Positions 1 through 64,000 of a stretch of 64,000 nt of DNA are shown piece by piece. The stretch comes from Lentisphaerota bacterium (lineage in GTDB: Bacteria; Verrucomicrobiota; Kiritimatiellia; UBA8416; VGWJ01): positions 6,078 through 70,077 of the forward strand of contig VGWJ01000008.1 of NCBI GenBank assembly GCA_016873635.1. The letters run 5' to 3'. The notes under the pieces were generated by a model. That model saw nothing but the letters and a program-made list of their open reading frames with translations. It had not been told where the DNA came from and ran no database searches. Positions within the stretch are counted from its first letter, which is position 1; every line of letters starts with the position of its first letter. Made by a program: the position numbers and the translations under genes.

Positions 1-162
1 CCTCAATACACTTAACCGCCTTCTTGACCGACACACTTGCTCGGATACGCTTAACCGACCCGCTTACTCGATCCGGCCCATTTTCTTTCGGTGGACGACC
101 ACGGCGACGACTACGGTGCACGAGTGGTACTGAAGTCCCGCCTCTCCCGGACCTTGGTCTAC

Positions 163-191
163 GCAGTTCCCGCCTGACGGGCGGGAACTGC
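163..191. other. perfect GC-rich hairpin (12-bp stem, 5-nt loop)
   Basis: gcagttcccgcc / tgacg / ggcgggaactgc read directly; located 3' (minus-strand sense) of the adhesin fragment. Confidence 0.6.
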
Positions 192-195
192 GCAT

Positions 196-379
196 GGCCC
201 TGGCGCGCCGTAGTCCCGAGGGCGCAAGCACTCGGAACGAAGGCGGCCCTGGCGCGTCGTAGTCCCGGCATGCGCCGGGACGAAGGCGGCCCTGGCGCGC
301 CGTAGTCCCGGCATGCGCCGGGACGAAGGCGGCCGTGGCGCGCCGTAGTTCCGAGGGCGCAAGCACTCGGAACGAAGGC
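196..379. repeat. tandem direct repeats, four units (49-43-43-49 bp), each with an internal GC palindrome
   Basis: Units share ggcc(c/g)tggcgcg(c/t)cgtagt(c/t)cc...gaacgaaggc. The inner segment alternates between ccgagggcgcaagcactcgg and cccggcatgcgccggg. There are no unique spacers, so this is not CRISPR. Confidence 0.75.
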
Positions 380-381
380 GG

Positions 382-1795
382 CTACCGCAGCATGAACAGC
401 GTGCCCTTCGGCGGGAAGATCCAGTTCACGTTGTTCCCGTTGTTTGCGCCGCTCATCGCGCGGAAGGCCCAGCCGTTGGTCGCGTTGCTGTCCTGCACCA
501 CGACATAGCCGACGTCCTGCGTGCCGACGCCGCCCGGCCGTTGCCGCAGATACCACCATGTGTCCGGCTGCGTGGACTGCAGCGTCACGTTGGTGAACGA
601 AGCCACGCCGTAGACAAACTGGGTCTTGTTGGCCTCGAAGTTCACGGTCTTCATGCCCGCGGCCGCGATCGTCAGGTTGCTCCAGGTGTTGCCGCCCCAG
701 ACCGTCACCGGATTGGGGCTCGTCCCCGCGAACACCACCGTGCCGCCGTAGTTCGTGCCGCCGGTCATCGCCGTCGCCGCGTTGGACCAACTGCCGTAGG
801 TGGTTAGCGTCCTGGTGCTGTCGATCTTGAACTTGGCCGTACCCAGCAACCGCACATCGCCCACCACGGCATCCGTCACCTGCGGGCTGATAAGGGTATC
901 GACGCTTTCCGCTACAGCCTGATTGTTCGAGACAATGAGGAGTCCGTACGCCTGGTTTGTGCCCTGCAGATAGATCGTCCCTGCGCCGCCTCGTCTAGCA
1001 CTAGTAACACCACGGGCGCCGCCTGCCGCGCTCATGGCGAGATTTCCGAACGCAGCAGAATTGGTCAACACGATGGCAAGGCGTCCGCCACCGCCTCCGC
1101 CTCCTCCTTCAGTGGGATATCCGTCGGCGCCGTTTACGTATATTCCACCGTTGCCGAGCAGTTCACCGACGCGGATATTCACCGACCCGCCCGCACCGCC
1201 GCCATTCGCCCCACCGTTGTATCCGGCGGCATCGATTACACCCTCAATCCTCGCCCTGTTACCGCGGATCATCACAATTCCGCCGCCGCGTCGGTCGCCC
1301 GTCGCGCCGCCACCGCCCGCTGTAACAGGATTCGTGATTGAACCATAGGTCGGAGTGGCGGGCGCTGTACTGTCGTCGCCATACCCGCCCTCGCCACCGT
1401 GGACGCCGCCATAGCGAGACCCGCCACCCGCGTAAGGACTGCCAGGGACATACCCCTTCCCCCTCGCCCAGATCGCGCCGCCGAGATCCACGGTGAGATC
1501 CCCGCCCACGTCCAGGGCCACGCATTTCGTCGGATCGGCGGAATGCGTCACCGTGGCATTGGTGCCGACATAGACGTCCCCATCGACCCGCAGCCAGGCC
1601 GACAAGTTCGTGGGCATATTCACGGTCAACGTGGCCGCGCCGTTCAGGCCAACCACGGTCAGGGCGGCATTGGTCGTCGCATGAGTCAGGATGGGTTGAT
1701 TCGCGCCCCCCGTGCCGTCAATCATCACGACCGAACCGGCTCCCGGCACACTTGTGCGTGCGACCAGTTCGTGAGACCAAAATCCAGCGAAAACT
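382..1795 (-). pseudogene. C-terminal fragment of a Gly-rich beta-helix/adhesin-like repeat protein, truncated at the IS insertion
   Basis: Open frame 382..2328(-) with Gly-rich repeats (GGGGGGGG, TGGTNYGGTVVFAG, NxT/GxN rungs typical of beta-helix adhesins). The frame runs into the IS left end at ~1796 and overlaps the transposase gene beyond it. No signal peptide or plausible N-terminus is left, and no 5' remainder is found past the IS right end. Confidence 0.5.
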
Positions 1796-1840
1796 GGGTG
1801 ACACTTCCGACAATAGGTCCCCGAGAAGGGGGTCGAGGGA

Positions 1841-3670
1841 GTGTTACCGATGGCAACGAAGCGCAAGGGAAAGAGCGGCGGGACGGGGTCGCCGCATCGG
1901 GAGGCGCGCCCGTTCGCTCTGAAGCAGCGGGCCGTCAAGTTGTGCTTGCAGGAGGGGTATCCGGCGGAGATGGTGGCGCAGGAGTTGGGGGTCGGCCAGA
2001 GCACGCTTAACCTTTGGTGCAGGCGGTATCGCGAGCAGGGCGAGGCCGGACTGCAGGGCGTGCGGAGAGGCAAGGGCACGGTCCAAGTCAGCCCCGCCGC
2101 CAAGCAGAAGGCCGTTGAACTCAAGCGACAAAACCCCACGTTCGGAACGAAGCGCATTGCCGCGTTGCTGCGGCGGATGTTCTTCCTGCAAGCCGGGCCG
2201 GAGACGGTGCGCCGTGCGCTGCACGAACAGAGTCTGATCGAGAAGCCCAAGGCCAAGCCGAAGAGGAATCCGGCGAAGCCGCGGTTCTTCGAGCGCAGCA
2301 AGCCCAACCAGATGTGGCAGGCGGACATCTTCTCGTTCCGTCTGGGCGGCCGGGCCGCCTACCTCATCGGCTACGTGGACGACTACTCCCGCTATGTCAC
2401 CGGACTGGAGCTGTTCCGGTCGCAGACCGCGGAACACGTGTTGGAGGTTTACCGGCAGGCGGTGGCGGCGTACGGCGTGCCCAAGGAGATGCTGACGGAC
2501 AACGGGCGGCAGTACACCAACTGGCGAGGCAAGACGCGCTTCGAGTCGGAACTGAGCAAGGACCGCATCCAGCACATCAAGAGCCGTCCGCACCATCCCA
2601 TGACACTGGGCAAGATCGAACGGTTGTGGAAGACGATCTGGGGGGAATTCCTCTCTCGGGCGCAGTTCGACAGCTTCGAGGAGGCGCGGGAGCGGGTACG
2701 GTTGTGGATCCAGTACTACAACTACAGACGGCCGCACCAAGGCATTGGCGGCTTGTGTCCGGCGGATCGCTTCTTCGAGATTCAGACCCCGTTGCGCAAG
2801 GTGCTGGAGCAGGGCGTGGCGGAGAACGTGCTGGAGCAGGCGCTGCGCGGCAAGCCGCAGGCGCCGTTCTATCTGGTGGGACGGGTGGGCGAGCAGTCGG
2901 TGGTGATCCGAGCGGAAAAGGGCAAGGTGCGGATGTTGCTGGAGGGGCAGGCGCCGGAGGAGTCCAAGGAGTTGGTGTACAAGGTGGAGGGTGGCCATGG
3001 AAACGCAGGAGGGCGCGGCGCGGAAATCTCCACGCCGGAAAGCCCCGCGACACGACGTGAAAACGAAGTGCGAGGCGGTGTTAGCGGTCTGGTCGGAACG
3101 GCGGCGGCCAGCGGAGATCTGCCGGGAGTTGGGCATCCACGGGGCGGCGCTGAGCGCTTGGCAGAACCGGGCGTTGGAGGGCATACTGCAAGCGCTGGCG
3201 CCGCCGCCGGCACGGGCGCAGAAACCCTTGGCGCTGAGTCCGCGGCTGGAGCGGCGCTTGGCGCGCCGAATGGCCCTGAGCGCGGCCAGGGCGGGGCGCG
3301 TCCAACAGCGTCTGAAGGCGGTGGAGAGGAACGCGACGGCGCCGGAGCAACTGAAGGAGTAGACCATGTACAACCCCTCGCCGCGGGAGCAGGCCCGGCA
3401 GCGGGCGGAGATGATCCTGAAGGTCCGCGGCGGACAGATCACGGCGCAGGAAGCCGCGCGGGGCTTGGGGATCAGTCGCAAGACGTACTACAAGTGGGAG
3501 CAGCGGGGACTGGCGGCGATGCTGGACGGGCTTTGCGAGCGCAGCTCGGGCCGGCCGGCTTCGCGGCCCGATGGGGAGAAGGAGAGTCTGCAAACGACCG
3601 TGGGACAGCTTCAGATGGAACTGAAGGAACAGGAGCAGCGGCAGCAGATCCGGAATCTGCTGAAGGCTGA
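1841..3670 (+). CDS. IS481-family DDE transposase (N-terminal HTH + rve integrase core); native C-terminus/stop apparently lost, read-through low-complexity tail
   Basis: QMWQADIFSF...YLIGYVDDYSRYV...TDNGRQYTN...HPMTLGKIERLW...YNYRRPHQ is a typical rve DDE core. The 609-aa ORF continues past ~3000 as a Gly/Ala/Arg-rich tail overlapping the next element's ORFs. Confidence 0.8.
   Translation: MLPMATKRKGKSGGTGSPHREARPFALKQRAVKLCLQEGYPAEMVAQELGVGQSTLNLWCRRYREQGEAGLQGVRRGKGTVQVSPAAKQKAVELKRQNPTFGTKRIAALLRRMFFLQAGPETVRRALHEQSLIEKPKAKPKRNPAKPRFFERSKPNQMWQADIFSFRLGGRAAYLIGYVDDYSRYVTGLELFRSQTAEHVLEVYRQAVAAYGVPKEMLTDNGRQYTNWRGKTRFESELSKDRIQHIKSRPHHPMTLGKIERLWKTIWGEFLSRAQFDSFEEARERVRLWIQYYNYRRPHQGIGGLCPADRFFEIQTPLRKVLEQGVAENVLEQALRGKPQAPFYLVGRVGEQSVVIRAEKGKVRMLLEGQAPEESKELVYKVEGGHGNAGGRGAEISTPESPATRRENEVRGGVSGLVGTAAASGDLPGVGHPRGGAERLAEPGVGGHTASAGAAAGTGAETLGAESAAGAALGAPNGPERGQGGARPTASEGGGEERDGAGATEGVDHVQPLAAGAGPAAGGDDPEGPRRTDHGAGSRAGLGDQSQDVLQVGAAGTGGDAGRALRAQLGPAGFAARWGEGESANDRGTASDGTEGTGAAAADPESAEG
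2991..3362 (+). CDS. IS3-OrfA-like HTH transposase accessory protein
   Basis: Small ORF with HTH (AEICRELGIHGAALSAWQNR). Stop lies 4 nt before the next ORF start. Confidence 0.55.
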   Translation: MAMETQEGAARKSPRRKAPRHDVKTKCEAVLAVWSERRRPAEICRELGIHGAALSAWQNRALEGILQALAPPPARAQKPLALSPRLERRLARRMALSAARAGRVQQRLKAVERNATAPEQLKE

Positions 3671-3689
3671 CGGGGGGAAAAAAGGCTGA
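3366..3689 (+). CDS. HTH transposase accessory protein (second)
   Basis: HTH ITAQEAARGLGISRKTYYKWEQRG with a coiled-coil tail. Tightly spaced with flanking ORFs. Confidence 0.55.
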   Translation: MYNPSPREQARQRAEMILKVRGGQITAQEAARGLGISRKTYYKWEQRGLAAMLDGLCERSSGRPASRPDGEKESLQTTVGQLQMELKEQEQRQQIRNLLKADGGKKG

Positions 3690-3693
3690 AGGC

Positions 3694-4746
3694 GTGGCCA
3701 TGATACTGCAACACCTAGAGCAGCGGCGAGCGGCGGAGGGGCTTTCCTATCGGGCGCTGTGCGCCCGGGAAGGAATCGCCTATGCCAGCCTGATGCGCTG
3801 GAAGAGCCGGCTGACCGATGGGGCGACACTCATCGGCCAGCCCGGCCCCAAGAAGGTGGAAGCGTTGGACCTGGCGGCGTTGCGGGCGCAGATCGCTGCG
3901 TTACGGCACGGCCGAAAGCGGACTGAAGGCATCGGAGCGTTATACGGCCAATACCGGGAGAAGATCGCGCGCCGCGATCTGCGGCAGATGGTGACGGAGC
4001 AGCGGCAGCAGAAGAACGCCGAACGCAACCGGGTTTACCACCAGGTGATCTGGAAAATGCCCCGCCTGATCTGGGCGATGGACGATACAGAATATCAACC
4101 GGACCCCGCCTATCCGAAAGCCTACTTGCACAACGTGCAGGACGTGAGCTCGCGGTACAAGTTCGAGCCACTGGTCGGGATGAGGTTGGCGCACGGGGAG
4201 GAGATCGCCGCGCATCTGAACGAGCTGTTCGAAGCACACGGCCCGCCGCTGTTCATCAAACGGGACAACGGAAAGAACCTCAACCATGCCATCGTGGAAC
4301 AGCTGTTCGAAGCCTTCATGGTCATACCGATCAACAGTCCCTGCTACTATCCGCAATACAACGGCGGGATCGAGGTCGCCCAGCGCGAAATCAAAGCGTG
4401 GCTCTCACAGCGCCCGCCGATGCCCTCCGCGTTCCTGGCCATCCAGGCGGACCTGGACGTCCACGCGCTCAACCACCGTCCCCGCTCTTGCCTGGCCAAC
4501 CGCACACCGTGTCAGATGTTCCTGTCGGGTCAGGATCTCGCCCGAACCTTCAACCGCAGAAAACGAAAGGAGGTCTACGACTGGATCGCACAGAAAACGA
4601 TCGAACTGACGCAGCAACGATGCTATGACGATGACGCTGCGTGGCGCCTGGCAGTGGAAAGGTGGTTACTCGACAACGGCTTTATCGCCTTGTCACAAAC
4701 TGGAAAAGTGTCACCCTATTTCCTCGAAAAACGGTCTCACCATTAG
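3694..4746 (+). CDS. DDE transposase/integrase (rve core, IS481-like) of the second element
   Basis: N-terminal HTH (LSYRALCAREGIAYASLMRWK), then WAMDDTEY...VQDVSSRY...IKRDNGKNLNH...YYPQYNGGIEVAQREIK (D, D, E motif). The 3' end overlaps the candidate right IR. Confidence 0.8.
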   Translation: MAMILQHLEQRRAAEGLSYRALCAREGIAYASLMRWKSRLTDGATLIGQPGPKKVEALDLAALRAQIAALRHGRKRTEGIGALYGQYREKIARRDLRQMVTEQRQQKNAERNRVYHQVIWKMPRLIWAMDDTEYQPDPAYPKAYLHNVQDVSSRYKFEPLVGMRLAHGEEIAAHLNELFEAHGPPLFIKRDNGKNLNHAIVEQLFEAFMVIPINSPCYYPQYNGGIEVAQREIKAWLSQRPPMPSAFLAIQADLDVHALNHRPRSCLANRTPCQMFLSGQDLARTFNRRKRKEVYDWIAQKTIELTQQRCYDDDAAWRLAVERWLLDNGFIALSQTGKVSPYFLEKRSHH

Positions 4747-4902
4747 CTGGCCGGCACAAGATTGCCGCCCTCCCGAACGGAAATCAACCAGGAAGCGCGG
4801 CTCAGGCTAACGGGCTTGTGCAGTCATCGGGCGGTCATTGACAGTCCGACTGGTGATCGGTTAGACTCTCCCTGTTGTGCCCGCGCCGGCGGCGCCGGAG
4901 AA

Positions 4903-7900
4903 ATGAACATACCGCGCACACACCTTCTGGTCTATATCGCCGCTCTCGCGCTCGTGGGTGTCAGCGTCCTGCTCGGCTACGCCTTTTTCACGACGCTCGA
5001 AAACGCCTCTCTGCAGCCCCTGCCGGCCACGCCCGCGGCGGTCCGGCCCGGGCCGCTTCCCGCCGCCGGCGCGTCGCTTCCGGGCGCCCCCCCGCGCGCC
5101 CCCGCGCCGGCCGTCCGCGGCCGGCTCGCGCTGGACGGCGAGCCGATCGTGATCGGGCGCAGCGGCGTCGAGCGCAAGTACGCCTTCGTCCCTCCTTCGG
5201 CGCCCGCCCCCGCGGGGGCCGCCGGCGAAGTGCCGGTGCCGCCGCCTTCCCGGGAGGCCGCCCCGGAAGCCGCGCGCGCCGCCGCCGCCCTGCCGGCCGC
5301 CTTCGAGCCCGAGTGCGAGAAGCCGGAGTATGTTTTCGACTATTCCAGGAAGGGAGCGGACTACAACGTCTACGTCAGCGGCGACGAGATCATCCTGCAC
5401 CTGCAAAGGCCCGAGCTCGACCGCGTGGACGGCAAAGCGGCGGTCTGCGTCTGCCGCGGGCGCGAGATCGACAGCGCCACGCTGGACCCCGAACTGATCA
5501 TCCGCATGCGCCTCCACGGCGTGGACCCCGAAGCGCAGGGCATGCTCCGCGAGTCAACCGGGGCGCGCACCCACTACATGATGGGCATGGACGCCCGCCG
5601 CTGGTTCAGCGATATCCCGGCCTTCGGGCGCGCCCAGCTCCTCAACCTGTATCCCGGCATCGACCTCACCTACTTCGGCGACGAGAACCGCTTCGAGTAC
5701 ATCTTCACCGTGCGCCCGGGCGCCGACGTCGCCCGCGTCAGCTATGCTTTCGACGGCGCCGAGGAGATCAGCGTGGACGAGCGCGGCAATCTGGTGATCG
5801 GCGCCTACGGCGGCAAGATCGTGCAGCGCCAGCCGCTGATGTACCGGATCAGCGACGATCAGCCCTATCCCGTGGACGGCGCCTTCGGGCTGGCGGACGG
5901 CAAGATTTCCCTCGCGCGCCGCGAGAAGCCCGCCGGCGCGCGGAACGAGGCCTTGCGCCGGCAGCGCCCCCCCCTGGACTACCTCAGCTTCCTGGGCGGC
6001 GAGGGCGCCGAAACGGCCTACGCCGTGGCCCTCGATTCCTCCGGGCACGCCTACCTCGCGGGCGCGACGACCTCGCGCGGGTTCCCCGACGCGGCCTCGG
6101 ACGAAACCATGAACCCCGGCGAATGCTCCATCTTCGTGACCAAGTTCCGCGTCGCCGATTCCGAGCCCGTCTACACCACGTTTATCGGCGGTTCTTCGCA
6201 GGATCGCGCCTTCGGGCTTGCCGTGGACGCGGGCGGCGCGGCCTACATCTGCGGGGAGACCATTTCGGCCGACTTCCCGTCCGTGAACGGTCCGGCGCCG
6301 GCCGCGGCCGGGGAGTCGTGGGACGCCTTCGTGGTCAAGCTGGCGCCCGACGGTTCCGCCATCGAAACGGCATTCCGCTTCGGGGGACGCGGCGACGATC
6401 GCGCCTACGCGATCGCGCTCGATCCCGACACGAACATCTACGTGGTGGGCGAGACCCGCTCCCCGGATTTCCCCGTCTCCAACGGTCTGAGCACGGCCGC
6501 GACTCCCGCCGGCTGGGACGGCTTCATCGCCCGGTTCGGCCCGTCCGGCTCCCGCCTGCAGTACGCCTCGCGCTTCGGCGGATCCGGGGATGACAGCATC
6601 CAGGCCGTCGCCGTGGACGTCAACGGCGCGGCGTGCATCGCCGGGGAGACCAGCTCGCCCGATCTCCCGCTGGCCAACGCTCTGCAGGGCGGGCACGGGG
6701 GCGGCGTATGGGACGCCTTCGCGGCCCGCATCAGCCCCGGCGGCGCCTACCTCGATTTCGCCACGTACCTCGGCGGCTCGAATGACGAGCGCGCGCGCGG
6801 CGTGGCCACCGACCTCGCCGGCAACGTCTACGTCACCGGCGAAACCGCCTCGGGCGACTTCCCCGCCGTGCACGCGATGCAGGACTACTTCGCGGGCGGC
6901 AACTGGGACATGTTCGCCGTGAAACTCCTGCCCACGGGCCGCGAGGCGGTCTATGCCACATATCTGGGCGGATCGGGCGACGACATGGGGTTCGCCGTCG
7001 CCGCGGAAGTGTCGGGCCAGGCGCATATCGCCGGCGTGACATCCTCGTCGAATTGGCTGACCGTCGCGGAAGCGCAGGCAACCTACGGCGGCGGAGACTG
7101 GGACGGCATGCTCATCAAGCTTGATCCCGGCGGCACGACGCCGATGTACGCCAGCTACCTGGGCGGGGCGGGCGACGACCGCCTCTGCGGAATAGCCCTG
7201 GACCCGTCGCGCAGCGCCCACTTCGCGGGAAGCACCGCCTCGGAGCGCCTGCCCACCGTCAACCCCCTGCAAAAGGACTACCGCGGCGGCGCGAGCGACG
7301 CCCTCATGGCCAAGCTTCCCGCGCCCTACCGCTCCGCCCCGGACCTGCGCCTTGTCTCCGGCGGCGGACAGCCCGGCGGTCCCCCTTACGACTTCTACAT
7401 GGCCCGCACGGAAGTCTCCAACGAGGAGTTCACGCGCTTCCTGAACGACGCCCAGGGCAACGCCGGCAACGCGCGCGGCGCCCGCATGTTCTTCGACGAA
7501 GAAGGCAACGCGTGGATCAGTCCGGCCATGCAGCGCGAGCGCGACGAAATGTTCCGCCTCGATGCGTCGCGCATCGTCTACAACCCGCGCCATCCCGCGG
7601 GCATGCGCTACGCCGTCTCGCCGGCCGTGGCGCCGACGGGCGGATCGTTCTCGAACCACCCCGTGGTCGGCGTCTCGTGGTACGGCGCGGTGAAGTACTG
7701 CAACTGGCTGACCATCGACACCGGCCGCGGCGCGCACCAGCGCTGCTACTACGAGGGCAGCAACACGGTGGACTGGGCGCCGGTGACCGTCTCGCAAACG
7801 AACTGGAGCAAGGGCTCTTTCGATCCCTCGGCCCGCGAACGCTGGCTCGCGCTCGAGGGATTCCGCCTGCCCATGGACAACTGCTGGGGTAGCTTCAGCG

Positions 7901-8553
7901 CGCCCAACCCGTTCAACGAGTTCTACAAGGCCGCGGCCTGGTCCGGAGGCACCAACATGCCGTACGGATACGGGCGCGCCACGGTGGCCGCCGGCGACGC
8001 CAACTATCTCGATCACGGCCTGTTCCCCCGGCACGACACGACTCCCGTGGGCTTTTTCGACGGATCGGACCACGACGGCAGATTCCAGACGCACAGCAAC
8101 TGGAACTACTACGGCATATTCGACCTGAGCGGCAACGCGGACGAATGGTTGAACGATCCCGGCAACACGAACGTGCTGGCCGATCGCGGCTGCTACGGCG
8201 GATCGTGGCTGTTCGATCTGCCGACGCTGGCGGAGCGCTTCTACGTCAGCCCGCATTTCACCGACCGTTTCCGCGGGTTCCGCGTGGTGACGACCAGGTC
8301 GGATGAAGACATGTTCGTCGTGCGCATTCCGTACTATATATGCCTGTGCGGGTTCACGGGCCCCGCGCCGGAGGAGAAGAAGGAGGAAGAGCCTGTCGAA
8401 GCCAAAGAAAAGACCAAGCTTGAGGCCAAAGAGCCGGAAAAGGGCCCGATCGGGGTGACCTACGAAAAGGAAGGGGAAGAGGAAGAGGAAGAGGAGGAAG
8501 AAGAGGAGGAGGAGAAGAAGAAGAAGAAGAAGCCGCCGGCAAGCCCGATCTAG
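4903..8553 (+). CDS. membrane-anchored surface protein: N-terminal TM + Pro/Ala-rich stalk + DUF7948-like domain + SBBP beta-propeller repeats + C-terminal FGE-sulfatase (SUMF1-like) domain + acidic/lysine low-complexity tail
   Basis: Start MNIPRTHLLVYIAALALVGVSVLLGYAFF (TM). SBBP-type repeats (YxTFIGGSxxDxAxGIAVDxxGNAYVTGxTxSxDFP) occur at least 8 times. C-terminal HPVVGVSWYGAVKYCNWL...GNADEWLND...CYGGSWLFD...GFRVV matches the FGE/SUMF1 family. Tail EEKKEEEP...EEEEEEEEEEEEEKKKKKK. Confidence 0.8.
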   Translation: MNIPRTHLLVYIAALALVGVSVLLGYAFFTTLENASLQPLPATPAAVRPGPLPAAGASLPGAPPRAPAPAVRGRLALDGEPIVIGRSGVERKYAFVPPSAPAPAGAAGEVPVPPPSREAAPEAARAAAALPAAFEPECEKPEYVFDYSRKGADYNVYVSGDEIILHLQRPELDRVDGKAAVCVCRGREIDSATLDPELIIRMRLHGVDPEAQGMLRESTGARTHYMMGMDARRWFSDIPAFGRAQLLNLYPGIDLTYFGDENRFEYIFTVRPGADVARVSYAFDGAEEISVDERGNLVIGAYGGKIVQRQPLMYRISDDQPYPVDGAFGLADGKISLARREKPAGARNEALRRQRPPLDYLSFLGGEGAETAYAVALDSSGHAYLAGATTSRGFPDAASDETMNPGECSIFVTKFRVADSEPVYTTFIGGSSQDRAFGLAVDAGGAAYICGETISADFPSVNGPAPAAAGESWDAFVVKLAPDGSAIETAFRFGGRGDDRAYAIALDPDTNIYVVGETRSPDFPVSNGLSTAATPAGWDGFIARFGPSGSRLQYASRFGGSGDDSIQAVAVDVNGAACIAGETSSPDLPLANALQGGHGGGVWDAFAARISPGGAYLDFATYLGGSNDERARGVATDLAGNVYVTGETASGDFPAVHAMQDYFAGGNWDMFAVKLLPTGREAVYATYLGGSGDDMGFAVAAEVSGQAHIAGVTSSSNWLTVAEAQATYGGGDWDGMLIKLDPGGTTPMYASYLGGAGDDRLCGIALDPSRSAHFAGSTASERLPTVNPLQKDYRGGASDALMAKLPAPYRSAPDLRLVSGGGQPGGPPYDFYMARTEVSNEEFTRFLNDAQGNAGNARGARMFFDEEGNAWISPAMQRERDEMFRLDASRIVYNPRHPAGMRYAVSPAVAPTGGSFSNHPVVGVSWYGAVKYCNWLTIDTGRGAHQRCYYEGSNTVDWAPVTVSQTNWSKGSFDPSARERWLALEGFRLPMDNCWGSFSAPNPFNEFYKAAAWSGGTNMPYGYGRATVAAGDANYLDHGLFPRHDTTPVGFFDGSDHDGRFQTHSNWNYYGIFDLSGNADEWLNDPGNTNVLADRGCYGGSWLFDLPTLAERFYVSPHFTDRFRGFRVVTTRSDEDMFVVRIPYYICLCGFTGPAPEEKKEEEPVEAKEKTKLEAKEPEKGPIGVTYEKEGEEEEEEEEEEEEEKKKKKKPPASPI
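8470..8531 (+). repeat. in-frame GAR (GAG/GAA) trinucleotide microsatellite encoding poly-Glu/Lys tail
   Basis: gaaggggaagaggaagaggaagaggaggaagaagaggaggaggagaagaagaagaagaagaag read directly within the 3' end of the CDS. Confidence 0.8.
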
Positions 8554-8674
8554 TCCCGGAATAAACGAGTTTCTTGCGATCAAGCCGACTTGTCCGGTTG
8601 TGCGGTATGTGGGTGCGTGAGTTTGTGCGTATGTGGGTCGCAGATGCATTCACTCCAAACCCACAGGTGAACTG

Positions 8675-10396
8675 ATGCGGCTTGCGCTACAGTTGCTCTA
8701 TCTCGCGGCCCTGCCCGTCGCCCTGCTGGTCAACCCGTGGCTCCTGGTCCGTCTCTGCTTCCCCGTTCATGACCACGCTTCGCGGGCGGCCGTCTCCGGC
8801 GCGTGCGGCGTGGCGCTGAATGTCGCCGTCGCCGTTGTCCTGCACTGCCTGAAGTGGCCGATAACCGCGCCGGTGCTGGCAGCCGTGCACGGGCTTCTGG
8901 CCCTTGGCCTGGCCGCGGCGTTTCACTTGCGACGCCGTCGGATCACCGCCTGCCCCGCGGCGTCGCCGGCGCACGCCGGGACCGGGACGCGGCTTGCACT
9001 GCTCCTCGTGGCCTTCATCCTCCTCGTCCTGCCTTTCACCCATCTTGCGGGCATCGACACCTACAAGTGGCAGGACCTGGCCACGAACATCCGCGTCGAG
9101 CGCAACATACCGTGGCTGATCCACCCGGTCTCGCTGCTGGGTTTCACCCCGCGCGCCTATCCCGGCGCGCAGCCCATCCTGCTGGCGACCGTCCAGATTC
9201 TGGGCGGGCTGGGTGTGGACGGAGGTTTCTTCGTCCTTTCCGCCTGGTTCGGCGCCATCGGCCTGTTCTCCGCCCTCGTGCTTGGCGGCCGCCTGTTTGA
9301 GCGTCCCGACGCGGCCCTGCGCTTCGCGGCCTTCTACGTCTTCTCGCCGGTGTTCATGCGCTACAACCACTGGGCCACGGGCCGCGGCCTGTTTCTGGCC
9401 CTCTTTCCGCTGTTCCTCGCTTCGGTTGCCGCCTTGCCGCGCGTCCCGGCTGTTTTCGCCGCGCTGGCCGCCGCCGGACTTCTGGCGCTGAGCCACAAGG
9501 TCGGTTTCGTGGCCGCCGCCCTGCTTGCCGCTTCGCTGCCCCTGTCGCTTGCCCTGCCGCGCGGCCGCGCCCGCTGGCCGCTCCGGCTCGCTTTCGCGCT
9601 CGCGGCCGCCGGCGCGATGCTCATCGCCCCCGGCTGGATCATGCCCGGTCCGGCGGGGCGCGCGCTCGGCTGCCTGCGGCTGGCCGCCGCCCGCCTGGGT
9701 TTCCTGGCGCCGCTGGCCGCGCTCGGCCCGCTGATGAGCCCGGATTTTCTCGCGCTTCCGTCCCGCCGCCGCCTGTTTCCCGCCCTTGTGATCGCGTTGC
9801 CCCTGCTCTGCGAGCCGCAGATGTACGGCGCGCTCGTCGCCCTGCCCTTCGCCTGCCTGCTCGCCGCGGAAGGCTACGGCGTCCTGCGGCGCCGAATGCC
9901 TTTCTCCGCCCCCCTCCTGGCCGGCGTCACCGCCGTTCTGGTCGCGGCGGGCGCGCTGAGCGTCGTCGTCAACCGGTCCCTCCACGCCACGCCCCGCGCC
10001 GTCCGGGAGGCGGCGCGGTTCCTGGAGCGGCACGACCCCCAGGGACCCTACCGTGTTGTCGCCGCCGGGCTGAACCGCGCCCGGATCCAGGCCTACGTCT
10101 CCGGCTGCCCCCGCATGGCGCTCCAGGCGGATCCGCGCGGCCGCGTTGCTCTGGCGCCCCTACCCCCCGTGCGCGGCGATCCGCGCGAGGCGCTCAAGGC
10201 CTGGATCGCGGCGCTGCGCCACGCGCTGTCGGTCTCCGATGCCGAGATCGAATGGTACGGCGCCAATCCGCGCACCTACTGGGTAGTCGTCGACGGCAAC
10301 GGTTCCGCGCCGCCCGGCAGCCGACCCCTGTTCGCTTCCGGCGGAGTCGTCGTCTACGGCGACCCGGCCGAAACCGTGCCGCCCCGCCCCCCGTAG
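8675..10396 (+). CDS. polytopic inner-membrane protein (>=10 predicted TM helices + C-terminal soluble domain), GT-C-like glycosyltransferase suspected
   Basis: AGGTGA RBS 5 nt upstream of ATG 8675. The hydrophobic multi-helix N-terminal two-thirds recalls the PMT/ArnT/GT87 architecture. It sits next to LPS genes. Family assignment is unverified. Confidence 0.6.
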   Translation: MRLALQLLYLAALPVALLVNPWLLVRLCFPVHDHASRAAVSGACGVALNVAVAVVLHCLKWPITAPVLAAVHGLLALGLAAAFHLRRRRITACPAASPAHAGTGTRLALLLVAFILLVLPFTHLAGIDTYKWQDLATNIRVERNIPWLIHPVSLLGFTPRAYPGAQPILLATVQILGGLGVDGGFFVLSAWFGAIGLFSALVLGGRLFERPDAALRFAAFYVFSPVFMRYNHWATGRGLFLALFPLFLASVAALPRVPAVFAALAAAGLLALSHKVGFVAAALLAASLPLSLALPRGRARWPLRLAFALAAAGAMLIAPGWIMPGPAGRALGCLRLAAARLGFLAPLAALGPLMSPDFLALPSRRRLFPALVIALPLLCEPQMYGALVALPFACLLAAEGYGVLRRRMPFSAPLLAGVTAVLVAAGALSVVVNRSLHATPRAVREAARFLERHDPQGPYRVVAAGLNRARIQAYVSGCPRMALQADPRGRVALAPLPPVRGDPREALKAWIAALRHALSVSDAEIEWYGANPRTYWVVVDGNGSAPPGSRPLFASGGVVVYGDPAETVPPRPP

Positions 10397-10695
10397 CGCG
10401 CCTTTCAACCGGAGAAGCTCGGTCAACGATAGCGGCGACGATAGCGGTGGACGATGCTACGATCTCCAATCGTTGTCCGTTCTCGTCGCCGTTCTCGTCA
10501 ACCGATCCCACTTGGACGTTGGCCGTTGGATGTTCGATGTTGGACGTTCGAGGCGCGTGGCGCCGAAACTCGGCCGAACCGAGCGGCTTATTTTCGGATT
10601 AGGGACGCCGGGAAGCACGTTGACGCAATGCCGCGCGCGCGATATTTTCATCCGTGGGCGGCAACCTCGTGTTCGAGGCTCACACGGCCACCTTG

Positions 10696-12498
10696 ATGAG
10701 GCGAATATCCTTCAGTTCCGGCGCGGCTTTTATGCTGGCGGCAAACCTGGCATTCCTGGCGGCGCTGGCCGCGGGCGTGCGCGTCTGGACGGTCTGCGTT
10801 TCGGCCGTGTGCCTGGGCGCCGTCTTCCTGGCCCGCACGCTGGCGGACGGACGCTCCGGAACGGACGACCGCGGATCGCGTCTGCCCGACGGTGTTCTGT
10901 GGCTGACGGCGGCCTTCTTCGCGGCCCTCTTCGTGTATCTCCTGCCGCTGCCGCCGGCCCTGTCGCGCCTGACCGGCCACGTCCGTTACGCGCAGAACGC
11001 GCGCGCGGCCGGGGCGCTGCGCGAAGCCGCCGCGCTCGGCGTGGTGGCGCCCCGCATGCTCTGGTTCCGCCTGACGCGCAGCTGCGCCGGGACCCTGAAT
11101 ATCATGGGCATCGCTTCCGCCGCGGCCGCGGCGGCGGCGCTGGCCGCCGCGCTGTCGCGCCGCGCGCGTTCCGCCCTGCTCGCCTTTTCCGTCGCGCTCG
11201 GCACGGCGATCGCCGCGGCCGGTTACGTCGGACGATGGGTCGTCCCGCAGGGGAACACGCTCTGGTGGATCATCCGGGTTCCTTACGAGCTCAAGGGGCC
11301 GGCGGCCTGCTTCGGAAATCCCAATCACTACGGCGGCTACGTGGCCATGCTGGCGCCCCTCGCGCTGGCGCTGGCCGTGCGCGCGCTGACGCGCCGGCAG
11401 TGGTTCCGCGGCGCCGCCTGGCTGGCTTGTTGCGCCGTCATGAGCGCGGCCGTCGTATTCTCGCTGTCGCGCGGCGCGCTGATCGCGCTGGCCGCCGGAC
11501 TGCTGATCACGACGGGCCTGCTGACGGCGCTCCTGAGGCCGTTCGTCGCGCGCGTCTTTCTCCCGGCGGCGGCCGCCCTGTTCGTCGCCGGCCTGGTCCT
11601 GGCGCCCGACGCGCGCGTGCGCGAACGCCTGCTTACGCTGCGCGACCCGGCCGCCACGGAAAGCCTGCGGTTCCGCGCGGCCGCCTGGCGCGACACGCTG
11701 CGCATGTGGCGGGCCTATCCGGTGGCGGGCATAGGCCCGGACGCGTTCCAGCACGTCTATCCGCAGTTCCGCGCCACGTCGTCGCGCGCCGTTACGACCC
11801 ACGCCGAGAACGAGTACGTCCAGGCCCTGGCCGAGACGGGCCTGTTCGGCGCCCTGCTCTTCGCGGCCTTCGCCGTCGCCGCCGGCCGCGGCGCGCGCCG
11901 CGCCTGGCGCGCCGCGCCGCCCCCCGACCGCCCGCTGACGGTCGGCGCGGGCGGGGCGCTGGCCGTGGCCGCCGTGCATGCGGCCGGCGATTTCGCCATG
12001 CACATCCCCCTCTATGCCGTTACGCTGGCTTCGATCCTGGGGTCCGCGTGCGGAATCGAGCCCGGCGGCCGCGCCGCGCCGCCCCCGCGCCGGACATCCC
12101 GCGCCGCGCTCGCGTGCGCCGCGGCCGCGCTGCTGGCGGCGCTCTCGGCCGCGGTCTTCGCGCCCTGGACCGGGCGCCTGGCCCTGCACCCCCGCCTGGC
12201 GGAACAGGATCTGCCCGCCCTGGCCCGGGCCATGACCTGGGCCCCGACCTCGCCGGAGGTATGGTACAATTTCGGGTGGGAAGCCGACCGCGCCGCGCCG
12301 CGCCGCGCAAGGAAGTTCGCCGAAGCGTGCATGACGCAGGCCGCGGCCTATGATCCCAACGACTACCTGCTGTGGAAGGAAATCGGAGACCGCCGTCTCA
12401 AGCTCGGCGATATACCCGGCGCGCGCGCGGCCTTTGCGCGCGTCAAGGCGCTGAGGAGCTGGGTGCGCGTTCCGGACCTGCCCGAGGATCCGCAATGA
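10696..12498 (+). CDS. O-antigen ligase family (Wzy_C/WaaL-like) membrane protein with C-terminal TPR-like soluble tail
   Basis: SLSRGALIALAAG and HAENEYVQALAETGLFG motifs of the O-antigen ligase/Wzy_C family. C-terminal ~150 aa soluble with TPR-like helices. An alternative GTG start is at 10654. Confidence 0.75.
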   Translation: MRRISFSSGAAFMLAANLAFLAALAAGVRVWTVCVSAVCLGAVFLARTLADGRSGTDDRGSRLPDGVLWLTAAFFAALFVYLLPLPPALSRLTGHVRYAQNARAAGALREAAALGVVAPRMLWFRLTRSCAGTLNIMGIASAAAAAAALAAALSRRARSALLAFSVALGTAIAAAGYVGRWVVPQGNTLWWIIRVPYELKGPAACFGNPNHYGGYVAMLAPLALALAVRALTRRQWFRGAAWLACCAVMSAAVVFSLSRGALIALAAGLLITTGLLTALLRPFVARVFLPAAAALFVAGLVLAPDARVRERLLTLRDPAATESLRFRAAAWRDTLRMWRAYPVAGIGPDAFQHVYPQFRATSSRAVTTHAENEYVQALAETGLFGALLFAAFAVAAGRGARRAWRAAPPPDRPLTVGAGGALAVAAVHAAGDFAMHIPLYAVTLASILGSACGIEPGGRAAPPPRRTSRAALACAAAALLAALSAAVFAPWTGRLALHPRLAEQDLPALARAMTWAPTSPEVWYNFGWEADRAAPRRARKFAEACMTQAAAYDPNDYLLWKEIGDRRLKLGDIPGARAAFARVKALRSWVRVPDLPEDPQ

Positions 12499-12836
12499 AC
12501 CAGGCCCTGCTCGGAGCGTCCGTTCCCTTCGCCGTGGCCGCCGTCGTCTACTGCGCGTCCGGATTCCGGGCCAGCCTGCGCATGCTGATCGCGGCGCCGC
12601 TGTGCATGGCGGCCTGCGCGCTGTGGGCGGTGGTTCCGGACCTGCCGCGCCTGCTGGGCATGGAGCGGCTCTATCAGCGCCTGGCGCGCGACCCGCGCAC
12701 GGACATCTTCTTCTGGCACTACACCATCGACGCGGCGGAAACCGACTCCGTGCTCTACCTGGCCGGAGCCGTGGCGCTTGCCCTCGCCATGCTGGCGGCG
12801 GCCTGGCGCGAGGTGCGCAGAAGGGAGGCGGAATAG
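12495..12836 (+). CDS. small membrane protein (113 aa), paralog 1
   Basis: ATG overlaps the ligase stop (ATGA). Two or three hydrophobic helices. LWAVVPDLPRLLG segment shared with the next ORF. Confidence 0.55.
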   Translation: MNQALLGASVPFAVAAVVYCASGFRASLRMLIAAPLCMAACALWAVVPDLPRLLGMERLYQRLARDPRTDIFFWHYTIDAAETDSVLYLAGAVALALAMLAAAWREVRRREAE

Positions 12837-12838
12837 AC

Positions 12839-13195
12839 GTGGCCCACTCGGCCCTTCACTTCGCGCTGGGCATGGCGGTGGCGGGCGCCGCCGCGCTGCC
12901 CGCCCTGGCGCGGGCCTGGCGCGCCGGCGAACGCCTCGCCGGACGCCTGCGCGCCTGGCTGCTTTCGAGCTGCGCGCTGGGCCTCTGGGCCGTCGCGCCC
13001 AACCTCCTGCGCCGGGCGGGCTGCTCCGCGAACCTCTGCCGCGGGCCGTGGATGAACGTTTTTCTCTTTCATCCGCTGCTCGACCGTTTGTACGACGGCG
13101 GCTCCATCGTCGGCCCGTCTCTGCTCGCGCTGCTTTTCGCGGCGCAATACGCCGCGCTCGTCGCCGCCGCGGCCAGGGCCGAACGCCGGGCATAG
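12839..13195 (+). CDS. small membrane protein (118 aa), paralog 2
   Basis: AAGGGAGG RBS 9 nt upstream of GTG 12839. Similar helix pattern and LWAVAPNLLRRAG motif. Confidence 0.5.
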   Translation: MAHSALHFALGMAVAGAAALPALARAWRAGERLAGRLRAWLLSSCALGLWAVAPNLLRRAGCSANLCRGPWMNVFLFHPLLDRLYDGGSIVGPSLLALLFAAQYAALVAAAARAERRA

Positions 13196-13260
13196 TCTCG
13201 CGCGCCGCGAACAGGCGGCGGGGTCGCCGGGAAGGGAGGGCCGGCGGCCGGACGGCGCCC

Positions 13261-14598
13261 TCAGTCGGCCTTCAGCGCTCGCAGCGTGTCCAGGATCAGG
13301 TCCACGCTGCGGCCCACGGCGCCTTCCCCCGCCGCCACCACCTCGCGCGCGCGGCGCCCCAGGTCCGCGCGCCTGCCCGCGTCCGCCAGCAGCAGGCGCG
13401 CGGCCCGGCCAAGCTCCCGCTCGTCGGCGACGCGCACCAGCGCGGCATGCTCTTCGAACAGCCGGGCTTCCACCGGGAAGTTGCCGGTATCGGGGCCGAC
13501 GATGACCGGCTTGCCGAGAGCGGCGGGTTCGACGAAGTTCTGTCCGCCGCGCGCGGTGAGGCTCTTGCCCACGAAGACCACGTCGGCGCAGGCATAGAAC
13601 GCGCCCAGTTCGCCGGTCGTGTCCACCAGCAGCACGTCGGGATCCCCGCCCGCGCCGGCGCCGTCCGCGTCCAGCGCGGTCTTGCGCAGCCATTTCCAGC
13701 CGCTTTCGGCGATCGCCTTCTCCACGGCCGGCCGGCGCTCCGCGTGCCGCGGAACAAGCACGAGCCGCAGACCGGGGAAATCCGGACGCAGCGCGCGGAC
13801 GGCCGAGAGGAGGGCCTTCTCCTCGCCCGGCCACGTTGAGCCGCCCAGCAGCACCAGCCGCCCCGTTCCAGGCCACAGCCGCTCCAGCAGCGCCCGCGCC
13901 GCCTCCACCCGCGCACGATCGGGCGGCGCCGCCGCCAGCTTCGCCGATCCCATCACGCGCAACCGGTCTCGCGGCGCACCCGCCGCCGCGAGCGCGGCGC
14001 GGTCCGCGTCCCCCTGCACCAGCAACAGCGACATCATGCGCAGGACGGGCCCGAAGAACGCGCGCAACGTCCGGTAACCGCGCGCCGAAGCGGCCGAAAC
14101 GCGGCCGTTGATCAGGATCACCGGGATGCCGCGCGCCGAAGCGGCGCGCACGAGATTGGGCCACAGCTCGCACTCCGTCAGCAACAGCGCCGGCGGGCGC
14201 ACCGCGTCGAGCACGCGGGCGCAGACGGGCGGGAAATCGACGGGGAAATACAGAAGGACGTCTTCGCGCGTGAGCTTGCCCGCGGCGACGGCATGGCCCG
14301 TTGAAGTGGTCGTGGTCACGACAAACGCCGCAGCCGGGCAGCGTTCGCGCCAGGCCTGCATGAAACGCGCGGCGACGTTCACCTCCCCCACGCTCACGGC
14401 GTGAACCCAGATCCGCGGCCGCCCGGCCAGCCGCGCGCGGACCTCCGGCCCATACAGGCCCAGCCGGTCGAGGAAGTTCCTCCGATACCCGCCCCGCCGC
14501 CACATGCGGAACGCGAACCGGGGCAGCATCAGCAGGAACCCCGCCGCGAACAGCAGGTTATAGACGAACCACCTCACCCTCCGCCCTCCACCTTCCAC
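13261..14598 (-). CDS. waaA: 3-deoxy-D-manno-octulosonic acid (Kdo) transferase
   Basis: N-terminal TM. WVHAVSVGE motif (E. coli WLHSVSVGE). C-terminal glycosyltransferase domain. Confidence 0.85.
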   Translation of the reverse strand: MEGGGRRVRWFVYNLLFAAGFLLMLPRFAFRMWRRGGYRRNFLDRLGLYGPEVRARLAGRPRIWVHAVSVGEVNVAARFMQAWRERCPAAAFVVTTTTSTGHAVAAGKLTREDVLLYFPVDFPPVCARVLDAVRPPALLLTECELWPNLVRAASARGIPVILINGRVSAASARGYRTLRAFFGPVLRMMSLLLVQGDADRAALAAAGAPRDRLRVMGSAKLAAAPPDRARVEAARALLERLWPGTGRLVLLGGSTWPGEEKALLSAVRALRPDFPGLRLVLVPRHAERRPAVEKAIAESGWKWLRKTALDADGAGAGGDPDVLLVDTTGELGAFYACADVVFVGKSLTARGGQNFVEPAALGKPVIVGPDTGNFPVEARLFEEHAALVRVADERELGRAARLLLADAGRRADLGRRAREVVAAGEGAVGRSVDLILDTLRALKAD

Positions 14599-14603
14599 CC
14601 TCC

Positions 14604-15599
14604 CTAGGCCCGCGGGTGCGCTTCCTCGTACACCCGCTTCAGGCGCTCCACCGTGACGTGCGTGTAGATCTGCGTGGTCGACAGGCTGGCATGCCCCAGC
14701 AGCTCCTGCACGCTGCGCAGGTCCGCCCCCGCATCGAGCATGTGCGTGGCGAAGGAATGGCGCAACGCATGTGGCGACAGACCCGCATCGAGCCCCGCCT
14801 CCGCAAGGTACGCCTTCATGCCGCGCTCGAACGAACGCGCCGTGATCGCGCCGCCGCGCAGGTTCCTGAAGACCGGACGCGCCTCACGGCGGCCACCGCC
14901 GGCGGGCCAGATTTCATCGGCCTTCCTGAGAACCTCGCGCAGCGCGCGGAAGGCCGGCGCGCCCAGGGGACAGATGCGCTCCTTCTTGCCTTTGCCGCGC
15001 ACTTTGACCACGCTCGCCAGCAGGTCCACGTCGCCTTCCCGCAGGGCCGCGATCTCGGCCACGCGCGCGCCCGTGCTGTAGAGCGTCTCCAGGATCGCCC
15101 GGTCCCGCAGCAGCGCGTACTCGCGCCCGGTTTCCGGAGGACGATCCCCGCGCGCCGCTTCGCGGCGCGCGATGCGCTCCGGCGCCTCGATCAGTCGCAC
15201 GGCTTCCTCCTTCGTCAGGATCCCGGGCAGGCGGCGCGGCCGGCGCGGCGCGCGCAGGCCCGCGAAAGGATTCTGCTCCACGTAGTCCTCGCGCTCAAGA
15301 AAGCGGTAGAACGAGCGCAGGCTCGCCAGCTTGCGGCCCGTGGTGGACGGCTCCATCCCGGCCTTCTGGAACTCGACGAGAAAACGCCGCGCCGCGAAGC
15401 GGTCCGCGCCCGCCCAGGCGAAGGGCGGCCGCGCCGCGTCGCCCCACGTGAACGCCGCAAACTGCGCGATATCCAGCGCGTAGGCCTCCAGCGTGTGGCG
15501 CGAGGCGTTGCGCTCGTGCGTCAGGTAGCGCACGAAATGCGCCACGGCGGGATCGGCGCCGGCGCGTCCTTCACGTTTCCGCGTGTGATTCTCTGCCAC
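14604..15599 (-). CDS. xerC: tyrosine site-specific recombinase XerC
   Basis: N-terminus VAHFVRYLTHERNASRHTLEAYALDI matches XerC ([22 protein letters not shown]). C-terminal R..HxxR..Y catalytic motifs (HALRHSFATHML, LGHASLSTTQIYTH). Confidence 0.8.
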   Translation of the reverse strand: MAENHTRKREGRAGADPAVAHFVRYLTHERNASRHTLEAYALDIAQFAAFTWGDAARPPFAWAGADRFAARRFLVEFQKAGMEPSTTGRKLASLRSFYRFLEREDYVEQNPFAGLRAPRRPRRLPGILTKEEAVRLIEAPERIARREAARGDRPPETGREYALLRDRAILETLYSTGARVAEIAALREGDVDLLASVVKVRGKGKKERICPLGAPAFRALREVLRKADEIWPAGGGRREARPVFRNLRGGAITARSFERGMKAYLAEAGLDAGLSPHALRHSFATHMLDAGADLRSVQELLGHASLSTTQIYTHVTVERLKRVYEEAHPRA

Positions 15600-18093
15600 G
15601 GCTGCGCTCGATGTCGTATTGCCCGGCGATTTCCGCGTAGCCCGGAACCTGGTCGCGGTAGCGCCGCACCATGCGCTTCAGGGCGGCGCGCTGCTTGACG
15701 GAAAGAAACCGCCGCTCGCCGAATTGCCGCCGCAACGACTCGAAAAAGTCCCGGTCGTCGAACACCCGCTTGCCGCGCCGCAAGGGCTCCTTCCAGTGCC
15801 GCACGTGCGCCATCGCCTCGAGCAGCGGCCCGCTTTCCGTGTCATCCCCGGCGTAATCGGCGATTTCCAGCGATCCCCGCATCTCATCGAAGCCGTCGAT
15901 CTTGTCGGCATGCCGCAGCACCACGTTGTTGAGCGCCCTGATCTGCCGCTCGGTGAGCGCGCGCTTGCCGTCCACGCGCGACCGCAGGGAGTTCACGAAG
16001 GACGTCGCGCGCTCGTCCAGGGGCAGGTTCCGCAGCAGGTCGAGCTTGCGCACGGTGCTTTCCAGCGGACCGGTCTCCGCCTCCGCCTCCGCCTTGAGTT
16101 TTGCGTCGTATCCGCTGTCGACGATAACGCGGTCCACCTCCGGCGCGGACTGCCGGTAGCGCGCCGCGACCCGCATCAGGAAGGCCAGTTGGCGGTGCGT
16201 GATGCCCTTGCCCTGCTCGATGGCCCGGGCGCGGATGGACTTCACGAAACGCTCGTCGCTGAACACCCGCCCGCCGGTCTCCACTTCCGGCGCCCAGTCG
16301 GTGACGCCCTGCAGGGCTCCGAGCAGGCGCTCCACAAGGGCGCCGTCGGCCGAGGGCTCCTTGAGGCTATTCATCCATTCCGCGAACTGCCCGTAGAACC
16401 GCGCCAGCATTCCGGTCCATTCGACGGAGCCGTTTTCCACCTCGTCGAGGGACTTTTCCATCTCCGCGGTGAAGCCCACGTCGAACAGCGTCGGCAGGAC
16501 GGATACGAGCAGGTCGTTCACCTGGAAACCCAGGTCGGTCGGCGAGAGCGTGCGCTTCTCGCGCGCCACGTAGCGCCGCTGCTGCAGCGTGCCGATGATC
16601 TGGGCATACGTGCTGGGGCGGCCCACGCCGTTGCTCTCCAGCGCCCGCACCAGCGACGCTTCGCTGTAGCGCGGCGGCGGCTGCGTCTCCTTGCGCTCGG
16701 CCAGCCACTCCAGGCACTCCAGCGGTTCGCCTTCCGCGAGCGCGGGCAGCTTCTCGACGTCGTCGCCGTCCTCGGCCTGCCGCTCCGTCTGCTCCGGCCT
16801 TTCGTGCAGAACCTTCATGTAGCCCGGGAATTCGACTTCGGATGCGGTCGCCTGGAATTCGTAGTGCGTGCCCCGCCCTTCGGGCGGCGGCGCTTCCACC
16901 ACCGCCGTGCGCTGCCGGATGCGCGCCGCGGCCATCTGGCTGGCCACGAAGCGCTGCCAGACCAGGCGGTAGAGCTTGAGTTCCTCGGGCTTGAGGCGGT
17001 CGGCCAGGCTTTCCGGCGTGCGCGCGGGGTCCGTCGGCCGGATGGCCTCGTGGGCCTCCTGCGCGCCGGCGCGGCTCTTGAAAAAACGGGGCTCGGCCGG
17101 GCAGTATTCGGGCCCGAAGCGCGCGGCGATAAGCTCCCGGCAGGCGGCCACCGCCTCCCGCGCCAGGTTGAAGGAGTCCGTGCGCATGTAGGTGATCAGG
17201 CCCACGGGGCCGTCGCCGAGGTCGATGCCCTCGTAGAGCTTCTGGGCGATGCTCATCGTGCGCCGCGGCGAGAAACCGCAGAAGCTCGAGCCGGCCTGCT
17301 GCAGCGTGCTGGTGATGTACGGCGGCGGCGCGCTCTTGTTCACCTGCCGCGCCTGCACCGCCGACACGCGCAGGGCGCGGCCTTCCAGGTCCTTGCGCAC
17401 CGCTTCGGCGCGTTCGCCGTTCCCGATCTCGATCTTCTTGCCGTCGGCCCTCACCAGGCGGATGCGGAAGGGGTCCGGAGGGGGCGACAGCTTCCGCACC
17501 AGGGCGCCCAGCAGCCAGTACTCCTCGGACTTGAAGTCCCTGATCTCCCGCTCCCGCTCGCACACCAGCCGCAAGGCCACGGACTGCACGCGTCCCGCGC
17601 TCAGCCCGCGCTTGATGCGCCGCCACAGAACGGGGCTCACCTTGTAGCCCACGATGCGGTCGAGAATGCGCCGCGCCTGCTGGGCGTTGACCCGCGCGAT
17701 GTCGATCTTGCCCGGGTGCTCGAACGCCCCGCGCACGGCCCGCGGCGTGATCTCGTTGTACTGCACCCTCTGGAAGCGCGCGTCTTTTTCGCCCCGGCCC
17801 AGCACGTGCGTCAGGTGCCAGGCGATCGCCTCGCCCTCGCGGTCCGGATCCGGCGCCAGGTAAATGGTGTCCGCGTTCTTCGCCGCCGCCTTCAGCTCGG
17901 CCACGACCTTGGCGCGCCCCGGCACCAGCGCGTAGCGCGGCCGGAAATTGTTCTCGATGTCGACGCCCAGCCGGTTGACGGGCAGGTCCCGGATGTGCCC
18001 CATGGACGACCGCACCGTGTATCCCTTCCCCAATATCTTCCCGATGGTCTTCGCCTTGGCCGGCGATTCCACCACCACCAGCTTGGTGCCCAT
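15571..18093 (-). CDS. topA: DNA topoisomerase I
   Basis: MGTKLVVVESPAKAKTIGKILGKGYTVRSSMGHIRDLP (TOPRIM). Topo IA core throughout. 840 aa. Confidence 0.9.
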   Translation of the reverse strand: MGTKLVVVESPAKAKTIGKILGKGYTVRSSMGHIRDLPVNRLGVDIENNFRPRYALVPGRAKVVAELKAAAKNADTIYLAPDPDREGEAIAWHLTHVLGRGEKDARFQRVQYNEITPRAVRGAFEHPGKIDIARVNAQQARRILDRIVGYKVSPVLWRRIKRGLSAGRVQSVALRLVCEREREIRDFKSEEYWLLGALVRKLSPPPDPFRIRLVRADGKKIEIGNGERAEAVRKDLEGRALRVSAVQARQVNKSAPPPYITSTLQQAGSSFCGFSPRRTMSIAQKLYEGIDLGDGPVGLITYMRTDSFNLAREAVAACRELIAARFGPEYCPAEPRFFKSRAGAQEAHEAIRPTDPARTPESLADRLKPEELKLYRLVWQRFVASQMAAARIRQRTAVVEAPPPEGRGTHYEFQATASEVEFPGYMKVLHERPEQTERQAEDGDDVEKLPALAEGEPLECLEWLAERKETQPPPRYSEASLVRALESNGVGRPSTYAQIIGTLQQRRYVAREKRTLSPTDLGFQVNDLLVSVLPTLFDVGFTAEMEKSLDEVENGSVEWTGMLARFYGQFAEWMNSLKEPSADGALVERLLGALQGVTDWAPEVETGGRVFSDERFVKSIRARAIEQGKGITHRQLAFLMRVAARYRQSAPEVDRVIVDSGYDAKLKAEAEAETGPLESTVRKLDLLRNLPLDERATSFVNSLRSRVDGKRALTERQIRALNNVVLRHADKIDGFDEMRGSLEIADYAGDDTESGPLLEAMAHVRHWKEPLRRGKRVFDDRDFFESLRRQFGERRFLSVKQRAALKRMVRRYRDQVPGYAEIAGQYDIERSRGRESHAET

Positions 18094-18124
18094 CTCTCCC
18101 TCCCCTTCTCCTCCGCTTCTCTCT

Positions 18125-19225
18125 TTACCCGCGAACCAGCCGGACCGTGCGGCCCGGCAGCATCTTCACGACCCGCTTCATCTCCAGCCCCAGCAGCAGC
18201 ACGCCCATGGCCGAGGCCGTCAGCCCCGTGGCGCGGATCAGGGCGTCCACCTCGCTCTCGCCTCCGTCAAGGGCCTCCACCACGCGCTCTTCGTCGCCCG
18301 AGAGCGGGGGACGCGCGGCCCTGCCCTGCGCTTCGGCCTCCGGCTTCGGCGCGATCAGGAACTCGAACTCCTGCAGAACGTCCTCCACGCTGGTGACCAG
18401 CCGCGCGCCGCCCTGGATCAGACCGTGGCAGCCCCGCGAAGCCGCCGAGTCGATCCGCCCCGGCACGGCCATCACGCTGCGCCCCTGGTCCAGCGCCTGC
18501 GCCGCCGTGATCAGGGCCCCGCTGCCGGGCGCGGCCTCGACCACCACCACGCCCATGCTCAGTCCGCTCACGATGCGGTTGCGCATGGGGAAAGTCGTCT
18601 TGTCCGGCTGCCTTCCGAACGGGAACTCGGTAAGCACCGCCCCCTGCGCCGCGATCTCGTCGGCCAGGCCCGCGTTCGCGCGCGGATACATGCAGTCCAG
18701 CGCTCCGCCCAGCACGGCGATCGTGCGCCCCCTGGCCCGCAGCGCCGCGCGATGCGCCTCCGTGTCGATGCCCGCCGCCAGGCCGCTGACCACCGTAAAG
18801 CCGCATCTGGCCAGCCCGAACCCCAGCATGCCGGCGGTCTCCCGGCCGTAGTGCGTCGGCCGCCGCGTTCCGACCACGCCGATGGCGTGCCTGTCCCTGG
18901 CCTCCAGGCGGCCGCGCGCGTAGAAGGCCAGCGGCGGATCGTGAATCCCGCGCAGCGGCGCCGGGTACTCCTCGTCAACCTGCGTCACGATCCGCGCCCC
19001 GGCCGCCTCGGTCCGCTCCAGCTCCCCGGCCCAGTCCACGGCGTCCCGCTGCGCCAGGACGGCCGCCGTCAGGTCCCGCCCCGCGCCGCGCGCCCCGCCC
19101 AGCTCCGCCGGCGTCGCTTCAAAGATCGCCGCGGCGGATCCCAGCGCCTCCGCCAGGCAACGCACCCCCACGGGCCCCACGTCGCTCATCATGTTCAGCG
19201 CGATGTAGGCTTCCCGCTCGTTCAT
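18125..19225 (-). CDS. dprA: DNA processing protein DprA (Smf)
   Basis: Start MNEREAYIALNMM. Rossmann-like DprA core (IGVVGTRRPTHYGRE...SGLAAGIDTEAH). The longer ORF to 20086 is rejected as an extension. Confidence 0.85.
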   Translation of the reverse strand: MNEREAYIALNMMSDVGPVGVRCLAEALGSAAAIFEATPAELGGARGAGRDLTAAVLAQRDAVDWAGELERTEAAGARIVTQVDEEYPAPLRGIHDPPLAFYARGRLEARDRHAIGVVGTRRPTHYGRETAGMLGFGLARCGFTVVSGLAAGIDTEAHRAALRARGRTIAVLGGALDCMYPRANAGLADEIAAQGAVLTEFPFGRQPDKTTFPMRNRIVSGLSMGVVVVEAAPGSGALITAAQALDQGRSVMAVPGRIDSAASRGCHGLIQGGARLVTSVEDVLQEFEFLIAPKPEAEAQGRAARPPLSGDEERVVEALDGGESEVDALIRATGLTASAMGVLLLGLEMKRVVKMLPGRTVRLVRG

Positions 19226-19444
19226 CCGGACTCCCAAATGAGGCGAGGTAAATAGCACGCTTCCGCCGCGCGACGCAAGCGCTCGTTCGCCGGGAACCGG
19301 CATTCCATGCCGCGTCGCCGCTGACAACTGATCAGTCGCGCCGGATCCGTGTCGCTTGTCGGCCTCGGCGCGCCCCTTCACCTTCCACCCGCCACCCTCC
19401 ACCCTGCACCCGGCACGCTTTCTTGCGTCTATTCCGGCGGCGGC

Positions 19445-19473
19445 GTTGACTTCTCCCGCGCGCGACGCCATAC
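19445..19473 (+). promoter_or_regulatory. putative sigma70-type promoter (TTGACT -17 bp- CATACT) ending 8 nt before the ATG, so a possibly leaderless mRNA
   Basis: ttgacttctcccgcgcgcgacgccatact read directly upstream of ATG 19481. Confidence 0.35.
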
Positions 19474-19480
19474 TGGCCGC

Positions 19481-20116
19481 ATGTCGATGTTCGGCGTCGA
19501 AAGATTCGACCGGCCGCGCCGCGCGCCGCGGCTGCTCGTCATCCTGCTCGCGCTCACGTCCCTCCCCGTCGCCGGACTGTGCCTGCTGCTCGGCGGACGC
19601 CCGCAGCCGGCCGAACCGCCCGCCGAAGGACCCCCGTCGCTGGCGGAACCGCTGCGGCCGGAGCCGGCCTCCTTCAAGCCGAACTCGTCCGTTCCGCGCC
19701 GCCCGGAGGGCGCAACCTGCGGATCGATCGACCCGGACTCGTTCTCCGCCGGACGCGACCTGGTCTATGTGGACGACCCGCGCGCGTGGTGGGAAAGCGA
19801 CAGCGACGTCGGCGACGACGAATGCGATCACAGCGTGCACCGGGCCGCGAAACGCCCGCTGCTCAGGCTGATCGAACTGGTCAGCCGCGAAGGCGCAACC
19901 CTGAAGGTCCAGGACGCCTACCGGCCCTCGGGCATCCACAACTCCGGATCGCTCCACAAGGAAGGCCGCGCCGTGGACGTGACGTGCGACGACATGCCCC
20001 TTGAGAAGCTGGCCAAGCTGTGCTGGGCGGCGGGATTCGACTGGGTCCTCTACGAGTCGGATCCCCGCAAGGGACCGCACGTCCACTGCTCCGTGAAGCG
20101 CGACCGCGCGGAGTGA
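19481..20116 (+). CDS. bacterial Hedgehog N-terminal ('Hedge') domain homologue: signal-anchor + Pro-rich stalk + LAS-type zinc-peptidase-like Hh-N domain
   Basis: C-terminal 110 aa align to vertebrate Shh-N: window SLHKEGRAVDVTCDD...LAKLCWAAGFDWVLYESD...HVHCSVKRD against Shh SLHYEGRAVDITTSD...LARLAVEAGFDWVYYESK..HIHCSVKAE. The zinc ligands (H, D, H) and the catalytic-type Glu are conserved. Upstream CDHSVHRAAKRPLLRLIELV matches RCKDKLNALAISV. N-terminus MSMFGVERFDRPRRAPRLLVILLALTSLPVAGLCLLL is a TM/signal segment. Confidence 0.8.
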   Translation: MSMFGVERFDRPRRAPRLLVILLALTSLPVAGLCLLLGGRPQPAEPPAEGPPSLAEPLRPEPASFKPNSSVPRRPEGATCGSIDPDSFSAGRDLVYVDDPRAWWESDSDVGDDECDHSVHRAAKRPLLRLIELVSREGATLKVQDAYRPSGIHNSGSLHKEGRAVDVTCDDMPLEKLAKLCWAAGFDWVLYESDPRKGPHVHCSVKRDRAE

Positions 20117-20246
20117 CTCAGCGCTTCACGGGGTCGAAACGCGCCTTCATGACCCTGCCGAAGACGCCTTCCGAATGCTCGATCCACACGACCGCCGCGT
20201 ACTCGCCTGCTTTCGCCACTTCACCGAAGTGGCCGCCGCGGCCGCC

Positions 20247-20864
20247 TCAGGAAGGACACATCTTGTCGAGGTTCTCCGTGGCCTTGAAGACGAGATTGCC
20301 TTCGCTGTCCTGAACATAAAGACGGCACCGCCCCGGCAGAAGACGCCGCACCTCGCGCCCCCCGCTCTCCCTGGTCTCGTACAGCGCGACCGTAATGCGG
20401 ACCGGCACCTTGCCGCTCTTGCTGAAGCGCGACGCCTCCTCCTTGGCGCGCACGTCGTCGAGCGTGAAGGTGGCCTCGATATTCATGCCGCGGCCGCGTT
20501 CGTCCCTCCATTCGGTCTTCAGCGCGGCAATCTCTTCCTCGGTGAGCGTGTCGCCCGCCGCGCGCGATGCCGGCGCCGCCTTGACGGCCATCGAGGACTT
20601 GACCGCCGGCGCATCCGCGGGCGCCACGCCCGCAAGCTCCCGCGCCACGGCCTGGTCCGCCTGGCAGAGCCGGCTGAGAGGAATTCCCACCGTTTCGCCG
20701 CCCGCGCGTTGCAGGTGCACCATGCCGGCTTCCATCTTCACAAAGGAAGCCTCAACGGTCTGCCCGCTCACGCTCGTCCACGTGCGCACGCCGGCATCGG
20801 CGGCGCACACGGCCCGCGCCGCGGCCAGCAGCGCGACACATACCACAGCCAACGCACTTTTCAT
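20247..20864 (-). CDS. secreted SHD1 (SLA1-homology domain 1)-containing protein
   Basis: Signal peptide MKSALAVVCVALLAAARAVCA. RTWTSVSGQTVEASFVKMEAGMVHLQRAGGETVGIPLSRLCQADQ matches the bacterial SHD1 pattern. GGAGGG RBS. Confidence 0.65.
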   Translation of the reverse strand: MKSALAVVCVALLAAARAVCAADAGVRTWTSVSGQTVEASFVKMEAGMVHLQRAGGETVGIPLSRLCQADQAVARELAGVAPADAPAVKSSMAVKAAPASRAAGDTLTEEEIAALKTEWRDERGRGMNIEATFTLDDVRAKEEASRFSKSGKVPVRITVALYETRESGGREVRRLLPGRCRLYVQDSEGNLVFKATENLDKMCPS

Positions 20865-21229
20865 GGACAGGCCCTCCAAGAACCCCAACGCTCTGAACCT
20901 CCCCAATAATACCCCCAGCCGCATTGCGACCGCAAGCAGCTTCAGGAGAGTCTGGGATTCGCCTTTACTCCGCAAGAAGTGATGTCTAGCATTACAGAGG
21001 AGCATGCGCGAAGGGAGGTGATCCGGTGAGGTCGCGGTTTCACTGGCGCAGATGAGCCGCCACGGCGTCGCGCCGCGCAGGTTGCGCGGCACCTGACAGT
21101 TTCGTGGCGGCCGCGGGCGCGCCTTGCCGGGTCGGGGAGCGCGCGATTGCTTTCCCCTCCTGAGCGGCGCCGGTCCCGCGTCTCGCGTCGGGCTCCGGCA
21201 GGCGGACAGTTTTCCCCGCTTTCCCCGGA

Positions 21230-22450
21230 ATGCGGCTCCGCATCATGAACAGGACGTGCGACAAATCCGCTCCGCTCCAGGCTCCCTGCCGCGGCGGCGC
21301 GCCGGCCGGCGGGGACGCCGGCGCGGAAACCGGCCACATCGCGTGGTTCCGCGACATGGTGCAGCACTGCTACGACTACGCCGCCGCGGAGCACGCCCGG
21401 GGCACGAAGATCGTCGGGATCATGTGCGAATACACGCCCCGCGAGATCATCATGGCCGCGGGCGCCATCCCCGTGTGCCTGTGCGGCGGGTCCGAGAAAA
21501 TGGTGGCGCCGGCCGAACAGCACCTGCCCGCCAACCTCTGCCCGCTGATCAAATCGACCTTCGGCTACAGCGTGCGGAAGGCCAACCCCTTCCTGGAGAT
21601 GAGCGATTTCCTGGTGGCCGAGACCACCTGCGACGGCAAGAAGAAGATGTACGAGATGCTGGCCGAGAGCCACCCCATGCACGTGCTCGAGCTTCCGCAG
21701 AAACCCGACGATCCCGATGCCCTGTCGCACTGGGTGCGCGAAGTCCACAAGCTGAAGACGGCCGTCGCAACCCGCACGGGCGCGGCCGTCACCGACGACG
21801 CGCTGCGCCGCGCCATAGCGCTCATGAACCGCGAGCGACAACTGAAGCGCGACCTCGCGGCGCTGATGAAAGCCGACGACCCGCCCCTGACCGGCCGCGA
21901 GCTGCTGGACATGAAAAGCCTGATCGCCTGCCTCCCCGACGATATGCGGCAGCTCGAGCGCGCCGTCGCGGAACTTCCCGGACGCGTCGTCCCCTCCCGG
22001 AACCGGCGCGCGCGCGTGATGCTCACCGGCGTGCCCATCCCCCACGGCGCCGAACGCGTAATGGACATAATCGAGAACGCCGGCGGGCTGGTCGTGTGCC
22101 AGGAGAACTGCACGGGGCTGAAGCCGGTTCTCGACGACGTGGACGAAAACCATCCCGATCCGCTGCGCGCGATCGCCGAGAAGTACTTCCACCTGCCGTG
22201 TTCCGTCATGACGCCCAACGACCGGCGCCTGGACGTTCTGCGCCGCCTGGCGGCGGAATACCGGCCGGACTGCGTGGTCGAGCTGGTGTGGCAGGCCTGC
22301 CTGACCTATGACGTGGAATCCGCGCGCGTCCGGCGCCTCGCGGAGAATGAGCTCCGTCTGCCCTATCTGAAGATCGAGACGGACTACTCGCCGTCGGACA
22401 CCGCGCGCATAGCCACGCGGGTGCAGGCCATGTTCGAAACGCTGGGGTGA
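21230..22450 (+). CDS. 2-hydroxyacyl-CoA dehydratase family protein (HgdB/BcrB/BadD-like component)
   Basis: Family-typical Cys placement (CLCGG, TTCDGKKK). Similarity runs throughout to the dehydratase/benzoyl-CoA reductase subunit family. True start may be the internal Met at ~21356. Confidence 0.7.
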   Translation: MRLRIMNRTCDKSAPLQAPCRGGAPAGGDAGAETGHIAWFRDMVQHCYDYAAAEHARGTKIVGIMCEYTPREIIMAAGAIPVCLCGGSEKMVAPAEQHLPANLCPLIKSTFGYSVRKANPFLEMSDFLVAETTCDGKKKMYEMLAESHPMHVLELPQKPDDPDALSHWVREVHKLKTAVATRTGAAVTDDALRRAIALMNRERQLKRDLAALMKADDPPLTGRELLDMKSLIACLPDDMRQLERAVAELPGRVVPSRNRRARVMLTGVPIPHGAERVMDIIENAGGLVVCQENCTGLKPVLDDVDENHPDPLRAIAEKYFHLPCSVMTPNDRRLDVLRRLAAEYRPDCVVELVWQACLTYDVESARVRRLAENELRLPYLKIETDYSPSDTARIATRVQAMFETLG

Positions 22451-22454
22451 ACGG

Positions 22455-23231
22455 ATGCTGGCCGCGGGAATAGACGCCGGATCGCGCGCCGTGAAAGCGG
22501 CGATCGTCGAGGCCGCGACGCTGAAGCTGCTCGCGACCGCTATCGCCGACCAGGGCGTCGATCAGGAAGCCATCGCCGGGGCCGTTTTTGACGAAGCGCT
22601 GGACGGGGCCGGGGCTTCGCGCCGCGACGTTGTCCGCGCGGTGGCCACCGGCTACGGGCGGGACGCGGTGGGCGTGGCGGCAGTCACCGTCACCGAGATC
22701 ACCTGCCATGCCCGGGGTGTTTTTCACGCGGCGCCGGGGGCGCGGACGGTGATTGACATAGGCGGCCAGGACAGCAAACTGATGCGACTGAACGGAGACG
22801 GCCGGGTGCGCGATTTCAGCATGAACGATCGCTGCGCCGCCGGAACGGGGCGCTTCCTTGAAGTCGTGGCGGCCCGCCTCGGGGTGGGGCTGCACGAGCT
22901 CGGAGGGCTGGCCGCCCGTTCGGCGAATCCGGCGGCCATCAGCAGCATGTGCGTGGTCTTCGCCGAAACCGAAATCATAGGCCTGCTCGCGGGCGGAGCG
23001 CCGCGGGAGGATATTGCCGCCGGCGTGCAGTCGGCCATCGCCACGCGCGTGGCCTCGATGGCCGGCCGCCGGATCGAGGAGCCCGTCGTCTTCACGGGCG
23101 GCGTGGCGCTGGTGCCGGGCATGCGCGAGGCCCTGGGCGTCGCGCTGGGACGGGAGGTTTCCGTCGCCGGCAGACCCCAGTTTACGGGCGCGCTGGGCGC
23201 GGCCCTTTTGGCGGCCGGAGGATGTGTGTGA
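22455..23231 (+). CDS. CoA-substrate-specific enzyme activase (BadF/BadG/BcrA/BcrD/HgdC ATPase family)
   Basis: GIDAGSRAVKAAIV actin-like ATPase N-terminus. MNDRCAAGTG cluster-bridging Cys motif. Starts 5 nt after the upstream stop. Confidence 0.8.
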   Translation: MLAAGIDAGSRAVKAAIVEAATLKLLATAIADQGVDQEAIAGAVFDEALDGAGASRRDVVRAVATGYGRDAVGVAAVTVTEITCHARGVFHAAPGARTVIDIGGQDSKLMRLNGDGRVRDFSMNDRCAAGTGRFLEVVAARLGVGLHELGGLAARSANPAAISSMCVVFAETEIIGLLAGGAPREDIAAGVQSAIATRVASMAGRRIEEPVVFTGGVALVPGMREALGVALGREVSVAGRPQFTGALGAALLAAGGCV

Positions 23232-23300
23232 GTGCGCGGGTGTGTGGGTGAACGATCTCCAACTCACGCACTCACGCACCCGCACACTCACGCACAAGAA
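23225..23300. terminator. long imperfect GT-rich/CA-rich inverted repeat (bidirectional terminator-like hairpin)
   Basis: gtgtgtgagtgcgcgggtgtgtgggtg ... cacgcactcacgcacccgcacactcacgcac read directly between the activase stop and the tRNA-Sec 3' end. Confidence 0.45.
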
Positions 23301-23306
23301 AGAACA

Positions 23307-23403
23307 TGGCGGGAGTGAGTGGGAATCGAACCCAACCGGGGCCGGTCAAAGCCCCACACTGGATTTGAAGTCCAGGAGGCCCACCAGGTACCTGTTCACT
23401 CCC
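23307..23403 (-). tRNA. selC: tRNA-Sec (selC), anticodon UCA
   Basis: Reverse complement GGGAGTGA...CTGGA-CTTCAAA-TCCAG...GGGGC-tttgacc-GGCCCC...TTCGATT...TCACTCCC-G-CCA. It has an 8-bp acceptor stem, discriminator G and an encoded CCA. The 5-bp anticodon stem carries a 7-nt loop with U33 and UCA. The variable arm is long. 97 nt. Adjacent to selA. Confidence 0.85.
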
Positions 23404-23458
23404 GTCGGAAAAGAGAGTAGCATTCCGGCAATGCGCAGGCAACACCGGGAAATACGCC

Positions 23459-24853
23459 GTGAGCAATGACAAGAACAGACTGCTGCGCCGCCTGCCCGGC
23501 GTGGACGCCATGCTGGAACGCGCCGCCGCCGCGCCGCTCGCCGGGCGCTTCGGAAGGCGGCCGCTGACGGACGCGCTGCGCGAAGCGCTGGACGCGCTGC
23601 GCGCGAGGATTATGGCCGGCGCCGGGCCCGCCGACGCGGAGTTTGAACCCGATGCCGTGATCGAGGCGGCCGCGCGCCGGCTGGCGGAAGCCGAGCAGCC
23701 CCGCCTGCGCCGGGCCGTCAATGCCACGGGCATCCTGCTGCACACCGGCCTGGGACGCGCGCCCATGCCGCCCGCCGCCCGCGAGGCGCTCGCCCGCGTC
23801 GCCGGGCCCTGCAACGTGCAGCTCGCGCTGGATACGGGCGCGCGCATCCGGCGGGAAGAGACTATCCGCGACGTCGTGCGCGAGGTGACCGGCGCGGAGG
23901 ACTGCCTGCTGGTCAACAACAACGCCGGGGCCACCCTGCTGGCGCTCGCCGCCCTGTGCCGCGGACGGGAGGCGGTCGTGTCGCGCGGCGAACTCATCGA
24001 AATCGGCGGCTCGTTCCGCCTGCCCGACGTCATGGAGCAGAGCGGCGCGATCATGCGCGAGGTGGGCACCACCAACAAGACCCACGTCCGCGACTACGAG
24101 GCCGCGGTCGGCCCGAACACGGGCCTGCTGATGAAGGTGCACCGCAGCAATTTCAGCATCGTGGGCTTCGCCAAGGAGCTCGGCATCGCCGAGATCGCGG
24201 CCGTCGGCAAACGCCACGGCGTGCTCGTGGCCGATGACCTCGGCTGCGGCGCCCTGATCGGCCTGGAGCGCTACGGGCTGCCGCACGAGACCACCATGCG
24301 CGAAAGCCTGGAAGCCGGCGCCGACATCGTGCTAGCCAGCACCGACAAGCTCATCGGCGGCCCGCAGGGCGGCCTCATCGCGGGCCGCGCCGAGGTCATC
24401 GCCCGCGTGCGCTCGCACCCCCTCTACCGCGCGCTGCGCGTGTGCAAGCTCACGCTCGGCGCCGTGGAAGCCACCATGCGCCTGTTCAGGGCGCCGGACC
24501 TGCTCCCGGCGCGCCATCCCCTGTACGCCATGATCGCGCGCACGGCGGATGAGGTGGCGCGCCAGGCCGGCGAGGTCGCCGCCGCCGTTCGCGCCAGGCG
24601 CCCGGGATGGAGCGTGCAGGCCCGCGCGGACGAGGCGCGCCTGGGCGGCGGCTCGCTGCCGGACTCGACGCTGCCTTCCAGCGTGGTGGCGATAACCGCG
24701 CCGGACCGCCCGGCGGAGAACCTTGCCGCCGCGTTTCGCGCCGCCGCCGTGCCCGTGGTGCCCCGCGTTCATGAGGACGCGGTGCTGGCGGATATGCGCA
24801 CCGTGCTGCCGGAGGAGGTGGCGGACGTGCTGGCGGCCGTGGACGGCATCTGA
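23459..24853 (+). CDS. selA: L-seryl-tRNA(Sec) selenium transferase
   Basis: N-terminus LLRRLPGVDAML (SelA LPSVDxLL). PLP-Lys region STDKLIGGPQGG (E. coli GDKLLGGPQAG). Confidence 0.9.
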   Translation: MSNDKNRLLRRLPGVDAMLERAAAAPLAGRFGRRPLTDALREALDALRARIMAGAGPADAEFEPDAVIEAAARRLAEAEQPRLRRAVNATGILLHTGLGRAPMPPAAREALARVAGPCNVQLALDTGARIRREETIRDVVREVTGAEDCLLVNNNAGATLLALAALCRGREAVVSRGELIEIGGSFRLPDVMEQSGAIMREVGTTNKTHVRDYEAAVGPNTGLLMKVHRSNFSIVGFAKELGIAEIAAVGKRHGVLVADDLGCGALIGLERYGLPHETTMRESLEAGADIVLASTDKLIGGPQGGLIAGRAEVIARVRSHPLYRALRVCKLTLGAVEATMRLFRAPDLLPARHPLYAMIARTADEVARQAGEVAAAVRARRPGWSVQARADEARLGGGSLPDSTLPSSVVAITAPDRPAENLAAAFRAAAVPVVPRVHEDAVLADMRTVLPEEVADVLAAVDGI

Positions 24854-24946
24854 GCGGGCGCCGCGCCGGAACGCCGAAGGCAAACGCGCCACGGCCCGGC
24901 GGACGGGCGTGCGCCGCCGGTCGCGGGCGGCGCCGGAGAGACAGGA

Positions 24947-26923
24947 ATGCGGAGTTGCCCGACAACCGCCAAAGGCGCGGCGCAGGCCGCCGGCCAGGTC
25001 ATCAGCCTCACCGTCGGCACGGCCGGCCACATCGATCACGGCAAGACGCAGCTCGTGCGGATGCTTACCGGCTGCGACACGGACCGGCTGCCCGAGGAAA
25101 AGGCGCGCGGCATGACCATCGACCTCGGTTTCGCCGCCTGCGTGCTTCCCAGCAACCGTCGCGTCGGCATCGTGGACGTGCCGGGCCACGAGCGCTTCAT
25201 CCACAACATGGTCGCCGGCGCCGCCGGAATGGACGCGGTGCTGCTGGTCGTGGCCGCCGACGACGGCGTCATGCCCCAGACCGTCGAGCACCTCCAGATC
25301 ATCAACCTGCTCGGCGTGACCGCCGGCATGACCGCCATCACCAAGATCGATCTCGTTCCGCCGGAGCGCGTGGCTGAAGTCGCCGACCAGGTGCGCGCGC
25401 TCGCCGCCGGAAGCTTTCTCGCGCAGGCGCCCATCGTGCCCGTATCGTCCAAGACGGGCGCGGGATACGACGCCTTCTACGAGGCCTTCACCGCCTTGGT
25501 CGACCGCACGGCCGAGCGCGACGCCGGCGGCCCCTTCCGCCTGAACGTGGAGCGCTCCTTCGTGCTGGAGGGCATCGGGACGGTCGTCTCCGGCATTCCC
25601 CGCTCCGGGACCGTGCGCACGGGCGACGAGCTGGAGCTTCTGCCCGCGGGCGCGCTGAAACGCGTGCGCGGCATCCAGGTCTACGGACAAAGCGCCGGGC
25701 AGGGCCGCGCCGGCGAATGCGTCGCGCTGCGTCTCGCGGACATGCGCCGCGACGAGGCCGGGCGCGGCGCCGTTCTCGCCGCGCCGGGGCATTTCCGTCC
25801 GTCGCGCTTCCTCAGCGCCCGCTTCCGGCTTCTGTCTTCCGTGGGCGATCCGATCCGGCCGCGCACCGCGGTCCGCCTGCACCTGGGCACGTCCGACGTG
25901 CCCGGGCACCTCGTCCTGCCCGAGCTGACGTCCCTGCCGCCGGGCGGCGAGAGCTACGTCCAGATCCAGCTGCAGGCCCCCGTGGTGGCGGCGCTGGGCG
26001 ACCCGTTCGTGGTGCGAATGCTCAGCCCGGTCCGGACGATCGGCGGCGGATACGTGGTCGCCGCCGACGCCGAGAAGATGCGGCGCGCGCGCGGCGACTG
26101 GGCGCAGGAGCGCGCCGAGCGCGACGCGGCGTTCCGCGACCCGGCGACGGCGCTGGCCTACGTGCTCGAACACGCCGGATGCGCACCCCTGCGCGTCGCG
26201 GAGCTGTCGCGCCGGGCCGTGCTGACCGAAGACGCCGCGGCCGCCCGCCTGCGCGAGCTGGTCGAGGCGGGAAAGGCGGCGGCGCTTCCCGGCGAACGCT
26301 TCGTCGCGGCGGAAGCCCTGACGGCCGCTTCCAAGGCGATCGCCGACCGCCTGTCCGCGCTGCACGACGCTTCGCCCCTCGCCGTCGGCTTCGCGAAGAA
26401 GGCCGTCGTCGCGGACGTGGAAATGGATCGCGCCTTGCTTGACCGCGCCATCGAGGGGCTCGCGCGCGACGGCCGCGTGCAGGTCACCGACGCCGGGCTG
26501 CGCCTGGCCGAGCGCGCCGCGAAGCTGAACCCCGCCCAGGCCGCGCTGGCGGCGCGCATCGTGGCCAGGCTGGCGGAGACGGGTTTCCATACGCCGCGGT
26601 CCGACGAGCTTCCGGGCGTCGTGGGCGCGCCCGCCTCGCTGGTGACGCCCGTCCTGGAGCACCTCGTGCAGTCCGGAACGGTCGTGCGCGTCGACGAACG
26701 CATTCTTCTGCACCGCGACGCCGCGGACGATGCCGGAAAGCGCATCGCCCGCCACATACGCGCCCACGGCGCGATCGACGCGGGCGGATGCAAGGAACTG
26801 CTGGACACGACGCGGAAGTACGCGATACCCATACTTGAGTATTTCGACGCCCGCGGCCTCACCCGCCGCGTCGGCGACAAGAGAGTGCTGCGAGAAGAGC
26901 CGAAGCAGACTGATAGCGTTTAG
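24947..26923 (+). CDS. selB: selenocysteine-specific translation elongation factor
   Basis: G-domain GTAGHIDHGKT, DVPGHERF, TKIDL. C-terminal winged-helix domains. 658 aa. Start codon uncertain. Confidence 0.9.
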   Translation: MRSCPTTAKGAAQAAGQVISLTVGTAGHIDHGKTQLVRMLTGCDTDRLPEEKARGMTIDLGFAACVLPSNRRVGIVDVPGHERFIHNMVAGAAGMDAVLLVVAADDGVMPQTVEHLQIINLLGVTAGMTAITKIDLVPPERVAEVADQVRALAAGSFLAQAPIVPVSSKTGAGYDAFYEAFTALVDRTAERDAGGPFRLNVERSFVLEGIGTVVSGIPRSGTVRTGDELELLPAGALKRVRGIQVYGQSAGQGRAGECVALRLADMRRDEAGRGAVLAAPGHFRPSRFLSARFRLLSSVGDPIRPRTAVRLHLGTSDVPGHLVLPELTSLPPGGESYVQIQLQAPVVAALGDPFVVRMLSPVRTIGGGYVVAADAEKMRRARGDWAQERAERDAAFRDPATALAYVLEHAGCAPLRVAELSRRAVLTEDAAAARLRELVEAGKAAALPGERFVAAEALTAASKAIADRLSALHDASPLAVGFAKKAVVADVEMDRALLDRAIEGLARDGRVQVTDAGLRLAERAAKLNPAQAALAARIVARLAETGFHTPRSDELPGVVGAPASLVTPVLEHLVQSGTVVRVDERILLHRDAADDAGKRIARHIRAHGAIDAGGCKELLDTTRKYAIPILEYFDARGLTRRVGDKRVLREEPKQTDSV

Positions 26924-26979
26924 CTTTTGCCCGGAAAATGTTCCACCTGACACCCGACACCTGAAACCTGAAACCCGAC

Positions 26980-28614
26980 ATGGACGCCAGGGAAAAACGC
27001 AGGCGCGTGATGGCGCGCTCGATCAAGCTGGGGCACTGCGTGTGCGACCCGCGCAAGCCGTGCCCGTGTCCGCTCTTCAAGGAAAAGAACATCTGCACCT
27101 GCGCCGGAGAGCGCGTGCCTCCGGAGAGCGAAGGCCGCCCCGTGCGCCTCACCGCGTTCGTGCGCAGCGCCGGCTGCGCCAGCAAGATCAGCCAGAAGGA
27201 TCTGCACCAGGTCCTGGCCATGCTGCCCGTCGTGCGGGACCCCCGGCTGGTGGTGGGCATGGCCACCGCCGACGACGCCGGCGTCTTCCGGCTGCGTCCC
27301 GACCTCACCATCGTGCAGACCGTGGACGTCTTCACGCCCGGCGTGGACGACCCGCGCCTCTTCGGCCGCATCGCGGCCTGCAATTCGCTGAGCGACGTCT
27401 ATGCCATGGGCGGCCGGCCGGTCACGGCGCTGTCCGTGATCGGGTTTCCGATCTACGCGCTGCCGGCCGAGGCCATGGCCGAAATCCTGCGCGGCGGCAT
27501 GGAAGTGCTCGCCGAAGCGGGCGTGGTGCTCCTGGGCGGGCACAGCATCAACGACGAGGAAGTCAAGTTCGGGTTTGCCGTGACGGGCCTGGTGACGGAC
27601 GCGGAGCTGGTGACCAACGCCGGCGCCAGGCCCGGCGACCTGCTCGTTCTCACCAAGCCGCTGGGCACGGGTATCGTGTCGCTCGCCAACCAGCTCGGCA
27701 AGGCGTCGCCCGAAAGCCTTGACGCGATTGCCGCCTCGATGTCCACCCTCAACCGGGCGGCAGCCGAGTGCATGACGCGCCACGGCGCGACCGCCTGCAC
27801 GGATGTCACCGGCTTCGGGTTCCTGGGACACCTGTGCCGGGTGGTGCGCGAGAGCCGCGTCACGGCCGAAATCTGGGCCGAAGCGCTGCCCTTCTTCCCC
27901 GGCGCCGTGGAGTACGCCCGGCAGGGCATGTTCTCCGGCGCCAACGAACGCAACGCGGAATACAGCGCCGCCGTGACGCGCTTCGACGACGGCATCGGCG
28001 AGGAGATCAAGGCCCTGCTCTTCGACGCCCAGACCTCGGGCGGGCTGCTGATTGCCGTGCCCGGGGAGCGGGCCAAAGCCATGCTCGCGGACATGCGCGC
28101 GTCAGGCGTGAACGACGCGGTCGCCGTCGGCGAGATCCTGGATGCGTCCGCGGGCGCGATCAGCGTCGTCGGGCAACGGCCCTCCCGCGCGCGCGCGAAT
28201 CACACCGGGCCGGCGCGGCAGACCACCGGCCATGCGGACGCCACGGCCGCCACTTCAAAGGAGGAACCCATGCAAGATAAGGACAGCGGCGCCGCAAGCG
28301 CCGGCCGGGAGGAATGCTGCGCGCACGGTTCGGGCGCGCCGGCGCAGGCCCTCAAGATGTTCCAGGATTTCATGGGCACGGCTTTGCAGCCGGGCGCCGT
28401 GGACGTCGTGACCAAGGAACTGATGGCCGTGGCGCTGGGCCTGGCCGTCAACTGCGAACCGTGCTCCCGCATCCACGTCCGCAAGGCCCGCTCCATGGGC
28501 ATCGGCAACGCGGAGCTCGAAGAGGCCGCCGCGCTGGCCGTGGCCTTCGCCGGCTGCCGCGCCTTGATGCTCTGGAGCCGGATGAAGAAGGAGGTCCTGG
28601 AAAGCGGAATCTGA
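26980..28614 (+). CDS. selD: selenide, water dikinase (SelD, Cys-type) with Cys-rich N-terminal extension, fused in-frame to a C-terminal AhpD-like (carboxymuconolactone decarboxylase family) domain
   Basis: SelD core: SAGCASKI (catalytic Cys loop), SDVYAMGG, and AIR-synthase-like domains to ~28180. N-terminus HCVCDPRKPCPCPLFKEKNICTC has six Cys in CxC pairs. After a low-complexity linker, an AhpD-like domain 28270-28614 with NCEPCSRIH (CxxCxxxH) is preceded by AAAGGAGGAA and an in-frame ATG. Confidence 0.85.
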   Translation: MDAREKRRRVMARSIKLGHCVCDPRKPCPCPLFKEKNICTCAGERVPPESEGRPVRLTAFVRSAGCASKISQKDLHQVLAMLPVVRDPRLVVGMATADDAGVFRLRPDLTIVQTVDVFTPGVDDPRLFGRIAACNSLSDVYAMGGRPVTALSVIGFPIYALPAEAMAEILRGGMEVLAEAGVVLLGGHSINDEEVKFGFAVTGLVTDAELVTNAGARPGDLLVLTKPLGTGIVSLANQLGKASPESLDAIAASMSTLNRAAAECMTRHGATACTDVTGFGFLGHLCRVVRESRVTAEIWAEALPFFPGAVEYARQGMFSGANERNAEYSAAVTRFDDGIGEEIKALLFDAQTSGGLLIAVPGERAKAMLADMRASGVNDAVAVGEILDASAGAISVVGQRPSRARANHTGPARQTTGHADATAATSKEEPMQDKDSGAASAGREECCAHGSGAPAQALKMFQDFMGTALQPGAVDVVTKELMAVALGLAVNCEPCSRIHVRKARSMGIGNAELEEAAALAVAFAGCRALMLWSRMKKEVLESGI

Positions 28615-28707
28615 ACAGATTGCTCGGTTGTCTTCGTTGCCTTCTGTTCAGGTTCCCCTCTCGTCTCCTCCGCGTCTCCGTGCTGAATCCCTCTCTCACT
28701 TCCTGCG

Positions 28708-30078
28708 CTACGCCGCCGGCGGCCTGGGCAGTCCCTCCATCGAAGCCAGTGAGCGCGTCAGCATCTCTTCCGGCAGCGCGAAATCCGAGAGTTTCCCGTC
28801 CAGGTAGGCCTGGTAGCCCGTGAGGTCCATCAGGCCGTGGCCCGACCAGTTGAACAGGATGACTCTCTTCTTGCCTTCCTCGCGCGCTTTTTCCGCTTCC
28901 CTGATCGCCATCGCGATGGCGTGCGAAGTCTCGGGCGCGGGTATGAAGCCCTCGGTGTGGGCGAACTTCATGGCCGCCCCGTAGCATTCCATCTGGTGCA
29001 GCGCCTGCGCCTCGATCAATCCCTCGCGCAGCACGTGGCTCACCAGCGGGGCCATGCCGTGGTAGCGCAGCCCGCCCGCGTGGATCGGCGGCGGAACGAA
29101 CGTGTGGCCGAGGCTGTACATGGCCAGCAGCGGCGTCATCATCGCCACGTCGCCCGAATCGTAGACGTAGGGCGCCCGCGTCAGGGTCGGGCAAGCCGCC
29201 GGCTCGACGGCGATCACGCGCACGTTCCGGCCGGCCATCTTGTCGCACACGAACGGGAAGCTCAGCCCGGCGAAGTTGGATCCGCCGCCCGCGCAACCGA
29301 TGACCACGTCGGGATAGAGACCGAGCATCTCCATCTGTTTCTTCGCCTCCAGGCCGATGATCGTCTGGTGCATGAGCACGTGGTTGAGCACGCTGCCCAG
29401 CGCGTAGCGCGTATTCTTGCCCGTGACCGCCGCCTCGATGGCTTCGCTTATGGCGATGCCCAGGCTGCCCGGCGTGTCGGGGTCTTTTTCGAGAATCGCG
29501 CGACCGGCGTTGGTTTCCCGGCTGGGGCTCGCCACGCACTCCGCTCCCCAGGTGCGCATCATGATCTTCCGGAACGGCTTCTGATCGAAGCTGATCCGGA
29601 CCATGTACACCTTGCATTCCAGCCCGAGCAGTTTGCAGCCGAACGCCAGGGCGCTGCCCCACTGCCCGGCGCCGGTCTCGGTCGTGAGGCGCTTGATGCC
29701 GAACTCGCGGTTGTAGTAGGCCTGGGCCACCGCCGTGTTGGGCTTGTGGCTGCCCGGCGGCGACACGCCCTCGTTCTTGTAAAGGATGATGGCCGGCGTC
29801 TTCAGGGCCTGTTCCAGCCGGCGCGCGCGGTAGAGGGGCGAAGGCCGCCACAGCTTCAGGATGCCGAGGATTTCCTCGGGAATGTCGATCCAGCGCCTGG
29901 TGCTGACCTCCTGCTCGATCAGGTTCATCGGGAATACCGGCGCCAGCGCGTCCGGCCCGATCGGCTTGCCGTTCTTGTCAACGGGCGGCGGCACAGGCTT
30001 CTTCAGGTCCGCCTGAATGTTGTACCACTGCCGCGGAATCTCGTCGTCCTTCAATACGACCTTGACCAGTTCACTCAT
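28708..30078 (-). CDS. trpB: tryptophan synthase beta-like PLP-dependent enzyme (TrpB2 type)
   Basis: Start MSELVKVV with GAGGAG RBS. PLP-Lys motif [14 protein letters not shown]. About 457 aa, typical TrpB2 length. Confidence 0.8.
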
Positions 30079-30159
30079 GTCTCTTCTCCTCGCTATGTAG
30101 CTCCTGGCGCCCCCTGCCCCCTGACTTACCTCCGCAGTTCCCCCGCGAGCGGAGGAGAG

Positions 30160-30242
30160 TGCCGGAGGAGGGAATCGAACCCCCACGAGGTTGCCCTCGG
30201 CAGATTTTGAGTCTGCTGCGTCTACCGTTCCGCCACTCCGGC
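30160..30242 (-). tRNA. tRNA-Leu (anticodon CAA), type II with long variable arm; CCA not encoded
   Basis: Reverse complement GCCGGAGTGGCGGAACGGTAGACGCAGCAGA-CTCAAAA-TCTGCCGAGGGCAACCTCGTGGGGGTTCGATTCCCTCCTCCGGCA. The 7-bp acceptor, D, anticodon and T arms pair properly. Confidence 0.9.
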
Positions 30243-30487
30243 TCAATGACTTACGCAAGCTCGCGGAACCACTGCCGCGCCCTTCTTGCCGTCTTTCACC
30301 AGACTTGCAGCCTGGTGGTGCGGGGCGGTGCAGGCCGATAGAAGGAGCACAGTAGCAAACCGCCTTAGGGTCATACAACTTCTGAATGTGATCGGTCAGC
30401 GCGCAAGGGGTCGGAAGCTGTGCAAAGATCGGATCGGAGCGGTCCGCGAGGCCGCAGACCCTCCCGTTTCCTGAAAAAAACAGGGCT

Positions 30488-30522
30488 GGGAGGGACGGCG
30501 GCCTCGCCGTCCGCGTTTTTTC
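30488..30522. terminator. intrinsic terminator hairpin (GGACGGCG-gcct-CGCCGTCC) followed by TTTTTT on the plus strand and preceded by an A7 run
   Basis: aaaaaaacagggctgggagggacggcggcctcgccgtccgcgttttttcac read directly. Canonical on the plus strand; on the minus strand the U-tract is 12 nt from the stem. Confidence 0.6.
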
Positions 30523-30530
30523 ACGACTTC

Positions 30531-30932
30531 TCAGAGCGTGCTCGCCCACCGGGATGGCGCGTTCGATCGGGCCAGCCAGTCCTTCAGGCGGCGCCGCAGC
30601 GGCGCCGGCTCCAGGCCGGATGCGTCTATTTCGTCCAGGTCCGTCCACCGGAATTCGATCTTCGGCTCGCGTGATTGCGGCGGCCGAGACGACTCCAGGC
30701 CGGCGATCTCCATCTCAAAGACGACATTCAGCTCGTGCCGCCGTTGACCCTTCTGCATGAAGGCATGCTCCACCGCGCCCAGAAAACGCTTCACGACCGA
30801 TTCGCGCCCCATTTCCTCGCGGATTTCCCTGACCAGCGCGGCTTCCGCGCTTTCGCCGAACTCAACGTGTCCGCCCGGCAGATAGGTAATCGTCTTGCCG
30901 CGCCCGCGGCACAGCAGAAGACGGCCTTCCAT
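30531..30932 (-). CDS. NUDIX hydrolase
   Basis: Nudix box [23 protein letters not shown]. About 133 aa from Met35 of the ORF. Confidence 0.8.
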
Positions 30933-30970
30933 CACGCAGACGCCGCGGCTGAGCAATTCGATGCCGGCTT

Positions 30971-32293
30971 TCAGTTCTTCTCCTCCTCCCGCCGCAACAC
31001 TTCGCCCGCCAGGAAAAGCGAACCGGCCACGCACACCAACCCCTTCTCCGCCCGCGCCCAGGCGATCGCCTCATCCATCGCCGACGCCAGCGTCGCGGCC
31101 CGCGCCGGCCATCCGAACGGACGGACGATCTCCAGGATCCGTTCGGGCGGCGTGCTGCGCTCCGACTCGATGGGCACGGCCCAGAATTGCCGGACCAGCC
31201 TCTTGAACGGCTCGAAAAAACCGCGCGCGTCCTTGTCGGCGCACAGGCCCGCAATCAGCGCCACGGGCATCCCGCGGGCCGTCGCCGCCAGCGCGCGCGC
31301 CAGGGCCTCTCCCGCCCCGGGATTGTGCGCGCCGTCCACGATCACGGGCGGATCGCGCCGGATGGCCTGGAACCTGGCGGGCCACCATACGGAAGCAATG
31401 CCCTCGCGGACGGCCTCCGGCGGGAAGCTCACGCCGATGACGCCGCCCAGCGTCTCGATCGCGGCCACGGCGATCGCGAGATTCTCAAGCTGGTGCGCGC
31501 CCGCCAGTCCGAACTTGACGGTTCCGTACGAGGCATTGGCGCTTTCCACGGCCACCTTCTGACCGAATGCGTCGGCCGAGACCGCGCGGATGGAGACGGC
31601 CTCGGGCGCATAGACAAGCGGACATCCCTTGCGCCGCGCCTCCCGTCGGATAACGTCCAGGGCCTGCGCGTCGGTGGCGCCGCAGACCACCGGAACGCCC
31701 GGCTTGAGGATGCCGCATTTCTCCGCGGCGATGGACGCGATGTCCGGCCCCAGGTGCGCGCTGTGGTCGATGCTGATCCGGGTCAAGGCCGTCAGCGCCG
31801 GCTGCACCACGTTGGTGGCGTCGAGCCGTCCGCCCATGCCCGTTTCCAGCACGACCATCCGCGCGCCCGCGTCGCGGAAATGGCGCAGGGCCATCGCCGT
31901 GGCGCATTCAAAAAACGTCGGCGCGTGGCCCGTGGCGGCCGTCACCTCTTCCGCCGCCGCCTCGACCGCCGCCACGAGCGGCCCCAGCTCTTCGTCCGTG
32001 ATGCAGCGCCCGTCAACCATGATCCGCTCGTTGAATCGCACCAGGTGGGGCGAGGTGTTCAGCCCCGCGCGGATACCGGCCGCCCGCAGGATCGACGCCG
32101 CGAGGGCGCAGACCGAGCCCTTGCCGTTGGTCCCCGCCACGTGGATGACCGCGCAGGCCAGATGCGGGTTGCCGAGCCGTTCCAGCAGCGCCCGGACCGT
32201 ATCGAGCCCAAGCTTGATTCCGAACGTGCGGCGGGCATAAAGCCGCCGCATGGCTTCGGCGTTGGAATCGCGCTTCCTGGCTGTCGCTTGCAT
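30971..32293 (-). CDS. folC: bifunctional folylpolyglutamate synthase / dihydrofolate synthase
   Basis: Start MQATARK. P-loop GTNGKGS. Mur-ligase-like domains. The ORF extension to 33001 is rejected. Confidence 0.85.
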   Translation of the reverse strand: MQATARKRDSNAEAMRRLYARRTFGIKLGLDTVRALLERLGNPHLACAVIHVAGTNGKGSVCALAASILRAAGIRAGLNTSPHLVRFNERIMVDGRCITDEELGPLVAAVEAAAEEVTAATGHAPTFFECATAMALRHFRDAGARMVVLETGMGGRLDATNVVQPALTALTRISIDHSAHLGPDIASIAAEKCGILKPGVPVVCGATDAQALDVIRREARRKGCPLVYAPEAVSIRAVSADAFGQKVAVESANASYGTVKFGLAGAHQLENLAIAVAAIETLGGVIGVSFPPEAVREGIASVWWPARFQAIRRDPPVIVDGAHNPGAGEALARALAATARGMPVALIAGLCADKDARGFFEPFKRLVRQFWAVPIESERSTPPERILEIVRPFGWPARAATLASAMDEAIAWARAEKGLVCVAGSLFLAGEVLRREEEKN

Positions 32294-32376
32294 GCTGTTC
32301 CCCGGTCTTGTGCCGCCGGCATCCCGCGGAGTTCCGCGCCGTTCCGCGGGGGCGCGCGGCGGGGCTTCGCGCCGCG

Positions 32377-33096
32377 TCAGCCTCTTGCCACCGTGGCCAC
32401 GTACACGCCTGAGGCGCCGGCCTTCCTGAGGACGCGGGCGCACTCGTTCACGGTCGCGCCCGTGGTCATGACGTCGTCTATCAGCAGGACGGTCCGGCCC
32501 CGGATCCACTCCGGCATGGTCACCCGGAAGGCGTCCCGGACATTGGCGCGGCGTTGAAACGCGCTCAGCCCGGTCTGCGTCGGCGTGGGGCGCACGCGGC
32601 GCAGGCAGTTCGCGACGGGCGGGAAACCGTTCAGGCGGCTCAGCGCCCGCGCCAGCAGGCCGGCCTGGTTGTACGTGCGCTCCCGCTCCTTCAGACGGTG
32701 CAGCGGCACGTAGGTCAGCGCATCGAAGCGCACGCGGCCGTAGTGGACGCCGACGCAGGCGGCCAGCAGCGGCGTCAGGTCGGCGGCCAGGCACGCCATG
32801 CTCCGGTACTTGAACGCCTGCAGGACCGCGTTCAGCGGCCTGCGATAGCGCGCCGCCGAGCGCGCCAGGTCGAAGTGCGGGCGATGCCCGGCGCACGAGG
32901 AGCATGTGAACGCATGCCCCGTTTCGGCCTCGACGGGATCGCCGCAGACCCGGCACAGCGCTCCGCCCAGGATGTCCATCCGCGTTCGGCAGTCCCAGCA
33001 CACGTGGCGGCCGCCGCGGCCCGGCTCCCGCCCGCAGGCCGCGCAGGTCCGCGGATAGACGAGGTCGAGCAGATGATGCAGCAGCGGCAGTTGCAT
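32377..33096 (-). CDS. comFC: ComF family protein (zinc-finger + phosphoribosyltransferase-like domain)
   Basis: CxxC...CxxC N-terminus. PRTase motif VLLIDDVMTTGATV. Confidence 0.75.
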   Translation of the reverse strand: MQLPLLHHLLDLVYPRTCAACGREPGRGGRHVCWDCRTRMDILGGALCRVCGDPVEAETGHAFTCSSCAGHRPHFDLARSAARYRRPLNAVLQAFKYRSMACLAADLTPLLAACVGVHYGRVRFDALTYVPLHRLKERERTYNQAGLLARALSRLNGFPPVANCLRRVRPTPTQTGLSAFQRRANVRDAFRVTMPEWIRGRTVLLIDDVMTTGATVNECARVLRKAGASGVYVATVARG

Positions 33097-33103
33097 ATCC
33101 GAC

Positions 33104-33985
33104 TCACGGCAAATACTTGCCCACGAGCGGCGCCATCCGGCGGCGCAGCTCGTCCGGAACGACCGCCGGGTCGGTGATAATGGCGCTGCGCAGCGCGGCG
33201 CCGCAGGCGCAGTCCCGCGACTCCGGCAGGGCGCGCACGACGCCCTGGAGAATCTCCCTGGCGAGGGCCGTGTTGGCGCGGAGGTGCCCGATGAGCATTT
33301 CCACGGACACCTCCGCCTCTTCGGCGTGCCAGCAGTCGTAATCGGTCACCATGGCCACGGGCTGGTAGCAGATCTCGGCCTCGCGGCACAGCTTGGCCTC
33401 GGCCAGGCTGGTCATGCCGATCACGTCGAACCCGAAGCGCCGGTAGACGGAGGACTCCGCCTTGGTCGAGAACGCGGGGCCTTCCATGTTCACGTAGGTT
33501 CCGCCGCAATGCACGCGCGTGCCGCAGCCGCGGCCTTTGCCCGCCACCGTTTCGCGCGCCACGTCGCGGACGGTCTTGCGCAGCGCGGGGCACGTCGGCT
33601 CGCCGAAAGCCACGTGCGCGACCAGGCCGCCGCCGAAGAACGTGTGGTTCGCCGAAGTCTTTGTCCGGTCGAAATACTGATCGGGGAGAACGATGTCCCG
33701 GGGCCGCATGTTCTCCTTGAGGCTGCCGACGGCGCTGATCGAGATTATGCGCTCCACCCCCAGCAGCTTGAACCCGAAAATGTTGGCGCGGTGGTTCAGC
33801 TCCGAGGGCATGAGGCGGTGTCCCACGCCGTGCCGCGGCAGGAAGTGGATTTCGCGCCCCGCCAGCACGCCTCGCACGTACGCGTCCGAGGGCGCGCCGA
33901 AGGGCGTGTCAACCGTCTCCCTTGCGACATCGTGCAGCCCCTCCAGATCATACAGCCCGCTTCCTCCGATGATGCCGATTTTCAT
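33104..33985 (-). CDS. mtnP: S-methyl-5'-thioadenosine phosphorylase
   Basis: MKIGIIGGSGL, RHGVGHRLMPSELNHRANIFGFKLLGV (PNP/MTAP family). The ATG overlaps the upstream lpxL stop (ATGA). Confidence 0.85.
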   Translation of the reverse strand: MKIGIIGGSGLYDLEGLHDVARETVDTPFGAPSDAYVRGVLAGREIHFLPRHGVGHRLMPSELNHRANIFGFKLLGVERIISISAVGSLKENMRPRDIVLPDQYFDRTKTSANHTFFGGGLVAHVAFGEPTCPALRKTVRDVARETVAGKGRGCGTRVHCGGTYVNMEGPAFSTKAESSVYRRFGFDVIGMTSLAEAKLCREAEICYQPVAMVTDYDCWHAEEAEVSVEMLIGHLRANTALAREILQGVVRALPESRDCACGAALRSAIITDPAVVPDELRRRMAPLVGKYLP

Positions 33986-34965
33986 GCTCCGCGCGTCTCC
34001 CTTCCGGGCGTCACGGCCCCCGCCTGGCTTTCGGTTTTCGGCGTCCGGTCTCCGGAACAGACCGGACGGGCGTAAAACGGATAGCGCGTCCGGTCCGCGC
34101 CGGGCGGGACGTATTTCCAGCGCTTGTACGTCCACATCCACTGGCCGGGGTATTTGCGTATCACGTCTTCCATGGTCAGCGCAAGCGTCCGCGTGAGGTT
34201 GCGGTCGTCCGCCGCGAAAAGCGGCAGCCCGCGGACGGTGTAGCGTCCGTCGTCGTCGGCCGTGCAGAACATGAACATCACCGGCGCGCCGGTCTTGGCG
34301 CGCAGCGCCGCGGCGGCCCGTGACACGGGCGCCGGTACGCCGAAGAGCGTCACGAATTCGCCGCCCTCCGACGGCAACGTGTTCTGGTCCATGATCAGCC
34401 CGACGCGCCCGCCCCGGCGCAGCGTCTGCAGCAGCCTCCGCACCGCCCCCCGCCGGTAGGCCACCCCCTGCCCCGTGCGCCCCCGGATGCGGTTCAGGAT
34501 GCGGTCCGCCGCGCGGTTGGAGAGCGGCGCGGCCACGCTGACCGCCGGCGCGCCGCGCAGGGCCAGCGCCTGCCCCATGATCTCCCAGTTGCCGATATGC
34601 GCCGACACGCCGATCAGCGGCGCCGTGTCGAAGTAGGCCGCGCACGAAACGTCAAAGCGCACATTCTCCCGGACGCGCCGTTCGCTCCGGCGCCCGAACC
34701 ACAGCAGATCGAGAATCACCAGCGCGCTGGTGCGGAAGGATTCGCGCGCAATCGCGGCGCGTTCGCCGGGCGTCCGCTCCCCGCCGAGCGCCAGGTCCAG
34801 GTTCGCCAGCGCCACGCGCCGCAGACGCCCCGACGCGCGGTATGCCGCCGCGCCCAGCGCGCGCGCCAGCCGCGCCACGCCGGACCGGGGCAGGAGCGGG
34901 ACAATCAGAAAGGCCAGGCGAAGCAGCAACGACTCGCCGGCTTCGCGGAATATGCGAATCCTCAT
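33982..34965 (-). CDS. lpxL: lipid A biosynthesis (Kdo2-lipid IVA) lauroyl/myristoyl acyltransferase, LpxL/HtrB family
   Basis: N-terminal TM. HIGNWE acyltransferase motif. LPLAT-family fold. Confidence 0.75.
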   Translation of the reverse strand: MRIRIFREAGESLLLRLAFLIVPLLPRSGVARLARALGAAAYRASGRLRRVALANLDLALGGERTPGERAAIARESFRTSALVILDLLWFGRRSERRVRENVRFDVSCAAYFDTAPLIGVSAHIGNWEIMGQALALRGAPAVSVAAPLSNRAADRILNRIRGRTGQGVAYRRGAVRRLLQTLRRGGRVGLIMDQNTLPSEGGEFVTLFGVPAPVSRAAAALRAKTGAPVMFMFCTADDDGRYTVRGLPLFAADDRNLTRTLALTMEDVIRKYPGQWMWTYKRWKYVPPGADRTRYPFYARPVCSGDRTPKTESQAGAVTPGRETRGA

Positions 34966-35002
34966 GGGGCCGCATGCCGATTCGTTAACGCGAGCGAAAA
35001 AA

Positions 35003-35078
35003 TGGTGAGCCGTGCAGGAATCGAACCTGCGACCCGCGCCTTAAAAGGGCGCTGCTCTGCCTGCTGAGCTAACGGCCC
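35003..35078 (-). tRNA. tRNA-Lys (anticodon UUU), CCA encoded
   Basis: Reverse complement GGGCCGTTAGCTCAGCAGGCAGAGCAGCGCC-CTTTTAA-GGCGCGGGTCGCAGGTTCGATTCCTGCACGGCTCACCA. Cloverleaf pairs correctly. 76 nt. Confidence 0.9.
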
Positions 35079-35138
35079 ACCGCCGGGACCAGACCTTAGA
35101 GGACCTCCGCGCCGCCTGTCAACCCCGCGGACAACCGG

Positions 35139-35867
35139 TCAACCGGACCGCGGGCGGGACCTGCTGTCGCCGCCGATGCGGCGCAGGGCGGCCAGCGCGG
35201 CGTCGGATTCGGCGTCCTGTTTGCTGGGGCCTTTTCCCGTGCCGCGCACGCGTCCGCCGACGATTGCCTCCACGGTGAAGATCGAAGCGTGCGGCGGGCC
35301 GTCCCTGCGCACAACCTTGTATTGCGGCGCGCTGCGCCAGCGGCGCTGCGAAACTTCCTGCAGCTTGCCCTTGGGGTTGTCCACCCACACGTCGCCGTCC
35401 AGGGCGACCAGCAGCGGCATCAGCAGGCGCTTGAACACGCGCTGCGCCCCGCTCACGCCGCCGTCGCAGTACACGGCGCCCACCACGGCTTCAAACGCAT
35501 CGGCCAGCGTGGACTCGCGCCTGCGCCCTCCGCATTTCTCCTCCCCTCTGCCCATGCGCATGTAGGCGCCCAGGTCGATCGCGCCCGCGATCTCGGCAAA
35601 AGCCCGGCCGCTGTTGGTGCGGCTGCGGAACGCCGTGAGGTCGCCCTCGCGGCATTCCTGAAAATGCTCGTGCAGATAAGCCGCCGTCAGGAAGCCGAGC
35701 ACGGCGTCGCCCAGGAACTCCAGGCGCTGGTTATCCACTTCAACCGACGGATTCTCCGACCGGTAGGAGCGATGCGTCAGCGCCGCCTCAAGCCAGCGCC
35801 GGCGCCTGAACCTGTAGCCTATGCTCTTTTCCAGCGCCCGATAGGGATTCCCGAGCCGGACTGCCAT
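35139..35867 (-). CDS. rnc: ribonuclease III
   Basis: ERLEFLGDAVLG RNase III signature. C-terminal dsRBD. Confidence 0.9.
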   Translation of the reverse strand: MAVRLGNPYRALEKSIGYRFRRRRWLEAALTHRSYRSENPSVEVDNQRLEFLGDAVLGFLTAAYLHEHFQECREGDLTAFRSRTNSGRAFAEIAGAIDLGAYMRMGRGEEKCGGRRRESTLADAFEAVVGAVYCDGGVSGAQRVFKRLLMPLLVALDGDVWVDNPKGKLQEVSQRRWRSAPQYKVVRRDGPPHASIFTVEAIVGGRVRGTGKGPSKQDAESDAALAALRRIGGDSRSRPRSG

Positions 35868-35940
35868 CGTCTTTCCCTCCTTCCCTTGTGTGCCGCCGCC
35901 AGCCTTCGGCGTTCCCGACGCCGACTCCGCTTCGCGCGCC

Positions 35941-36828
35941 TCACGCGCGCGGATGGTAGCGGGCGTGTACGGACTTGAGGCGTCCCTCGTCCACGTGCGT
36001 GTAAACCTGGGTCGTCGCGATGTCGGCGTGTCCCAGCATCTCCTGAATGATCCGCAGCGGCGCGCCGTTCGCCAGCAGGTGGCTCGCGAACGAGTGCCGC
36101 AGCGTGTGCGGCGAAACCTTCTTCATGATACCGGCGCGCCGCGCCGCCTGCCGGATCAGCTTCCATATCCCCTTGCGCGTAAAACACTTGCCTCGGTAGG
36201 TCAGAAACAGCGCGCGCTCGGTCCCGTCCGTGGTCAGCGCCGGGCGCAGCGTCTCGATGTAGCGGCGCAGCCACTCCGCGGCCCGCGCCCCGAACGGAAC
36301 CACGCGGCTCTTGTTGCCCTTCCCCGTGCAGGTCAGATATCCGAGGTCGAAGTGCATGTCTTCCAGCCGCAGCCCCGCCGCCTCCGATACCCTGAGCCCG
36401 CTGGCGTACATGAGTTCGAGCAGCGCCCGGTCGCGCGCGCCGAACCGGCTTTCCACCGGCGGCGACGCCAGCAGGCGCTCCACCTCGCGCGTCGACAGCA
36501 CGCCCGGCAGCACCTTCCACAGCCGCGGCGAATCCATCGCCGAGGTCACGTTGCGCGCCAGCATGCCTTCCTGCTGCAGGAACCGGAAGAAGACCTTGAT
36601 GGCCACCAGCCGCCGCGATACCGAGTTCACCCCCAGGCCGCGCTCCTTCTCGGCCATGAGGTAGTCCAGAACGTGCTTGCGCCGGACATCGTTGAGGCTG
36701 GAAACCCCCGCCGACGAGAGGTAATCGCAGAACCCCGCCAGGTCCGCGCGATAGGCCTGGCGCGTGTTGGCGCTGAGTCCGCGCTCCAGCGTGATGTGAT
36801 CCAGAAACTGATCGACGACGGCATGCAC
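35941..36828 (-). CDS. xerD: tyrosine site-specific recombinase XerD
   Basis: N-terminus VDQFLDHITLERGLSANTRQAYRADL closely matches E. coli XerD IEQFLDALWLEKNLAENTLNAYRRDL. C-terminal HTLRHSFASHLL...LGHADIATTQVYTH. Confidence 0.85.
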   Translation of the reverse strand: MHAVVDQFLDHITLERGLSANTRQAYRADLAGFCDYLSSAGVSSLNDVRRKHVLDYLMAEKERGLGVNSVSRRLVAIKVFFRFLQQEGMLARNVTSAMDSPRLWKVLPGVLSTREVERLLASPPVESRFGARDRALLELMYASGLRVSEAAGLRLEDMHFDLGYLTCTGKGNKSRVVPFGARAAEWLRRYIETLRPALTTDGTERALFLTYRGKCFTRKGIWKLIRQAARRAGIMKKVSPHTLRHSFASHLLANGAPLRIIQEMLGHADIATTQVYTHVDEGRLKSVHARYHPRA

Positions 36829-36871
36829 AACCGATACCGACGCGCTCGCGCGCGCCCGGCGCGAAACGGCC

Positions 36872-37213
36872 TCAGGGCGCGCATTCCGGAGGCAGGGCGG
36901 CCAGGGCGCCGGGATCGGCCGGAACGCCGTTCACCTCGAAGCCCGCCTCCGCGATCTCGAATTCGATGTTCTTCCGGGACAGGAACAGGCTGTCGTACGC
37001 GACGGTTATCCGCCGCCTTCTCTCGTCCACGCGTATCGTTTCGGCCTTCACGCCCGGCACGTTCCTGAGCCGGGAAGTCACAAGCTCCACGCAGGCGGCG
37101 TTGCGCATGTGCGGCACGTCCAGCAGCACGCTGCGCACGTCGGTCCTGCGGCAGGAAACCGCGCCGGCGGCCAGCGCCGCCGCCACGGCGATCGGGCATA
37201 ACTTCCGGACCAT
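36872..37213 (-). CDS. small probable lipoprotein with HMA-like (heavy-metal-associated fold) domain
   Basis: Signal peptide with Cys (AAGAVSC). Beta-alpha-beta-beta-alpha-beta pattern VLLDVPHMRNAACVELV...GVKAETIRVD. Only one Cys sits in the usual CxxC position. Confidence 0.45.
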   Translation of the reverse strand: MVRKLCPIAVAAALAAGAVSCRRTDVRSVLLDVPHMRNAACVELVTSRLRNVPGVKAETIRVDERRRRITVAYDSLFLSRKNIEFEIAEAGFEVNGVPADPGALAALPPECAP

Positions 37214-37339
37214 GATGACAACAGTCTACCAAGGCGCGCACGGCGAAGTACAGAGCGGAATTCGTCATTGCCGTTGAAAACGCGGCGCAAAACGTGCTAG
37301 GGTGTTTCGTCCCCGATCTACGGGCGGAAAGGAAATGGT

Positions 37340-39007
37340 ATGAGAAGCGACCAGGTCAAGAGCGGCTGGGAGCGGGCCCCGCATCGCAGCCTGCTGAGGG
37401 CCACCGGCCTTTCGGCCGCGGATTTCGACAAGCCCTTCATCGGGGTGTGCAACTCCTTCACGCAGGTCATTCCGGGGCACGTGCATCTCGACCAGGTGGC
37501 CCGCTACATCAAGCGCCACATCCGGCGCGCCGGCGGCGTGCCCATCGAGTTCAACACCATCGGCATCTGCGACGGCATCGCCATGGGCCATCCCGGCATG
37601 AAATACTCCCTGCCCAGCCGGGAGCTCGTGGCCGACAGCGTGGAATCCATGGTCAAGGCCCACTGTTTCGACGCGCTGCTGTGCATTCCCAACTGCGACA
37701 AGATCGTTCCGGGCATGCTCATGGGCGCGCTGCGCGCCAATATCCCCACGCTGATGGTCAGCGGCGGACCGATGGCCGCCGGACGCACGCCGGAGGGCCG
37801 CGTCGTGGACCTGATCAGCGTCTTCGAAGGCGTCGCGGCCCACGGCAGGGGAAAGATGAGCGACGCGGAATTGCGCATCCTGGAAGAGCACGCCTGCCCC
37901 GGCTGCGGCTCCTGCTCGGGCATGTTCACGGCCAACTCCATGAACTGCCTCTGCGAGGCCCTGGGCATCGCCCTGCCCGGCAACGGCACCGTGCTGGCGG
38001 TCGACCCGCGCCGCCGCGCGCTCTACCGCCGCGCCGCGGCGCGCATCGTGCGCCTGGCGCGGGACGGCGGGCCGCTGCCGCGCGATATCGTCACCGCGGA
38101 CGCGCTGGACAACGCCTTCGCGCTGGACATGGCCATGGGCGGCAGCACCAACACGGTCCTGCACGGCCTGGCCATCGCCCACGAGGCGAAGGTTGACTAT
38201 GACCTGGAGCGCATCAACGAGCTGTCGGGCCGGTGCCCCAACATCTGCAAGGTCGCGCCTTCCTCGGCCTACCACATGGAAGACGTCGACCGCGCGGGCG
38301 GCGTCAGCGCGATTCTGCGCGAAATCGGACGCATTCCGGGGCTGCTGCACCCCAACTGCCCCACCGTCACCGGCAAAACCATCCGGGGCAACGTGGCGCG
38401 CGCCCGGATCAGGGACGGCGAAGTCATTCGCGCGCTGGACCGCGCCTATTCCGCGGACGGCGGGCTGACGATCCTGCGGGGGAACCTGGCCGAGCAGGGC
38501 GCGGTCGTCAAGAAGGCCGGCGTCTCGCCCAACATGCTGCGTTTCGAGGGCCGCGCGATCGTCTTCGACTCCCAGGAGGACGCCTGCCGCGGCATCCTGG
38601 CGGGGCGCGTGCAGGCCGGACAGGTGGTCGTGATCCGCTACGAAGGTCCGCGCGGCGGGCCCGGCATGCAGGAGATGCTCGCGCCGACTTCCTACATCAT
38701 GGGGCAGGGCCTGGGCGAGTCCGTGGCGCTGATCACCGACGGCCGTTTCTCCGGCGGAACCCGCGGGGCCTGCATCGGGCACGTCTCGCCGGAAGCCGCC
38801 GAAGGCGGCTTGATCGGGCTGCTGCGCGACGGCGACACAATCCGCATCGACATCCCGGCGCGCCGCCTGGAGGCGGACATGCCGCCGGAGGAGCTCCGGC
38901 GCCGCCGCGCCGCGCAGCCGCCGTTTGTCCCGCGCGTCACGGACGGCTACCTCAGGCGCTACGCCGCAATCGTCCGCAACGCGTCAACGGGCGCCGTGCT
39001 CGACTGA
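37340..39007 (+). CDS. ilvD: dihydroxy-acid dehydratase
   Basis: CDGIAMGH and [17 protein letters not shown] (Fe-S ligands), [16 protein letters not shown]. 555 aa. Confidence 0.9.
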
Positions 39008-39063
39008 CCCCGGAAAGAGTCCGGACCGCGGAGCAGTTGAACTGTTCTCTCTCGACTGACGGA

Positions 39064-41721
39064 TCAGTGCCTGCGCACGGTGCGGAAACCGACGGAGTCA
39101 TAGCCGGCTGCCCACCCGGGATCCTGCCGCTTGCTGCGGTCCGCGCAGCGCAACGGGTCAGTGACCGGCGCGACGTCATCGGCTTCGTAGTACGCGCCGC
39201 CGCGCGTCATGCGTTCGAGGTATTGCGCGTCGTCCGGACCGGTGGGATCCGTCGCGCCCTGCTCGGGCGGCGAAGCGTAGCGATCCCAGCACCATTCGGC
39301 GACATTGCCGGCCATGTCGTACAGTCCGAACCCGTTGGCCATGTCCGGCCCGGCCGGCGTCTGCGCGCCGTCGTAGTAGGCGACCGGCGTGGTCGAATGA
39401 ACGTTGTTCGTGCCCTCCTCGAACGGATCGCCGCTCAAACGGTAGTTGGCGTTGCTGCCGCCGATCGTGTTGCCCCAGGGGAACACGTTCCCGACAAGCC
39501 CGCCCCGCGCCGCCGTCTCCCATTCCGCGTCCGTGGGCAGCCGATAGCCGTTCCCGGACCAGTTGACTCTGTCCGACGTGAGCGCGAAGGTGCCCGAGCG
39601 ATACACGTTCGTGGATGTGAACGGATACCCGGCATAGTAGGCGGGGGTAAACCCTTCCTTTTCGGATCGCGCGTTGCACCACTTGGCGCAGTCGTACCAG
39701 CTCACGCGAACCACCGGATGGCTGACGCCGGCGGCGGTGTTGGTCGCGCCGGCTCCGCCCTTCACATACCTGGTTCCGCCCCGCCCTTCCGGCAGGTCGG
39801 TGTAGCCGTGCCCGTTCGTGGCCCACGTCCGGACCTCGTCCCACAAAGTCTTCGGCACCTCGGTGCCGTCCATGAAAAACGAGGTGATTGACGCCAGGCG
39901 CTGCGTGGTGTCAATGCTCTGGCCGTCGCCCAGCATGACCCATCCGCCCACGACGAATCTCTCTCCGCCGACAAGGTCGCCCGGATCGGCGGCGCCCATG
40001 GGCCCGATCACGTTGGAGGCGGTCCATACGGACTGTGTCGGATACGGCAGCCCTTCCCCGAGGTCTCGCGCCGCTTCCCGCACCCGGACGTATTTCAAGT
40101 AATCACTGCTCTGCACGGTGTAGACGGCGGCCATCGCCCCCGCGATATCGGTCCAGGGTCCGCCGCCGGAATTGCCCACCTGCCACTGGTACACGCGCGT
40201 CAGGTACTGGGTGGGCGTGCCGGTTACGTCAATTGAGTCGGCATACACTCCCGGCACGCTGACAAAGAGCGTCTTGGCCACGTTGGCCGTTCCGCCGATC
40301 ACGGGCGGCGCCATGTTCGTAGGCGGGTCGTTGCGCGGAACGATTTCCACGCGCACGTCGATCGTGTCCGAAGGACCGCCGCCCTTCTCCTGCGCGCGCA
40401 CCGTGAACGTGACATAGGAGCCGTTCGCGAGGTTCGGCACGCCGCCGGCGTAGTTGCCGGTGTAGGTGTTCCAGTTCGTCAGCGGCGCGTAGTTGATCTG
40501 CTGGCTCGACCCGCTTCCGGTCTGGACCGAGGCCACCCCGCTCGGCGTCGCGCCCGATCCCGCGATGAACCACTCGATGTTCGTCCCCGGCGTGTCGACG
40601 TCCGAGGCGGTCAGGGTGAGGGCGAACGGCCGGGGATTGCTGTCCTCGTCCATCACGACCGTCACCGTGTTCGACCCGTTGTTGATCACCGGCGCGTCGT
40701 TAACCGGGGTGACCGTGACATTGATCGTGATCTGATCGAAAGACGATCCGGACGTGACTTCGCCGACAAACGAATCGGCCCCGAACCAGTTGGTGTTCGG
40801 CGTGTACCTGAAAACGCAACTGGTGACCGCGCACTGGCTGGTGACGGCCAGGCCCCAACTGGCCTGCTGCGCCACGCCCCAACTGCTCGTCCCGCTCTGC
40901 ACGTACGCCCTCACGCGAATGTTCGTGGGCGTGTCCTCCGGCGTTGTGACCGACAGCGTGTCGCCGTCGAGAATCAACAACTGCAGCGGCAGGTTGGTGA
41001 TGCCGTCCACCCAGCCCAGATCGGCGCCGTTTGAAGAGTTGGAATCCTTCGAGTATTTCCACACGGCCAGATGCGATCCCGGACCCATGCCGCGGGTCAC
41101 GTTGGTCCAATCCGCGAAACCGAAAATGCGGGCCTGCTCCACTCCATCGAGATAGAAGGCCAGAAAGTCGGTGTTGGGGTCCATCTCGCAATCCACGCGC
41201 CACCAGAAAGAGAGGTCAATGGGACCTTCAAGCATCGCCCCGAACCACGATTCCTTGCCGTCGGGCAGACCGGCATAGCTCTGCGCAACGTCGCCGTCAC
41301 CTCCCGGTCTCAGCGGCGCGGTCTGGCGGGACCACGGGTACTCGCCTCCGAACCAGTTCGTATCCAGGTCCACGGCCTTCCACAGCGAGGGATCGACGGC
41401 GTCCACCGGCCTGGCGCTGACGCGGAAGAAGCGGATGGACGGCGAGACCGAGACGCTCTCCGTCACGAGGCTGCGGGCCGGCTGGTACCCGCTGTAGTTC
41501 GTGGTCCAGCCGGAAACGAGGCTTGAAGACTCGGACACGTAGTACGTGGCGTTGGAGGAAAAGTCGTTGGTCCAGGCAAGGCTTCCCGCACCGGTGAAAT
41601 CGAGGATCTTGACCTGCGCGGCGCCGGATGGGCGCGCCGCGCCCCAAGCGCAGGCAATGAGCGATACCGCAGCGAGAACTGTCTTTTTTCGCATTTTCCG
41701 GTCCGCCTTCATGCTCCTCAT
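39064..41721 (-). CDS. surface lipoprotein: lectin/beta-sandwich-like N-domain + cadherin-like (VNDAP) repeats + C-terminal FGE-sulfatase (SUMF1-like) domain
   Basis: Signal + lipobox (AAVSLIAC). ITINVTVTPVNDAPVINNG cadherin-like motif. C-terminal HPVVRVSWYDCAKWCNARSE...GNVAEWCWD...RGGAY...GFRTV matches the FGE family. Confidence 0.75.
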   Translation of the reverse strand: MRSMKADRKMRKKTVLAAVSLIACAWGAARPSGAAQVKILDFTGAGSLAWTNDFSSNATYYVSESSSLVSGWTTNYSGYQPARSLVTESVSVSPSIRFFRVSARPVDAVDPSLWKAVDLDTNWFGGEYPWSRQTAPLRPGGDGDVAQSYAGLPDGKESWFGAMLEGPIDLSFWWRVDCEMDPNTDFLAFYLDGVEQARIFGFADWTNVTRGMGPGSHLAVWKYSKDSNSSNGADLGWVDGITNLPLQLLILDGDTLSVTTPEDTPTNIRVRAYVQSGTSSWGVAQQASWGLAVTSQCAVTSCVFRYTPNTNWFGADSFVGEVTSGSSFDQITINVTVTPVNDAPVINNGSNTVTVVMDEDSNPRPFALTLTASDVDTPGTNIEWFIAGSGATPSGVASVQTGSGSSQQINYAPLTNWNTYTGNYAGGVPNLANGSYVTFTVRAQEKGGGPSDTIDVRVEIVPRNDPPTNMAPPVIGGTANVAKTLFVSVPGVYADSIDVTGTPTQYLTRVYQWQVGNSGGGPWTDIAGAMAAVYTVQSSDYLKYVRVREAARDLGEGLPYPTQSVWTASNVIGPMGAADPGDLVGGERFVVGGWVMLGDGQSIDTTQRLASITSFFMDGTEVPKTLWDEVRTWATNGHGYTDLPEGRGGTRYVKGGAGATNTAAGVSHPVVRVSWYDCAKWCNARSEKEGFTPAYYAGYPFTSTNVYRSGTFALTSDRVNWSGNGYRLPTDAEWETAARGGLVGNVFPWGNTIGGSNANYRLSGDPFEEGTNNVHSTTPVAYYDGAQTPAGPDMANGFGLYDMAGNVAEWCWDRYASPPEQGATDPTGPDDAQYLERMTRGGAYYEADDVAPVTDPLRCADRSKRQDPGWAAGYDSVGFRTVRRH

Positions 41722-41938
41722 GAGCTACCGCAAGCTAACAAACAGTCTATCATATCCTTCGCCTGCAACAAGCGCCTTCTTCAACGTACTTGCTCATCCA
41801 TCTCCCGTCCCGGTAACCGGTCAGTTATGCAGGGAGGCGAGGTAGGGCGGACCGTCCCGTCACTTTGGCCTTGCGCAACGCATTGGCTTAGTGTGCAATG
41901 TGCCGCATTCCATCTGCCGCGGGAGGATTCTGGCGCCT

Positions 41939-43645
41939 ATGAGATGGTCGGACACGCTTATACCCACGCTGCGCGACGCGCCGCAGGAAGCCGAGATACC
42001 GAGCCACAAGCTCATGCTCCGGGCGGGCCTCATGCGCCGGCTGGCGGGCGGCCTTTACACGTTTCTGCCGCTGGGCCTGCGCGCCCTGCGCAAGCTGGAG
42101 GCCATCGTGCGCGAAGAGATGGACCGCGCCGGCGCGCTGGAAGTGCTCATGCCGGCCGCGCAGCCGCGCGAACTGTGGGACCGCTCCGGGCGCTACGCCG
42201 TGATGGGCGAGCTGATGTATCACGTCACCGACCGCCAGAAACGCGAGATGGTGCTCGGCCCCACGCACGAGGAGGTCATCACCGATCTGGCCTCGCGCGA
42301 AATCAGCTCCTACCGCCAGCTTCCCAAGACGTTCTACCAGATCCAGACCAAGTTCCGCGACGAAATCCGCCCGCGTTTCGGGCTGATGCGCGCCCGCGAG
42401 TTCATCATGAAGGACGCCTACAGCTTCGACACCGCCTGGGACGCGGCCGACCGCAGCTACCAGGCCATGTACGACGCCTACGCGCGCATCTTTGCGCGCT
42501 GCGGCCTGCGGACGCGGGTCGTGGAGGCCGACACCGGCGCCATGGGCGGCAAGTGGTCGCACGAGTTCATGGTCCCTTCCGAGTTCGGCGAGGACGGCAT
42601 CGTGGAGTGCGAGGCGTGCGGCTACGCGGCCAACCTGGAACGCGCCGAGCGCGCCGCCCCGGCGTTCGACCGGCCCGGCGGCGGCGGCGCGCCGCCGCCC
42701 GAGGAGGTTGCCACGCCGGGCCGCTCCACCATCGAAGACGTGTCGCAATTCCTGGGCTGCGCCCCGGAACGGCTGATCAAGACAATCATCTACGTCGTCG
42801 ACGGCAAAACCGTCGCCGTGTGCTGCGCCGGCGACCGCGAGGTGAACGAAAGCAAGCTCCGGCGCGCGCTGGAAGCTTCCGTCGTCGAGATGGCCGACGA
42901 GGCCGCCATCCGACGCGTTACCGGCGCGCGCGTGGGATTCGCCGGCCCCTGGGGGCTGTCGATCCCGGTCTACGCCGACCTCGGCCTGGACGGCGCCGCC
43001 GACTACGCCGCGGGCGCCAACAGGGATGACGCCCACCTCCGGCACGTCGTTCTCGACCGCGACGCCAGGATCGCCGCGCGCCACGATCTCTGCGTCGCGC
43101 GCGGGGGCGATCCGTGCCCGCGCTGTTCCGGCGCGCTGCGCGAGCGGCGCGGCATCGAGGTCGGCCACGTCTTCAAGCTCGGCACGAAGTACAGCGACAG
43201 CTTCGGCGCGACCTTTCTCGACGAGGCGGGCGCGGCCCGGCCGCTCGTCATGGGCTGCTACGGAATCGGCGTCACGCGCACGCTCCAGGCCGTCGTCGAG
43301 CAGTGCCGCGACGACAAGGGCATTATCTGGCCCCTTTCCGTGGCGCCCTACCGGGTGGCTCTGCTCGTGCTGAATCCCGGCGACGGCGGCGCCGGCGAGG
43401 CGGCCGGGCGCCTCGCCGCGGATCTGGAGGCCCGCGGCATCGACGTGCTGCTCGACGACCGCGACGAAAGGGCCGGCGTGAAGTTCAACGACGCGGACCT
43501 GCTCGGCCTGCCGCTGCGCGTGGTCGTCAGCGCGCGCGGCCTTGCCGCCGGAAAGATCGAAATCAAGCCGCGCGCCGGAAAGGAGGTCGCACAGGCGCCG
43601 CTGGAAGGCGCCGCGGATCGCATCGCGGCCATGTGCGGGGAGTGA
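41939..43645 (+). CDS. proS: prolyl-tRNA synthetase
   Basis: MLRAGLMRRLAGGLYTFLPLGLRALRKLEAIVREEM matches ProRS (MLRAGYIRQLASGLYTWLP). Class II motifs. GGGAGG upstream. Confidence 0.9.
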   Translation: MRWSDTLIPTLRDAPQEAEIPSHKLMLRAGLMRRLAGGLYTFLPLGLRALRKLEAIVREEMDRAGALEVLMPAAQPRELWDRSGRYAVMGELMYHVTDRQKREMVLGPTHEEVITDLASREISSYRQLPKTFYQIQTKFRDEIRPRFGLMRAREFIMKDAYSFDTAWDAADRSYQAMYDAYARIFARCGLRTRVVEADTGAMGGKWSHEFMVPSEFGEDGIVECEACGYAANLERAERAAPAFDRPGGGGAPPPEEVATPGRSTIEDVSQFLGCAPERLIKTIIYVVDGKTVAVCCAGDREVNESKLRRALEASVVEMADEAAIRRVTGARVGFAGPWGLSIPVYADLGLDGAADYAAGANRDDAHLRHVVLDRDARIAARHDLCVARGGDPCPRCSGALRERRGIEVGHVFKLGTKYSDSFGATFLDEAGAARPLVMGCYGIGVTRTLQAVVEQCRDDKGIIWPLSVAPYRVALLVLNPGDGGAGEAAGRLAADLEARGIDVLLDDRDERAGVKFNDADLLGLPLRVVVSARGLAAGKIEIKPRAGKEVAQAPLEGAADRIAAMCGE

Positions 43646-43651
43646 GGAGAT

Positions 43652-43700
43652 GGTTCAGGGGTCAGGGGTCAGGGGTCAGGGAACGGAGTTCAGGGAACCG
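43652..43700. repeat. tandem heptamer micro-repeat (GGTCAGG x4, then GTTCAGG variants)
   Basis: ggttcaggggtcaggggtcaggggtcagggaacggagttcagggaaccgg read directly between proS and the HU gene. Confidence 0.7.
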
Positions 43701-43726
43701 GAGGAAGGAGCAACAAGGAGGCAGCC

Positions 43727-44014
43727 ATGACAAAACGGGAACTGGTGCTCAGGATTACGGAGGAAACGGGGATCCCGCAGCAGGACGTCTACGCGGTGAT
43801 CCAGAAGACGCTGGACTACATCACGGAGGCGCTCGTCGCCGGCGACCACATCGAGTTCCGCGATTTCGGCGTGTTTGAGATCCACAAGCGCCGCCCGCGC
43901 ATCGGGCGCAATCCCAAGAAGCCCGACCAGGTCGTGCGCATACCCGCGCGCAAGGTCGTCAAGTTCAAGGCCGGCAAGCGCATGAAGGAGCTCGTGCTCG
44001 CGTCCGGAAAGTGA
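43727..44014 (+). CDS. HU/IHF family nucleoid DNA-binding protein
   Basis: AAGGAGG RBS. RDFGVFEIHKRRPRIGRNPKKPDQVVRIPARKVVKFKAGK (HU arm and RNP motif). Confidence 0.85.
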   Translation: MTKRELVLRITEETGIPQQDVYAVIQKTLDYITEALVAGDHIEFRDFGVFEIHKRRPRIGRNPKKPDQVVRIPARKVVKFKAGKRMKELVLASGK

Positions 44015-44015
44015 A

Positions 44016-45302
44016 ATGACGGGAACGCAGGCAGGCTCCGGTTCCGGGTTCGCGGCGCCGCGGGGAATGCGGGACTTCTATCCCGAGGACATGCTCCCGC
44101 GGGAGCGCATTTTCGGCGCCTGGCGCGCGGCCGCGCGCCTTTACGGGTTCGTCCCCTACGACGCCTGCGTGATCGAAACGCTCGATCTGCTCAAGCGCAA
44201 GGCCGGCGAAGAGATCGTCGAGCAGATCTACGCTTTCACGGACAAGTCGGGCCGCAGCCTGGCGCTGCGGCCCGAGATGACGCCCACGCTGGCCCGCATG
44301 ATTGCGGCGCGGCAGAGCAGCCTGGCGCTGCCCCTCAAGTGGTTCGCCATCGCCCAGTGCTTCCGCTACGAGCGCATGTCCAAGGGGCGCAGGCGCGAGC
44401 ACTACCAGTGGAACCTCGACGTCGTCGGCGAACCGTCGGTCGGCGCCGAACTGGAGGTCGTGGCCGCGGCGGCGCACGCGCTGCGCGCGCTGGGGTTCGC
44501 GGACGCCGATTTCAAGGTCCACTTCAGCAGCCGGGCGCTGCTGGCCGACGTCATGACCCGCCTCGACGTTCCGCCGGAGCGCCACGCCGCCGCGTTCCTC
44601 GCGCTGGACAAGCGCGACAAGATCGGCGAGGACGCGACCCGCGCCATGCTGGGCGAGGCCGGGCTCGGCGCGGCGGCCTCCGCCGCGCTGCTGGGGCTGT
44701 TCGGCGGGGCCGCGCTGGACGACGTGGCCGGATTCCTGCGCGGCGATTCGGACGCGCTGGCCGGCCTGCGCGAGTTCGCGGGCCTGGGCGCGGCCTACGG
44801 GCTGGGCGACGCGCTGCGCTTCGACCTTTCGGTGGTGCGGGGCCTGGCCTACTACACCGGCATCGTTTTCGAGGCCTATGACGCCGCGCGCCGCTTCCGG
44901 GCCATTTTCGGCGGCGGCCGCTACGACAACCTCCTCGGGGAGCTCGGCGGACAGCCGGCGACCGGCGTGGGCCTCGGATTCGGAGACGTGGTTGTCGCCG
45001 AGATAATGGCCGAGCGTCCCGCGGGCGCCTCCGCCCCGGCGCCGGCCGGAACCGCGATCGGCTACATGGAGCCGGACCAGCGCAAAGCCGCCATGCGCCT
45101 CGCCGCCCGTATCAGGCAGTCGGGCGAACCCGCGGACCTGGCCCTGCGCCCCGAGAAGGCGCGGGCGTTCTTCTCGCGCGCCAACCGCGGATGCTTTGCC
45201 CGCGCCGCCTACGTGGGGCCGGACGACGTGGCCGCGGGCGCGGTGAGGGTGAAGGACCTGTCGAAAGGAACGGAATCCTCGGAGCGCATCGAAGCGGGCT
45301 GA
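44016..45302 (+). CDS. hisS: histidyl-tRNA synthetase
   Basis: APRGMRDFYPED (HisRS AIRGMNDYLP), LRPEMT, CFRYER..KGRRREHYQWNLD (CFRYERPQ.GRYREFxQ). An HisZ-like alternative is not excluded. Confidence 0.8.
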   Translation: MTGTQAGSGSGFAAPRGMRDFYPEDMLPRERIFGAWRAAARLYGFVPYDACVIETLDLLKRKAGEEIVEQIYAFTDKSGRSLALRPEMTPTLARMIAARQSSLALPLKWFAIAQCFRYERMSKGRRREHYQWNLDVVGEPSVGAELEVVAAAAHALRALGFADADFKVHFSSRALLADVMTRLDVPPERHAAAFLALDKRDKIGEDATRAMLGEAGLGAAASAALLGLFGGAALDDVAGFLRGDSDALAGLREFAGLGAAYGLGDALRFDLSVVRGLAYYTGIVFEAYDAARRFRAIFGGGRYDNLLGELGGQPATGVGLGFGDVVVAEIMAERPAGASAPAPAGTAIGYMEPDQRKAAMRLAARIRQSGEPADLALRPEKARAFFSRANRGCFARAAYVGPDDVAAGAVRVKDLSKGTESSERIEAG

Positions 45303-45318
45303 CGCCCGGCGCGGAAGC

Positions 45319-45478
45319 GGGAAGCTCAGGAAACGCGGAAGATCAGGAACTCAAGAGGAATCAGGAACTCAGGAAAAATCAGGAACTCAGGAAAGGTTGC
45401 CTATGGGGATCCAGATCACATGCCCTCTTTTCCTGAGTTCCAGATCACATTCCCTCTCTTCCTGAGTCCCGGATCAGG
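45319..45478. repeat. repeat-built palindromic intergenic element: four direct copies of ~18-bp unit (ATCAGGAACTCAGGAAA) followed by two inverted copies; bidirectional terminator-like / MITE-like
   Basis: gaagatcaggaactcaagagga atcaggaactcaggaaaa atcaggaactcaggaaagg ... cttttcctgagttccagatcacattccctctcttcctgagtcccggatcagg read directly between convergent hisS and aspS. Confidence 0.7.
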
Positions 45479-47235
45479 TCCAGCTTCAGGTGCAGCTCGC
45501 GCAGCTGGCGCTCCGAAACCGTGGAAGGCGCGTTCATCATCAGGTCCTGGGCCCGCTGGTTCATCGGGAAAGCGATCACCTCGCGGATGTTCGTCTCGCC
45601 CGCCAGCAGCATCACGATGCGGTCGATGCCCGGCGCGATGCCGCCGTGCGGCGGCGCGCCGTGCCGGAAGGCGCTGAGCATGAACCCGAAGCGCTCTTCC
45701 ACCTCGCCGCGCGAGTACCCGGCGATCTCGAACGCCTTGAGCATGATCTCCGGGCTGTGGTTGCGGATCGCGCCGCTCGACAGCTCCACGCCGTTGCACA
45801 CGATGTCGTACTGAAACGCCGTCACGCCGAGCGGGTCACCGCTTTCCAGCGCGGCCATCCCGCCCTGCGGCATGGAGAAGGGATTGTGCGAGAACGCGAT
45901 CCGGCCCAGGGTTTCGTCGAACTCGAACATCGGAAAGTCCACGACCCATCCGAAGCGGAACGCCTTCTTCTCGAAGAGATCCAGGTCGCGCGCGAGCCTG
46001 ACGCGCACGTCGCCGCCGATCGCCGCGGCCCGCGCCGGCGCGTCGGCCACGAAGAAAATGACGTCGCCGTCCCCCACCCCGCAGCGCGCGGCCAGGCCGG
46101 AGCGGTCCGCCTCCGACAGGAACTTGGCCAGCGGCCCCTTGACGCCGCCCCCGGACCACACCAGGTAGGCCAGCCCGCCCGCGCCGCGCTCCACGGCGAA
46201 CTCCACCATGCGGTCGAAGAAGCTGCGCGGGCGGTCGGCGATGCCGCGCACCGGTATGGCGCGCACCGCGCCGCTCTTTTCGACGACCGACCGGAAGGCG
46301 TTGAAACCCGATCCGCGGAACATCTCCGTGACGTCGGCCATCTCGATGGGAATGCGCAGGTCCGGCTTGTCCGTGCCGTACTTGACCATGGCTTCCCGGT
46401 AGGGAATGCGCCGGAACGGCGTCTCGTCCACCGTCCAGTCCGAGAATTCGCGGAACACGCCCGCGATAACGTCTTCGACCACGGCGAAGACGTCCTCCTG
46501 CGTCACGAACGACATCTCGATGTCCAGCTGGTAGAACTCGCCGGGCGAACGGTCGGCCCGGGCGTCCTCGTCGCGGAAACAGGGGGCCACCTGGAAGTAG
46601 CGGTCCATGCCGCCGATCATGAGCAGTTGCTTGAAGAGCTGCGGGGCCTGCGGCAGGGCGTAGAACTTGCCCGGATGGACGCGGCTGGGGACGAGGTAGT
46701 CCCGCGCGCCCTCCGGCGAGCTGCAGGTCAGGATGGGCGTCTGGAACTCGCGGAAGCCGTGCGCGGTCATGCGCCGGCGCAGGGAAGCCACGACGTCCGC
46801 GCGCAGCGCGATCTTGCGCTGCATCTCCTCGCGGCGCAGGTCGAGATAGCGGTATTTCAGGCGCAGGTCCTCGGGCCCCGGGTCGTCGCCGGCCAGGTAC
46901 AGGGGCAGCGGGTCGGCCGCGGATTCCACGGCGAGCTGCTCGGCCAGCAGCTCCACTTCGCCCGTGGGCAGCGACGGATTGACCGTGTCGGCCGAGCGGG
47001 GCTCAACCAGGCCGGTGACCGTGATCACGCTTTCCGGGCGCAGCCCGCGGCAGGTCTCGAAGAAATCCCGGTCGGGCTGGACCACGACCTGCGTAATGCC
47101 GTAGTGGTCGCGCAGATCGATAAACAGCAGGCTGCCGTGGTCGCGCTTGCGGAACACCCAGCCCGAAAGCCTGGACTTCCGGCCGGCATGTCCGGCGCGC
47201 AATTCGCCGCAGGTATGGCTTCGAAAGGGATGCAT
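45445..47235 (-). CDS. aspS: aspartyl-tRNA synthetase
   Basis: [16 protein letters not shown] (AspRS LFIDLRDREGIVQVV), class IIb motifs. 596 aa. Confidence 0.9.
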
Positions 47236-47238
47236 GGT

Positions 47239-48192
47239 TCAGTCCTTGATAACCACCGGGGTTCCCCGCGGGACAAACGTGAACAGCTCTTCCACGTCGC
47301 CGTTGCGCATGCGCACGCACCCCGCGCTTTCCGACTTGCCGATGGAGGCGTCGTCCCAGGTGCCGTGGATCCCGTAGCCCCGCGCATCCGCCGTGCCGCC
47401 CGTGGCGCGCAGGCTCATCCAGCGCGTGCCCAGGATGTTGTCGGGATGGCCGAAAGGCACTTCCCGCCCCTCCGGCCACCATGTCGGGTTCTTCTCCTTG
47501 TCCACGATCTGGAACGTTCCCACGGGCGTCTTGCCGTCTTTGCCGCTGCCGATCGGGTAGCGCTTGAAGAACGCGCCGTTGAGGGTGACCAGCATGTCGT
47601 TCCGCGCGCGGCTGACGCCGAGCTCGAACTTCCCGCTGAGCACCCGCAGCGACTGTCCCATTCTGATCATGTTCGCGTTCGCGATCCCGTTGCCCTTCTG
47701 GATCAGTTCGCTGGTCGTCCCGTAGCGCCCGGCGATCGCATCCAGCGACTCGCCGCGCTGCACCGTGTGCGTGACTTTCTCCGGCATGGCATGCGGTCCG
47801 GATATGAGCTCCACGTTCACTTTGCCCAGGCGCCGCTCGATCTCCGCCGCGTTCCCCGCCGCGCCCGCCGCCAGGGCCGCCAGGTAGCAGCGCCGCGCCT
47901 CAGGCAGATTGCCCGCCGCCTCGTGCGCGCGCCCCTGATCGAGCAGCCGGCCGGAGCTCTCCGGCTTCGCGGGCGCGGCCGGCGCCGGCGGGGGGGGCGC
48001 CTGTCGGGGTGCGGGCGAAGAGGCGGAAATCGCGGCGGGGGCGGACGTCTCCCGGGTTTCCGCCGGGACCGGCGGGCGTTGCGGCCGCTGGCGATACCAG
48101 TACACGGCGGCCCCGGCCGCGAGCAGCACGGCCACAAGAATCCACGGCCTGCGCGAGGGCTCCTTGAAGCTGTCCAGATCCCCCGAGCGCAT
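47239..48192 (-). CDS. L,D-transpeptidase (YkuD domain) with LysM domain and N-terminal membrane anchor
   Basis: LysM HTVQRGESLDAIAGRYGTT. YkuD catalytic YGIHGTWDDASIGKSESAGCVRM. Confidence 0.85.
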   Translation of the reverse strand: MRSGDLDSFKEPSRRPWILVAVLLAAGAAVYWYRQRPQRPPVPAETRETSAPAAISASSPAPRQAPPPPAPAAPAKPESSGRLLDQGRAHEAAGNLPEARRCYLAALAAGAAGNAAEIERRLGKVNVELISGPHAMPEKVTHTVQRGESLDAIAGRYGTTSELIQKGNGIANANMIRMGQSLRVLSGKFELGVSRARNDMLVTLNGAFFKRYPIGSGKDGKTPVGTFQIVDKEKNPTWWPEGREVPFGHPDNILGTRWMSLRATGGTADARGYGIHGTWDDASIGKSESAGCVRMRNGDVEELFTFVPRGTPVVIKD

Positions 48193-48195
48193 TGT

Positions 48196-49053
48196 TTACT
48201 GCGTGACCGGTTGCGTGGATGTGGTCGTGGGCTCCGGCGCCGGTTGCGCCGTTGTCACGGTGAGCGCCGTGCCGTGCGACCAGCCGCGAACCTGGCGAAC
48301 CGACCCGCCCTGGATCCAGTTGCCCTCGAGAACAAACATCGTCCCCGATTCGTCGATGGAATACTCCCGCGAATAGCTCTCGGAACGCGTGCGCGTTTCC
48401 GTTTCCGAGTCGGTCCTGTTCTGCGTATCGGTCTCGCTTTCCGTGGACGTTCCGGAAGAGGTGGTGGTCGTCGTCACGGTCGTGTCGCCCCGCGTCGTTT
48501 CCGTGACGACGGTTGTCGTGGCGTCATCCGTTGTCGTCTCGTCGCCGGTTTCGCCCTTGGTCGAATCCTCGCTTTGGGTATCGTCCCTGGTGTGCGAGAT
48601 CGCAAGCGTCTCGCCCTCGACGTCCCTGACCGCCACGGCGCGCACGATGCCGATGAAGCGCACGTCGCCGCCCTCGAAGGACACCTGGGCCTGCAGGATA
48701 TCGGCGCCGGCCGGATATTTGCCGCTCACATCCGGCGATCCGATGACGCCGGGCGAGCCGACCGTTCCCAGATAGTAGTTGTTCGCGTTGTCCAGCACCT
48801 CGATCGTGTTGCCCGTCTGCGTGACGATCAGGCGCGTGATGCCCGTCCCGCACACTACGGCGCCGTCGCCGCCGCACGCGCCGCCGCCCGAGAGCTTCTC
48901 GGGCTTGAATTCCGTATATATGCCCGAGAAGTTCACGGATGCGCCGCCGCCGTGGCTGGTGTTGAAGCTGTCGGCCTGTTCCCATTCGCACCCGGCCGCC
49001 AGCGCCAGGGCCGTCAATGCCGTCGTGAAAATCCGCCGTCCTGCAGTTCTCAT
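48196..49053 (-). CDS. lipoprotein with Thr/Glu/Asp-rich low-complexity C-terminal half
   Basis: Signal + lipobox LALAAGC, GGAGG RBS. TTTDDATTTVVTETTRGDTTVTTTTTSSGTSTESETD. Confidence 0.65.
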   Translation of the reverse strand: MRTAGRRIFTTALTALALAAGCEWEQADSFNTSHGGGASVNFSGIYTEFKPEKLSGGGACGGDGAVVCGTGITRLIVTQTGNTIEVLDNANNYYLGTVGSPGVIGSPDVSGKYPAGADILQAQVSFEGGDVRFIGIVRAVAVRDVEGETLAISHTRDDTQSEDSTKGETGDETTTDDATTTVVTETTRGDTTVTTTTTSSGTSTESETDTQNRTDSETETRTRSESYSREYSIDESGTMFVLEGNWIQGGSVRQVRGWSHGTALTVTTAQPAPEPTTTSTQPVTQ

Positions 49054-49196
49054 TGCTCTGCCTCCATGCCCTCGGCCGGACCTCAAACCCGTATCCGGCC
49101 CGCAATCCCGTTCCCCGCCTCCCCGCGATCGGGGGGCGCGGGCCATCTTTGTACGCCCGTCTCCGGCCGCATTCAAGCGCCAAAGCGCGCCCCGCG

Positions 49197-52100
49197 CTAC
49201 AGTCCGTTCATCCCCTTGAATACTATCCGATACATCCGGGCGGGCTCAATCTCGGAATCCCAGTCCACGTAGCCGGCCGTTTCGTCTTCGGCGATCACCG
49301 TGGCGATCGGCGTCCAGGCATCCGCCGTCGGCAGCGACTGGGGCGTCGCGCACTGCACTTCGTAGATCCCGCCAACCATGGCGTTCCACGAGATCAGGGC
49401 CGGACTGTTGATCGAGATGCCCAGCACGATCTCGTTCACGGTCAACGCGGGGAGCCTGACGCGCCACGTTCCGTCGCCCGACGGAACCAGGCCCACCGGC
49501 CAGCTCCCGTCGCCCGTGGCCACGCGGTACTCGCCCGCCGGCAGCAGCTCGAAGACGTACACGCCGTTGTTCGGCGTGTAGCGCTGCATCAGGTTGGTGC
49601 CTACCGCGCCCAGCAGGTAGACGTCGCCGGCGTCCAGGTAGGTCCCCGAGATCTCGCCGCCCTGCATGATGGCCACGTCGTCGATGTACCATCCGCCGGC
49701 GCGGCCCTGCCCGTCGGAGGTCAGCATGAACTTCAGGTAGACGTTGGTTTCCGTCACGGTGATAGGGGCGATCACGCGCCGCCATTCGCCCGTGGTGTTC
49801 GCGAAGCTGTTGCGCCGCGACACGATGGTGATCGGCGGCCGCGGCGGCGCGGTTCCGCCCGTGCGCTGCAGGATATCGGCCTGCGTGCCGGGACGCACCA
49901 TCTCGACCGATACCCAGTCGTTGTCGTCCGCCAGGTCAAGCCACTCGTGGAACACCAGGAACCAGCGGTTCGTGTTGGGTATGGGCGAGGAATCCGGCAG
50001 CCACCTGTAGGTGTAGCTCGGAGGCACGTCGAAACTCAGCAGCGGCGAGTAGAGATCCATGATCGCGTTGTTCTCGTACGAGCCGTCCAGGTCGGTCCCG
50101 TAGCACCACCGTCCCGAGTGGGCTTTCCGCGGCGCCATGTTGTCGCCCGTTCCCGCGGGGGAGCCGAGCTCCCATTCGTCGCGCGGATCGTCGGGCGGGA
50201 AAGCCCCGAACCGGTGCCACCACAGCTCGATCGACTGCGCATATATGCCCTGGAACCCGGTCTCGATCCACTCGTTCGGCGGCGTGGGCGGCGGCGTGCG
50301 GCGGCCCTCTCCGGGATGCCCGGCGTAGATGGCCTCAAAAAACTCGGCGTTAATGCCCGTGTGCGGGTGATAGGCCGACTCGAAGTCCGCGATGAAGTTG
50401 AGCCGCATTGGCCCAGCTCCGGGAACATACGTCATCCCGCCCAGCTTCCGGTAGTTGTACGGAACCTTCTCCGGGGCCGTGGTGTTCATGGCCGCGCTGG
50501 CGATGACCAGGCCGTTGGCGCGCGGGTCCCGTCCCGCGGCCGGTCCGCCCAGCGCCATTTCCTTGCCGTCCTCAACCCAGTCGCCGTCCGTGTCCTCGGC
50601 CGTCGGCAGCGTCCCGCAGCGGCCGCCGAACATCAGCATGACCGGGGGGCCGCCGTAGTCGTCGCCCACGAACGGGTAGGCCCGGGCCACCGGCGACGGG
50701 CGCAGGTTGAAGGGATGCGCCATTTCGCCGCTGGGTTCCGTCAGGATCCACCGCCATCCGTCGGAAACCACCGCGCTGATCTCGTTGGTGTCGCCCACGT
50801 AGGCCACGCCGGCTTCCTGCAGGATCCAGGTGTCGTTGAAATAGCGCTTGCCGTCGGTCCCGCCGAACACGGCCGGAATCCCGCCGGCATATGTTCCGAA
50901 GGCCATGCCTCCGCGCGGCGGCGGCTTGTCGATGGTGTAGACCGGCGGAATGCGACCGGTGTCGGCGAAGACGTCGATCTGGGTCCAGTCGAAGCCGTCC
51001 CAGTGCCACAGGTCGTTGAGCGGCTTGTTGTTCCGGTCGAACCCGCCGAATACGAGCATGCCCGTGGCCCCTTCCGCCATGCCGTGGCCCCAGCGCGCCG
51101 GCGGCCGGTGCAGGGGGTAGATCTGGGTCCAGCTAAGCGCGGTCGCCGAAACCCAGGTGTCGTCCAGGACGCGGTTGCCGTCCACGCCGCCGAACAGGGT
51201 CCACAGCTCGTTGAAGTTGTCGTATTCCATGGCCGCGGACTTGCGCCGGTGCGGCGTGGGCAGAGGGAAGAGCGGAACCCAGATCTCGCTGGCCGGCCGC
51301 CACCAGCGCGGCTCCGCGATGGTGATGCGCAGCCGCGCGGAGTCGTGCCAGAAGCTCAGGACGCCGGGCGAATTGGTCAGGCCCACGAAAACGAAGCCCA
51401 TGTTTCCGCCCAGCTCCCATTCCGCGGGGGGCGGCGCGCTGCCGTCCACGGCTTCGAACATCTCGCGCACGGCCGCGGTCACGTCGATGAACACCGCATC
51501 GCCGACTTCCGCGGGCGGAATGGTCACCACGACGGACGTCGTGTTGAATACCCATTCCGGATCGAGCGGCTTGGTGATGTACCGCACGCACGGCGGGTTG
51601 GTGGCGTAGTCGGTCGGCGAGGTCAGCAGCGCATGCTCCTGCGGCTCCTCCGCGGACACGCCCTTCTCGTCCCGGCTGAGTTCGCCGACGACCAGAACTT
51701 CGAACTCGTTGGTGCGCCGCGTCGCGGCCGTCAGTTGCAGGACCGCGATGACGCTGTCCGGCGAGGCGTAGTCGTACCGCGTATTCAGCACGGGGCCGAT
51801 GTTGACGCCGGTGTAGTAGACGTCGTTGGAGGCCGGACCGGCGGCGCCCAGCATGACGCGCTGATTCGCCGAGACCGGAATGATCGGCAGGGCCAGGCGG
51901 TTGGTCTGGTAGGCATCGGCCCGCGAGCCCCACTGGTAGACGATCTCGGTGGTGTCGTCGCGCGGAATGTAGTAGGGGTTGTAGTGCAATCTCACCGAGC
52001 CCCCCTGGTAGTCTTCCGCGTAGTCGTGCGGCAGCCCGCCCTCGTACGCGTATTTCGGGCCCAGCGTATCGTCCAGATGCCATCCCGTGATGAACGAGGT

Positions 52101-55100
52101 CCGGCTGCTGTTGTCTCTGCCCGCTTCGCCCCAGATGGCCAGCGGTTCGGTGCCCTGGTCGCCGTCATAGTACAGGTATCCCGGCATCGAGCCGGGGCGG
52201 GGCCGGCCCACCAGGTCCACGGGGGCCGGTGACCGACCGTACCCGATCCCGGAGTTCAGCTCCAGCCGCGACGCCACCATGATGCCGTCCGACGCCGTCG
52301 GCAGGGCGCGGAATCCGTAGGCCAGGCCCTCGAGCACGCCGACCCGCTGCAGGTCCCACATCGCAAGCTGCTTGATCTCCCAGATTTCGTCGAAGAACTC
52401 CGCGCCGTCGCGGCCGCCGAAGATCATGAAAGTGTTGCAGCCGAGCAGGTGCTGGTCCCTGACGGCGTTGCCGTAGACCAGGCCGCCGACGTACGTGCCG
52501 GGCCCGCCCCGGCCGTCGTCGTCGATGATGTTGAATACGGACTGGCCCGCGCCGCCGCCCCAGCGCCGCGACGGGGTCATGGCATTCGTGCTTGTGATCG
52601 GCGAGATCAGGCTCGGGTCCTGGCCGTCCACCCTGTCGTTATGGAAGACGAACCGGTCGAAGCGCATGCCGTACGAGCGCCCTGAGATCGAGATCGTGTG
52701 CACCCCCTCGGTGAGGGGCACGATCACGTCCATGAGATAGCCGCGCGGCCGGTCGGCCGTGGCCCCGTACACCTGCCTGGTGTACCAGTTCCAGGCCCCG
52801 CCGCGACCGCCGCCGCCGTCCGGGGTGTCGGAAGTCAGCTTGCGCCACTGGCCGCTGTCGACCCGCAGCCAGTAGCTGTGATTATCGTAAGGGTCGTAGG
52901 GGTCGACGAATCCCATGTCGTAATAGGTGCGCGCGATGAACCGGTAGGCCCCCGCCTGTTCCACGTTGATGCGGTACAGCAGAAGTTGATCCGGGTCGTC
53001 GGGAACGTCGAACGGAGACGGCGCGCCGTCTAAGAACGGCGCGCTGGCGAAGCCGTGGTATTCCAGGTACGTCGTCGGACCGTCCGTGCCCTGGCTCCAC
53101 AGCGTCGGAATGATGCGGTTCTTCACCGCCTCGCCCGGGTTGTCGTAGGGCACGTTTTCGAACTCGACCACGACGTAGCCGTTGCCCGCTTCGTCGTACG
53201 TATCGGCATAGAGGACGTCCCGGTCGGGGAAGATCCTCACCCAGGCCGTCAGGCCGCCGATCGGCCGCACCAGGGCCCACAAGTCGTTCAGGGCCCGGTC
53301 CAGGTGGTCGGGCGAACCGAGGAACGTGTTGACTTCGCGCAGTTCGGCGCCGGGCAGCTCGCCGTCGTAGATGCCGTCGCCGTCCGTGTCCTGGTCCACG
53401 GGATGGGTGCGGTGCAGCTTGATTTCCTCGCCGTCGACCAGGGTGTCTTCGTCCGTGTCGGGATACCACGGGTGCAGGCTGCCCACAATGGCGTTCGGAT
53501 TCGCGTCCGCATCGAGCACGAAGCGGTAGTTGTACTCGTTGATGTTCTCCACGCCGTCCTCGTCGAGGTCGTTGTACCGCCACAGCGCCCAGTAGCGCAG
53601 GACTTCCCCGAGACCCAGCTCCTCGGGGGCGGGAATCGGGTCGCGCGGATGCAGCCCGTGCCACGCCTCCCAGCCGTCGGGCATGCCGTCGCCGTCCGAG
53701 TCGGCGTTGAACGGCTCGGTGGGATAGTCCCAGATGATCTCGACGCTCACGTAGCCCACGACGGGCGATTCGAGCACGCCCGGCCCCGGCGGCGAAGCGA
53801 TCGGGTGATAGAGGTGGAACCGGTCATACGAGGCGTTGGTCAGCCCGCCGCGGATCTCGATCGTGTGCCGGCCGGGGAGCAGAGTATAGGTGTTGGGCAC
53901 CGGAACGCCGTTCGTATACTGCGCCGTGGTGTAGACCCAGGACGTGACCGAGCCCGACGACACGGTCCAACGCCACTCGCTGTCGGGGCCGTCCACGCGC
54001 ACCCAGCAGGCGTTCTCCACGCCGGGGTTGGCGTTCTGGTGCCGATGCCGCAGTTGGAACGTGTACGTGCCGGCCAGGCGCGTATCGATATAGTACGGGT
54101 TGTTGACAAACGGCACGTAGGGCTCGGCGGTAACGGAAGGGCCGCGGTAGGTCCGATAGGCCGTGCCGCGGTAGTCGGGATACGCGGTTTCGGTCTGCCA
54201 CGAGTCCCACTGCGGGATGGATTCCATTTCCACGACCACGACTCCGCCCGTCTCACCGAACACCGGAATCTCGCCCAGGAACATGCCGGGCGTCAGGCCG
54301 AGGCGGCCGTCGCGCACGAGCCATTCCTCGTAGTTGGTCAGGCCGTCGCCGTCCGGATCCTCGTCCGCGTCCTCGGGGTCGGAGGGATTGAGCCGCAGCC
54401 CGACGGGACGGATGTTGCCCATGGCGTCCATGACTTCGAAACCGTCGGGCATGCCGTCGCCGTCGGTGTCCCAGTCCGTGGGGCCGTCCACGAAGCCGTC
54501 CTGGTCCATGTCCCCGCCGTTCCAGTCGGGGAAGAAGCCGCGATCGAGGCCGTTGCCCGCGTCAAGGTCGGTGTCGACCACTTCCTGGCCGTCCATCAGG
54601 CCGTCCAGGTCGGTGTCCTGGAGGGTGGGGTCGGTCCAGTAGACGTAGACTTCCAGGCCGTCCTGGATCATGTCCATGTCCGTGTCCGGATTGCGCGGAT
54701 CGGTGTCGGACTGCCATTCCTCCAGGTTGGGCAGGGTGTCGCCGTCGGGATCGTCGTGGGCGTCCGCCGGATTGCGCGGATCGAGCGAGAACTGACGCTC
54801 CCAACCGTCGGGCATGTGGTCCTTGTCGGTGTCCTGGTCGTCGGGCCGGGTCCAGTCGTTGGTGTTGGCCGTCTCGTCCGCGCCCTCGAACTCCCTGATA
54901 TTGACCAGCCCGTCAAAGTCCGGATCCGATTCGCGCTCGCCGCGGTTGAGCGGGTTGAGGCCGACGTCGCTGTACTCGACGATGGGCGGGTCGGCGCCGA
55001 ATATGTTGGTGCGCGGGATCCCGACCGTACGATAGCTGAACCAGTGCTCCCAGCCGTCCCACATGCCGTCGCCGTCGCTGTCGGCGCGGTTGGGGTAGGT

Positions 55101-58100
55101 ATCCCCGAAGACAATCGTGCCGGGCAGGTAGGATGCGTCGGGGATGGCCTCAGACGGGCCGAAGGTCGGCAGCGAGTAGAACACGATCGGCGTGTCGAAG
55201 CGGTCGTGCATCCACATCACGCCGGTCGGCATGACCTGGTCGCCCTGGATCGAGAGGCGCACGTTGCCCGGCGTGAAATCGCCCGTCACCGGGAAGGCGG
55301 AGACGCCTTCCAGGAACCGGCCCCGGAACCAGACCCCGATGCCGGAGTCCGGCAGCGTGGCGTTGGTGGCCAGCGTGCTTATGGCGTAGGTGTTGGTCCG
55401 GTAGTCGTAGTTCAGTTCCTCGCCGTCGGTCAGCTCGTCGTCGTCCGTGTCCGGATCGAACAGGCCCATGCGCACGCCGTGCTGCAGGAACGCCTCCCAT
55501 TCCACGATGCTGGCCAGGCCGTCGCCGTCGGGATCGTCGCGGCCGCTGTACTTGAAGACGTTGGTGTAGCTTTCCATCTCGAGCGCGTCGCCCACGTCGT
55601 CGTAGTCGCCGTCCGCTTCGTGCATCCGGTAGATCACCTGGGGCGTGCCGCCGGTGTAGACGCCCACCGCCTGCGGGGCGCCGTAGCGGTAGCCGTCCTT
55701 GTTGCACGTGACCCAGTGCGCGCCGATCACGAGGTTGGAGACCGTCACCGGCGTGCCCAGGTACGGGCCGACCACTTCGTTGGAGGCCAGCGGCAGGCCG
55801 TCCAGGTACACCGTGGCGTTGGTGATCTCGTTGCCGAACACGTCCTGGGCCCGGACCAGGAGCCGGCCCAGCGAGGCCTCGGTCTCGGAGGCCGGGAACC
55901 AGACGATGCCGCGCTCGGTCACGGGGATGGTGATTTCCTTGGGCGCCACCCGCCGGTCCGTCGCGTTGCTGGCGACCAGGTGAACGAGGTGATCGCCCGT
56001 GAGCACGTCGAACCGCACGGGATGGAAGTTGCCCGGCGTCGCCACGCCCGTGTCGGCGCCGTCCAGCCAGATGCGGTAGCCGCCCACCTCGGCGCGCACG
56101 TCGAGCTGCACGGGCGCCTGGTTGGTGCGCAGCGTGACGACGGACATCTCGCCGCCGCGCACGGGCAGCTTCACGCGCGAGACCAGCGGCATGTCCGGCC
56201 AGCCCGGACGGAACCAGAGCTGGTGGTCGCCCGGCGAGGCGTTGTCGATGAGGGCCGGCGCGACGGGGTTGCTGTAGTAGTCGGGCTCCGGCCAGTTCTT
56301 GCCGCCGGCCAGGTTCGTGGTCGTGTAGGCCCGCCAGTGGTCGTTGGAACCGCCCGGCGCGTTGGTGCCGCCGTCCCACACGAACGCGTTGGTTACGTAT
56401 TGCCCGACGTACACGCGGGTCGGCCGGTTGGTGAACAGCACCCCGATGCGCCCCAGGTTCGCGCCGCCGCCGATCTCGAAGTCGGCGCGCTGGAAGGCCC
56501 TGTGGTCCAGAAGCGCGAGGCGGCCGTTGGTCGCCTCGCTGAGGTTGTAGACTCCGGCGTTGATTTGCTGTCCGAACGCCTCCCAGAAGTTGGCGTTGGT
56601 GTAGAGCACGCCGTTCCAGAACTCCGGCCGGAACCCGGAAGCCTCGGCCTTGACCTGGTAATGCCCCAGCGGCAACCCTTCGATGCGGTAGCGGCCGGAC
56701 TTGTCCGCCACGCCGAAGGCGAACACCGCGCCGGGGTATTCGTAGGCGTGGCCGTGCACGACGTTGGTCATCGTGCGGCCGATGGCCATCACGCGGGCAT
56801 CCCGGATCGGCGCGCCGTTGAGGTCGCGCACGAAGCCTTCGACGTACGTGCCGGCGTAGACCTTGATGTCGTCGACCCACCAGCCGCGGAACTGGTTGTT
56901 GATGGTGTTCTCGCACTCGAACTTGAACATCAACTGGACGTTCGTGCCGAGAGAAAGCTCCGGCGCGGACAGGTCGGCCACGCGATGCACCCATCCGGAG
57001 CTTACGCCGGAGACGTCGGGCCGCACCGCGAGCCAGGTGTCGCGCGTCAGCTCCGAACGGGCGAAGACTTCGCACATGTCCCATCCGGCCTCGGTTTCGT
57101 AGTACTCGTTCCAGGAGACGTACAGGTTGACCACGCGGTTCGAGTTCGCGTTGAAGACCGGCGACACGAGTTCGCCCCTGACCCACTGTCCCTTCTGGAA
57201 ATAGGTCGCGTTGAAGTTCGTGCCGTCCGCCACGTCGTTGGCGAAACGGAACGCGTGGTTCGTGCTGTGCTTGTACAGGACGTCGATCGGATACGCCGCG
57301 CCCGCCGGCGGGACCTGGGACCTGGGCTCGGTGCGCGTGCGATGCCACATGCTCCGGTACACGGACGTCAGCCAGTTCGTATGGGAGGGCGTCTCGCAGT
57401 CCTCGATCATGGGCCGGCCGCTGAGGTCGGGGAGGATGAACACGACCGGGTTGTTCGTGCCGACGTTGTTATAGCCGAGCTGCCACTCCATGCCGTCCGC
57501 AATGTCGTTGTCGTTGCCGTCCTGGTCGAGCGGATTGCCGTTCGCCGCCAGCTCCATGCTGTCGTCCAGGCCGTCCCCGTCGGTATCGGAGCTCCGGGGA
57601 TGCGTGCCGAACACGAGGACTTCATCGCCGTCGGAGACGCCGTCCAGGTCCGTATCCGTGAAATTCGGGTCCGTGCCGTAGGCATGCTCCTGCCAGTTGG
57701 TCAGTCCGTCGCCGTCCAGGTCGCCGTAGCGGTCGGCCGGATTGCCGGGATCGAGCTGGTTGAAGGTTTCGTAGGCGTCGCCCATGCCGTCGCGGTCGCT
57801 GTCGCCGCGGGTCGGGTCGAGCCACCAGTTCGTGGGGTTGGCCCCGGCGGCAACGCTCCACTTGCCGGTGCCGGTGTGGTCGCGCCAGTAGGCGAATTCC
57901 TCGATATTGAGCAAGCCGTCGCCCTCGAGGTCGGAGTACGGCTTCTGGGCGGCCTTGCCGTCGGCCGCGTTGGTCGTGGACAGGTTGTCCGTCCCGTTGT
58001 CGAACGGGTTCATGGTCAGCGCGTTGGTGTGGGTCTGGTAGCCGGGATTGGCGCCCTGGTACAGCGCCACCAGCGGCGACACGGCGCCGTTGTTGGTGGA

Positions 58101-61100
58101 ATAGTACCACTCCCAGCCGTCCCACATGCCGTCGCCGTCGGTATCGGCGATGACCGGGACGGTGCCGATGCGGTCTTCCTCGATCGCCGGCAGCCAGTCG
58201 CCGTCCGCGTCGCCCAGGAGGCTGTACGGACCGGCAAGGCGGATAACCTTGTTGCCGTCGATGAAGCCGCCGGAGTTCTCCGCGCGCACGCCCCAGTACC
58301 AGACCCGGTCCACGGGCATGTGGGGAACCACGGCCTGCGCGACGTTCGTGACGACGCCGAACTCGTTGCTGAACACCGCGGCGATCGCCGCCGCGTTGCC
58401 GGCGGGCGGGATATTGGTGTCGGCGGGGTCGTAGCCCGTCCCGGGCGTCCGGTAGAGGTGATACTTCATCGCCCCGGCCGGGTTGGGGTCGGGCACCTGG
58501 ATCCAGGTCAGCGTCACGTGCCCGGTAGGCGTCAGTCCGGCCACGGACGACCCGACGGCCGAACGCAGCCCCGCAAAGCGCGGCGGCCCCGAATGACCCA
58601 CCAGGCCGAAGGCCAGGGTCTCGAGCAGACCGTTCCGGAAGTTCATCACCGCCAAGGCGGGAGCCTCGTAAGGGCTGACTGCCATGTCGCAAAGCGTGTT
58701 CTGGGAACCGATCGTCACTGCTCCGGGTGGCGAATCCGCCCCGCCCGCGCCCAGCCACTGCGTACCGTTCCACACCTTGCACAGGATCTGGTTGGTCTCG
58801 CCGCTGCCGTACTGCCAGGAAACGAATACCTTGTTGTTGCGCCAGCCCACCATGGGGTTGAGCACCACGTCGTTCGTGGGGGCGGCAACGCCCGGATACG
58901 TCGCGGATCCGCCCAGGCCGCCGGTGTTCCACGTGGAGCCGTTGGACGAGTAAGCCAGCTTGATGGAACTGGACATTTCGGAAGGCGGTTTGGGCACTTC
59001 CTCCCACACGACGTAGATGCCGTTGGAGCTGTCGCAGGCCACGCGCGGATTGCCGGCGACGGCGCTGGTACCGAGGTCGGTCCCGACCTTGGCCCACGCG
59101 CTTCCGGTCCAGCGGTAGCACTTGACCCGGAACAGGCCGGTCACCAGTTCGCTCCAGACCAGCACGGGCCGGCCCCGCGCGTCGGTCGCCATGTCCAGGG
59201 AGCCGCGCGACACGGAATCGCCCGCCACGTCGACGCGGCCGCTGACAACCTGCGCCGCCGTGAGGCCCTGCCAGGCTCCGGCCGTCGGGTTCCACCGCTT
59301 GACGCGGATGTCTTCGGAGAAGTACGGCGACACGGTCCGCGCCGAGGGGTGGATGTAGGCCACCACGGGCCAGCCGTTGGACCAGATGCCCACCGACGGC
59401 TCGCGCGCGTCGTAGTCCGGCGTGTCGGAGGAGATGCCCAGATCCTGGAAAGAGCCGCCGAGCTGCTCCCACGTCACGCCGTTGAAGTAGCGCATGTAGA
59501 TCGCGTCGGAATAGCTTTCGTCCCAGCTCACCTGCCGCCAGGCCACGAACACGTAGTCGTTGGAGCTGACGGCCACGGAGGGTTCGATCGAGTTCATGCC
59601 CGGGATAACCGACGCGGTGATCGCTTCTTTTTGCCAGTCTCCCATCGCATGACAATGCCACTTGTCGCGGAGCTGCTGCCACGTGCCGAACTGGCTGCCG
59701 TCGCCAAACGGCCCGAACCAGCGCCGCACGAAAACATCGTATATGTCGACCCCTTCTTGGACATGCCTGCCGGAATACACGACCACCGGCGCCCCGTCCT
59801 TGTGGAATGCCAGTTCAGCGGGGCTGTCCTGCCTGGCCCCCATGCTGCCGCCGATGCCGCTGGCGCCCTTCATGATCACCAGCGAGTAGGGCTGGCTGGG
59901 ATTGGGCACCTGGAAGCCCCTGACGTAGACCTTGTACGTGCCCTGCCGGGTGTACGGGATGACGATGTTCTCGACGTTGTTGAAGCGGTCGCCGTAGAGA
60001 ACGTAGTAGAATCCCACCGGATAGCTGGACGAGCCCCAGCCTCGCGGCCCCATCAGGTTGCCGACGTAGACGTTGCCGTCCGGCGCGACCACGTACAGGT
60101 CGAGGTCGTTGATCAGCACGTTGCCCACGCCCGGCGTGGCCGGATAGTCCGACCAGGCCAGCGTGATCCGCAGCCCGCCCTCATGTTCGAAGGGCACGAG
60201 GTAGTCGAAGGTGTTCTCCAGGCCCGTGCCGTCGATGGAGTTCATCTCGTTATGGAGTACCAGCTCGTCAGTGGAGCGCGAACTTGCGCCCTCAATCGAA
60301 CGGAAAATGTCGGCGCGGCCCCATCCGTCGGCGATCTGCGGACGGGTCGGATCGAACTGTCCGTACCAGAACGGGTTCAGTTCCACCGCGCCGTTGACCA
60401 GCATGGCCTTGATCAGAGAAGGGGTGGGCGCTTCGCGATAGACGTTGGTGTACCACTGGTAGATCAGGGCTCCCAGGCCCGCAGTCAGCGGCGAGGCCAT
60501 GGAAGTCCCGCACAACGCCGCGTAGTTCGTCCCCGTGTCCAGGTTGCCGTGACGGTAGTCGTAGTTCGGCATCCCCATAAAAGGCACCGTGTCGAAATTC
60601 ACGTCCTTGCTCTGTATCGACACAACGTATGAACCCGGCGCCACGACGTCTGGCTTGACGCGGCCATCGGGCGTTGGTCCGCAGGAACTATAGCCGGCCA
60701 CCTGCCAGTCGGAGTCCGTCATTTGCGTCGCACCCGGCAGGTTCTTTGCCAGCCGGCGCTGCTCCAGGGCGCCCACAGTGATCACGTTCTTGGCATTGCC
60801 CGGCCAGCACACCGTGCCCGCGGCGCCGCCCGAGCCGTCGTTGGCCCCGCCGCCCTCGTTGCCGGCGGCGAAAAAGACCGCAAAGTGCTGCCTTCCGCCC
60901 GTGTCGGGGTCGGCGTCGCGTACGACTTCGTCCCAGATCCTGGATTCGATGCTGTAGTCGAACGCGGCCGCGCCGACGGCATTCGGGTTGGCGCCCCAAC
61001 TGTTGTTCATCAGCCGCGCGCCCTTGTTGTGGGCCGTCTTGCTCACATAGAGCGTATCGTTCCGTAGGGGGTCATCGCCCGCAGTGCCGATGAAGCCCTC

Positions 61101-62507
61101 GAACATCACCAGGCTGGCCTTGGGGGCGACGCCGGCGAAGTTGCGGTTGGTATAGGGCGCGGCGCCTGAGCCCGGCACGCGGATCACGTTTTCGGACCAC
61201 GCCCCGTTGCCGAGAATGCTGCCGACGACGTGCGAGCCGTGGCCGCCGCTGTCGCCGATGATACCGTCGGCCGCGTAGAAGTTGGGCGCCATCTCGTAGT
61301 GCACGATGCGCGTGTTGTTGTTGGGATAGGAGGTGGCGTTGGTCGGGTTGAGCGAGAACCCCCTGTGCCAGACGTCCGCGCCCGAATCCATGACCGCGAC
61401 GGTCACGCCATCGCCGTCAAGCCCGACTTGGGCGGCGTTGAAGCGCGAAGCGCCGGGTGCGCGCAGAGTCACCCTGGCGAGGTCGTTCAGCAGTTTCGGC
61501 GCCACGCGGGTCTGCACCCACTTGACCGATTCGCACCTGACCACCTGCGCCAGCAGGTCCGGCGAACAGGTCACGTTGGCCATGCGCTCGGCGTCCTTGC
61601 CGTCGTCAAGCGTCACCTTCGCGCCCAGCTTCTTCAGGTCGGCCGCGGGCTCTTCGTCGGGATCGGCCGGCGTGAACAGCAGCACGCTGTACCGGCCCTG
61701 CTCCACGACTTCGCGCGTCTCTTCATCCGGCGCGCCGGTCAGATACGCCTGCACGTCGGCGCTCATCTTGTAGAAGGGATGGAAGGGCTCGACGTAGCGC
61801 ACCGCCGCCAGCGCGCGCACCCGCTCCAGCGTTTCCGCGTCGGCGGTGAGCGCGTAACCGCGGTTGGGGACATAGTGCTCGATCACGGCGCCCGCGGCCT
61901 CGATCTCGGACTTCAGCGCCGCGGACACGGGGTCGTTGAGCAGAACGATGTGCCGGATCGTGTCGGGGCTCGCGCGGAAAGCCTCGGGCACTTCGACCGA
62001 AGCGGCGCCGCCCTCGATCGCGGCCACGTCGATGATCGCGTTGCGCAGCACGATCACGGCCGGATCGCGGCGCAGGGCGGCCAGGGAACGGCCCGAATTG
62101 AACAGCACCCCGCGCGTATGCAGCTCGGCTTTCTCTTCCTCCGACATCGGCTCGGCCCACGTCGGAAGCGCTTTGGCGTCCCAATTCGCCTTGATCGTCT
62201 GGGAGGCGCCTGGGTCGGGTTGGCCGGAAGCCGCCACGGGCTGAGGCGCTCCGACGGAAGCGCCGGCCGCGGCGGGAGCCGCGGAAGGCGGCGCGTCGGG
62301 CGGCGCGGACACGGGATCGGCGTCCTGAGAAGCCGGAACGCCCGCGGCCGGCCCCGCCGCGCCCGCCGGCGACGCCGGGCCGGCGACGCCGCCTCCCCCC
62401 GGCGTCCGCCCGTGCATCACAAAGACCAGAGCCGCCGCGGCCGCCACGACCGCGACGATCAGCACTGCCAGCATCCTGCGCGGTTTCATGCTCATATTCT
62501 TTATCAT
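49197..62507 (-). CDS. giant (4436 aa) N-anchored multidomain surface protein: subtilisin-like S8 peptidase + beta-propeller (BNR/sialidase-like) + numerous TSP3-type Ca-binding repeats + CarboxypepD_reg-like + Kelch-like propeller + choice-of-anchor-J-like (GWYIDDV) modules
   Basis: Single uninterrupted 13.3 kb frame. N-terminal TM MLAVLIVAVVAAAAALVFV + Pro/Ala stalk. S8 triad VAVMDSGAD / GGHGSHVVGS / CGTSMASP. TSP3 repeats (DTDGDGMWDGWE, DSDRDGMGDAYE, DLDGDGLTNWQE, DTDLDGVSDGDE, DPDGDGLTNYEEW, more than 20 copies). Kelch-like LWTLFGGVDGN...WGHGMAEG...LVFGGFD. WxIDDV motifs near the C-terminus. Confidence 0.85.
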   Translation of the reverse strand: MIKNMSMKPRRMLAVLIVAVVAAAAALVFVMHGRTPGGGGVAGPASPAGAAGPAAGVPASQDADPVSAPPDAPPSAAPAAAGASVGAPQPVAASGQPDPGASQTIKANWDAKALPTWAEPMSEEEKAELHTRGVLFNSGRSLAALRRDPAVIVLRNAIIDVAAIEGGAASVEVPEAFRASPDTIRHIVLLNDPVSAALKSEIEAAGAVIEHYVPNRGYALTADAETLERVRALAAVRYVEPFHPFYKMSADVQAYLTGAPDEETREVVEQGRYSVLLFTPADPDEEPAADLKKLGAKVTLDDGKDAERMANVTCSPDLLAQVVRCESVKWVQTRVAPKLLNDLARVTLRAPGASRFNAAQVGLDGDGVTVAVMDSGADVWHRGFSLNPTNATSYPNNNTRIVHYEMAPNFYAADGIIGDSGGHGSHVVGSILGNGAWSENVIRVPGSGAAPYTNRNFAGVAPKASLVMFEGFIGTAGDDPLRNDTLYVSKTAHNKGARLMNNSWGANPNAVGAAAFDYSIESRIWDEVVRDADPDTGGRQHFAVFFAAGNEGGGANDGSGGAAGTVCWPGNAKNVITVGALEQRRLAKNLPGATQMTDSDWQVAGYSSCGPTPDGRVKPDVVAPGSYVVSIQSKDVNFDTVPFMGMPNYDYRHGNLDTGTNYAALCGTSMASPLTAGLGALIYQWYTNVYREAPTPSLIKAMLVNGAVELNPFWYGQFDPTRPQIADGWGRADIFRSIEGASSRSTDELVLHNEMNSIDGTGLENTFDYLVPFEHEGGLRITLAWSDYPATPGVGNVLINDLDLYVVAPDGNVYVGNLMGPRGWGSSSYPVGFYYVLYGDRFNNVENIVIPYTRQGTYKVYVRGFQVPNPSQPYSLVIMKGASGIGGSMGARQDSPAELAFHKDGAPVVVYSGRHVQEGVDIYDVFVRRWFGPFGDGSQFGTWQQLRDKWHCHAMGDWQKEAITASVIPGMNSIEPSVAVSSNDYVFVAWRQVSWDESYSDAIYMRYFNGVTWEQLGGSFQDLGISSDTPDYDAREPSVGIWSNGWPVVAYIHPSARTVSPYFSEDIRVKRWNPTAGAWQGLTAAQVVSGRVDVAGDSVSRGSLDMATDARGRPVLVWSELVTGLFRVKCYRWTGSAWAKVGTDLGTSAVAGNPRVACDSSNGIYVVWEEVPKPPSEMSSSIKLAYSSNGSTWNTGGLGGSATYPGVAAPTNDVVLNPMVGWRNNKVFVSWQYGSGETNQILCKVWNGTQWLGAGGADSPPGAVTIGSQNTLCDMAVSPYEAPALAVMNFRNGLLETLAFGLVGHSGPPRFAGLRSAVGSSVAGLTPTGHVTLTWIQVPDPNPAGAMKYHLYRTPGTGYDPADTNIPPAGNAAAIAAVFSNEFGVVTNVAQAVVPHMPVDRVWYWGVRAENSGGFIDGNKVIRLAGPYSLLGDADGDWLPAIEEDRIGTVPVIADTDGDGMWDGWEWYYSTNNGAVSPLVALYQGANPGYQTHTNALTMNPFDNGTDNLSTTNAADGKAAQKPYSDLEGDGLLNIEEFAYWRDHTGTGKWSVAAGANPTNWWLDPTRGDSDRDGMGDAYETFNQLDPGNPADRYGDLDGDGLTNWQEHAYGTDPNFTDTDLDGVSDGDEVLVFGTHPRSSDTDGDGLDDSMELAANGNPLDQDGNDNDIADGMEWQLGYNNVGTNNPVVFILPDLSGRPMIEDCETPSHTNWLTSVYRSMWHRTRTEPRSQVPPAGAAYPIDVLYKHSTNHAFRFANDVADGTNFNATYFQKGQWVRGELVSPVFNANSNRVVNLYVSWNEYYETEAGWDMCEVFARSELTRDTWLAVRPDVSGVSSGWVHRVADLSAPELSLGTNVQLMFKFECENTINNQFRGWWVDDIKVYAGTYVEGFVRDLNGAPIRDARVMAIGRTMTNVVHGHAYEYPGAVFAFGVADKSGRYRIEGLPLGHYQVKAEASGFRPEFWNGVLYTNANFWEAFGQQINAGVYNLSEATNGRLALLDHRAFQRADFEIGGGANLGRIGVLFTNRPTRVYVGQYVTNAFVWDGGTNAPGGSNDHWRAYTTTNLAGGKNWPEPDYYSNPVAPALIDNASPGDHQLWFRPGWPDMPLVSRVKLPVRGGEMSVVTLRTNQAPVQLDVRAEVGGYRIWLDGADTGVATPGNFHPVRFDVLTGDHLVHLVASNATDRRVAPKEITIPVTERGIVWFPASETEASLGRLLVRAQDVFGNEITNATVYLDGLPLASNEVVGPYLGTPVTVSNLVIGAHWVTCNKDGYRYGAPQAVGVYTGGTPQVIYRMHEADGDYDDVGDALEMESYTNVFKYSGRDDPDGDGLASIVEWEAFLQHGVRMGLFDPDTDDDELTDGEELNYDYRTNTYAISTLATNATLPDSGIGVWFRGRFLEGVSAFPVTGDFTPGNVRLSIQGDQVMPTGVMWMHDRFDTPIVFYSLPTFGPSEAIPDASYLPGTIVFGDTYPNRADSDGDGMWDGWEHWFSYRTVGIPRTNIFGADPPIVEYSDVGLNPLNRGERESDPDFDGLVNIREFEGADETANTNDWTRPDDQDTDKDHMPDGWERQFSLDPRNPADAHDDPDGDTLPNLEEWQSDTDPRNPDTDMDMIQDGLEVYVYWTDPTLQDTDLDGLMDGQEVVDTDLDAGNGLDRGFFPDWNGGDMDQDGFVDGPTDWDTDGDGMPDGFEVMDAMGNIRPVGLRLNPSDPEDADEDPDGDGLTNYEEWLVRDGRLGLTPGMFLGEIPVFGETGGVVVVEMESIPQWDSWQTETAYPDYRGTAYRTYRGPSVTAEPYVPFVNNPYYIDTRLAGTYTFQLRHRHQNANPGVENACWVRVDGPDSEWRWTVSSGSVTSWVYTTAQYTNGVPVPNTYTLLPGRHTIEIRGGLTNASYDRFHLYHPIASPPGPGVLESPVVGYVSVEIIWDYPTEPFNADSDGDGMPDGWEAWHGLHPRDPIPAPEELGLGEVLRYWALWRYNDLDEDGVENINEYNYRFVLDADANPNAIVGSLHPWYPDTDEDTLVDGEEIKLHRTHPVDQDTDGDGIYDGELPGAELREVNTFLGSPDHLDRALNDLWALVRPIGGLTAWVRIFPDRDVLYADTYDEAGNGYVVVEFENVPYDNPGEAVKNRIIPTLWSQGTDGPTTYLEYHGFASAPFLDGAPSPFDVPDDPDQLLLYRINVEQAGAYRFIARTYYDMGFVDPYDPYDNHSYWLRVDSGQWRKLTSDTPDGGGGRGGAWNWYTRQVYGATADRPRGYLMDVIVPLTEGVHTISISGRSYGMRFDRFVFHNDRVDGQDPSLISPITSTNAMTPSRRWGGGAGQSVFNIIDDDGRGGPGTYVGGLVYGNAVRDQHLLGCNTFMIFGGRDGAEFFDEIWEIKQLAMWDLQRVGVLEGLAYGFRALPTASDGIMVASRLELNSGIGYGRSPAPVDLVGRPRPGSMPGYLYYDGDQGTEPLAIWGEAGRDNSSRTSFITGWHLDDTLGPKYAYEGGLPHDYAEDYQGGSVRLHYNPYYIPRDDTTEIVYQWGSRADAYQTNRLALPIIPVSANQRVMLGAAGPASNDVYYTGVNIGPVLNTRYDYASPDSVIAVLQLTAATRRTNEFEVLVVGELSRDEKGVSAEEPQEHALLTSPTDYATNPPCVRYITKPLDPEWVFNTTSVVVTIPPAEVGDAVFIDVTAAVREMFEAVDGSAPPPAEWELGGNMGFVFVGLTNSPGVLSFWHDSARLRITIAEPRWWRPASEIWVPLFPLPTPHRRKSAAMEYDNFNELWTLFGGVDGNRVLDDTWVSATALSWTQIYPLHRPPARWGHGMAEGATGMLVFGGFDRNNKPLNDLWHWDGFDWTQIDVFADTGRIPPVYTIDKPPPRGGMAFGTYAGGIPAVFGGTDGKRYFNDTWILQEAGVAYVGDTNEISAVVSDGWRWILTEPSGEMAHPFNLRPSPVARAYPFVGDDYGGPPVMLMFGGRCGTLPTAEDTDGDWVEDGKEMALGGPAAGRDPRANGLVIASAAMNTTAPEKVPYNYRKLGGMTYVPGAGPMRLNFIADFESAYHPHTGINAEFFEAIYAGHPGEGRRTPPPTPPNEWIETGFQGIYAQSIELWWHRFGAFPPDDPRDEWELGSPAGTGDNMAPRKAHSGRWCYGTDLDGSYENNAIMDLYSPLLSFDVPPSYTYRWLPDSSPIPNTNRWFLVFHEWLDLADDNDWVSVEMVRPGTQADILQRTGGTAPPRPPITIVSRRNSFANTTGEWRRVIAPITVTETNVYLKFMLTSDGQGRAGGWYIDDVAIMQGGEISGTYLDAGDVYLLGAVGTNLMQRYTPNNGVYVFELLPAGEYRVATGDGSWPVGLVPSGDGTWRVRLPALTVNEIVLGISINSPALISWNAMVGGIYEVQCATPQSLPTADAWTPIATVIAEDETAGYVDWDSEIEPARMYRIVFKGMNGL

Positions 62508-62600
62508 CCCATCACTGCCGTCCGGTGACGGATTCCAGACAACACAGTTGATGTCTAATCTACCGCCATGCGATGTCTGTCCGCAAGAAAAACCCTTTCC

Positions 62601-63092
62601 TCAATGCTTGTCCGCGGCCGGCCTCCCTCCACCCTGGCCGGCGATCTTCAGGCCCTCGGCCCGGATGTCGTTCAACAGGAGTTGCTCCCGGTCCTTGAGC
62701 CGTGACAGCCGCTCGTAGGCCGCGCGGCGTTCCTCCTTGATGGCCTTCATCTCGGGTGTGGTCATCAGCATCTCGTTAAGTTGCCTGCGTTTCTCCACGG
62801 TTTTCCGCTCCAGCTCGACAATCTCTTCGTATATGGCCTTGGCCTGCGCGTTGGTGTAAACCACGTCGTGATTGAACCGGAAAAAACGCTTGTTGGCCTC
62901 ATCCGCCGCTTTCCGCGCCTGCTCCATGTCCTCCCGCGTCCGCGCCAGCTCCGCCGTCAACACGTCGATGCGATTGGTCGCGCCCTCCACGACCGCGGCC
63001 GCCATGAACAGCCCGGCCGCCACGAGTCCGCCAAGCAGCGAACGGCGGCCCGCCGGCGCTTTCCCGCTTGCAGTTCCGTCGTTCATTGTCAC
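62601..63092 (-). CDS. small membrane-anchored coiled-coil protein (163 aa), upstream of and co-oriented with the giant gene
   Basis: N-terminal TM LLGGLVAAGLFMAAAVV. Remainder is heptad-rich (ELARTREDMEQARKAADEANKRF...). Confidence 0.55.
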   Translation of the reverse strand: MTMNDGTASGKAPAGRRSLLGGLVAAGLFMAAAVVEGATNRIDVLTAELARTREDMEQARKAADEANKRFFRFNHDVVYTNAQAKAIYEEIVELERKTVEKRRQLNEMLMTTPEMKAIKEERRAAYERLSRLKDREQLLLNDIRAEGLKIAGQGGGRPAADKH

Positions 63093-63348
63093 AGCTTGAT
63101 TCTAGGCCCTATCCCGCGGACGTTCAACGCGCGAATTGTCAAGAAACTGTACCCTCGCCGCCGCCGCGGCCATGGGCCCCCACCCTGTCGTCTGAAGCCT
63201 ACCGTCCCTTCCCCGCAGAGGCCTTCCGCCGACACAACGTTACCACACAATAGAGAGAAAGCACCAGTCGTGCCAAATCCACGCCAATATGGAAAGAGGT
63301 CATAGAAGACAGCCGGCAACCACTAGATACTGGTGCGAGATGCACGCA

Positions 63349-63385
63349 TTGACACTTGACACGAGGGCTTATGTGCGTGCATAAT
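63349..63385 (+). promoter_or_regulatory. near-consensus sigma70 promoter: duplicated TTGACA, 18-bp spacer, CATAAT; -10 ends 9 nt before the ATG (leaderless or very short leader)
   Basis: cattgacacttgacacgagggcttatgtgcgtgcataatgcgcgcatcATG read directly. Confidence 0.5.
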
Positions 63386-63394
63386 GCGCGCATC

Positions 63395-64000
63395 ATGGTT
63401 GCTGAAGGTTTACTTGAGCCGCGGCTCAATCAGTACGTTGACCGGTACGTCACGACTGACGCGCCTCTTCACGACATTCTTGTTTCCGCGCCGGTTCCGC
63501 GCTCCCCGCTGGTGCAATCGTTGCTTTACATTGAAGAGTGTCTGGCCGGGCGACGCCTGGCCAAGAACGCCATAGACGCGGCGGAGCAGGTTCCGCTGAA
63601 GGGCAACGATCCCGAGCTGCTGGTGTTGATGCTCAGCCGCTGGGCCGAGCTGTCGTGCCGCATCGGCCGCCCCACGGAGGCGGAGGCCCTTGTCAACCGC
63701 GCCGCGTCGCTGATCGCCGACGGCACCCATCCCGTCATCCGGGCCGTCGCCACGTTCGTGGAGAGCGTGCTGGCCGACACCACCGGCAACAAGGCGCGCC
63801 GGGAGGCGCTGCTGGGCGAGATCATTGCGTCGCTGCCCGCGCATTCGCCGCGGCGCAAGTTCTACGTCATCGAGCTGGCCATGGCCCTCGCCCAGCAGGG
63901 CCGCGGCGTCGAGGCCCGCGACGCGCTGCGCGAGCTGGCCTGGCAGTGCAACGAACGGCTGGACATCGCCAACGTGCAGCTCGTGGAGTTCGTCGACGCC
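63395..64000 (+). CDS. 3'-partial CDS of unknown function (soluble, helix-rich; open to window end)
   Basis: ATG 63395 opens a frame with no stop through 64000 (MVAEGLLEPRLNQYVDRYVTTDAPLHDILVS...). Sits right after the strong promoter. Not in the ORF track because it lacks a stop. Confidence 0.5.
   Translation, partial: MVAEGLLEPRLNQYVDRYVTTDAPLHDILVSAPVPRSPLVQSLLYIEECLAGRRLAKNAIDAAEQVPLKGNDPELLVLMLSRWAELSCRIGRPTEAEALVNRAASLIADGTHPVIRAVATFVESVLADTTGNKARREALLGEIIASLPAHSPRRKFYVIELAMALAQQGRGVEARDALRELAWQCNERLDIANVQLVEFVDA

Follow-up and report, generated by a model that had tools for sequence, protein, structure and literature searches.

The Hedge gene and its surroundings

The window (the whole stretch of DNA analysed, 64,000 nucleotides from a contig of a Lentisphaerota bacterium) carries a gene whose product combines an N-terminal hydrophobic segment with a domain resembling the N-terminal signalling domain of Hedgehog proteins, hereafter the Hedge domain (Table 1). 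The neighbouring dprA gene is its conserved synteny partner and is oriented divergently, and the two share no operon; topA and xerC lie beyond it. An antisense open reading frame (18125-20086, reverse strand) was considered as a second gene and rejected, being dprA with a stop-free upstream extension of high GC content. DprA homologues measure about 368 amino acids, and all Pfam domains of the long antisense frame fall inside 18125-19225. Pfam searches of the genes around the Hedge gene returned ordinary chromosomal genes, and no second Hedge copy or other LAS gene was found within the window.

Two in-frame start codons are available for the Hedge gene, and a JGI gene call on a 909-bp metagenome contig (P0001) corresponds to the shorter form of 209 amino acids and is 100% identical to the window protein. 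A promoter scan upstream of the gene returned one site, compared with 0.1 expected in shuffled sequences. This putative promoter motif ends 7 nt 5' of the ATG at 19481, and given that distance the Hedge mRNA may have little or no leader. The perfect inverted repeat at the opposite end of the gene could form a 3'-end hairpin between convergent genes; no T-run follows it and the terminator scan made no call there.

Table 1. Coordinates of the Hedge gene, the segments that it encodes and neighbouring features of the window.
Feature	Position	Strand or placement	Basis or remark
xerC	14604-15599	beyond dprA	Pfam Phage_integrase
topA	15571-18093	beyond dprA	Pfam Topoisom_bac
dprA	18125-19225	-	Pfam DNA_processg_A, DprA_WH; divergent from Hedge gene
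Sigma-70-like promoter motif TTGACT-17-CATACT (putative)	19446-19474	+	consensus match only, 9/12 matches
Hedge-domain protein CDS	19481-20116	+	211 aa plus stop; ORF list, HH_signal match
Second ATG, alternative start of Hedge CDS	19487	+	yields 209-aa form
N-terminal hydrophobic segment, residues 17-37, predicted signal-anchor TM helix	19529-19591	+	hydropathy; AlphaFold helix 17-37
Short Pro/Glu-rich linker, residues 38-56	19592-19648	+	not conserved in family alignments
Complete Hedge (Hh-N-like) domain, residues 57-208	19649-20104	+	sequence, profile and model comparisons
Family-specific acidic/His loop W104-E-S-D-x-D-x-x-D-x-E-x-D-H-x-x-H120	19790-19840	+	family alignments
Arg148, at position of Shh calcium ligand D130	19922-19924	+	R in 64/64; mapped via alignment A3
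H153 (= Shh H135) and LAS motif S157-L-H159-K-E-G-R-A-V-D166	19937-19978	+	aligned to SLHYEGRAVD of Shh/Ihh
E192 (= Shh E177, catalytic base) and H200-V-H202 (= Shh H181, zinc ligand H183)	20054-20086	+	alignments
Perfect 11-nt inverted repeat CCGTGAAGCGC / GCGCTTCACGG, 19-nt loop	20091-20131	+	spans Hedge stop codon

The N-terminal segment was the only strongly hydrophobic part of the protein, with a Kyte-Doolittle maximum of 2.62 (19-residue window, residues 18-36) while every other segment scored 0.71 or less. A comparable segment was observed in 62 of the 64 relatives that we aligned, located 76-102 residues ahead of the WWESD motif. Four arginines precede it in the window protein, which by the positive-inside rule suggests an N-in/C-out topology. 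Neither an AxA site nor a lipobox was evident near this segment, which together with its length favours a signal anchor, and we infer that the remainder of the protein is periplasmic. Two other export routes were considered and set aside. The RRAPRL stretch departs from the Tat signal motif S/T-R-R-x-F-L-K and by eye is not conserved in the family, and the 'AGLC' stretch is not a canonical lipobox and its cysteine is not conserved, which speaks against a lipoprotein. The original prediction had described a membrane anchor followed by a proline-rich stalk. The anchor stands as a single strong hydrophobic segment, while the stalk from about residue 57 onwards belongs to the domain itself, leaving only about residues 38-56 as a linker (the proline content is 32% over residues 39-75). 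The Hedge domain thus occupies residues 57-208 of 211 at the C-terminus, after the single predicted transmembrane segment. No Hint/Hog domain was matched in Pfam, and the reading frame ends 3 residues past the Hedge domain, in agreement with the earlier statement that no Hint or intein domain is attached.

Fold and metal sites of the Hedge domain

The window protein scored 53.5 bits with the Pfam HH_signal model (PF01085), whose cutoff is 22.1 (E 3e-14), and the same model matched all 64 relatives. Used as a single query against PDB sequences, it retrieved Ihh, Shh and Dhh at E ~1e-13 (phmmer), and a profile built from the 64 relatives retrieved 25 distinct PDB sequences, all of them Hedgehog proteins, at E ~1e-20. 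A profile-profile comparison of the family with classical bacterial Hedge proteins (bacHh) plus animal Hh gave a probability of 99.8% and an E value of 3.8e-28 over 143 columns (hhalign). The likeness to the Hedgehog domain is far above chance, and the Hedgehog N-domain homologue predicted at this locus was confirmed. Every motif quoted in that prediction is present in the translation, and HMMER aligned each to Ihh/Shh as claimed, pairing SLHKEGRAVDVT with SLHYEGRAVDIT, LAKLCWAAGFDWVLYES with LARLAVEAGFDWVYYES, and HVHCSVK with H(I/V)HCSVK.

The homology had been placed in the C-terminal ~110 residues; it is real there and extends further, with window residues 62-211 corresponding to mouse Shh 43-190, the entire globular Hedge domain, in both the MAFFT and hhalign alignments. 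An AlphaFold model of the window protein (pLDDT 90.4, pTM 0.77) was compared with known structures by Foldseek, and Hh-N structures took up the first 38 matches, with LdcB coming next at E ~0.02. This comparison agreed with the original prediction, and in the predicted model the Hh-N three-dimensional fold is present over the whole domain. Four cysteines are conserved (C115, C169, C181, C203), among which no covarying pair indicative of an obligate disulfide was found.

The wider LAS fold raises the question of whether this could be a generic D-Ala-D-Ala peptidase of the VanY/VanX type that resembles Hedgehog in the LAS motifs only. The window protein does carry the SxHxxGxAxD and HxH motifs on the LAS core fold, the same S-x-H-x-x-G-x-A-x-D and H-x-H motifs that occur in LAS/MEROPS M15 members (VanX, VanY, LdcB, MepA, the Streptomyces albus DD-carboxypeptidase and phage L-Ala-D-Glu endolysins), and it belongs to both the Pfam Hedge domain and the LAS superfamily. 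Weak matches to peptidase models were also observed, each below its threshold: Peptidase_M15_3 reached 15.4 bits (cutoff 23.2), Peptidase_M15_2 reached 11.5 (cutoff 27) and the D-Ala-D-Ala dipeptidase model PRK10178 reached 22.6 (cutoff 176), with no VanY match and no NCBIfam model for the window protein. Against these stand an HH_signal score well over threshold, a PDB profile search that returned Hedgehog proteins only, the Hh-N structural neighbours and the hhalign result, which together refute the generic reading; we consider it very improbable, as the original prediction had argued in setting the protein apart from VanX and DD-peptidases. As no M15 or VanY model exceeded its threshold, a substrate class is not transferable from a characterised enzyme.

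The residues of the zinc site were mapped by four concordant sequence or profile alignments, with mouse Shh numbering carried over through alignment A3 and residue counts taken from the 64-member family alignment A2. Zinc ligands 1 and 2 of Shh (H141 and D148) correspond to H159 and D166, both within the LAS motif. Seven positions (H153, S157, H159, D166, E192, H200, H202) were each invariant in 64/64, in keeping with the claim that the protein keeps the LAS-type His/Asp/His ligands as well as the catalytic Glu. The predicted zinc centre, H159/D166/H202 with E192 and H153/H200, is complete as judged by these alignments.

The description of the fold as a complete Hedge zinc fold held for the zinc site and failed for the calcium site. 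Three of the six di-calcium ligands of Shh (E90/E91/D96/E127/D130/D132) keep an acidic residue and three are lost. Shh E90 corresponds to D107 (59 D and 5 E in the 64-member alignment), while D96 and E127 correspond to D116 and D145, both invariant in 64/64. The positions of E91 and D132 were variable across the 64 relatives, and D130 is replaced by R148, a pairing also given by the HMMER, family-profile and hhalign alignments. By these comparisons the PVC Hedge family has not kept a di-calcium site of the Shh type. Where Shh has its calcium-binding loop (residues 87-100), the family has its own acidic/His loop, with a 3-residue insertion (4 columns in A3), in which W104, E105, D109, E114, D116 and H117 were invariant in 64/64 and D107, D112 and H120 nearly so. 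This loop may bind another metal, or R148 may stand in for the cation. The arginine-for-calcium change and the acidic/His loop could mark a different regulation or substrate, such as glycan-linked peptides, given that these bacteria specialise in glycans.

A Hedge domain need not be catalytic, and the protein might instead serve in binding as an adhesin, a ligand or a sensor module. The zinc site has been lost in Drosophila Hh and in Hedgling, and the invariant acidic/His loop with R148 could make a binding surface. Canonical Hh signalling is likewise independent of the zinc site (PMC8052667), which is dispensable for it. We nevertheless regard a purely binding role as quite improbable, since the six catalytic and zinc residues are invariant in 64/64 at an overall identity of ~50-65%, a pattern that marks a functional active site. 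No conserved partner or receptor gene adjoins the Hedge gene either, and no clear Patched or Smoothened homologues were found in the bacHh-carrying bacteria examined by Roelink (PMC6027127). The parallel originally drawn with cell-surface display of Hh-N is an analogy and does not amount to evidence of signalling.

Distribution, native origin and relation to known Hedgehog proteins

A word-indexed database search returned 214 clusters at 90% identity, all of which already carry the PF01085 label. Named members were annotated as 'hypothetical protein' and derived from MAGs of Kiritimatiellae, Lentisphaerae, Verrucomicrobia and Phycisphaerae. An exhaustive search of 1.84 billion representatives gave 36 clusters at E < 1e-30, and a discrete break was observed after about 40 clusters, the sequences past that point, from other bacteria or fragments of animal Hh, being of the classical 'RVTEAWDEDGEH' type. 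By scanning one genome per GTDB species with two peptide patterns, which yields a lower bound, we found at least 84 species carrying the family, all represented by MAGs or SAGs and nearly all under the label Kiritimatiellia, Lentisphaerae, Victivallales or Verrucomicrobiota. The original wording of rare and functionally uncharacterised needs qualifying in this light, as bacHh have been known since 2018/2021 and this clade alone accounts for 214 clusters and for no fewer than 84 GTDB species.

The divergent dprA-topA-xerC arrangement was observed in 14 related loci, equal to 13 distinct contigs because L004 and L005 are one contig recovered from two sources. At these loci the Hedge protein is 57-66% identical to that of the window, and DprA, TopA and XerC are 55-66% identical to theirs. 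The GC3 of the Hedge gene (0.87) lies within the 0.83-0.92 measured for the nearby xerC, topA, dprA, SHD1 and HGD genes, and the local GC of 0.715 lies within the window range of 0.63-0.74. Composition like that of its neighbours and the shared synteny show that the Hedge gene is native to the bacterial genome, and its divergence fits vertical inheritance under purifying selection.

These observations bear directly on the possibility that the sequence is a eukaryotic contaminant, lies on a chimeric contig or passed recently from an animal to a bacterium. The one point in favour is that the best-matching proteins of solved structure come from vertebrates. Against it, the protein shares just ~31% identity with animal Hh, its reading frame runs without interruption and has a promoter motif of bacterial type upstream, GC and GC3 match the window and the neighbouring genes, and the family is found in at least 84 bacterial species, with synteny on 13 contigs and divergence equal to that of core genes. 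The identity, composition, synteny and distribution refute such an origin, which we judge extremely improbable, and the original argument against contamination is upheld.

No universal partner gene was found when ORFs within 3.5 kb were clustered across 84 loci or when the window neighbours were used in tblastn searches. Synteny was instead lineage-specific, and besides dprA-topA-xerC included proC with a 175-aa protein and an LbH acyltransferase, an M16 peptidase with small proteins, atpC (the end of the atp operon), and an H+-PPase. No cell-wall-specific synteny and no cell-wall genes were seen among the annotated neighbours. With no universal neighbour, gene context gives no clue to the substrate.

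Bacterial Hedge domains have been described before, so the window protein is not the first of its kind (PMC6027127, PMC8052667). The published bacHh are Hedge domains that share over 50% identity with ShhN, found in about a dozen bacteria (Roelink 2018, PMC6027127), and nine are given in the supplement of that paper, from Micromonospora, Bacillus, Paenibacillus, Algibacter, Spirosoma, Pseudonocardia, Mesorhizobium, Bradyrhizobium and Pseudoalteromonas; PVC taxa are absent from the list. The family was compared with eight of the published bacHh domains across the 136 columns that they share, using sequences from a machine-read PDF supplement in which small errors are possible, and the mean identity was 32% (range 25-38%). 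Over the same columns the family is ~31% identical to animal Hh (30-33% to mouse Shh), whereas identity between bacHh and animal Hh is ~50%, a pattern that indicates a separate subfamily. The phylogeny proposed with the original prediction likewise placed the family as a separate clade from the published bacHh in a neighbour-joining tree, with midpoint rooting only. In terms of the published definition of bacHh, the family falls short of 50% identity to ShhN over ~145 residues, and of the Zn and Ca residues required to be as in Shh it retains the zinc set and not the calcium set; bacHh keep all Ca ligands of Shh (PMC6027127). A search of open-access full text returned no paper on the HH_signal domain (PF01085) in bacteria, and among the papers listed for hedgehog together with Kiritimatiellia or Lentisphaerae none dealt with a hedgehog-like protein of these bacteria. 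This is apparently a distinct, previously undescribed subfamily of these bacteria.

The two bacterial groups share a C-terminal Hedge domain that is predicted to be extracytoplasmic, identical zinc and catalytic residues, and an M15A-like peptidoglycan peptidase role that is a presumption in both. They differ in architecture and in genomic setting. The window protein is small with a single predicted transmembrane segment, while in bacHh the domain makes up the C-terminal end of a larger or 3-TM protein. The family sits in core-genome-like synteny, while the Rhizobiales bacHh gene is accessory and lies in a cluster rich in secreted hydrolases, its role as a peptidoglycan peptidase being presumed (Jägers & Roelink 2021, PMC8052667).

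Compared with animal Shh-N, Ihh-N and Dhh-N (PF01085), the residues equivalent to zinc ligands H141/D148/H183, to E177 and to H135/H181 are identical, and the long motifs SLH-EGRAVD-T, AGFDWV-YE and H-HCSV are held in common. Animal Shh-N keeps its di-calcium site, whereas the PVC family has an invariant Arg at D130 and variable residues at E91 and D132. Unlike the Hh/Shh morphogens, the window protein has no Hint/Hog autoprocessing domain (G-C-F cleavage and cholesterol transfer), and its alignment with Shh starts at residue 43, without the palmitoylated N-terminal Cys/CGPG, the Ptch1-binding segment or the Cardin-Weintraub segment. The predicted tether is a transmembrane helix with a Pro/Glu linker, as opposed to the lipids of animal Hh.

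Proposed function and evolutionary meaning

Our favoured reading, which we think probable though well short of certain, is that the window protein is a type-II inner-membrane-anchored, periplasmic Hedge-fold zinc hydrolase that acts on peptidoglycan stem peptides. It would consist of an Arg-rich cytoplasmic tip, one transmembrane helix (17-37), a linker of ~19 residues and the Hedge domain (57-208). By homology with Shh-N and LAS peptidases, H159, D166 and H202 would hold one Zn2+, E192 would activate the zinc-bound water, and H153 and H200 would stabilise the tetrahedral intermediate or transition state. Zinc chemistry of this type is established for LAS enzymes (VanX, S. albus DD-peptidase). 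The characterised structural neighbours are VanX, VanY, LdcB, MepA, DD-carboxypeptidase and phage L-Ala-D-Glu peptidases, and to our knowledge all characterised neighbours and LAS members have the stem peptides of peptidoglycan, or precursors of these, as their substrates, which makes a stem-peptide bond the likeliest substrate. The scissile bond would be one containing a D-amino acid, with the enzyme working as a carboxypeptidase or endopeptidase near the inner membrane. Such chemistry has been proposed for Shh, where peptidase activity is treated as a hypothesis (PMC8052667). For the window protein the comparisons establish the fold, how far the domain reaches, the invariant catalytic residues, the taxonomic spread and the native origin, and from these we infer topology, metal binding, catalysis and substrate.

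The fold and active site are also compatible with a Hedge-fold zinc peptidase that acts on something other than the cell's own peptidoglycan, namely detrital murein or glycan-linked peptides taken as food, an envelope protein cleaved in regulatory proteolysis, or peptide links in an exopolymer. For bacHh, Jägers and Roelink proposed a part in scavenging, and for Shh the cleavage of proteoglycans (PMC8052667). Kiritimatiellia are sulfated-glycan specialists, some of which make glycosaminoglycan-like exopolymers (PMC7356697), and the lack of cell-wall genes among the annotated neighbours is also in line with such a substrate. On the other hand, a linker of ~19 residues to the inner membrane is ill suited to reaching external polymers in a diderm cell, and the operons rich in secreted hydrolases that accompany classical bacHh are absent here. 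As an indirect observation, none of the 80 loci listed from the two-pattern scan bears the title of a cultured and named organism, for instance one of the Pontiella strains that produce exopolymers. We therefore see a different substrate as a rather unlikely, secondary candidate, and retain the stem-peptide hydrolase as the working interpretation.

The family does not represent a new kind of system, as its members in the databases already carry the Pfam label PF01085. Its interest lies in two debated questions, where the Hedge domain came from and whether the zinc site of Sonic hedgehog works as a peptidase. On the first, published bacHh are accessory genes scattered over unrelated phyla and have said little about the direction of transfer. 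The PVC Hedge family is equidistant (~31%) from animal Hh and bacHh, is confined to one bacterial lineage and diverges in step with its housekeeping neighbours, a combination that points to a wider bacterial base of the Hedge fold. The midpoint-rooted and unrooted neighbour-joining trees, in which the root is not established, together with the pattern of identities, allow an early-branching reading. That the family is an old vertical bacterial lineage that split off before bacHh and animal Hh-N diverged is a speculative proposal, which we hold to be more doubtful than not by a wide measure. If true, it would be the first solid evidence of a Hedgehog signalling domain arising within bacteria, and not being passed from animals to scattered bacteria. 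On the second question, a Hedge domain of ~155 residues that is free of the calcium site could serve as a simpler model for the long-suspected and disputed peptidase chemistry of Hedgehog proteins.

The two ends of the Hedge gene

Upstream of the Hedge gene, the intergenic region holds a single promoter-like site (window 19446-19481), whose end lies 7 nt from the first ATG. A Shine-Dalgarno sequence was not visible before this ATG, and the transcript may be leaderless. At the other end, a perfect inverted repeat spans the gene's stop codon, between the two convergent genes. The sequence directly 3' of this repeat has no T-run, and we therefore ruled it out as a canonical intrinsic terminator.

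The long ORF antisense to the Hedge gene is dprA plus a stop-free high-GC extension. All of its Pfam domains lie within the dprA part (18125-19225), and shadow ORFs resembling it cluster in 61 related loci.

Features of the window around the Hedge gene
Feature	Window position	Strand	Remarks
O-antigen ligase-like (Wzy_C) membrane protein	10654-12498	+	
Antisense ORF, 653 aa	18125-20086	-	crosses most of Hedge gene
Promoter-like site	19446-19481 region		
Inverted repeat, perfect	20091-20131		11 nt, 19-nt loop; arms CCGTGAAGCGC ... GCGCTTCACGG
SHD1-domain gene	20247-21092	-	downstream of Hedge gene, convergent
2-hydroxyacyl-CoA dehydratase D-component	21230-22450		
BcrAD/BadFG-type activase of this dehydratase	22455-23231		
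tRNA-Sec	23307-23403	-	
SelB	24947-26923	+	

Neighbouring genes

The product of the convergent gene contains an SLA1 homology domain 1 (SHD1, 36 bits), a name derived from a yeast endocytic protein, and its translation shows by eye a hydrophobic, signal-peptide-like stretch. A homologue of this gene adjoins the Hedge gene in just one further locus (L001). Beyond it, the dehydratase D-component and its activase are followed by tRNA-Sec and SelB, the latter two being a selenocysteine-decoding set. The Wzy_C gene was observed upstream of the xerC-topA-dprA block.

Hedge domains in other bacterial settings

Classical-type Hedge domains were also observed in very large bacterial proteins (P0162, P0183, P0176). 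Examples include a 1127-aa protein from Polyangiaceae/Myxococcales that carries a DUF2272 annotation, an 846-aa protein from Anaerolineales, and the presumably bacterial P0176 (3688 aa), in which seven stretches were matched. These architectures go beyond those drawn in the 2018 bacHh paper (PMC6027127).

In one relative (P0054; locus L002, 5717-6633), the Hedge gene shares 4 nt with the end of atpC and appears to be the final gene of the F-type ATP synthase operon, which is odd company for a predicted periplasmic peptidase.

Follow-up and report, generated by a model that had tools for sequence, protein, structure and literature searches.

A selenophosphate synthetase homolog with an N-terminal six-cysteine domain, a C-terminal Cys-Cys/AhpD-like module, and a putative internal translation start

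An ORF in the 64,000-nucleotide stretch of DNA analyzed here (the window; from a Lentisphaerota bacterium) encodes a three-part selenophosphate synthetase (SelD), in which a domain with six cysteines precedes a Cys-type SelD and a Cys-Cys (CC)-containing linker with an AhpD-like module follows it. In the reading that we favor, and that we consider somewhat more probable than all others together, the C-terminal part is a selenium-handling thiol module, a free copy of which would additionally be produced by internal initiation.

Results

Architecture of the SelD–AhpD protein

The ORF (26980..28614; all features lie on the + strand unless stated otherwise) starts with ATG, ends with TGA at 28612-28614, and encodes 544 amino acids comprising an N-terminal Cys domain, SelD, a linker, and an AhpD-like domain. 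By direct reading of the sequence, no stop codon separates the SelD from the AhpD-like part, as an earlier sequence-only reading of this DNA had claimed. That reading had overlooked the N-terminal six-Cys domain and the Cys-Cys pair in the linker.

The SelD core (amino acids 56–397, 27145..28170) scored 365.6 bits with TIGR00476 (selD, with AIRS/AIRS_C domains; cutoff 125, amino acids 56–364) and 328 with NF002098 (cutoff 299). Its Gly-rich active-site loop, SAGCASKISQK with the core GCASK, contains Cys66 and Lys69, both invariant in 106 sequences (cf. C17/K20 of E. coli SelD), and the protein is of the Cys and not of the Sec type. The SelD model superposed on the structures 2yye, 3u0o, and 2zod with Foldseek E-values of 1e-31 to 1e-36; target-normalized TM scores of 0.91–0.93 were obtained with the SelD of Aquifex and E. 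coli. The SelD part belongs to the selenide, water dikinase family, and the corresponding catalytic activity is predicted.

The C-terminal domain (amino acids 453–541, 28336..28602) was assigned to the AhpD/carboxymuconolactone decarboxylase (CMD) family using PF02627, AlphaFold, and profile searches. The PF02627 (CMD) scores were 47–52 bits (47.4 and 52.4; cutoff 23, amino acids 456–529), and TIGR00778 (cutoff 27.8) gave 30.8 with the 114-amino acid internal ORF and 27.7 with the full-length protein. AlphaFold predicted five helices with pLDDT values of 82–97, and a profile search of structures retrieved the small CMD/AhpD proteins 3bey, 5dik, 1vke, 1p8c, and 7y4r (E 1e-11 to 5e-8). The CxxCxxxH motif that had been noted in the stretch NCEPCSRIH was confirmed as C492, C495, and H499 and forms part of an intact catalytic signature, E480-x11-C492-x2-C495-x3-H499; C526 is conserved as well. 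Among 106 homologs, C492 and C495 are invariant, and conservation reaches at least 90% for E480, H499, and C526. CxxCxxxH was found in 84 of 86 loci; in all 84 of these motif-bearing loci Cys occupies both positions, with no CxxU (Sec) form of the fused domain and no homolog truncated at a TGA. The C-terminal domain is thus a member of the CMD/AhpD family with predicted thiol-redox activity. Its best-scoring NCBIfam relatives are AhpD domains on metalloid methyltransferases and AhpD-type selenoproteins, with scores far under the respective cutoffs (NF041047, 34/110; NF045649, 56/380; NF041537, 44/510).

SelD and the AhpD-like domain are connected by a linker (amino acids 398–430, 28171..28269) that is hypervariable in the alignment and disordered as judged from pLDDT values, which are below 50 across amino acids 405–452. 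Within this disordered segment, a vicinal pair, Cys446-Cys447 (28315..28320, motif EECCAHGS), is at least 90% conserved.

Authenticity and distribution of the fusion

A sequencing error or missed stop codon was ruled out. The identical 544-amino acid protein is encoded on ten contigs that were assembled independently (JGI 3300020084, Logan SRR7008010, SRR7979709), and the three places fetched differ from the window by 0–1 nt, with no difference in the linker.

The fusion is widespread. More than 100 protein clusters combine PF00586, PF02769, and PF02627 at 55–71% identity, and their linkers, which vary in length and sequence, preserve the frame in every case and contain no stop codon. When only the AhpD part was used as query, 68 of 80 metagenome loci proved to have an in-frame SelD upstream, and truncated contigs account for most of the remaining 12. 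At least 43 of the best 150 cluster representatives from a full-library profile search carried SelD sequence (a rough classification, with many fragments among them). A scan of genome contigs, the output of which was swamped by generic SelD patterns, gave only five fused species representatives, and a word-indexed search that started from the free-standing AhpD gave only eight proteins. The hosts are represented by metagenome-assembled genomes (MAGs) of Verrucomicrobiota, Planctomycetota (Planctomycetia), Lentisphaerae, and others, many of them uncultured bacteria.

Departures from the fused arrangement are of several kinds. In a Myxococcota locus (L163), selD and ahpD are separate, translationally coupled genes; this locus nests inside a fused subclade, so that the split is more likely a secondary fission. 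Two close relatives (L002 and L162) have lost the AhpD domain. The nearest free-standing homolog (P0132) is located beside a TonB-dependent receptor and not beside selD; adjacency to selD is therefore not universal in the wider CC-AhpD family. One apparently unfused case (P0110/L161) is best explained by homopolymer indels in a long-read MAG, and in two others (P0124 and P0125) the gene caller had cut a fused ORF short.

These data bear on the proposal that a recent loss of a stop codon, or an assembly error, joined two ordinary neighboring genes. The perfect Shine–Dalgarno (SD) sequence and ATG at the junction do resemble the relic of a separate gene, and a split, ATGA-coupled form exists in one Myxococcota MAG. 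This origin is nevertheless extremely improbable in view of the identical ORF in independent assemblies, the number of fused clusters and loci with variable but invariably in-frame linkers, and the nesting of the split form within a fused subclade. The recent stop-codon loss suggested earlier was accordingly not upheld. The SelD–AhpD fusion is ancient and has been maintained in frame, and the AhpD subfamily of the window occurs almost only attached or translationally coupled to SelD.

A conserved internal Shine–Dalgarno motif and start codon

The sequence AAAGGAGGAA at 28257-28266 contains the SD core AAGGAGG (28258..28264), which is followed after a 5-nt spacer by an ATG (28270..28272); GGAG occupies positions −10 to −7 of this ATG. 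Since 28270 − 26980 = 1290 = 430 × 3, the codon is in frame; it encodes Met431 and is the putative start of a free AhpD-like protein of 114 amino acids to the stop, as had been pointed out from the sequence. It is the sole case (1 of 332) of an internal in-frame ATG with upstream AAGGAG or AGGAGG in the likely genes of the window, which argues for more than a chance occurrence.

The motif is conserved at the nucleotide level in the subclade of the window. In 31 nonredundant loci, with related sequences counted as independent, G/G/A/G at −10 to −7 is kept in 94/94/94/84% and the internal ATG in ~94–100%, versus ~40–50% for flanking positions. GGAG precedes the internal ATG in 27 of the 31 loci but only 2.9% of other in-frame ATGs, and the distance between GGAG and ATG is constant at 6 nt. 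Codon −4 is AGG, CGG, CAG, AAG, GGG, or GAG, always of the form xRG though encoding R, Q, K, G, or E; codon −3 is GAG in 25 cases and GAA in one, whereas the share of GAG in the rest of these genes is 54%. In 30 of the 31 loci the nearest in-frame Met lies 4–11 codons (mostly 11) 5′ of the Cys-Cys pair; in the window, Met431 lies 15 codons before the pair. At the ATG, the 40-nt folding energy averaged over 30 loci was −3.4 to −3.7 kcal/mol, versus −8 to −13 kcal/mol for most other segments, and this RNA-structure minimum coincides with a dip in GC content, both centered on the internal ATG. For comparison, the start of selD itself has an SD-like motif in just 6 of 16 loci. A point against the internal start is that SD use at annotated starts in the genome of the window is only moderate. 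A search for sigma-70-like promoters in 26700-28900 gave none for the AhpD part, although such a search is uninformative for this phylum.

Related loci use the equivalent position as a gene start. The separate ahpD of L163 (103 amino acids) begins with the Met that corresponds to Met431, is preceded by GAGGAG, and overlaps the selD stop as ATGA; a free-standing copy (L156) starts there behind GGAGG. The internal SD and start are mostly absent from the sister subclade (22 loci) and from deeper fused lineages, so that the system does not depend on the free AhpD form.

It is conceivable that only the fusion protein is made and that the internal GGAG and ATG represent a relic, a protein motif at the domain boundary, or an SD-like pause site aiding co-translational folding. 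Intragenic SD-like sequences have been proposed to slow ribosomes, though this is disputed, and the sister subclade manages without the internal SD and start. We nevertheless consider this explanation rather improbable: five different residues at codon −4 share xRG, the 25:1 ratio of GAG to GAA at codon −3 again points to conservation of nucleotides, the spacing is fixed, the structure minimum and GC dip resemble those of a start, and the equivalent site is a real start in the split and free-standing copies. Comparative support has thus accrued to the earlier idea of one locus with two products, from the conservation of GGAG and ATG, the RNA-structure minimum, and the start used in L163. The conserved SD and ATG probably drive a second initiation in the subclade of the window, by which a single mRNA would give rise to the full-length enzyme (~58 kDa) and a free 114-amino acid CC-AhpD protein (~12 kDa).

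The Cys-Cys arm and the role of the AhpD-like module

The linkers of the sister subclade contain one to three CC motifs each, and L162 has kept a CCC tail after loss of the AhpD domain. This multiplication, and the retention of the arm after AhpD loss, fit a ligand for a soft metalloid better than peroxide chemistry. They count against an antioxidant or repair function, in which the AhpD-like module would act as peroxidase partner or disulfide reductase for the oxidation-prone Cys66 and carry no selenium. Such a function would agree with the intact canonical E-x11-CxxCxxxH signature, with the alkylhydroperoxidase AhpD (5dik) being among the closest solved relatives, and with Cys in place of Sec in the SelD active site. 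It would leave aside the extra, near-invariant CC on a disordered arm, present in up to two to three copies in one subclade, and methyltransferases of the arsenic/selenium type are the fusion partners of the closest family relatives of the domain. Moreover, the hosts appear to be anaerobic, as judged from the double-cubane reductase and ferredoxin neighbors (see below). We regard this function as unlikely, but as one of the two strongest competitors of the selenium-handling reading.

The N-terminal six-Cys domain

The N-terminal domain (amino acids 1–50, 26980..27129) has the pattern C20xC22-x5-C28PC30-x8-C39xC41, followed by AGE. All six Cys of this triple CxC arrangement are invariant among 106 homologs, and the domain is modeled with pLDDT values of ~80–88 in the full-length AlphaFold prediction. 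It gave no Pfam match at E-values up to 10 and no PDB sequence match. In the GTDB sample it is confined to the SelD lineage with the AhpD module; in L002 the N-terminal domain is present and the module is missing.

The CPC-x8-CxC spacing corresponds to that of the catalytic subunit of ferredoxin:thioredoxin reductase (FTR), and all five Foldseek matches of the N-terminal model in the PDB were FTR catalytic subunits. The domain might accordingly be a minimal FTR-like [4Fe-4S]/disulfide module that would relay electrons from ferredoxin to the AhpD/CC thiols, with the AhpD CxxC as thioredoxin-like acceptor. The joint occurrence of both modules is in line with such a relay, as is a locus (L164) in which a free-standing AhpD of the subfamily of the window is located after a PF02943 FTR-like gene and a polyferredoxin. 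The Foldseek matches, however, are nonsignificant (E 6–9, probability 0.06, 24 columns), neither profile nor PDB sequence comparison revealed similarity of the domain to the FTR catalytic subunit (PF02943), and hhalign gave a probability of 5% with the FTR-like protein of L164. The first CxC is spaced by x5 versus about x13–16 in FTR, and a zinc site is equally possible. We therefore judge an Fe-S relay to be about as unlikely as the antioxidant function.

Genomic neighborhood

The fusion gene is directly preceded by the tRNA-Sec gene (selC, 23307..23403, − strand, ARAGORN), selA (23459..24853; PF03841, E-value 2e-124), and selB (24947..26923; GTP_EFTU, SelB beta-barrel, and SelB winged-helix domains), and the same order is found in L162, L173, and L174. 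Farther upstream are genes for a double-cubane-cluster anaerobic reductase (21230..22450; NF040772, 423 bits versus a cutoff of 350) and a BcrAD/BadFG-type ATPase, its presumed activase (22455..23231; PF01869, 187 bits). The ATPase is 57% identical to the activase adjoining the fusion in L140, and homologs of HGD-D and/or the activase adjoin the fusion in 12 other fetched loci. As a recurrent neighbor of this type of SelD, the double-cubane reductase may tentatively be associated with the system.

Discussion

The candidates considered to date for delivering selenide, which is reactive and toxic, to bacterial SelD are general proteins, namely NifS-like lyases, thioredoxin, and rhodanese. From chemistry and by analogy we infer that the thiol module (CC and CxxC) serves as a selenium carrier/reductase feeding SelD. 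The CC pair and CxxC would bind selenium as selenotrisulfide or perselenide, and their thiols would reduce the bound selenium and pass it as selenide to the mobile SelD loop that contains Cys66; in the case of such a direct hand-over the toxic intermediate would never be free. Alternatively, the thiols would hold Cys66 reduced. The earlier reading had suggested selenium handling or re-reduction of SelD, and such a role is plausible. Free AhpD copies may serve as a shuttle; alternatively, they may join the two copies held by the SelD dimer and so make up a full AhpD oligomer. Points against this reading are that proteins of the AhpD family classically act in peroxide defense, that the close relatives L002 and L162 dispense with the domain, and that the nearest free-standing homolog (P0132) is not a neighbor of selD.

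The literature searched yielded no account of SelD with a C-terminal fusion partner. Ndh-SelD and NifS-SelD fusions are known (Zhang et al. 2008, PMC2398784; Mariotti et al. 2015, PMC4561486), and every SelD fusion found by Mariotti et al. is N-terminal (PMC4561486). NifS-SelD fusions, with a GCACK loop, are also present in the GTDB sample. In these proteins, as in the one described here, SelD is joined to a redox or selenium-mobilizing partner, an arrangement interpreted as linking the supply of selenium to the synthesis of selenophosphate. Their partner, however, is located N-terminally and is a large flavoprotein or PLP enzyme, whereas the window protein has a small C-terminal AhpD-like domain with a CC arm and adds a 50-amino acid N-terminal Cys domain and an internal start. 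It contains no NADH-dehydrogenase-like or NifS-like Pfam domain (TIGR04369, 148.7 versus 700).

The AhpD-like domain shares the helical fold and CxxCxxxH with AhpD/CMD proteins such as M. tuberculosis AhpD, P. aeruginosa AhpD (5dik), TM1620 (1p8c/1vke), and 3bey; it is similar in size to the small CMD proteins and likewise has a Glu 12 residues ahead of the first Cys. It differs from them in its tethering to SelD and in the disordered N-terminal arm with a conserved Cys-Cys, and no AhpC partner is present in the locus. The vicinal pair recalls Hg(II) reductase (MerA), where a C-terminal Cys-Cys pair and NmerA provide flexible, linker-tethered vicinal cysteines that capture a soft metal or metalloid and deliver it to redox-active paired cysteines; since neither the enzyme nor the element is related, the resemblance is one of analogy only. 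The AhpD fold and the position of its motif are tied to selenium and arsenic biology by the families GSU3128 (NF041047), MduS (NF045649), and ArsM/AhpD (NF041537) (PMC13188914), which have CxxU (Sec) and other fusion partners, whereas the window domain has CxxC. Reactive cysteines that bind and reduce selenium and deliver it to selenophosphate synthetase, the principle proposed here, have counterparts in bacterial thioredoxin (TrxA), the CxxC of which reduces selenite and carries selenium for selenoprotein synthesis (PMC8538045), and in PRDX6, which in mammals carries selenide for selenophosphate synthetase (PMC11327102). Both are general, free-standing proteins without sequence relationship to the module of the window, which is dedicated and fused or coupled to SelD.

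ClpB, IF2, and CheA are the classic cases of genes with internal initiation. That in-frame internal initiation can yield two proteoforms from one bacterial gene was described by Meydan et al. 2019 (bioRxiv 10.1101/520783). In the locus studied here, an SD and start inside the ORF would similarly add a C-terminal proteoform, as judged from sequence comparison only; unlike in the known cases, the short form comprises a whole fused domain that is a separate gene in relatives.

Taken further, the locus might constitute a self-contained machine for selenium activation under anoxic conditions, an idea that we consider speculative and improbable. Low-potential electrons from ferredoxin, via an N-terminal FTR-like Fe-S module and/or the ATP-driven double-cubane reductase, would reduce selenium on the CC arm and the AhpD-like CxxC; the selenide would be channeled directly into SelD, and the internal start would set the ratio of tethered to free AhpD for a hetero-oligomer assembled on dimeric SelD. 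Such a machine, if real, would provide the first physiological context for double-cubane proteins and explain their near-restriction to genomes with SelD. The loci place double-cubane reductases physically beside selenium-activation genes.

An internal ribosome-binding site is kept across many genomes within a fused gene, and its conservation can aid annotation, in which the whole protein is labeled just "SelD" and the internal ORF sometimes appears as a separate gene. The thiol module itself is conserved in three forms: fused to SelD, encoded by a translationally coupled gene, and putatively made by internal initiation. A SelD with its own conserved CC arm and AhpD-like CxxC, which parallels the thiol peroxidase PRDX6 carrying selenide to the mammalian enzyme, points to a dedicated selenium-handling partner outside the textbook pathway.

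The fused gene and its locus

The selD-ahpD fusion gene (26980-28614, + strand) is a single open reading frame of 544 amino acids (aa). Pfam and NCBIfam searches assigned SelD to aa 56-364 (TIGR00476, 365.6 bits versus a cutoff of 125) and a carboxymuconolactone decarboxylase (CMD)/AhpD-like domain to aa 456-529 (PF02627, 47 bits versus 23). Superposition of the SelD part on the Aquifex and E. coli SelD structures gave target-normalised TM scores of 0.91-0.93. The sel cluster of the window is complete, starting with tRNA-Sec (23307-23403, - strand), followed by selA, selB, and the fusion gene. An internal Shine-Dalgarno (SD) sequence, AAAGGAGGAA (28257-28266, +), precedes an in-frame ATG (28270, +; Met431) that opens a 114-aa C-terminal product including NCEPCSRIH. 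Thus, both the fusion without an intervening stop codon and the internal SD-ATG are present as described in the sequence-only reading. A missed stop codon or frameshift was ruled out, since the exact protein was found on 10 contigs from independent assemblies, with 0-1 nt differences at three fetched places and none in the linker.

The selD ATG lacks an SD and is directly preceded by a short direct repeat (cacccgacacctgaaacctgaaacccgac, 26940-26979). Elsewhere, the window contains a giant ORF of 4436 aa (49197-62507, -; third-position GC 0.90) and a 255-aa ORF (19349-20113, +) matching the Hedgehog N-terminal signalling domain (PF01085, E = 4.6e-14), which is unusual in a bacterium.

Distribution and age of the fusion

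A whole-protein search revealed >100 clusters that share all three Pfam domains and are 55-71% identical, with names from Phycisphaerae, Lentisphaerae, Verrucomicrobia, and others. In a metagenome scan with the AhpD part as sole seed, SelD was located upstream in the same frame without a stop codon in 68 of 80 loci. The remaining 12 comprised six contigs beginning inside or just before the domain, three fragments or distant matches, one locus that is actually fused (L099), one that is frame-disrupted (L106), and one truly free-standing AhpD copy (L156). The fusion was also found in GTDB representatives of Verrucomicrobiota, Planctomycetia, and unclassified bacteria. With the fusion this widespread among relatives and this divergent, the assumption of a recent stop-codon loss had to be abandoned.

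The linker differs in both length and sequence in the alignment and is predicted to be disordered (AlphaFold pLDDT <50, aa 405-452), yet it stays in frame throughout, which argues for selection on the covalent fusion itself. In some public gene calls (P0124 and P0125/L165, GCA_033549365.1), the internal AhpD ORF is reported alone with 114 or 129 aa, the SelD part of the frame being uncalled or cut by the contig end; the fusion architecture is therefore under-annotated.

Cysteine-rich elements of the fusion protein

Two features had been overlooked in the sequence-only reading, a six-Cys N-terminal domain and a Cys-Cys (CC) pair in the linker. The N-terminal domain (26980-27129, +; aa 1-50) contains six invariant cysteines in the very conserved motif HC-V-C-DPRKP-C-P-C-PLFKEKNI-C-T-C-AGE (CxC-x5-CPC-x8-CxC-AGE). 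Among 80 SelD loci of a GTDB sample, it was restricted to the lineage carrying the AhpD module, the others including Sec-type SelDs, NifS-SelD fusions, and plain Cys-type SelDs. One Kiritimatiellae locus (L162, GCA_028718125.1, 4150-4302) has kept the N-terminal Cys domain and lost the AhpD domain, its SelD ending in the short tail ...KKCCCSLGSRGHHG before the stop codon, in which the cysteine cluster is retained. Neither Pfam nor PDB sequence searches gave a match to the N-terminal domain. Foldseek analysis of its model retrieved five PDB matches, all catalytic subunits of ferredoxin:thioredoxin reductase (FTR). As these matches were non-significant (E 6-9) and sequence-profile tests versus FTR were negative, iron-sulfur electron input is a lead rather than a finding, and we consider a coupling to Fe-S or double-cubane proteins unlikely.

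The vicinal pair C446/C447 (EECCAHGS) is at least 90% conserved and is located in the disordered segment directly before the AhpD domain; in the sister subclade, one to three CC motifs are present in the linkers. The AhpD signature is intact in the alignment (E480-x11-C492-x2-C495-x3-H499, plus C526). Among solved structures, those of small CMD/AhpD proteins (3bey, 5dik, 1vke/1p8c, 7y4r) are closest, with six chains in most depositions. In NCBIfam, the fused domain comes closest to the AhpD domains found in selenoproteins and in fusions with As/Se-type methyltransferases, without being a member of these families. Altogether, the three-part architecture and its conservation can be regarded as practically certain.

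A profile search of the full library additionally retrieved many free-standing AhpD-like proteins of ~100-135 aa with an N-terminal and often also an extreme C-terminal CC, together with long proteins that look secreted and contain six AhpD-like stretches (P0134, 1161 aa; P0212, 852 aa); P0148, P0211, P0217, P0218, P0228, and P0274 were listed with them.

A conserved putative internal start

In the subclade of the window, which forms a coherent group in the neighbour-joining tree built on the SelD core, the closest in-frame Met is located 4-11 codons (mostly 11) 5' of the CC motif in 30 of 31 non-redundant loci; the distance from Met431 in the window is 15 codons. At positions -10 to -7, G, G, A, and G occur in 94, 94, 94, and 84% of the loci, versus ~40-50% conservation at adjacent positions. 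The residue at codon -4 is variable (Arg AGG/CGG, Gln CAG, Lys AAG, Gly GGG, Glu GAG), with xRG constant. At codon -3, GAG outnumbers GAA by 25 to 1. For the Glu two codons 3' of the ATG, GAA outnumbers GAG by 11 to 1; the GAG share elsewhere in the same genes is 54%. GGAG was present 5-13 nt 5' of the ATG in 27 of 31 loci; the remaining in-frame ATGs of these genes had it in 2.9% of cases (binomial P ~1e-37, counting loci as independent despite their relatedness). In the window, a strong SD precedes only one of 332 internal in-frame ATGs, that at 28270, and only 6 of 16 loci have an SD-like motif at the start of SelD itself.

Mean 40-nt folding energies were -3.4 to -3.7 kcal/mol at the ATG versus -8 to -13 kcal/mol in most other windows, coinciding with a dip in GC content; RNA folding placed the SD and AUG of the window at the open tip of a GC-rich hairpin. 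In a Myxococcota locus nested inside the subclade (L163), ahpD is a gene of its own (103 aa) with GAGGAG in front of its ATG, which overlaps the selD TGA; thus, once selD and ahpD are separate, the equivalent site serves as a genuine start. An internal start was absent from the 22 loci of the sister subclade and from most of the deeper fused lineages, with the exception of L005 and L147; L003 has candidate sites.

These comparative data suggest that the internal start is probably functional in the subclade of the window. Of the two products earlier suggested for this locus, the fusion protein is the common denominator, and the free CC-AhpD protein is a predicted addition in this subclade.

Redox genes in the neighbourhood

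Genes for a double-cubane-cluster anaerobic reductase (21230-22450, +; NF040772, 423 bits versus 350) and an adjoining BcrAD/BadFG-type activase (22455-23231, +) lie directly 5' of tRNA-Sec-selA-selB-selD. The fusion has a homologue of at least one of the two beside it in 12 further fetched loci (L005, L089, L117, L119, L120, L126, L139, L140, L157, L163, L165, L173), although most were covered by flanks of only 3-4 kb. In locus L164, the same AhpD subfamily is represented by a free-standing CC-AhpD (P0122, 106 aa; 3501-3821), which follows genes for a 425-aa polyferredoxin (CCGCCCE motif; 1815-3092) and a 95-aa FeThRed_B protein resembling the FTR catalytic subunit (3185-3472), an order compatible with a possible ferredoxin -> FTR-like -> AhpD redox chain.

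The sister subclade, which lacks the internal start, encodes two proteins without Pfam or NCBIfam match directly 3' of the fusion, one of 283 aa (20 loci; L126 3328-4176, L140 3361-4209) and one of 112 aa (14 loci; L140 4221-4556). Nearby genes repeatedly code for NapH-like Fer4_5 proteins (L003, L122, L126, L140, L173, L174).

Proposed function and relation to known SelD fusions

AhpD-type CxxC domains are thiol-disulfide oxidoreductases, and vicinal thiols form selenotrisulfides on binding selenium. As small CMD proteins typically form hexamers and SelD a dimer, free AhpD subunits from the internal start could, speculatively, complete an oligomer or serve as a shuttle. In the most economical reading, the CC arm and CxxC would capture and reduce selenium, and the selenide would then be handed over to the mobile Cys66 loop of SelD. 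Precedents are the bacterial thioredoxin CxxC, which reduces selenite and gives rise to Trx-Se intermediates needed for selenoprotein synthesis (PMC8538045), and the mammalian thiol peroxidase PRDX6, a selenide carrier to selenophosphate synthetase (PMC11327102). The main rival is that the same module protects or re-reduces Cys66. A selenium carrier/reductase role is proposed only tentatively, at somewhat less than even chances.

The SelD fusions described in the papers retrieved are Ndh-SelD and NifS-SelD (PMC2398784, PMC4561486), and every extension detected by Mariotti et al. was N-terminal (PMC4561486), whereas the redox partner of the SelD studied here is C-terminal. Among GTDB species representatives, NifS-like-SelD fusions (C-terminal NifS sequence, then the GCACK SelD loop; L009, L022, L025, L045, L055, L070, L074, L076, L080) are common in several phyla and seem to outnumber by far the two cases published in 2015. 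Full-text literature searches retrieved no description of a SelD-CMD/AhpD fusion, and database records label the fusion proteins plain SelD. The components belong to known families, and their combination and dual-product arrangement are undocumented in the papers searched. Haft noted that 955 of 970 double-cubane proteins occur in SelD-containing genomes, giving no explanation (bioRxiv 10.1101/2022.07.06.499078); physical adjacency is now added to this genome-level link from 2022. The SelD studied here unites a C-terminal redox partner, a Cys domain at the N-terminus, a CC arm, and a conserved putative site of internal initiation.

Follow-up and report, generated by a model that had tools for sequence, protein, structure and literature searches.

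The window analyzed here, a 64,000-nucleotide stretch of DNA, carries a real chromosomal gene of 4,436 codons plus stop (49197..62507, minus strand) whose product has a subtilase near its N-terminus, followed by a chain of ~3,500 residues in which TSP3 blocks alternate with beta modules. A coiled-coil gene upstream and a lipoprotein gene downstream form a conserved cassette with it. Our preferred reading, to which we give somewhat better than even chances, is that the product is a giant protein of the envelope or the surface, exported by Sec, in which a self-cleaving KP-43-type protease is joined to a calcium-loaded, lectin-like rod, and which is held at its C-terminal end or via its propeptide. 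After export, the protease would fold on its own propeptide and then self-cleave, in the manner of KP-43-type enzymes, at the invariant L|N341-D342 junction. The chain, loaded with calcium, would form a long rod with lectin-like modules holding polysaccharide or glycoprotein material, the protein part of which the protease would digest, and variable CBM slots would tune the choice of ligand. The mature chain would be kept at the cell by the conserved C-terminal module and its partner lipoprotein or, alternatively, by the membrane-tethered propeptide, to which it would bind non-covalently, and not by a covalent N-terminal anchor. All of this (localization, processing, binding of calcium, and ligands) is predicted, and no route for the protein across the outer membrane was identified.

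Can we be sure that such a gene is not an artifact, either of an assembly with chimeric joins or collapsed repeats, or of a decaying pseudogene held open by high GC? Long spurious open reading frames arise readily in high-GC DNA, and in two relatives (L004 and L006) the giant gene is split into two overlapping frames. However, the single uninterrupted frame of the original prediction holds exactly, from an ATG start to the stop with no internal stops, and it is collinear with independent assemblies. Seven other samples or runs yielded contigs that align with the window at 99.9-100% identity and with zero gaps over positions 42445-50235 and 52601-64000; among the assemblies compared, only the stretch 50235-52601 has no more than one independent contig to cover it. 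An independent 61-kb contig holds the entire gene, and the product called there (4,425 aa, from M12) matches the window protein exactly from M12 onward. A scan of the giant gene for DNA-level tandem repeats found none of note, so repeat collapse is unlikely. In addition, one relative (P0124) is intact on 19 contigs, domain matches are spread over the full length of the protein, relatives at 34-48% identity share invariant columns by the hundred, and the high GC3 (0.897) belongs to the sense frame. We consider the artifact explanation effectively refuted, with a probability close to nil. The sense GC3 of 0.90 is also the reason for a 2,525-aa antisense open reading frame, codon-aligned with the sense frame (53055..60632), which had rightly been put down to codon bias: there are six TTA, CTA, or TCA codons in the whole sense gene, and none from codon 626 to codon 3159. 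As to the start codon, M1, M5, M7, and M12 are all candidates, and the KPRR n-region speaks for M1, M5, or M7.

The protein is a member of a family that is undescribed and confined to Kiritimatiellae-like PVC bacteria. A comparison of the C-terminal 1,357 aa to a word-indexed database returned one relative, and an exhaustive search of representatives revealed the family: more than 25 clusters of proteins of 3,000-4,400 aa with a common C-terminal ~700 aa, which occur in some 31 species-level MAGs labeled Kiritimatiellae, Verrucomicrobia, or Lentisphaerae, all of them PVC. A literature search for this giant protein family found no paper; the protein is an uncharacterized variant of the known kind of giant surface protease-adhesin. 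Full synteny of the cassette is observed in L012 and L004. Some relatives have an extra N-terminal domain, for which there was no STN or secretin-like Pfam match. Kiritimatiellae are specialists on complex, often sulfated, glycans, and how such glycans are captured and opened at their cell surface is poorly known. Because the family is conserved, large, costly, and tied to a regulator of its own and to a partner lipoprotein, it is likely to be, in these bacteria, a major organelle of the envelope. Our preferred reading, if true, provides a testable model (a calcium-stiffened rod with exchangeable sugar-binding cassettes that are placed in front of a protease). The generic annotation of "S8 family serine peptidase" is replaced by a full domain map.

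The S8 catalytic domain, of the KP-43 subfamily, occupies residues 341-720 (60348..61487, minus strand), and a KP-43-type C-terminal beta-barrel follows at residues 721-880 (59868..60347, minus strand). The Pfam Peptidase_S8 match has an E-value of 3.9e-37 and a score of 128.6 bits vs. a gathering score of 21.8, which all 10 relatives also exceed. The match to KP-43 in the PDB (1wmd, E-value 1.4e-40) extends across residues 348-879, beta-barrel included, such that residue 433 of the 434 in the 1wmd chain aligns with our residue 879, and the family profile matches a KP-43 subfamily protease in the PDB with E-value 1.2e-75. Residues D374, H423, N550 (the oxyanion Asn), and S669 are invariant in an alignment of 10 family members, and correspond to the KP-43 motifs DTG, HGTH, GNEG, and GTSMA; the Asp, His, and Ser motifs are kept in all 14 S8-bearing relatives checked. 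The complete S8 domain had been predicted, a check for a missing triad came out negative, and judging from these residues the subtilase appears intact and active.

The likeness extends to other KP-43 subtilases: the catalytic domain and beta-barrel align end to end with those of the Bacillus sp. KSM-KP43 protease (1WMD), SubHal (5FAX), and Bergeyella SpBcA, and the conserved features include the triad, the oxyanion Asn, and the ND motif of the mature N-terminus. But those are secreted proteases of 430-640 aa, whereas here the S8 domain heads a chain of 4,436 aa, it comes after a hydrophobic anchor, a stalk, and a ~240-residue propeptide region with two units, and it is missing from some relatives. 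Since some relatives do without S8, the core function of the family does not depend on the protease. The Gram-positive cell-envelope subtilases, such as the streptococcal C5a peptidases ScpA/ScpB and the lactococcal PrtP, likewise have an S8 domain followed by beta-sandwich domains in a long surface-exposed chain, and combine protease and adhesin roles. Sequence matches to C5a peptidase are weak, and those proteins, of 1,100-2,000 aa, are anchored C-terminally by LPXTG and sortase on monoderm cells, while the giant protein has no LPXTG, a probably diderm host, and far more lectin-like content.

How is the protein anchored? Residues 12-31 (62415..62474, minus strand; Kyte-Doolittle 3.07), with KPRR before them, are its only hydrophobic, TM-like segment, either an export signal or a signal-anchor, and residues 32-103 (62199..62414, minus strand) are a stalk with 68% Pro, Ala, and Gly, both as predicted. 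The propeptide region, residues 104-340 (61488..62198, minus strand), consists of two alpha/beta units with very weak matches to Inhibitor_I9 (E-values 0.21 and 0.05), and it ends at the L|ND junction. In the alignment, the mature KP-43 chain (NDVARG...) starts at N341-D342, with 1wmd residues ~5-8 at our residues 345-348, and N341-D342 is invariant in the 10-member family alignment. KP-43-subfamily peptidases remove their own N-terminal propeptide (PMC11982257), and from this precedent and the conserved junction we predict that the giant protein would do the same. A cut at that junction would sever the giant chain from its N-terminal anchor.

The original prediction had concluded that anchoring is N-terminal, that is, that the protein is covalently held in the cytoplasmic membrane by an uncut N-terminal segment, as a membrane-tethered protease-adhesin reaching outward. 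It is true that the window protein and the relatives nearest to it (P0124, P0125, P0128, and P0163) have a hydrophobic segment of 19-22 residues with no obvious AXA site, followed by a flexible Pro/Ala stalk; in the window protein this segment resembles a signal-anchor more than a cleavable signal. Known C-terminal sorting signals are also absent. On the other hand, several full-length relatives have ordinary, cleavable-looking signal peptides of AXA type in place of the long hydrophobic anchor, others (P0127, L016, and L044) lack the whole S8 head, and the KP-43-type maturation junction is invariant. In a diderm, anchoring the N-terminus in the inner membrane would not be enough to put the protein on the cell surface, and would keep it beneath the outer membrane. 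Nor does such an anchor account for the conserved C-terminal domain or the partner lipoprotein, which offer an alternative. Permanent N-terminal anchoring is doubtful, and we regard it as unlikely. What stands of the predicted protease-adhesin mosaic is the single gene, the intact subtilase, and the many binding-type beta modules, without the permanent anchor.

The reading that we prefer looks instead to the other end of the chain, or to the propeptide, for retention. Residues 4286-4436 (49200..49652, minus strand) comprise an SdrD_B/CarboxypepD_reg-like sandwich and then a C-terminal beta-domain, conserved over the last ~80 residues and ending in [FY]YR[VI] (FYRV for short); the protein itself ends in ...ARMYRIVFKGMNGL, without a TM helix. 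In agreement with the original prediction, Pfam and NCBIfam scans matched no model for LPXTG, PEP-CTERM, or T9SS CTD sorting signals, and LPxTG occurs nowhere in the protein. The 80-aa C-terminal domain is too variable for a genome scan, and a profile search with it reported five short fragments only; a similar domain closes a protein of 1,398 aa, unrelated to this one, from another Kiritimatiellae MAG (L005). Downstream of the giant gene there is a gene for a 285-aa lipoprotein (48196..49053, minus strand; lipobox LAAG|C), with a conserved domain at residues 22-149 and then a Thr/Ser/Glu-rich tail. This gene is directly downstream of the giant gene in 27 of the 31 related genomes, an adjacency which suggests that the lipoprotein is a partner of the giant protein. 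The lipoprotein family profile found no relative in Pfam or the PDB, and scans for terminators and sigma-70 promoters near the downstream genes found nothing over background. The FYRV domain and the lipoprotein offer an alternative, C-terminal means of retention. A more speculative proposal, to which we give little probability, is that together they are an unrecognized system by which Kiritimatiellae-like PVC bacteria sort or attach proteins, with a role like that of the T9SS CTD with PorV, or of LPXTG with sortase. If true, it would account for the carriage or retention of giant Sec-exported proteins outside diderm cells, and would provide a handle on giant-protein display by PVC bacteria.

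Between these two ends, the modules of the presumed rod (all on the minus strand) start with a ~7-bladed beta-propeller at residues 881-1300 (58608..59867), with a WNGxxW-type repeat. Its AF2 model (pLDDT 78) has sialidases, PL24/25 lyases, and GH145 as best Foldseek matches, with E-values of 1e-9 to 1e-7 and TMt (TM-score normalized to target) of 0.45-0.58, and BNR_4 matches one of 10 relatives. The predicted sialidase/BNR-like propeller thus has the support of the modeled fold, but the Asp-box (SxDxGxTW) and the FRIP motif are both absent from these residues, and the positions invariant in 10 relatives are all W, G, P, S, A, V, or Y, with no R, D, E, or H that could be a conserved catalytic residue. 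Such a propeller would be a binding-type module. An FN3-like beta-sandwich follows at residues 1301-1430 (58218..58607), with model strands at pLDDT 75-90, and an fn3 match in one of 10 relatives.

The TSP3 calcium-binding motifs are arranged in three blocks: ~7 motifs at residues 1431-1690 (57438..58217), ~10 at residues 2296-2740 (54288..55622), and 4 at residues 2926-3080 (53268..53732). More than 20 repeats in several blocks had been predicted, and we count 20 motifs of the DxDxDGxxDxxE type by a relaxed pattern, 21 using a self-built HMM with E < 0.01, and 23 with E < 1; the Pfam model (PF18884) scores 39 bits vs. a cutoff of 25. The second block is the best-conserved non-catalytic stretch (57% identity for residues 2471-2740), and TSP3 is found in 9 of 10 relatives. 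Because TSP3 repeats are known also in periplasmic parts of OmpA-like proteins, they are no proof of an extracellular location.

Two jelly rolls appear MAM-like. The first, residues 1691-1885 (56853..57437, conserved at 44%), ends in GWWVDDIKV; the second, which with a conserved linker spans residues 3991-4285 (49653..50537, 61% mean column identity), ends in GGWYIDDVAI. The MAM-like identity of the first is suggested by the GWWVDD motif that it has in common with the second, the MAM and Reelin-B matches being at family level and not placed on residues 1691-1885. As for the predicted WxIDDV modules, InhA-like_MAM matches 4 of 10 relatives (best E-value 3.7e-9), and the window protein stays below the cutoff (18.6 vs. 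26.9 bits). With their GWWVDD and GGWYIDD endings, the two modules recall the MAM/choice-of-anchor-J-type jelly rolls of immune inhibitor A, the M6 metalloprotease domain of which is absent from the giant protein. The function of MAM-like domains in bacteria is poorly known. The predicted CarboxypepD_reg-like sandwich is found at residues 1886-1965 (56613..56852), over the Pfam cutoff at 1889-1961 and in all 10 relatives, and it is followed by a further beta-sandwich region, residues 1966-2295 (55623..56612), with a PEGA match (2230-2274, E-value 1.2e-6).

Two accessory jelly rolls resemble carbohydrate-binding modules: a CBM6/CBM35-like one at residues 2741-2925 (53733..54287), missing from most relatives, and a CBM6/CBM35/GH115-C-like one at residues 3081-3301 (52605..53267). 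The models have pLDDT ~80 and ~70, respectively, and overall TMt for the fold matches is 0.6-0.68, with Foldseek reporting CBM35 (2w1w and 2w47, 0.67-0.68), CBM6 (2cdp, 0.64), and GH115 C-domains. Neither module has a Pfam or NCBIfam match other than GH115_C at E = 0.11, so that assignment to CBM6/35 is made on the modeled fold and not at the level of sequence. Similarity between the two is marginal (27% identity, E ~0.05-0.08), a self-BLAST of the giant protein showed no internal duplications, and the CBM slots vary among relatives. A fold does not show sugar binding, which for the CBM-fold and sialidase-fold modules is a prediction from it. These two modules, like the FYRV domain, the downstream lipoprotein gene, the sigma-54 control, and the conservation of the family, had been overlooked in the original prediction.

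The Kelch propeller region, also predicted, covers residues 3302-3990 (50538..52604), with matches over Pfam cutoffs at 3751-3897 (PF24681, 56.8 vs. 50 bits; Kelch_4, 27.7 vs. 21.6). Kelch, CarboxypepD_reg, and TSP3 are each found in 9-10 of 10 relatives, and when the family profile is compared to the PDB, only the S8 and Kelch domains are recognized. We read the ~400 unannotated residues before the Kelch match as probable additional Kelch-type blades with an inserted domain. The counterpart of that insertion in one relative (P0145) has a sub-threshold DNRLRE match (E = 6.7e-4), and the identity of the insertion as DNRLRE is tentative.

Does this chain work as one protein? The S8 domain could mainly cut a giant precursor into separate secreted propeller, MAM-like, CBM-like, and Kelch proteins that act independently. 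Flexible repeat regions do part the domain blocks, and there is a precedent in the giant Omnitrophota proteins, the N-terminal S8 and C39 domains of which have been proposed as precursor cutters (bioRxiv 10.1101/2023.11.21.568195). However, module order is conserved over 34-48% identity, which suggests that the chain works as a unit, and the relatives without S8 keep the same order in one chain. No conserved inter-module cleavage motif was seen, the N341 junction alone standing out. We find a polyprotein improbable. The Omnitrophota proteins, with a proposed surface role in polymer binding and degradation, also resemble ours in their very long genes, an N-terminal export signal, TSP3, and, in some, an S8 domain near the N-terminus (bioRxiv 10.1101/2023.11.21.568195). 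But they belong to another phylum and have 30-85 k aa vs. 4.4 k here, the window protein has none of their glycosyltransferase, methylase, or dockerin content, we found no homology past the shared domain types, and a lipoprotein partner and an FYRV C-terminus are unreported for them.

A different role for the single chain would be as a calcium-dependent adhesin for contact between cells (cohesion, attachment, gliding, or attack, as with CglD, MtsD, or the giant Omnitrophota proteins), with the protease remodeling the contact site. The TSP3 repeats give partial NCBIfam matches to the Myxococcus proteins CglD (4.4e-19) and MtsD (1.8e-5), also envelope proteins with multiple bacterial TSP3 repeats, one relative's giant gene adjoins a PilM/secretin operon, and sigma-54 control is common among motility and adhesion genes. 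Yet the scores are far under the equivalog cutoffs (CglD, NF033765, 67.8 vs. 400 bits; MtsD, NF047639, 23.1 vs. 800), and unlike CglD and MtsD the giant protein has no VWA domain, no lipoprotein signal of its own, and an unrelated genomic context. The Pil neighborhood is not conserved, VWA domain and gliding-machinery genes are absent nearby, and the CBM6/35-like modules would indicate polysaccharide ligands. We think that a contact adhesin is quite unlikely, and favor the polysaccharide- or glycoprotein-holding envelope protein described above.

The small co-oriented gene just upstream, which had been noticed before, codes for an exported or anchored coiled-coil protein (62601..63086, minus strand), of 161 aa when started at the ATG that agrees with the products called on other contigs, and it is syntenic in L004, L012, L016, and L044. 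The divergent neighbor (63371..64000, plus strand) is the 5′ part of a gene that extends past the window, for an 811-aa sigma-54 enhancer-binding protein with a Sigma54_activat domain at 1.2e-63. About 175 nt upstream of the small gene there is a putative sigma-54-type -24/-12 promoter, TGGCACG-N4-GTGCT (63261..63276, minus strand; TGGCACGACTGGTGCT), with one mismatch to TGGCAC-N5-TTGC. With this promoter and the neighboring enhancer-binding-protein gene, the giant-gene cassette appears to be sigma-54-dependent in this lineage. An inverted repeat that could be the activator-binding site was sought in the promoter region, and none was found. Only two one-mismatch sites exist in the 64 kb, this one included, and the same element is found at the same distance in L012-L014, such that the promoter is kept between two species with giant proteins that are 48% identical.

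The giant gene is a single uninterrupted ORF on the minus strand (49197..62507, 4,436 codons, ATG start), and it is no product of misassembly. Contigs from 7 other samples or sequencing runs (JGI 3300020222, 3300020074, 3300020603, and 3300020083; Logan SRR7979708, SRR7979709, and SRR7008372) match the window gap-free at 99.9-100% identity, with the fetched stretches spanning 42445-50235 and 52601-64000, and this agreement bears out the one giant frame of the original prediction. The whole gene is also found on one independent 61-kb contig; there the protein was called with M12 as its start (4,425 aa) and shows no difference from the window protein. Tandem Repeats Finder reports nothing in the gene beyond trivial two-copy arrays, and its TSP3 motifs are diverged at the DNA level. 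That the gene is an artefact or a pseudogene we regard as extremely improbable. A 2,525-aa antisense ORF (53055..60632) is in register with the sense codons and stays open because only 6 TTA/CTA/TCA codons occur in the sense gene, none of them lying between codons 626 and 3159. This scarcity, together with a GC content of 0.90 at third positions (0.64 and 0.48 at first and second), confirms that the antisense ORF reflects codon bias. Gene callers place the protein start at M12, which leaves no positively charged n-region, while the ATGs at 62507, 62495, and 62489 (minus strand, region 62474-62507) retain KPRR ahead of the hydrophobic segment. The start is ambiguous, and the KPRR stretch argues for M1, M5, or M7.

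We have mapped the domains of the protein using Pfam and NCBIfam scans (of the full-length protein and of 14 segments), a PDB sequence search, an alignment of 10 family members (A1), and two AlphaFold models with fold searches. The only hydrophobic segment (residues 12-31) is followed by a Pro/Ala/Gly stalk (32-103, 68% P+A+G), a propeptide region (104-340) with very weak Inhibitor_I9 matches, the S8 catalytic domain (341-720; Pfam/NCBIfam, PDB search, and A1), and a KP-43-type beta-barrel (721-880). The match to the Bacillus protease KP-43 (PDB 1wmd, E=1.4e-40) aligns through residue 433 of the 434 in the chain. The catalytic domain had been described as complete, and the alignment agrees: the triad D374/H423/S669, as well as N550, is invariant in 10/10 relatives. 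By sequence, the protease head genuinely belongs to the S8 KP-43 subfamily.

Past the barrel come a ~7-bladed propeller (881-1300; AlphaFold model and fold search), an FN3-like domain (1301-1430; model and family Pfam), a first TSP3 block (1431-1690), a MAM-like module with GWWVDD (1691-1885; read by eye, with family-level matches), a CarboxypepD_reg domain (1886-1965; Pfam), beta-sandwiches including PEGA (1966-2295; segment domain scan), a second TSP3 block (2296-2740), a CBM6/35-like module (2741-2925), a third TSP3 block (2926-3080), and a second CBM6/35-like module (3081-3301). The TSP3 blocks come from motif counts, which give 20 calcium motifs with a relaxed pattern and 21 with a self-built HMM (E<0.01); the earlier figure of more than 20 is about right. 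Both CBM-like modules fold as jelly rolls in the AlphaFold models, and the fold search matches them to CBM35 (2w1w, 2w47; TMt 0.67-0.68), CBM6 (2cdp; 0.64), and GH115 C-domains. The Kelch propeller region (3302-3990) has its Pfam match at 3751-3897, and the ~400 residues without annotation before that match may be read as further blades and an inserted domain. The chain ends with a conserved linker and a second MAM-like module with GGWYIDD (3991-4285; Pfam/NCBIfam scans and family matches), and then an SdrD_B/CarboxypepD_reg-like sandwich and a ~80-residue C-terminal domain (4286-4436; domain scans and family conservation).

The first propeller had been called sialidase/BNR-like. The fold part of that description stands: the model (pLDDT 78, pTM 0.74) matches sialidases, PL24/PL25 lyases, and GH145 with E~1e-9 and TMt 0.45-0.58. 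The motif part does not, as a search of the propeller for the Asp-box and FRIP motifs found neither, and A1 shows no invariant residues in it other than W, G, P, S, A, V, and Y. Judging from model and residues, the propeller has a sialidase fold but is very probably not an enzyme.

An exhaustive search with residues 3290-4436 recovers >25 clusters (50% identity) of proteins of 3,000-4,400 aa, with the C-terminal ~700 residues at 35-48% identity. The 10 members in A1 align over their whole length (34-48% identity) with modules in the same order. Pfam finds S8, Kelch, and CarboxypepD_reg in 10/10, TSP3 in 9/10, InhA-like MAM in 4/10 (best 3.7e-9), and BNR_4 in 1/10. In a scan of one genome per species, orthologues occur in ~31 MAGs, all labeled Kiritimatiellae/Kiritimatiellia, Verrucomicrobia(ota), Lentisphaerae(ota), or Victivallales; the NCBI names of the nearest S8-region matches are consistent with these labels. 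In two relatives (L004:13315-13808 and L006:1423-1727) the orthologous gene is split, at different places, into two overlapping frames, most simply sequencing errors or lineage-specific decay with no bearing on the window gene.

The CBM-like modules are accessory, missing from most relatives and kept in a few (P0132, P0134, P0135, and P0129; P0121 and P0124). Several others have at the second slot a different insert that by eye looks C-type lectin-like and that Pfam does not recognize. In some members the protease is missing altogether: in P0127 the propeller is preceded by a signal peptide and a PPC domain, and the L016 and L044 proteins begin at the propeller. A polyprotein reading, in which an S8 domain such as the intact one of the window protein dices the giant chain into pieces, we consider very unlikely. 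Other relatives (P0140, P0145, P0150, P0164, and others) have an extra N-terminal alpha/beta domain (residues ~40-120) after the signal, in the place of the window protein's stalk; it looks like a domain of the secretin/STN type, with no Pfam match.

The conserved unit at the locus is three genes. The small coiled-coil gene reported just upstream is indeed there, encoding 161 aa with an N-terminal hydrophobic signal, and it has counterparts upstream in L004 (31% identity), L012, L016, and L044. The third gene, for a lipoprotein (48196-49053, minus; lipobox LAAG↓C, LITG↓C in L004), starts 143 nt past the giant gene's stop, and a homologue directly follows the giant gene at 27 of ~31 loci. Its ~125-residue domain has 46% mean column identity over 27 sequences and no relative in Pfam or PDB; in the window it is followed by a Thr/Ser/Glu/Asp-rich low-complexity tail. 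Divergently upstream, across a 284-nt intergenic region, lies the gene for an 811-aa sigma-54 enhancer-binding protein (starting at 63371, plus; in-window 63371-64000). A predicted sigma-54 promoter, TGGCACGACTGGTGCT (TGGCACG-N4-GTGCT, 63261-63276), stands on the giant gene's strand ~175 nt before the small gene, and it is one of only 2 one-mismatch matches to TGGCAC-N5-TTGC within 64 kb. The P0124 species (L012; giant protein 48% identical) carries TGGCACGTTCCGTGCT equally far upstream, adjoining the same type of activator.

We show that the giant protein carries an export signal and an intact protease as well as calcium-binding repeats and lectin-type folds, and that its cassette includes a conserved partner lipoprotein and a predicted sigma-54 promoter. 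The original finding holds, and most of its description is accurate. Its weakest part is its one mechanistic inference, N-terminal anchoring. Family evidence weighs against this as a general mechanism: classical signal peptides with AXA-type sites occur in several relatives, and no family member has a second hydrophobic segment. For the window protein in particular a signal-anchor is possible. Overall, a covalent N-terminal anchor seems unlikely to us. KP-43-subfamily peptidases are activated by removal of their own N-terminal propeptide (PMC11982257), and N341-D342, which is invariant in the family, lines up with the start of mature KP-43 (NDVARG). By analogy, the giant protease would mature itself by cutting there, and such a cut would free a mature chain of ~4,100 residues from the membrane segment. 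Retention or placement of that chain would then rely on another means: it might bind non-covalently to the tethered propeptide, or the conserved C-terminal domain might serve together with the lipoprotein. The TSP3 rod may space out binding modules that hold glycan-rich material, with the protease digesting the protein attached to it and the exchangeable CBM/lectin slots setting the ligand range.

As predicted, Pfam/NCBIfam scans and a motif search find no recognised C-terminal sorting signal. The C-terminal FYRV domain, named for its ending [FY]YR[VI] (residues ~4355-4436; 49200-49440, minus), is conserved in all family members, and an unrelated protein of 1,398 aa in another Kiritimatiellae MAG has a similar domain at its end (L005:790-996). 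That the FYRV domain and the orphan lipoprotein together make up an unrecognised device for display or sorting is a long shot.

The protein can be likened to giant surface protease-adhesins, among them the cell-envelope subtilases C5a peptidase and PrtP as well as giant Omnitrophota proteins that combine an N-terminal S8 domain with TSP3 repeats (bioRxiv 10.1101/2023.11.21.568195); it belongs to none of these families. It also scores far below both the CglD and MtsD equivalog cut-offs, and that it acts in cell contact or gliding as a CglD-like adhesin appears quite improbable. Our literature search found no paper on the family, and public annotation is a generic 'S8 family serine peptidase'. 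It is a known kind of protein in a new, conserved form, not a new kind of system.

Downstream in the window lineage are genes for a LysM-YkuD L,D-transpeptidase and aspS, then hisS, an HU gene, and proS. The lipoprotein, transpeptidase, and aspS genes (45445-49053, minus) are packed with 3-nt gaps, so the end of the cassette and aspS, which encodes an essential tRNA synthetase, appear to be coupled in translation. The giant gene is not on a mobile island, because its surroundings in the window are ordinary core chromosome (tRNA-Sec, selA, selB, a selD-like gene, topA, dprA, ilvD). In L005:3376-7724 a PilM-...-secretin operon and a histidine kinase gene lie divergent to the giant gene, a neighbourhood not conserved at other loci. 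The window also has a complete selenocysteine cluster (23307-28614: tRNA-Sec, SelA, SelB, and a SelD-like AIRS protein fused to a CMD domain), and two other large proteins (4762-8553, plus; 39064-41721, minus) have FGE-sulfatase (formylglycine-generating-enzyme-like) domains joined to DUF7948/SBBP propeller repeats or to Big_9/cadherin-like domains.
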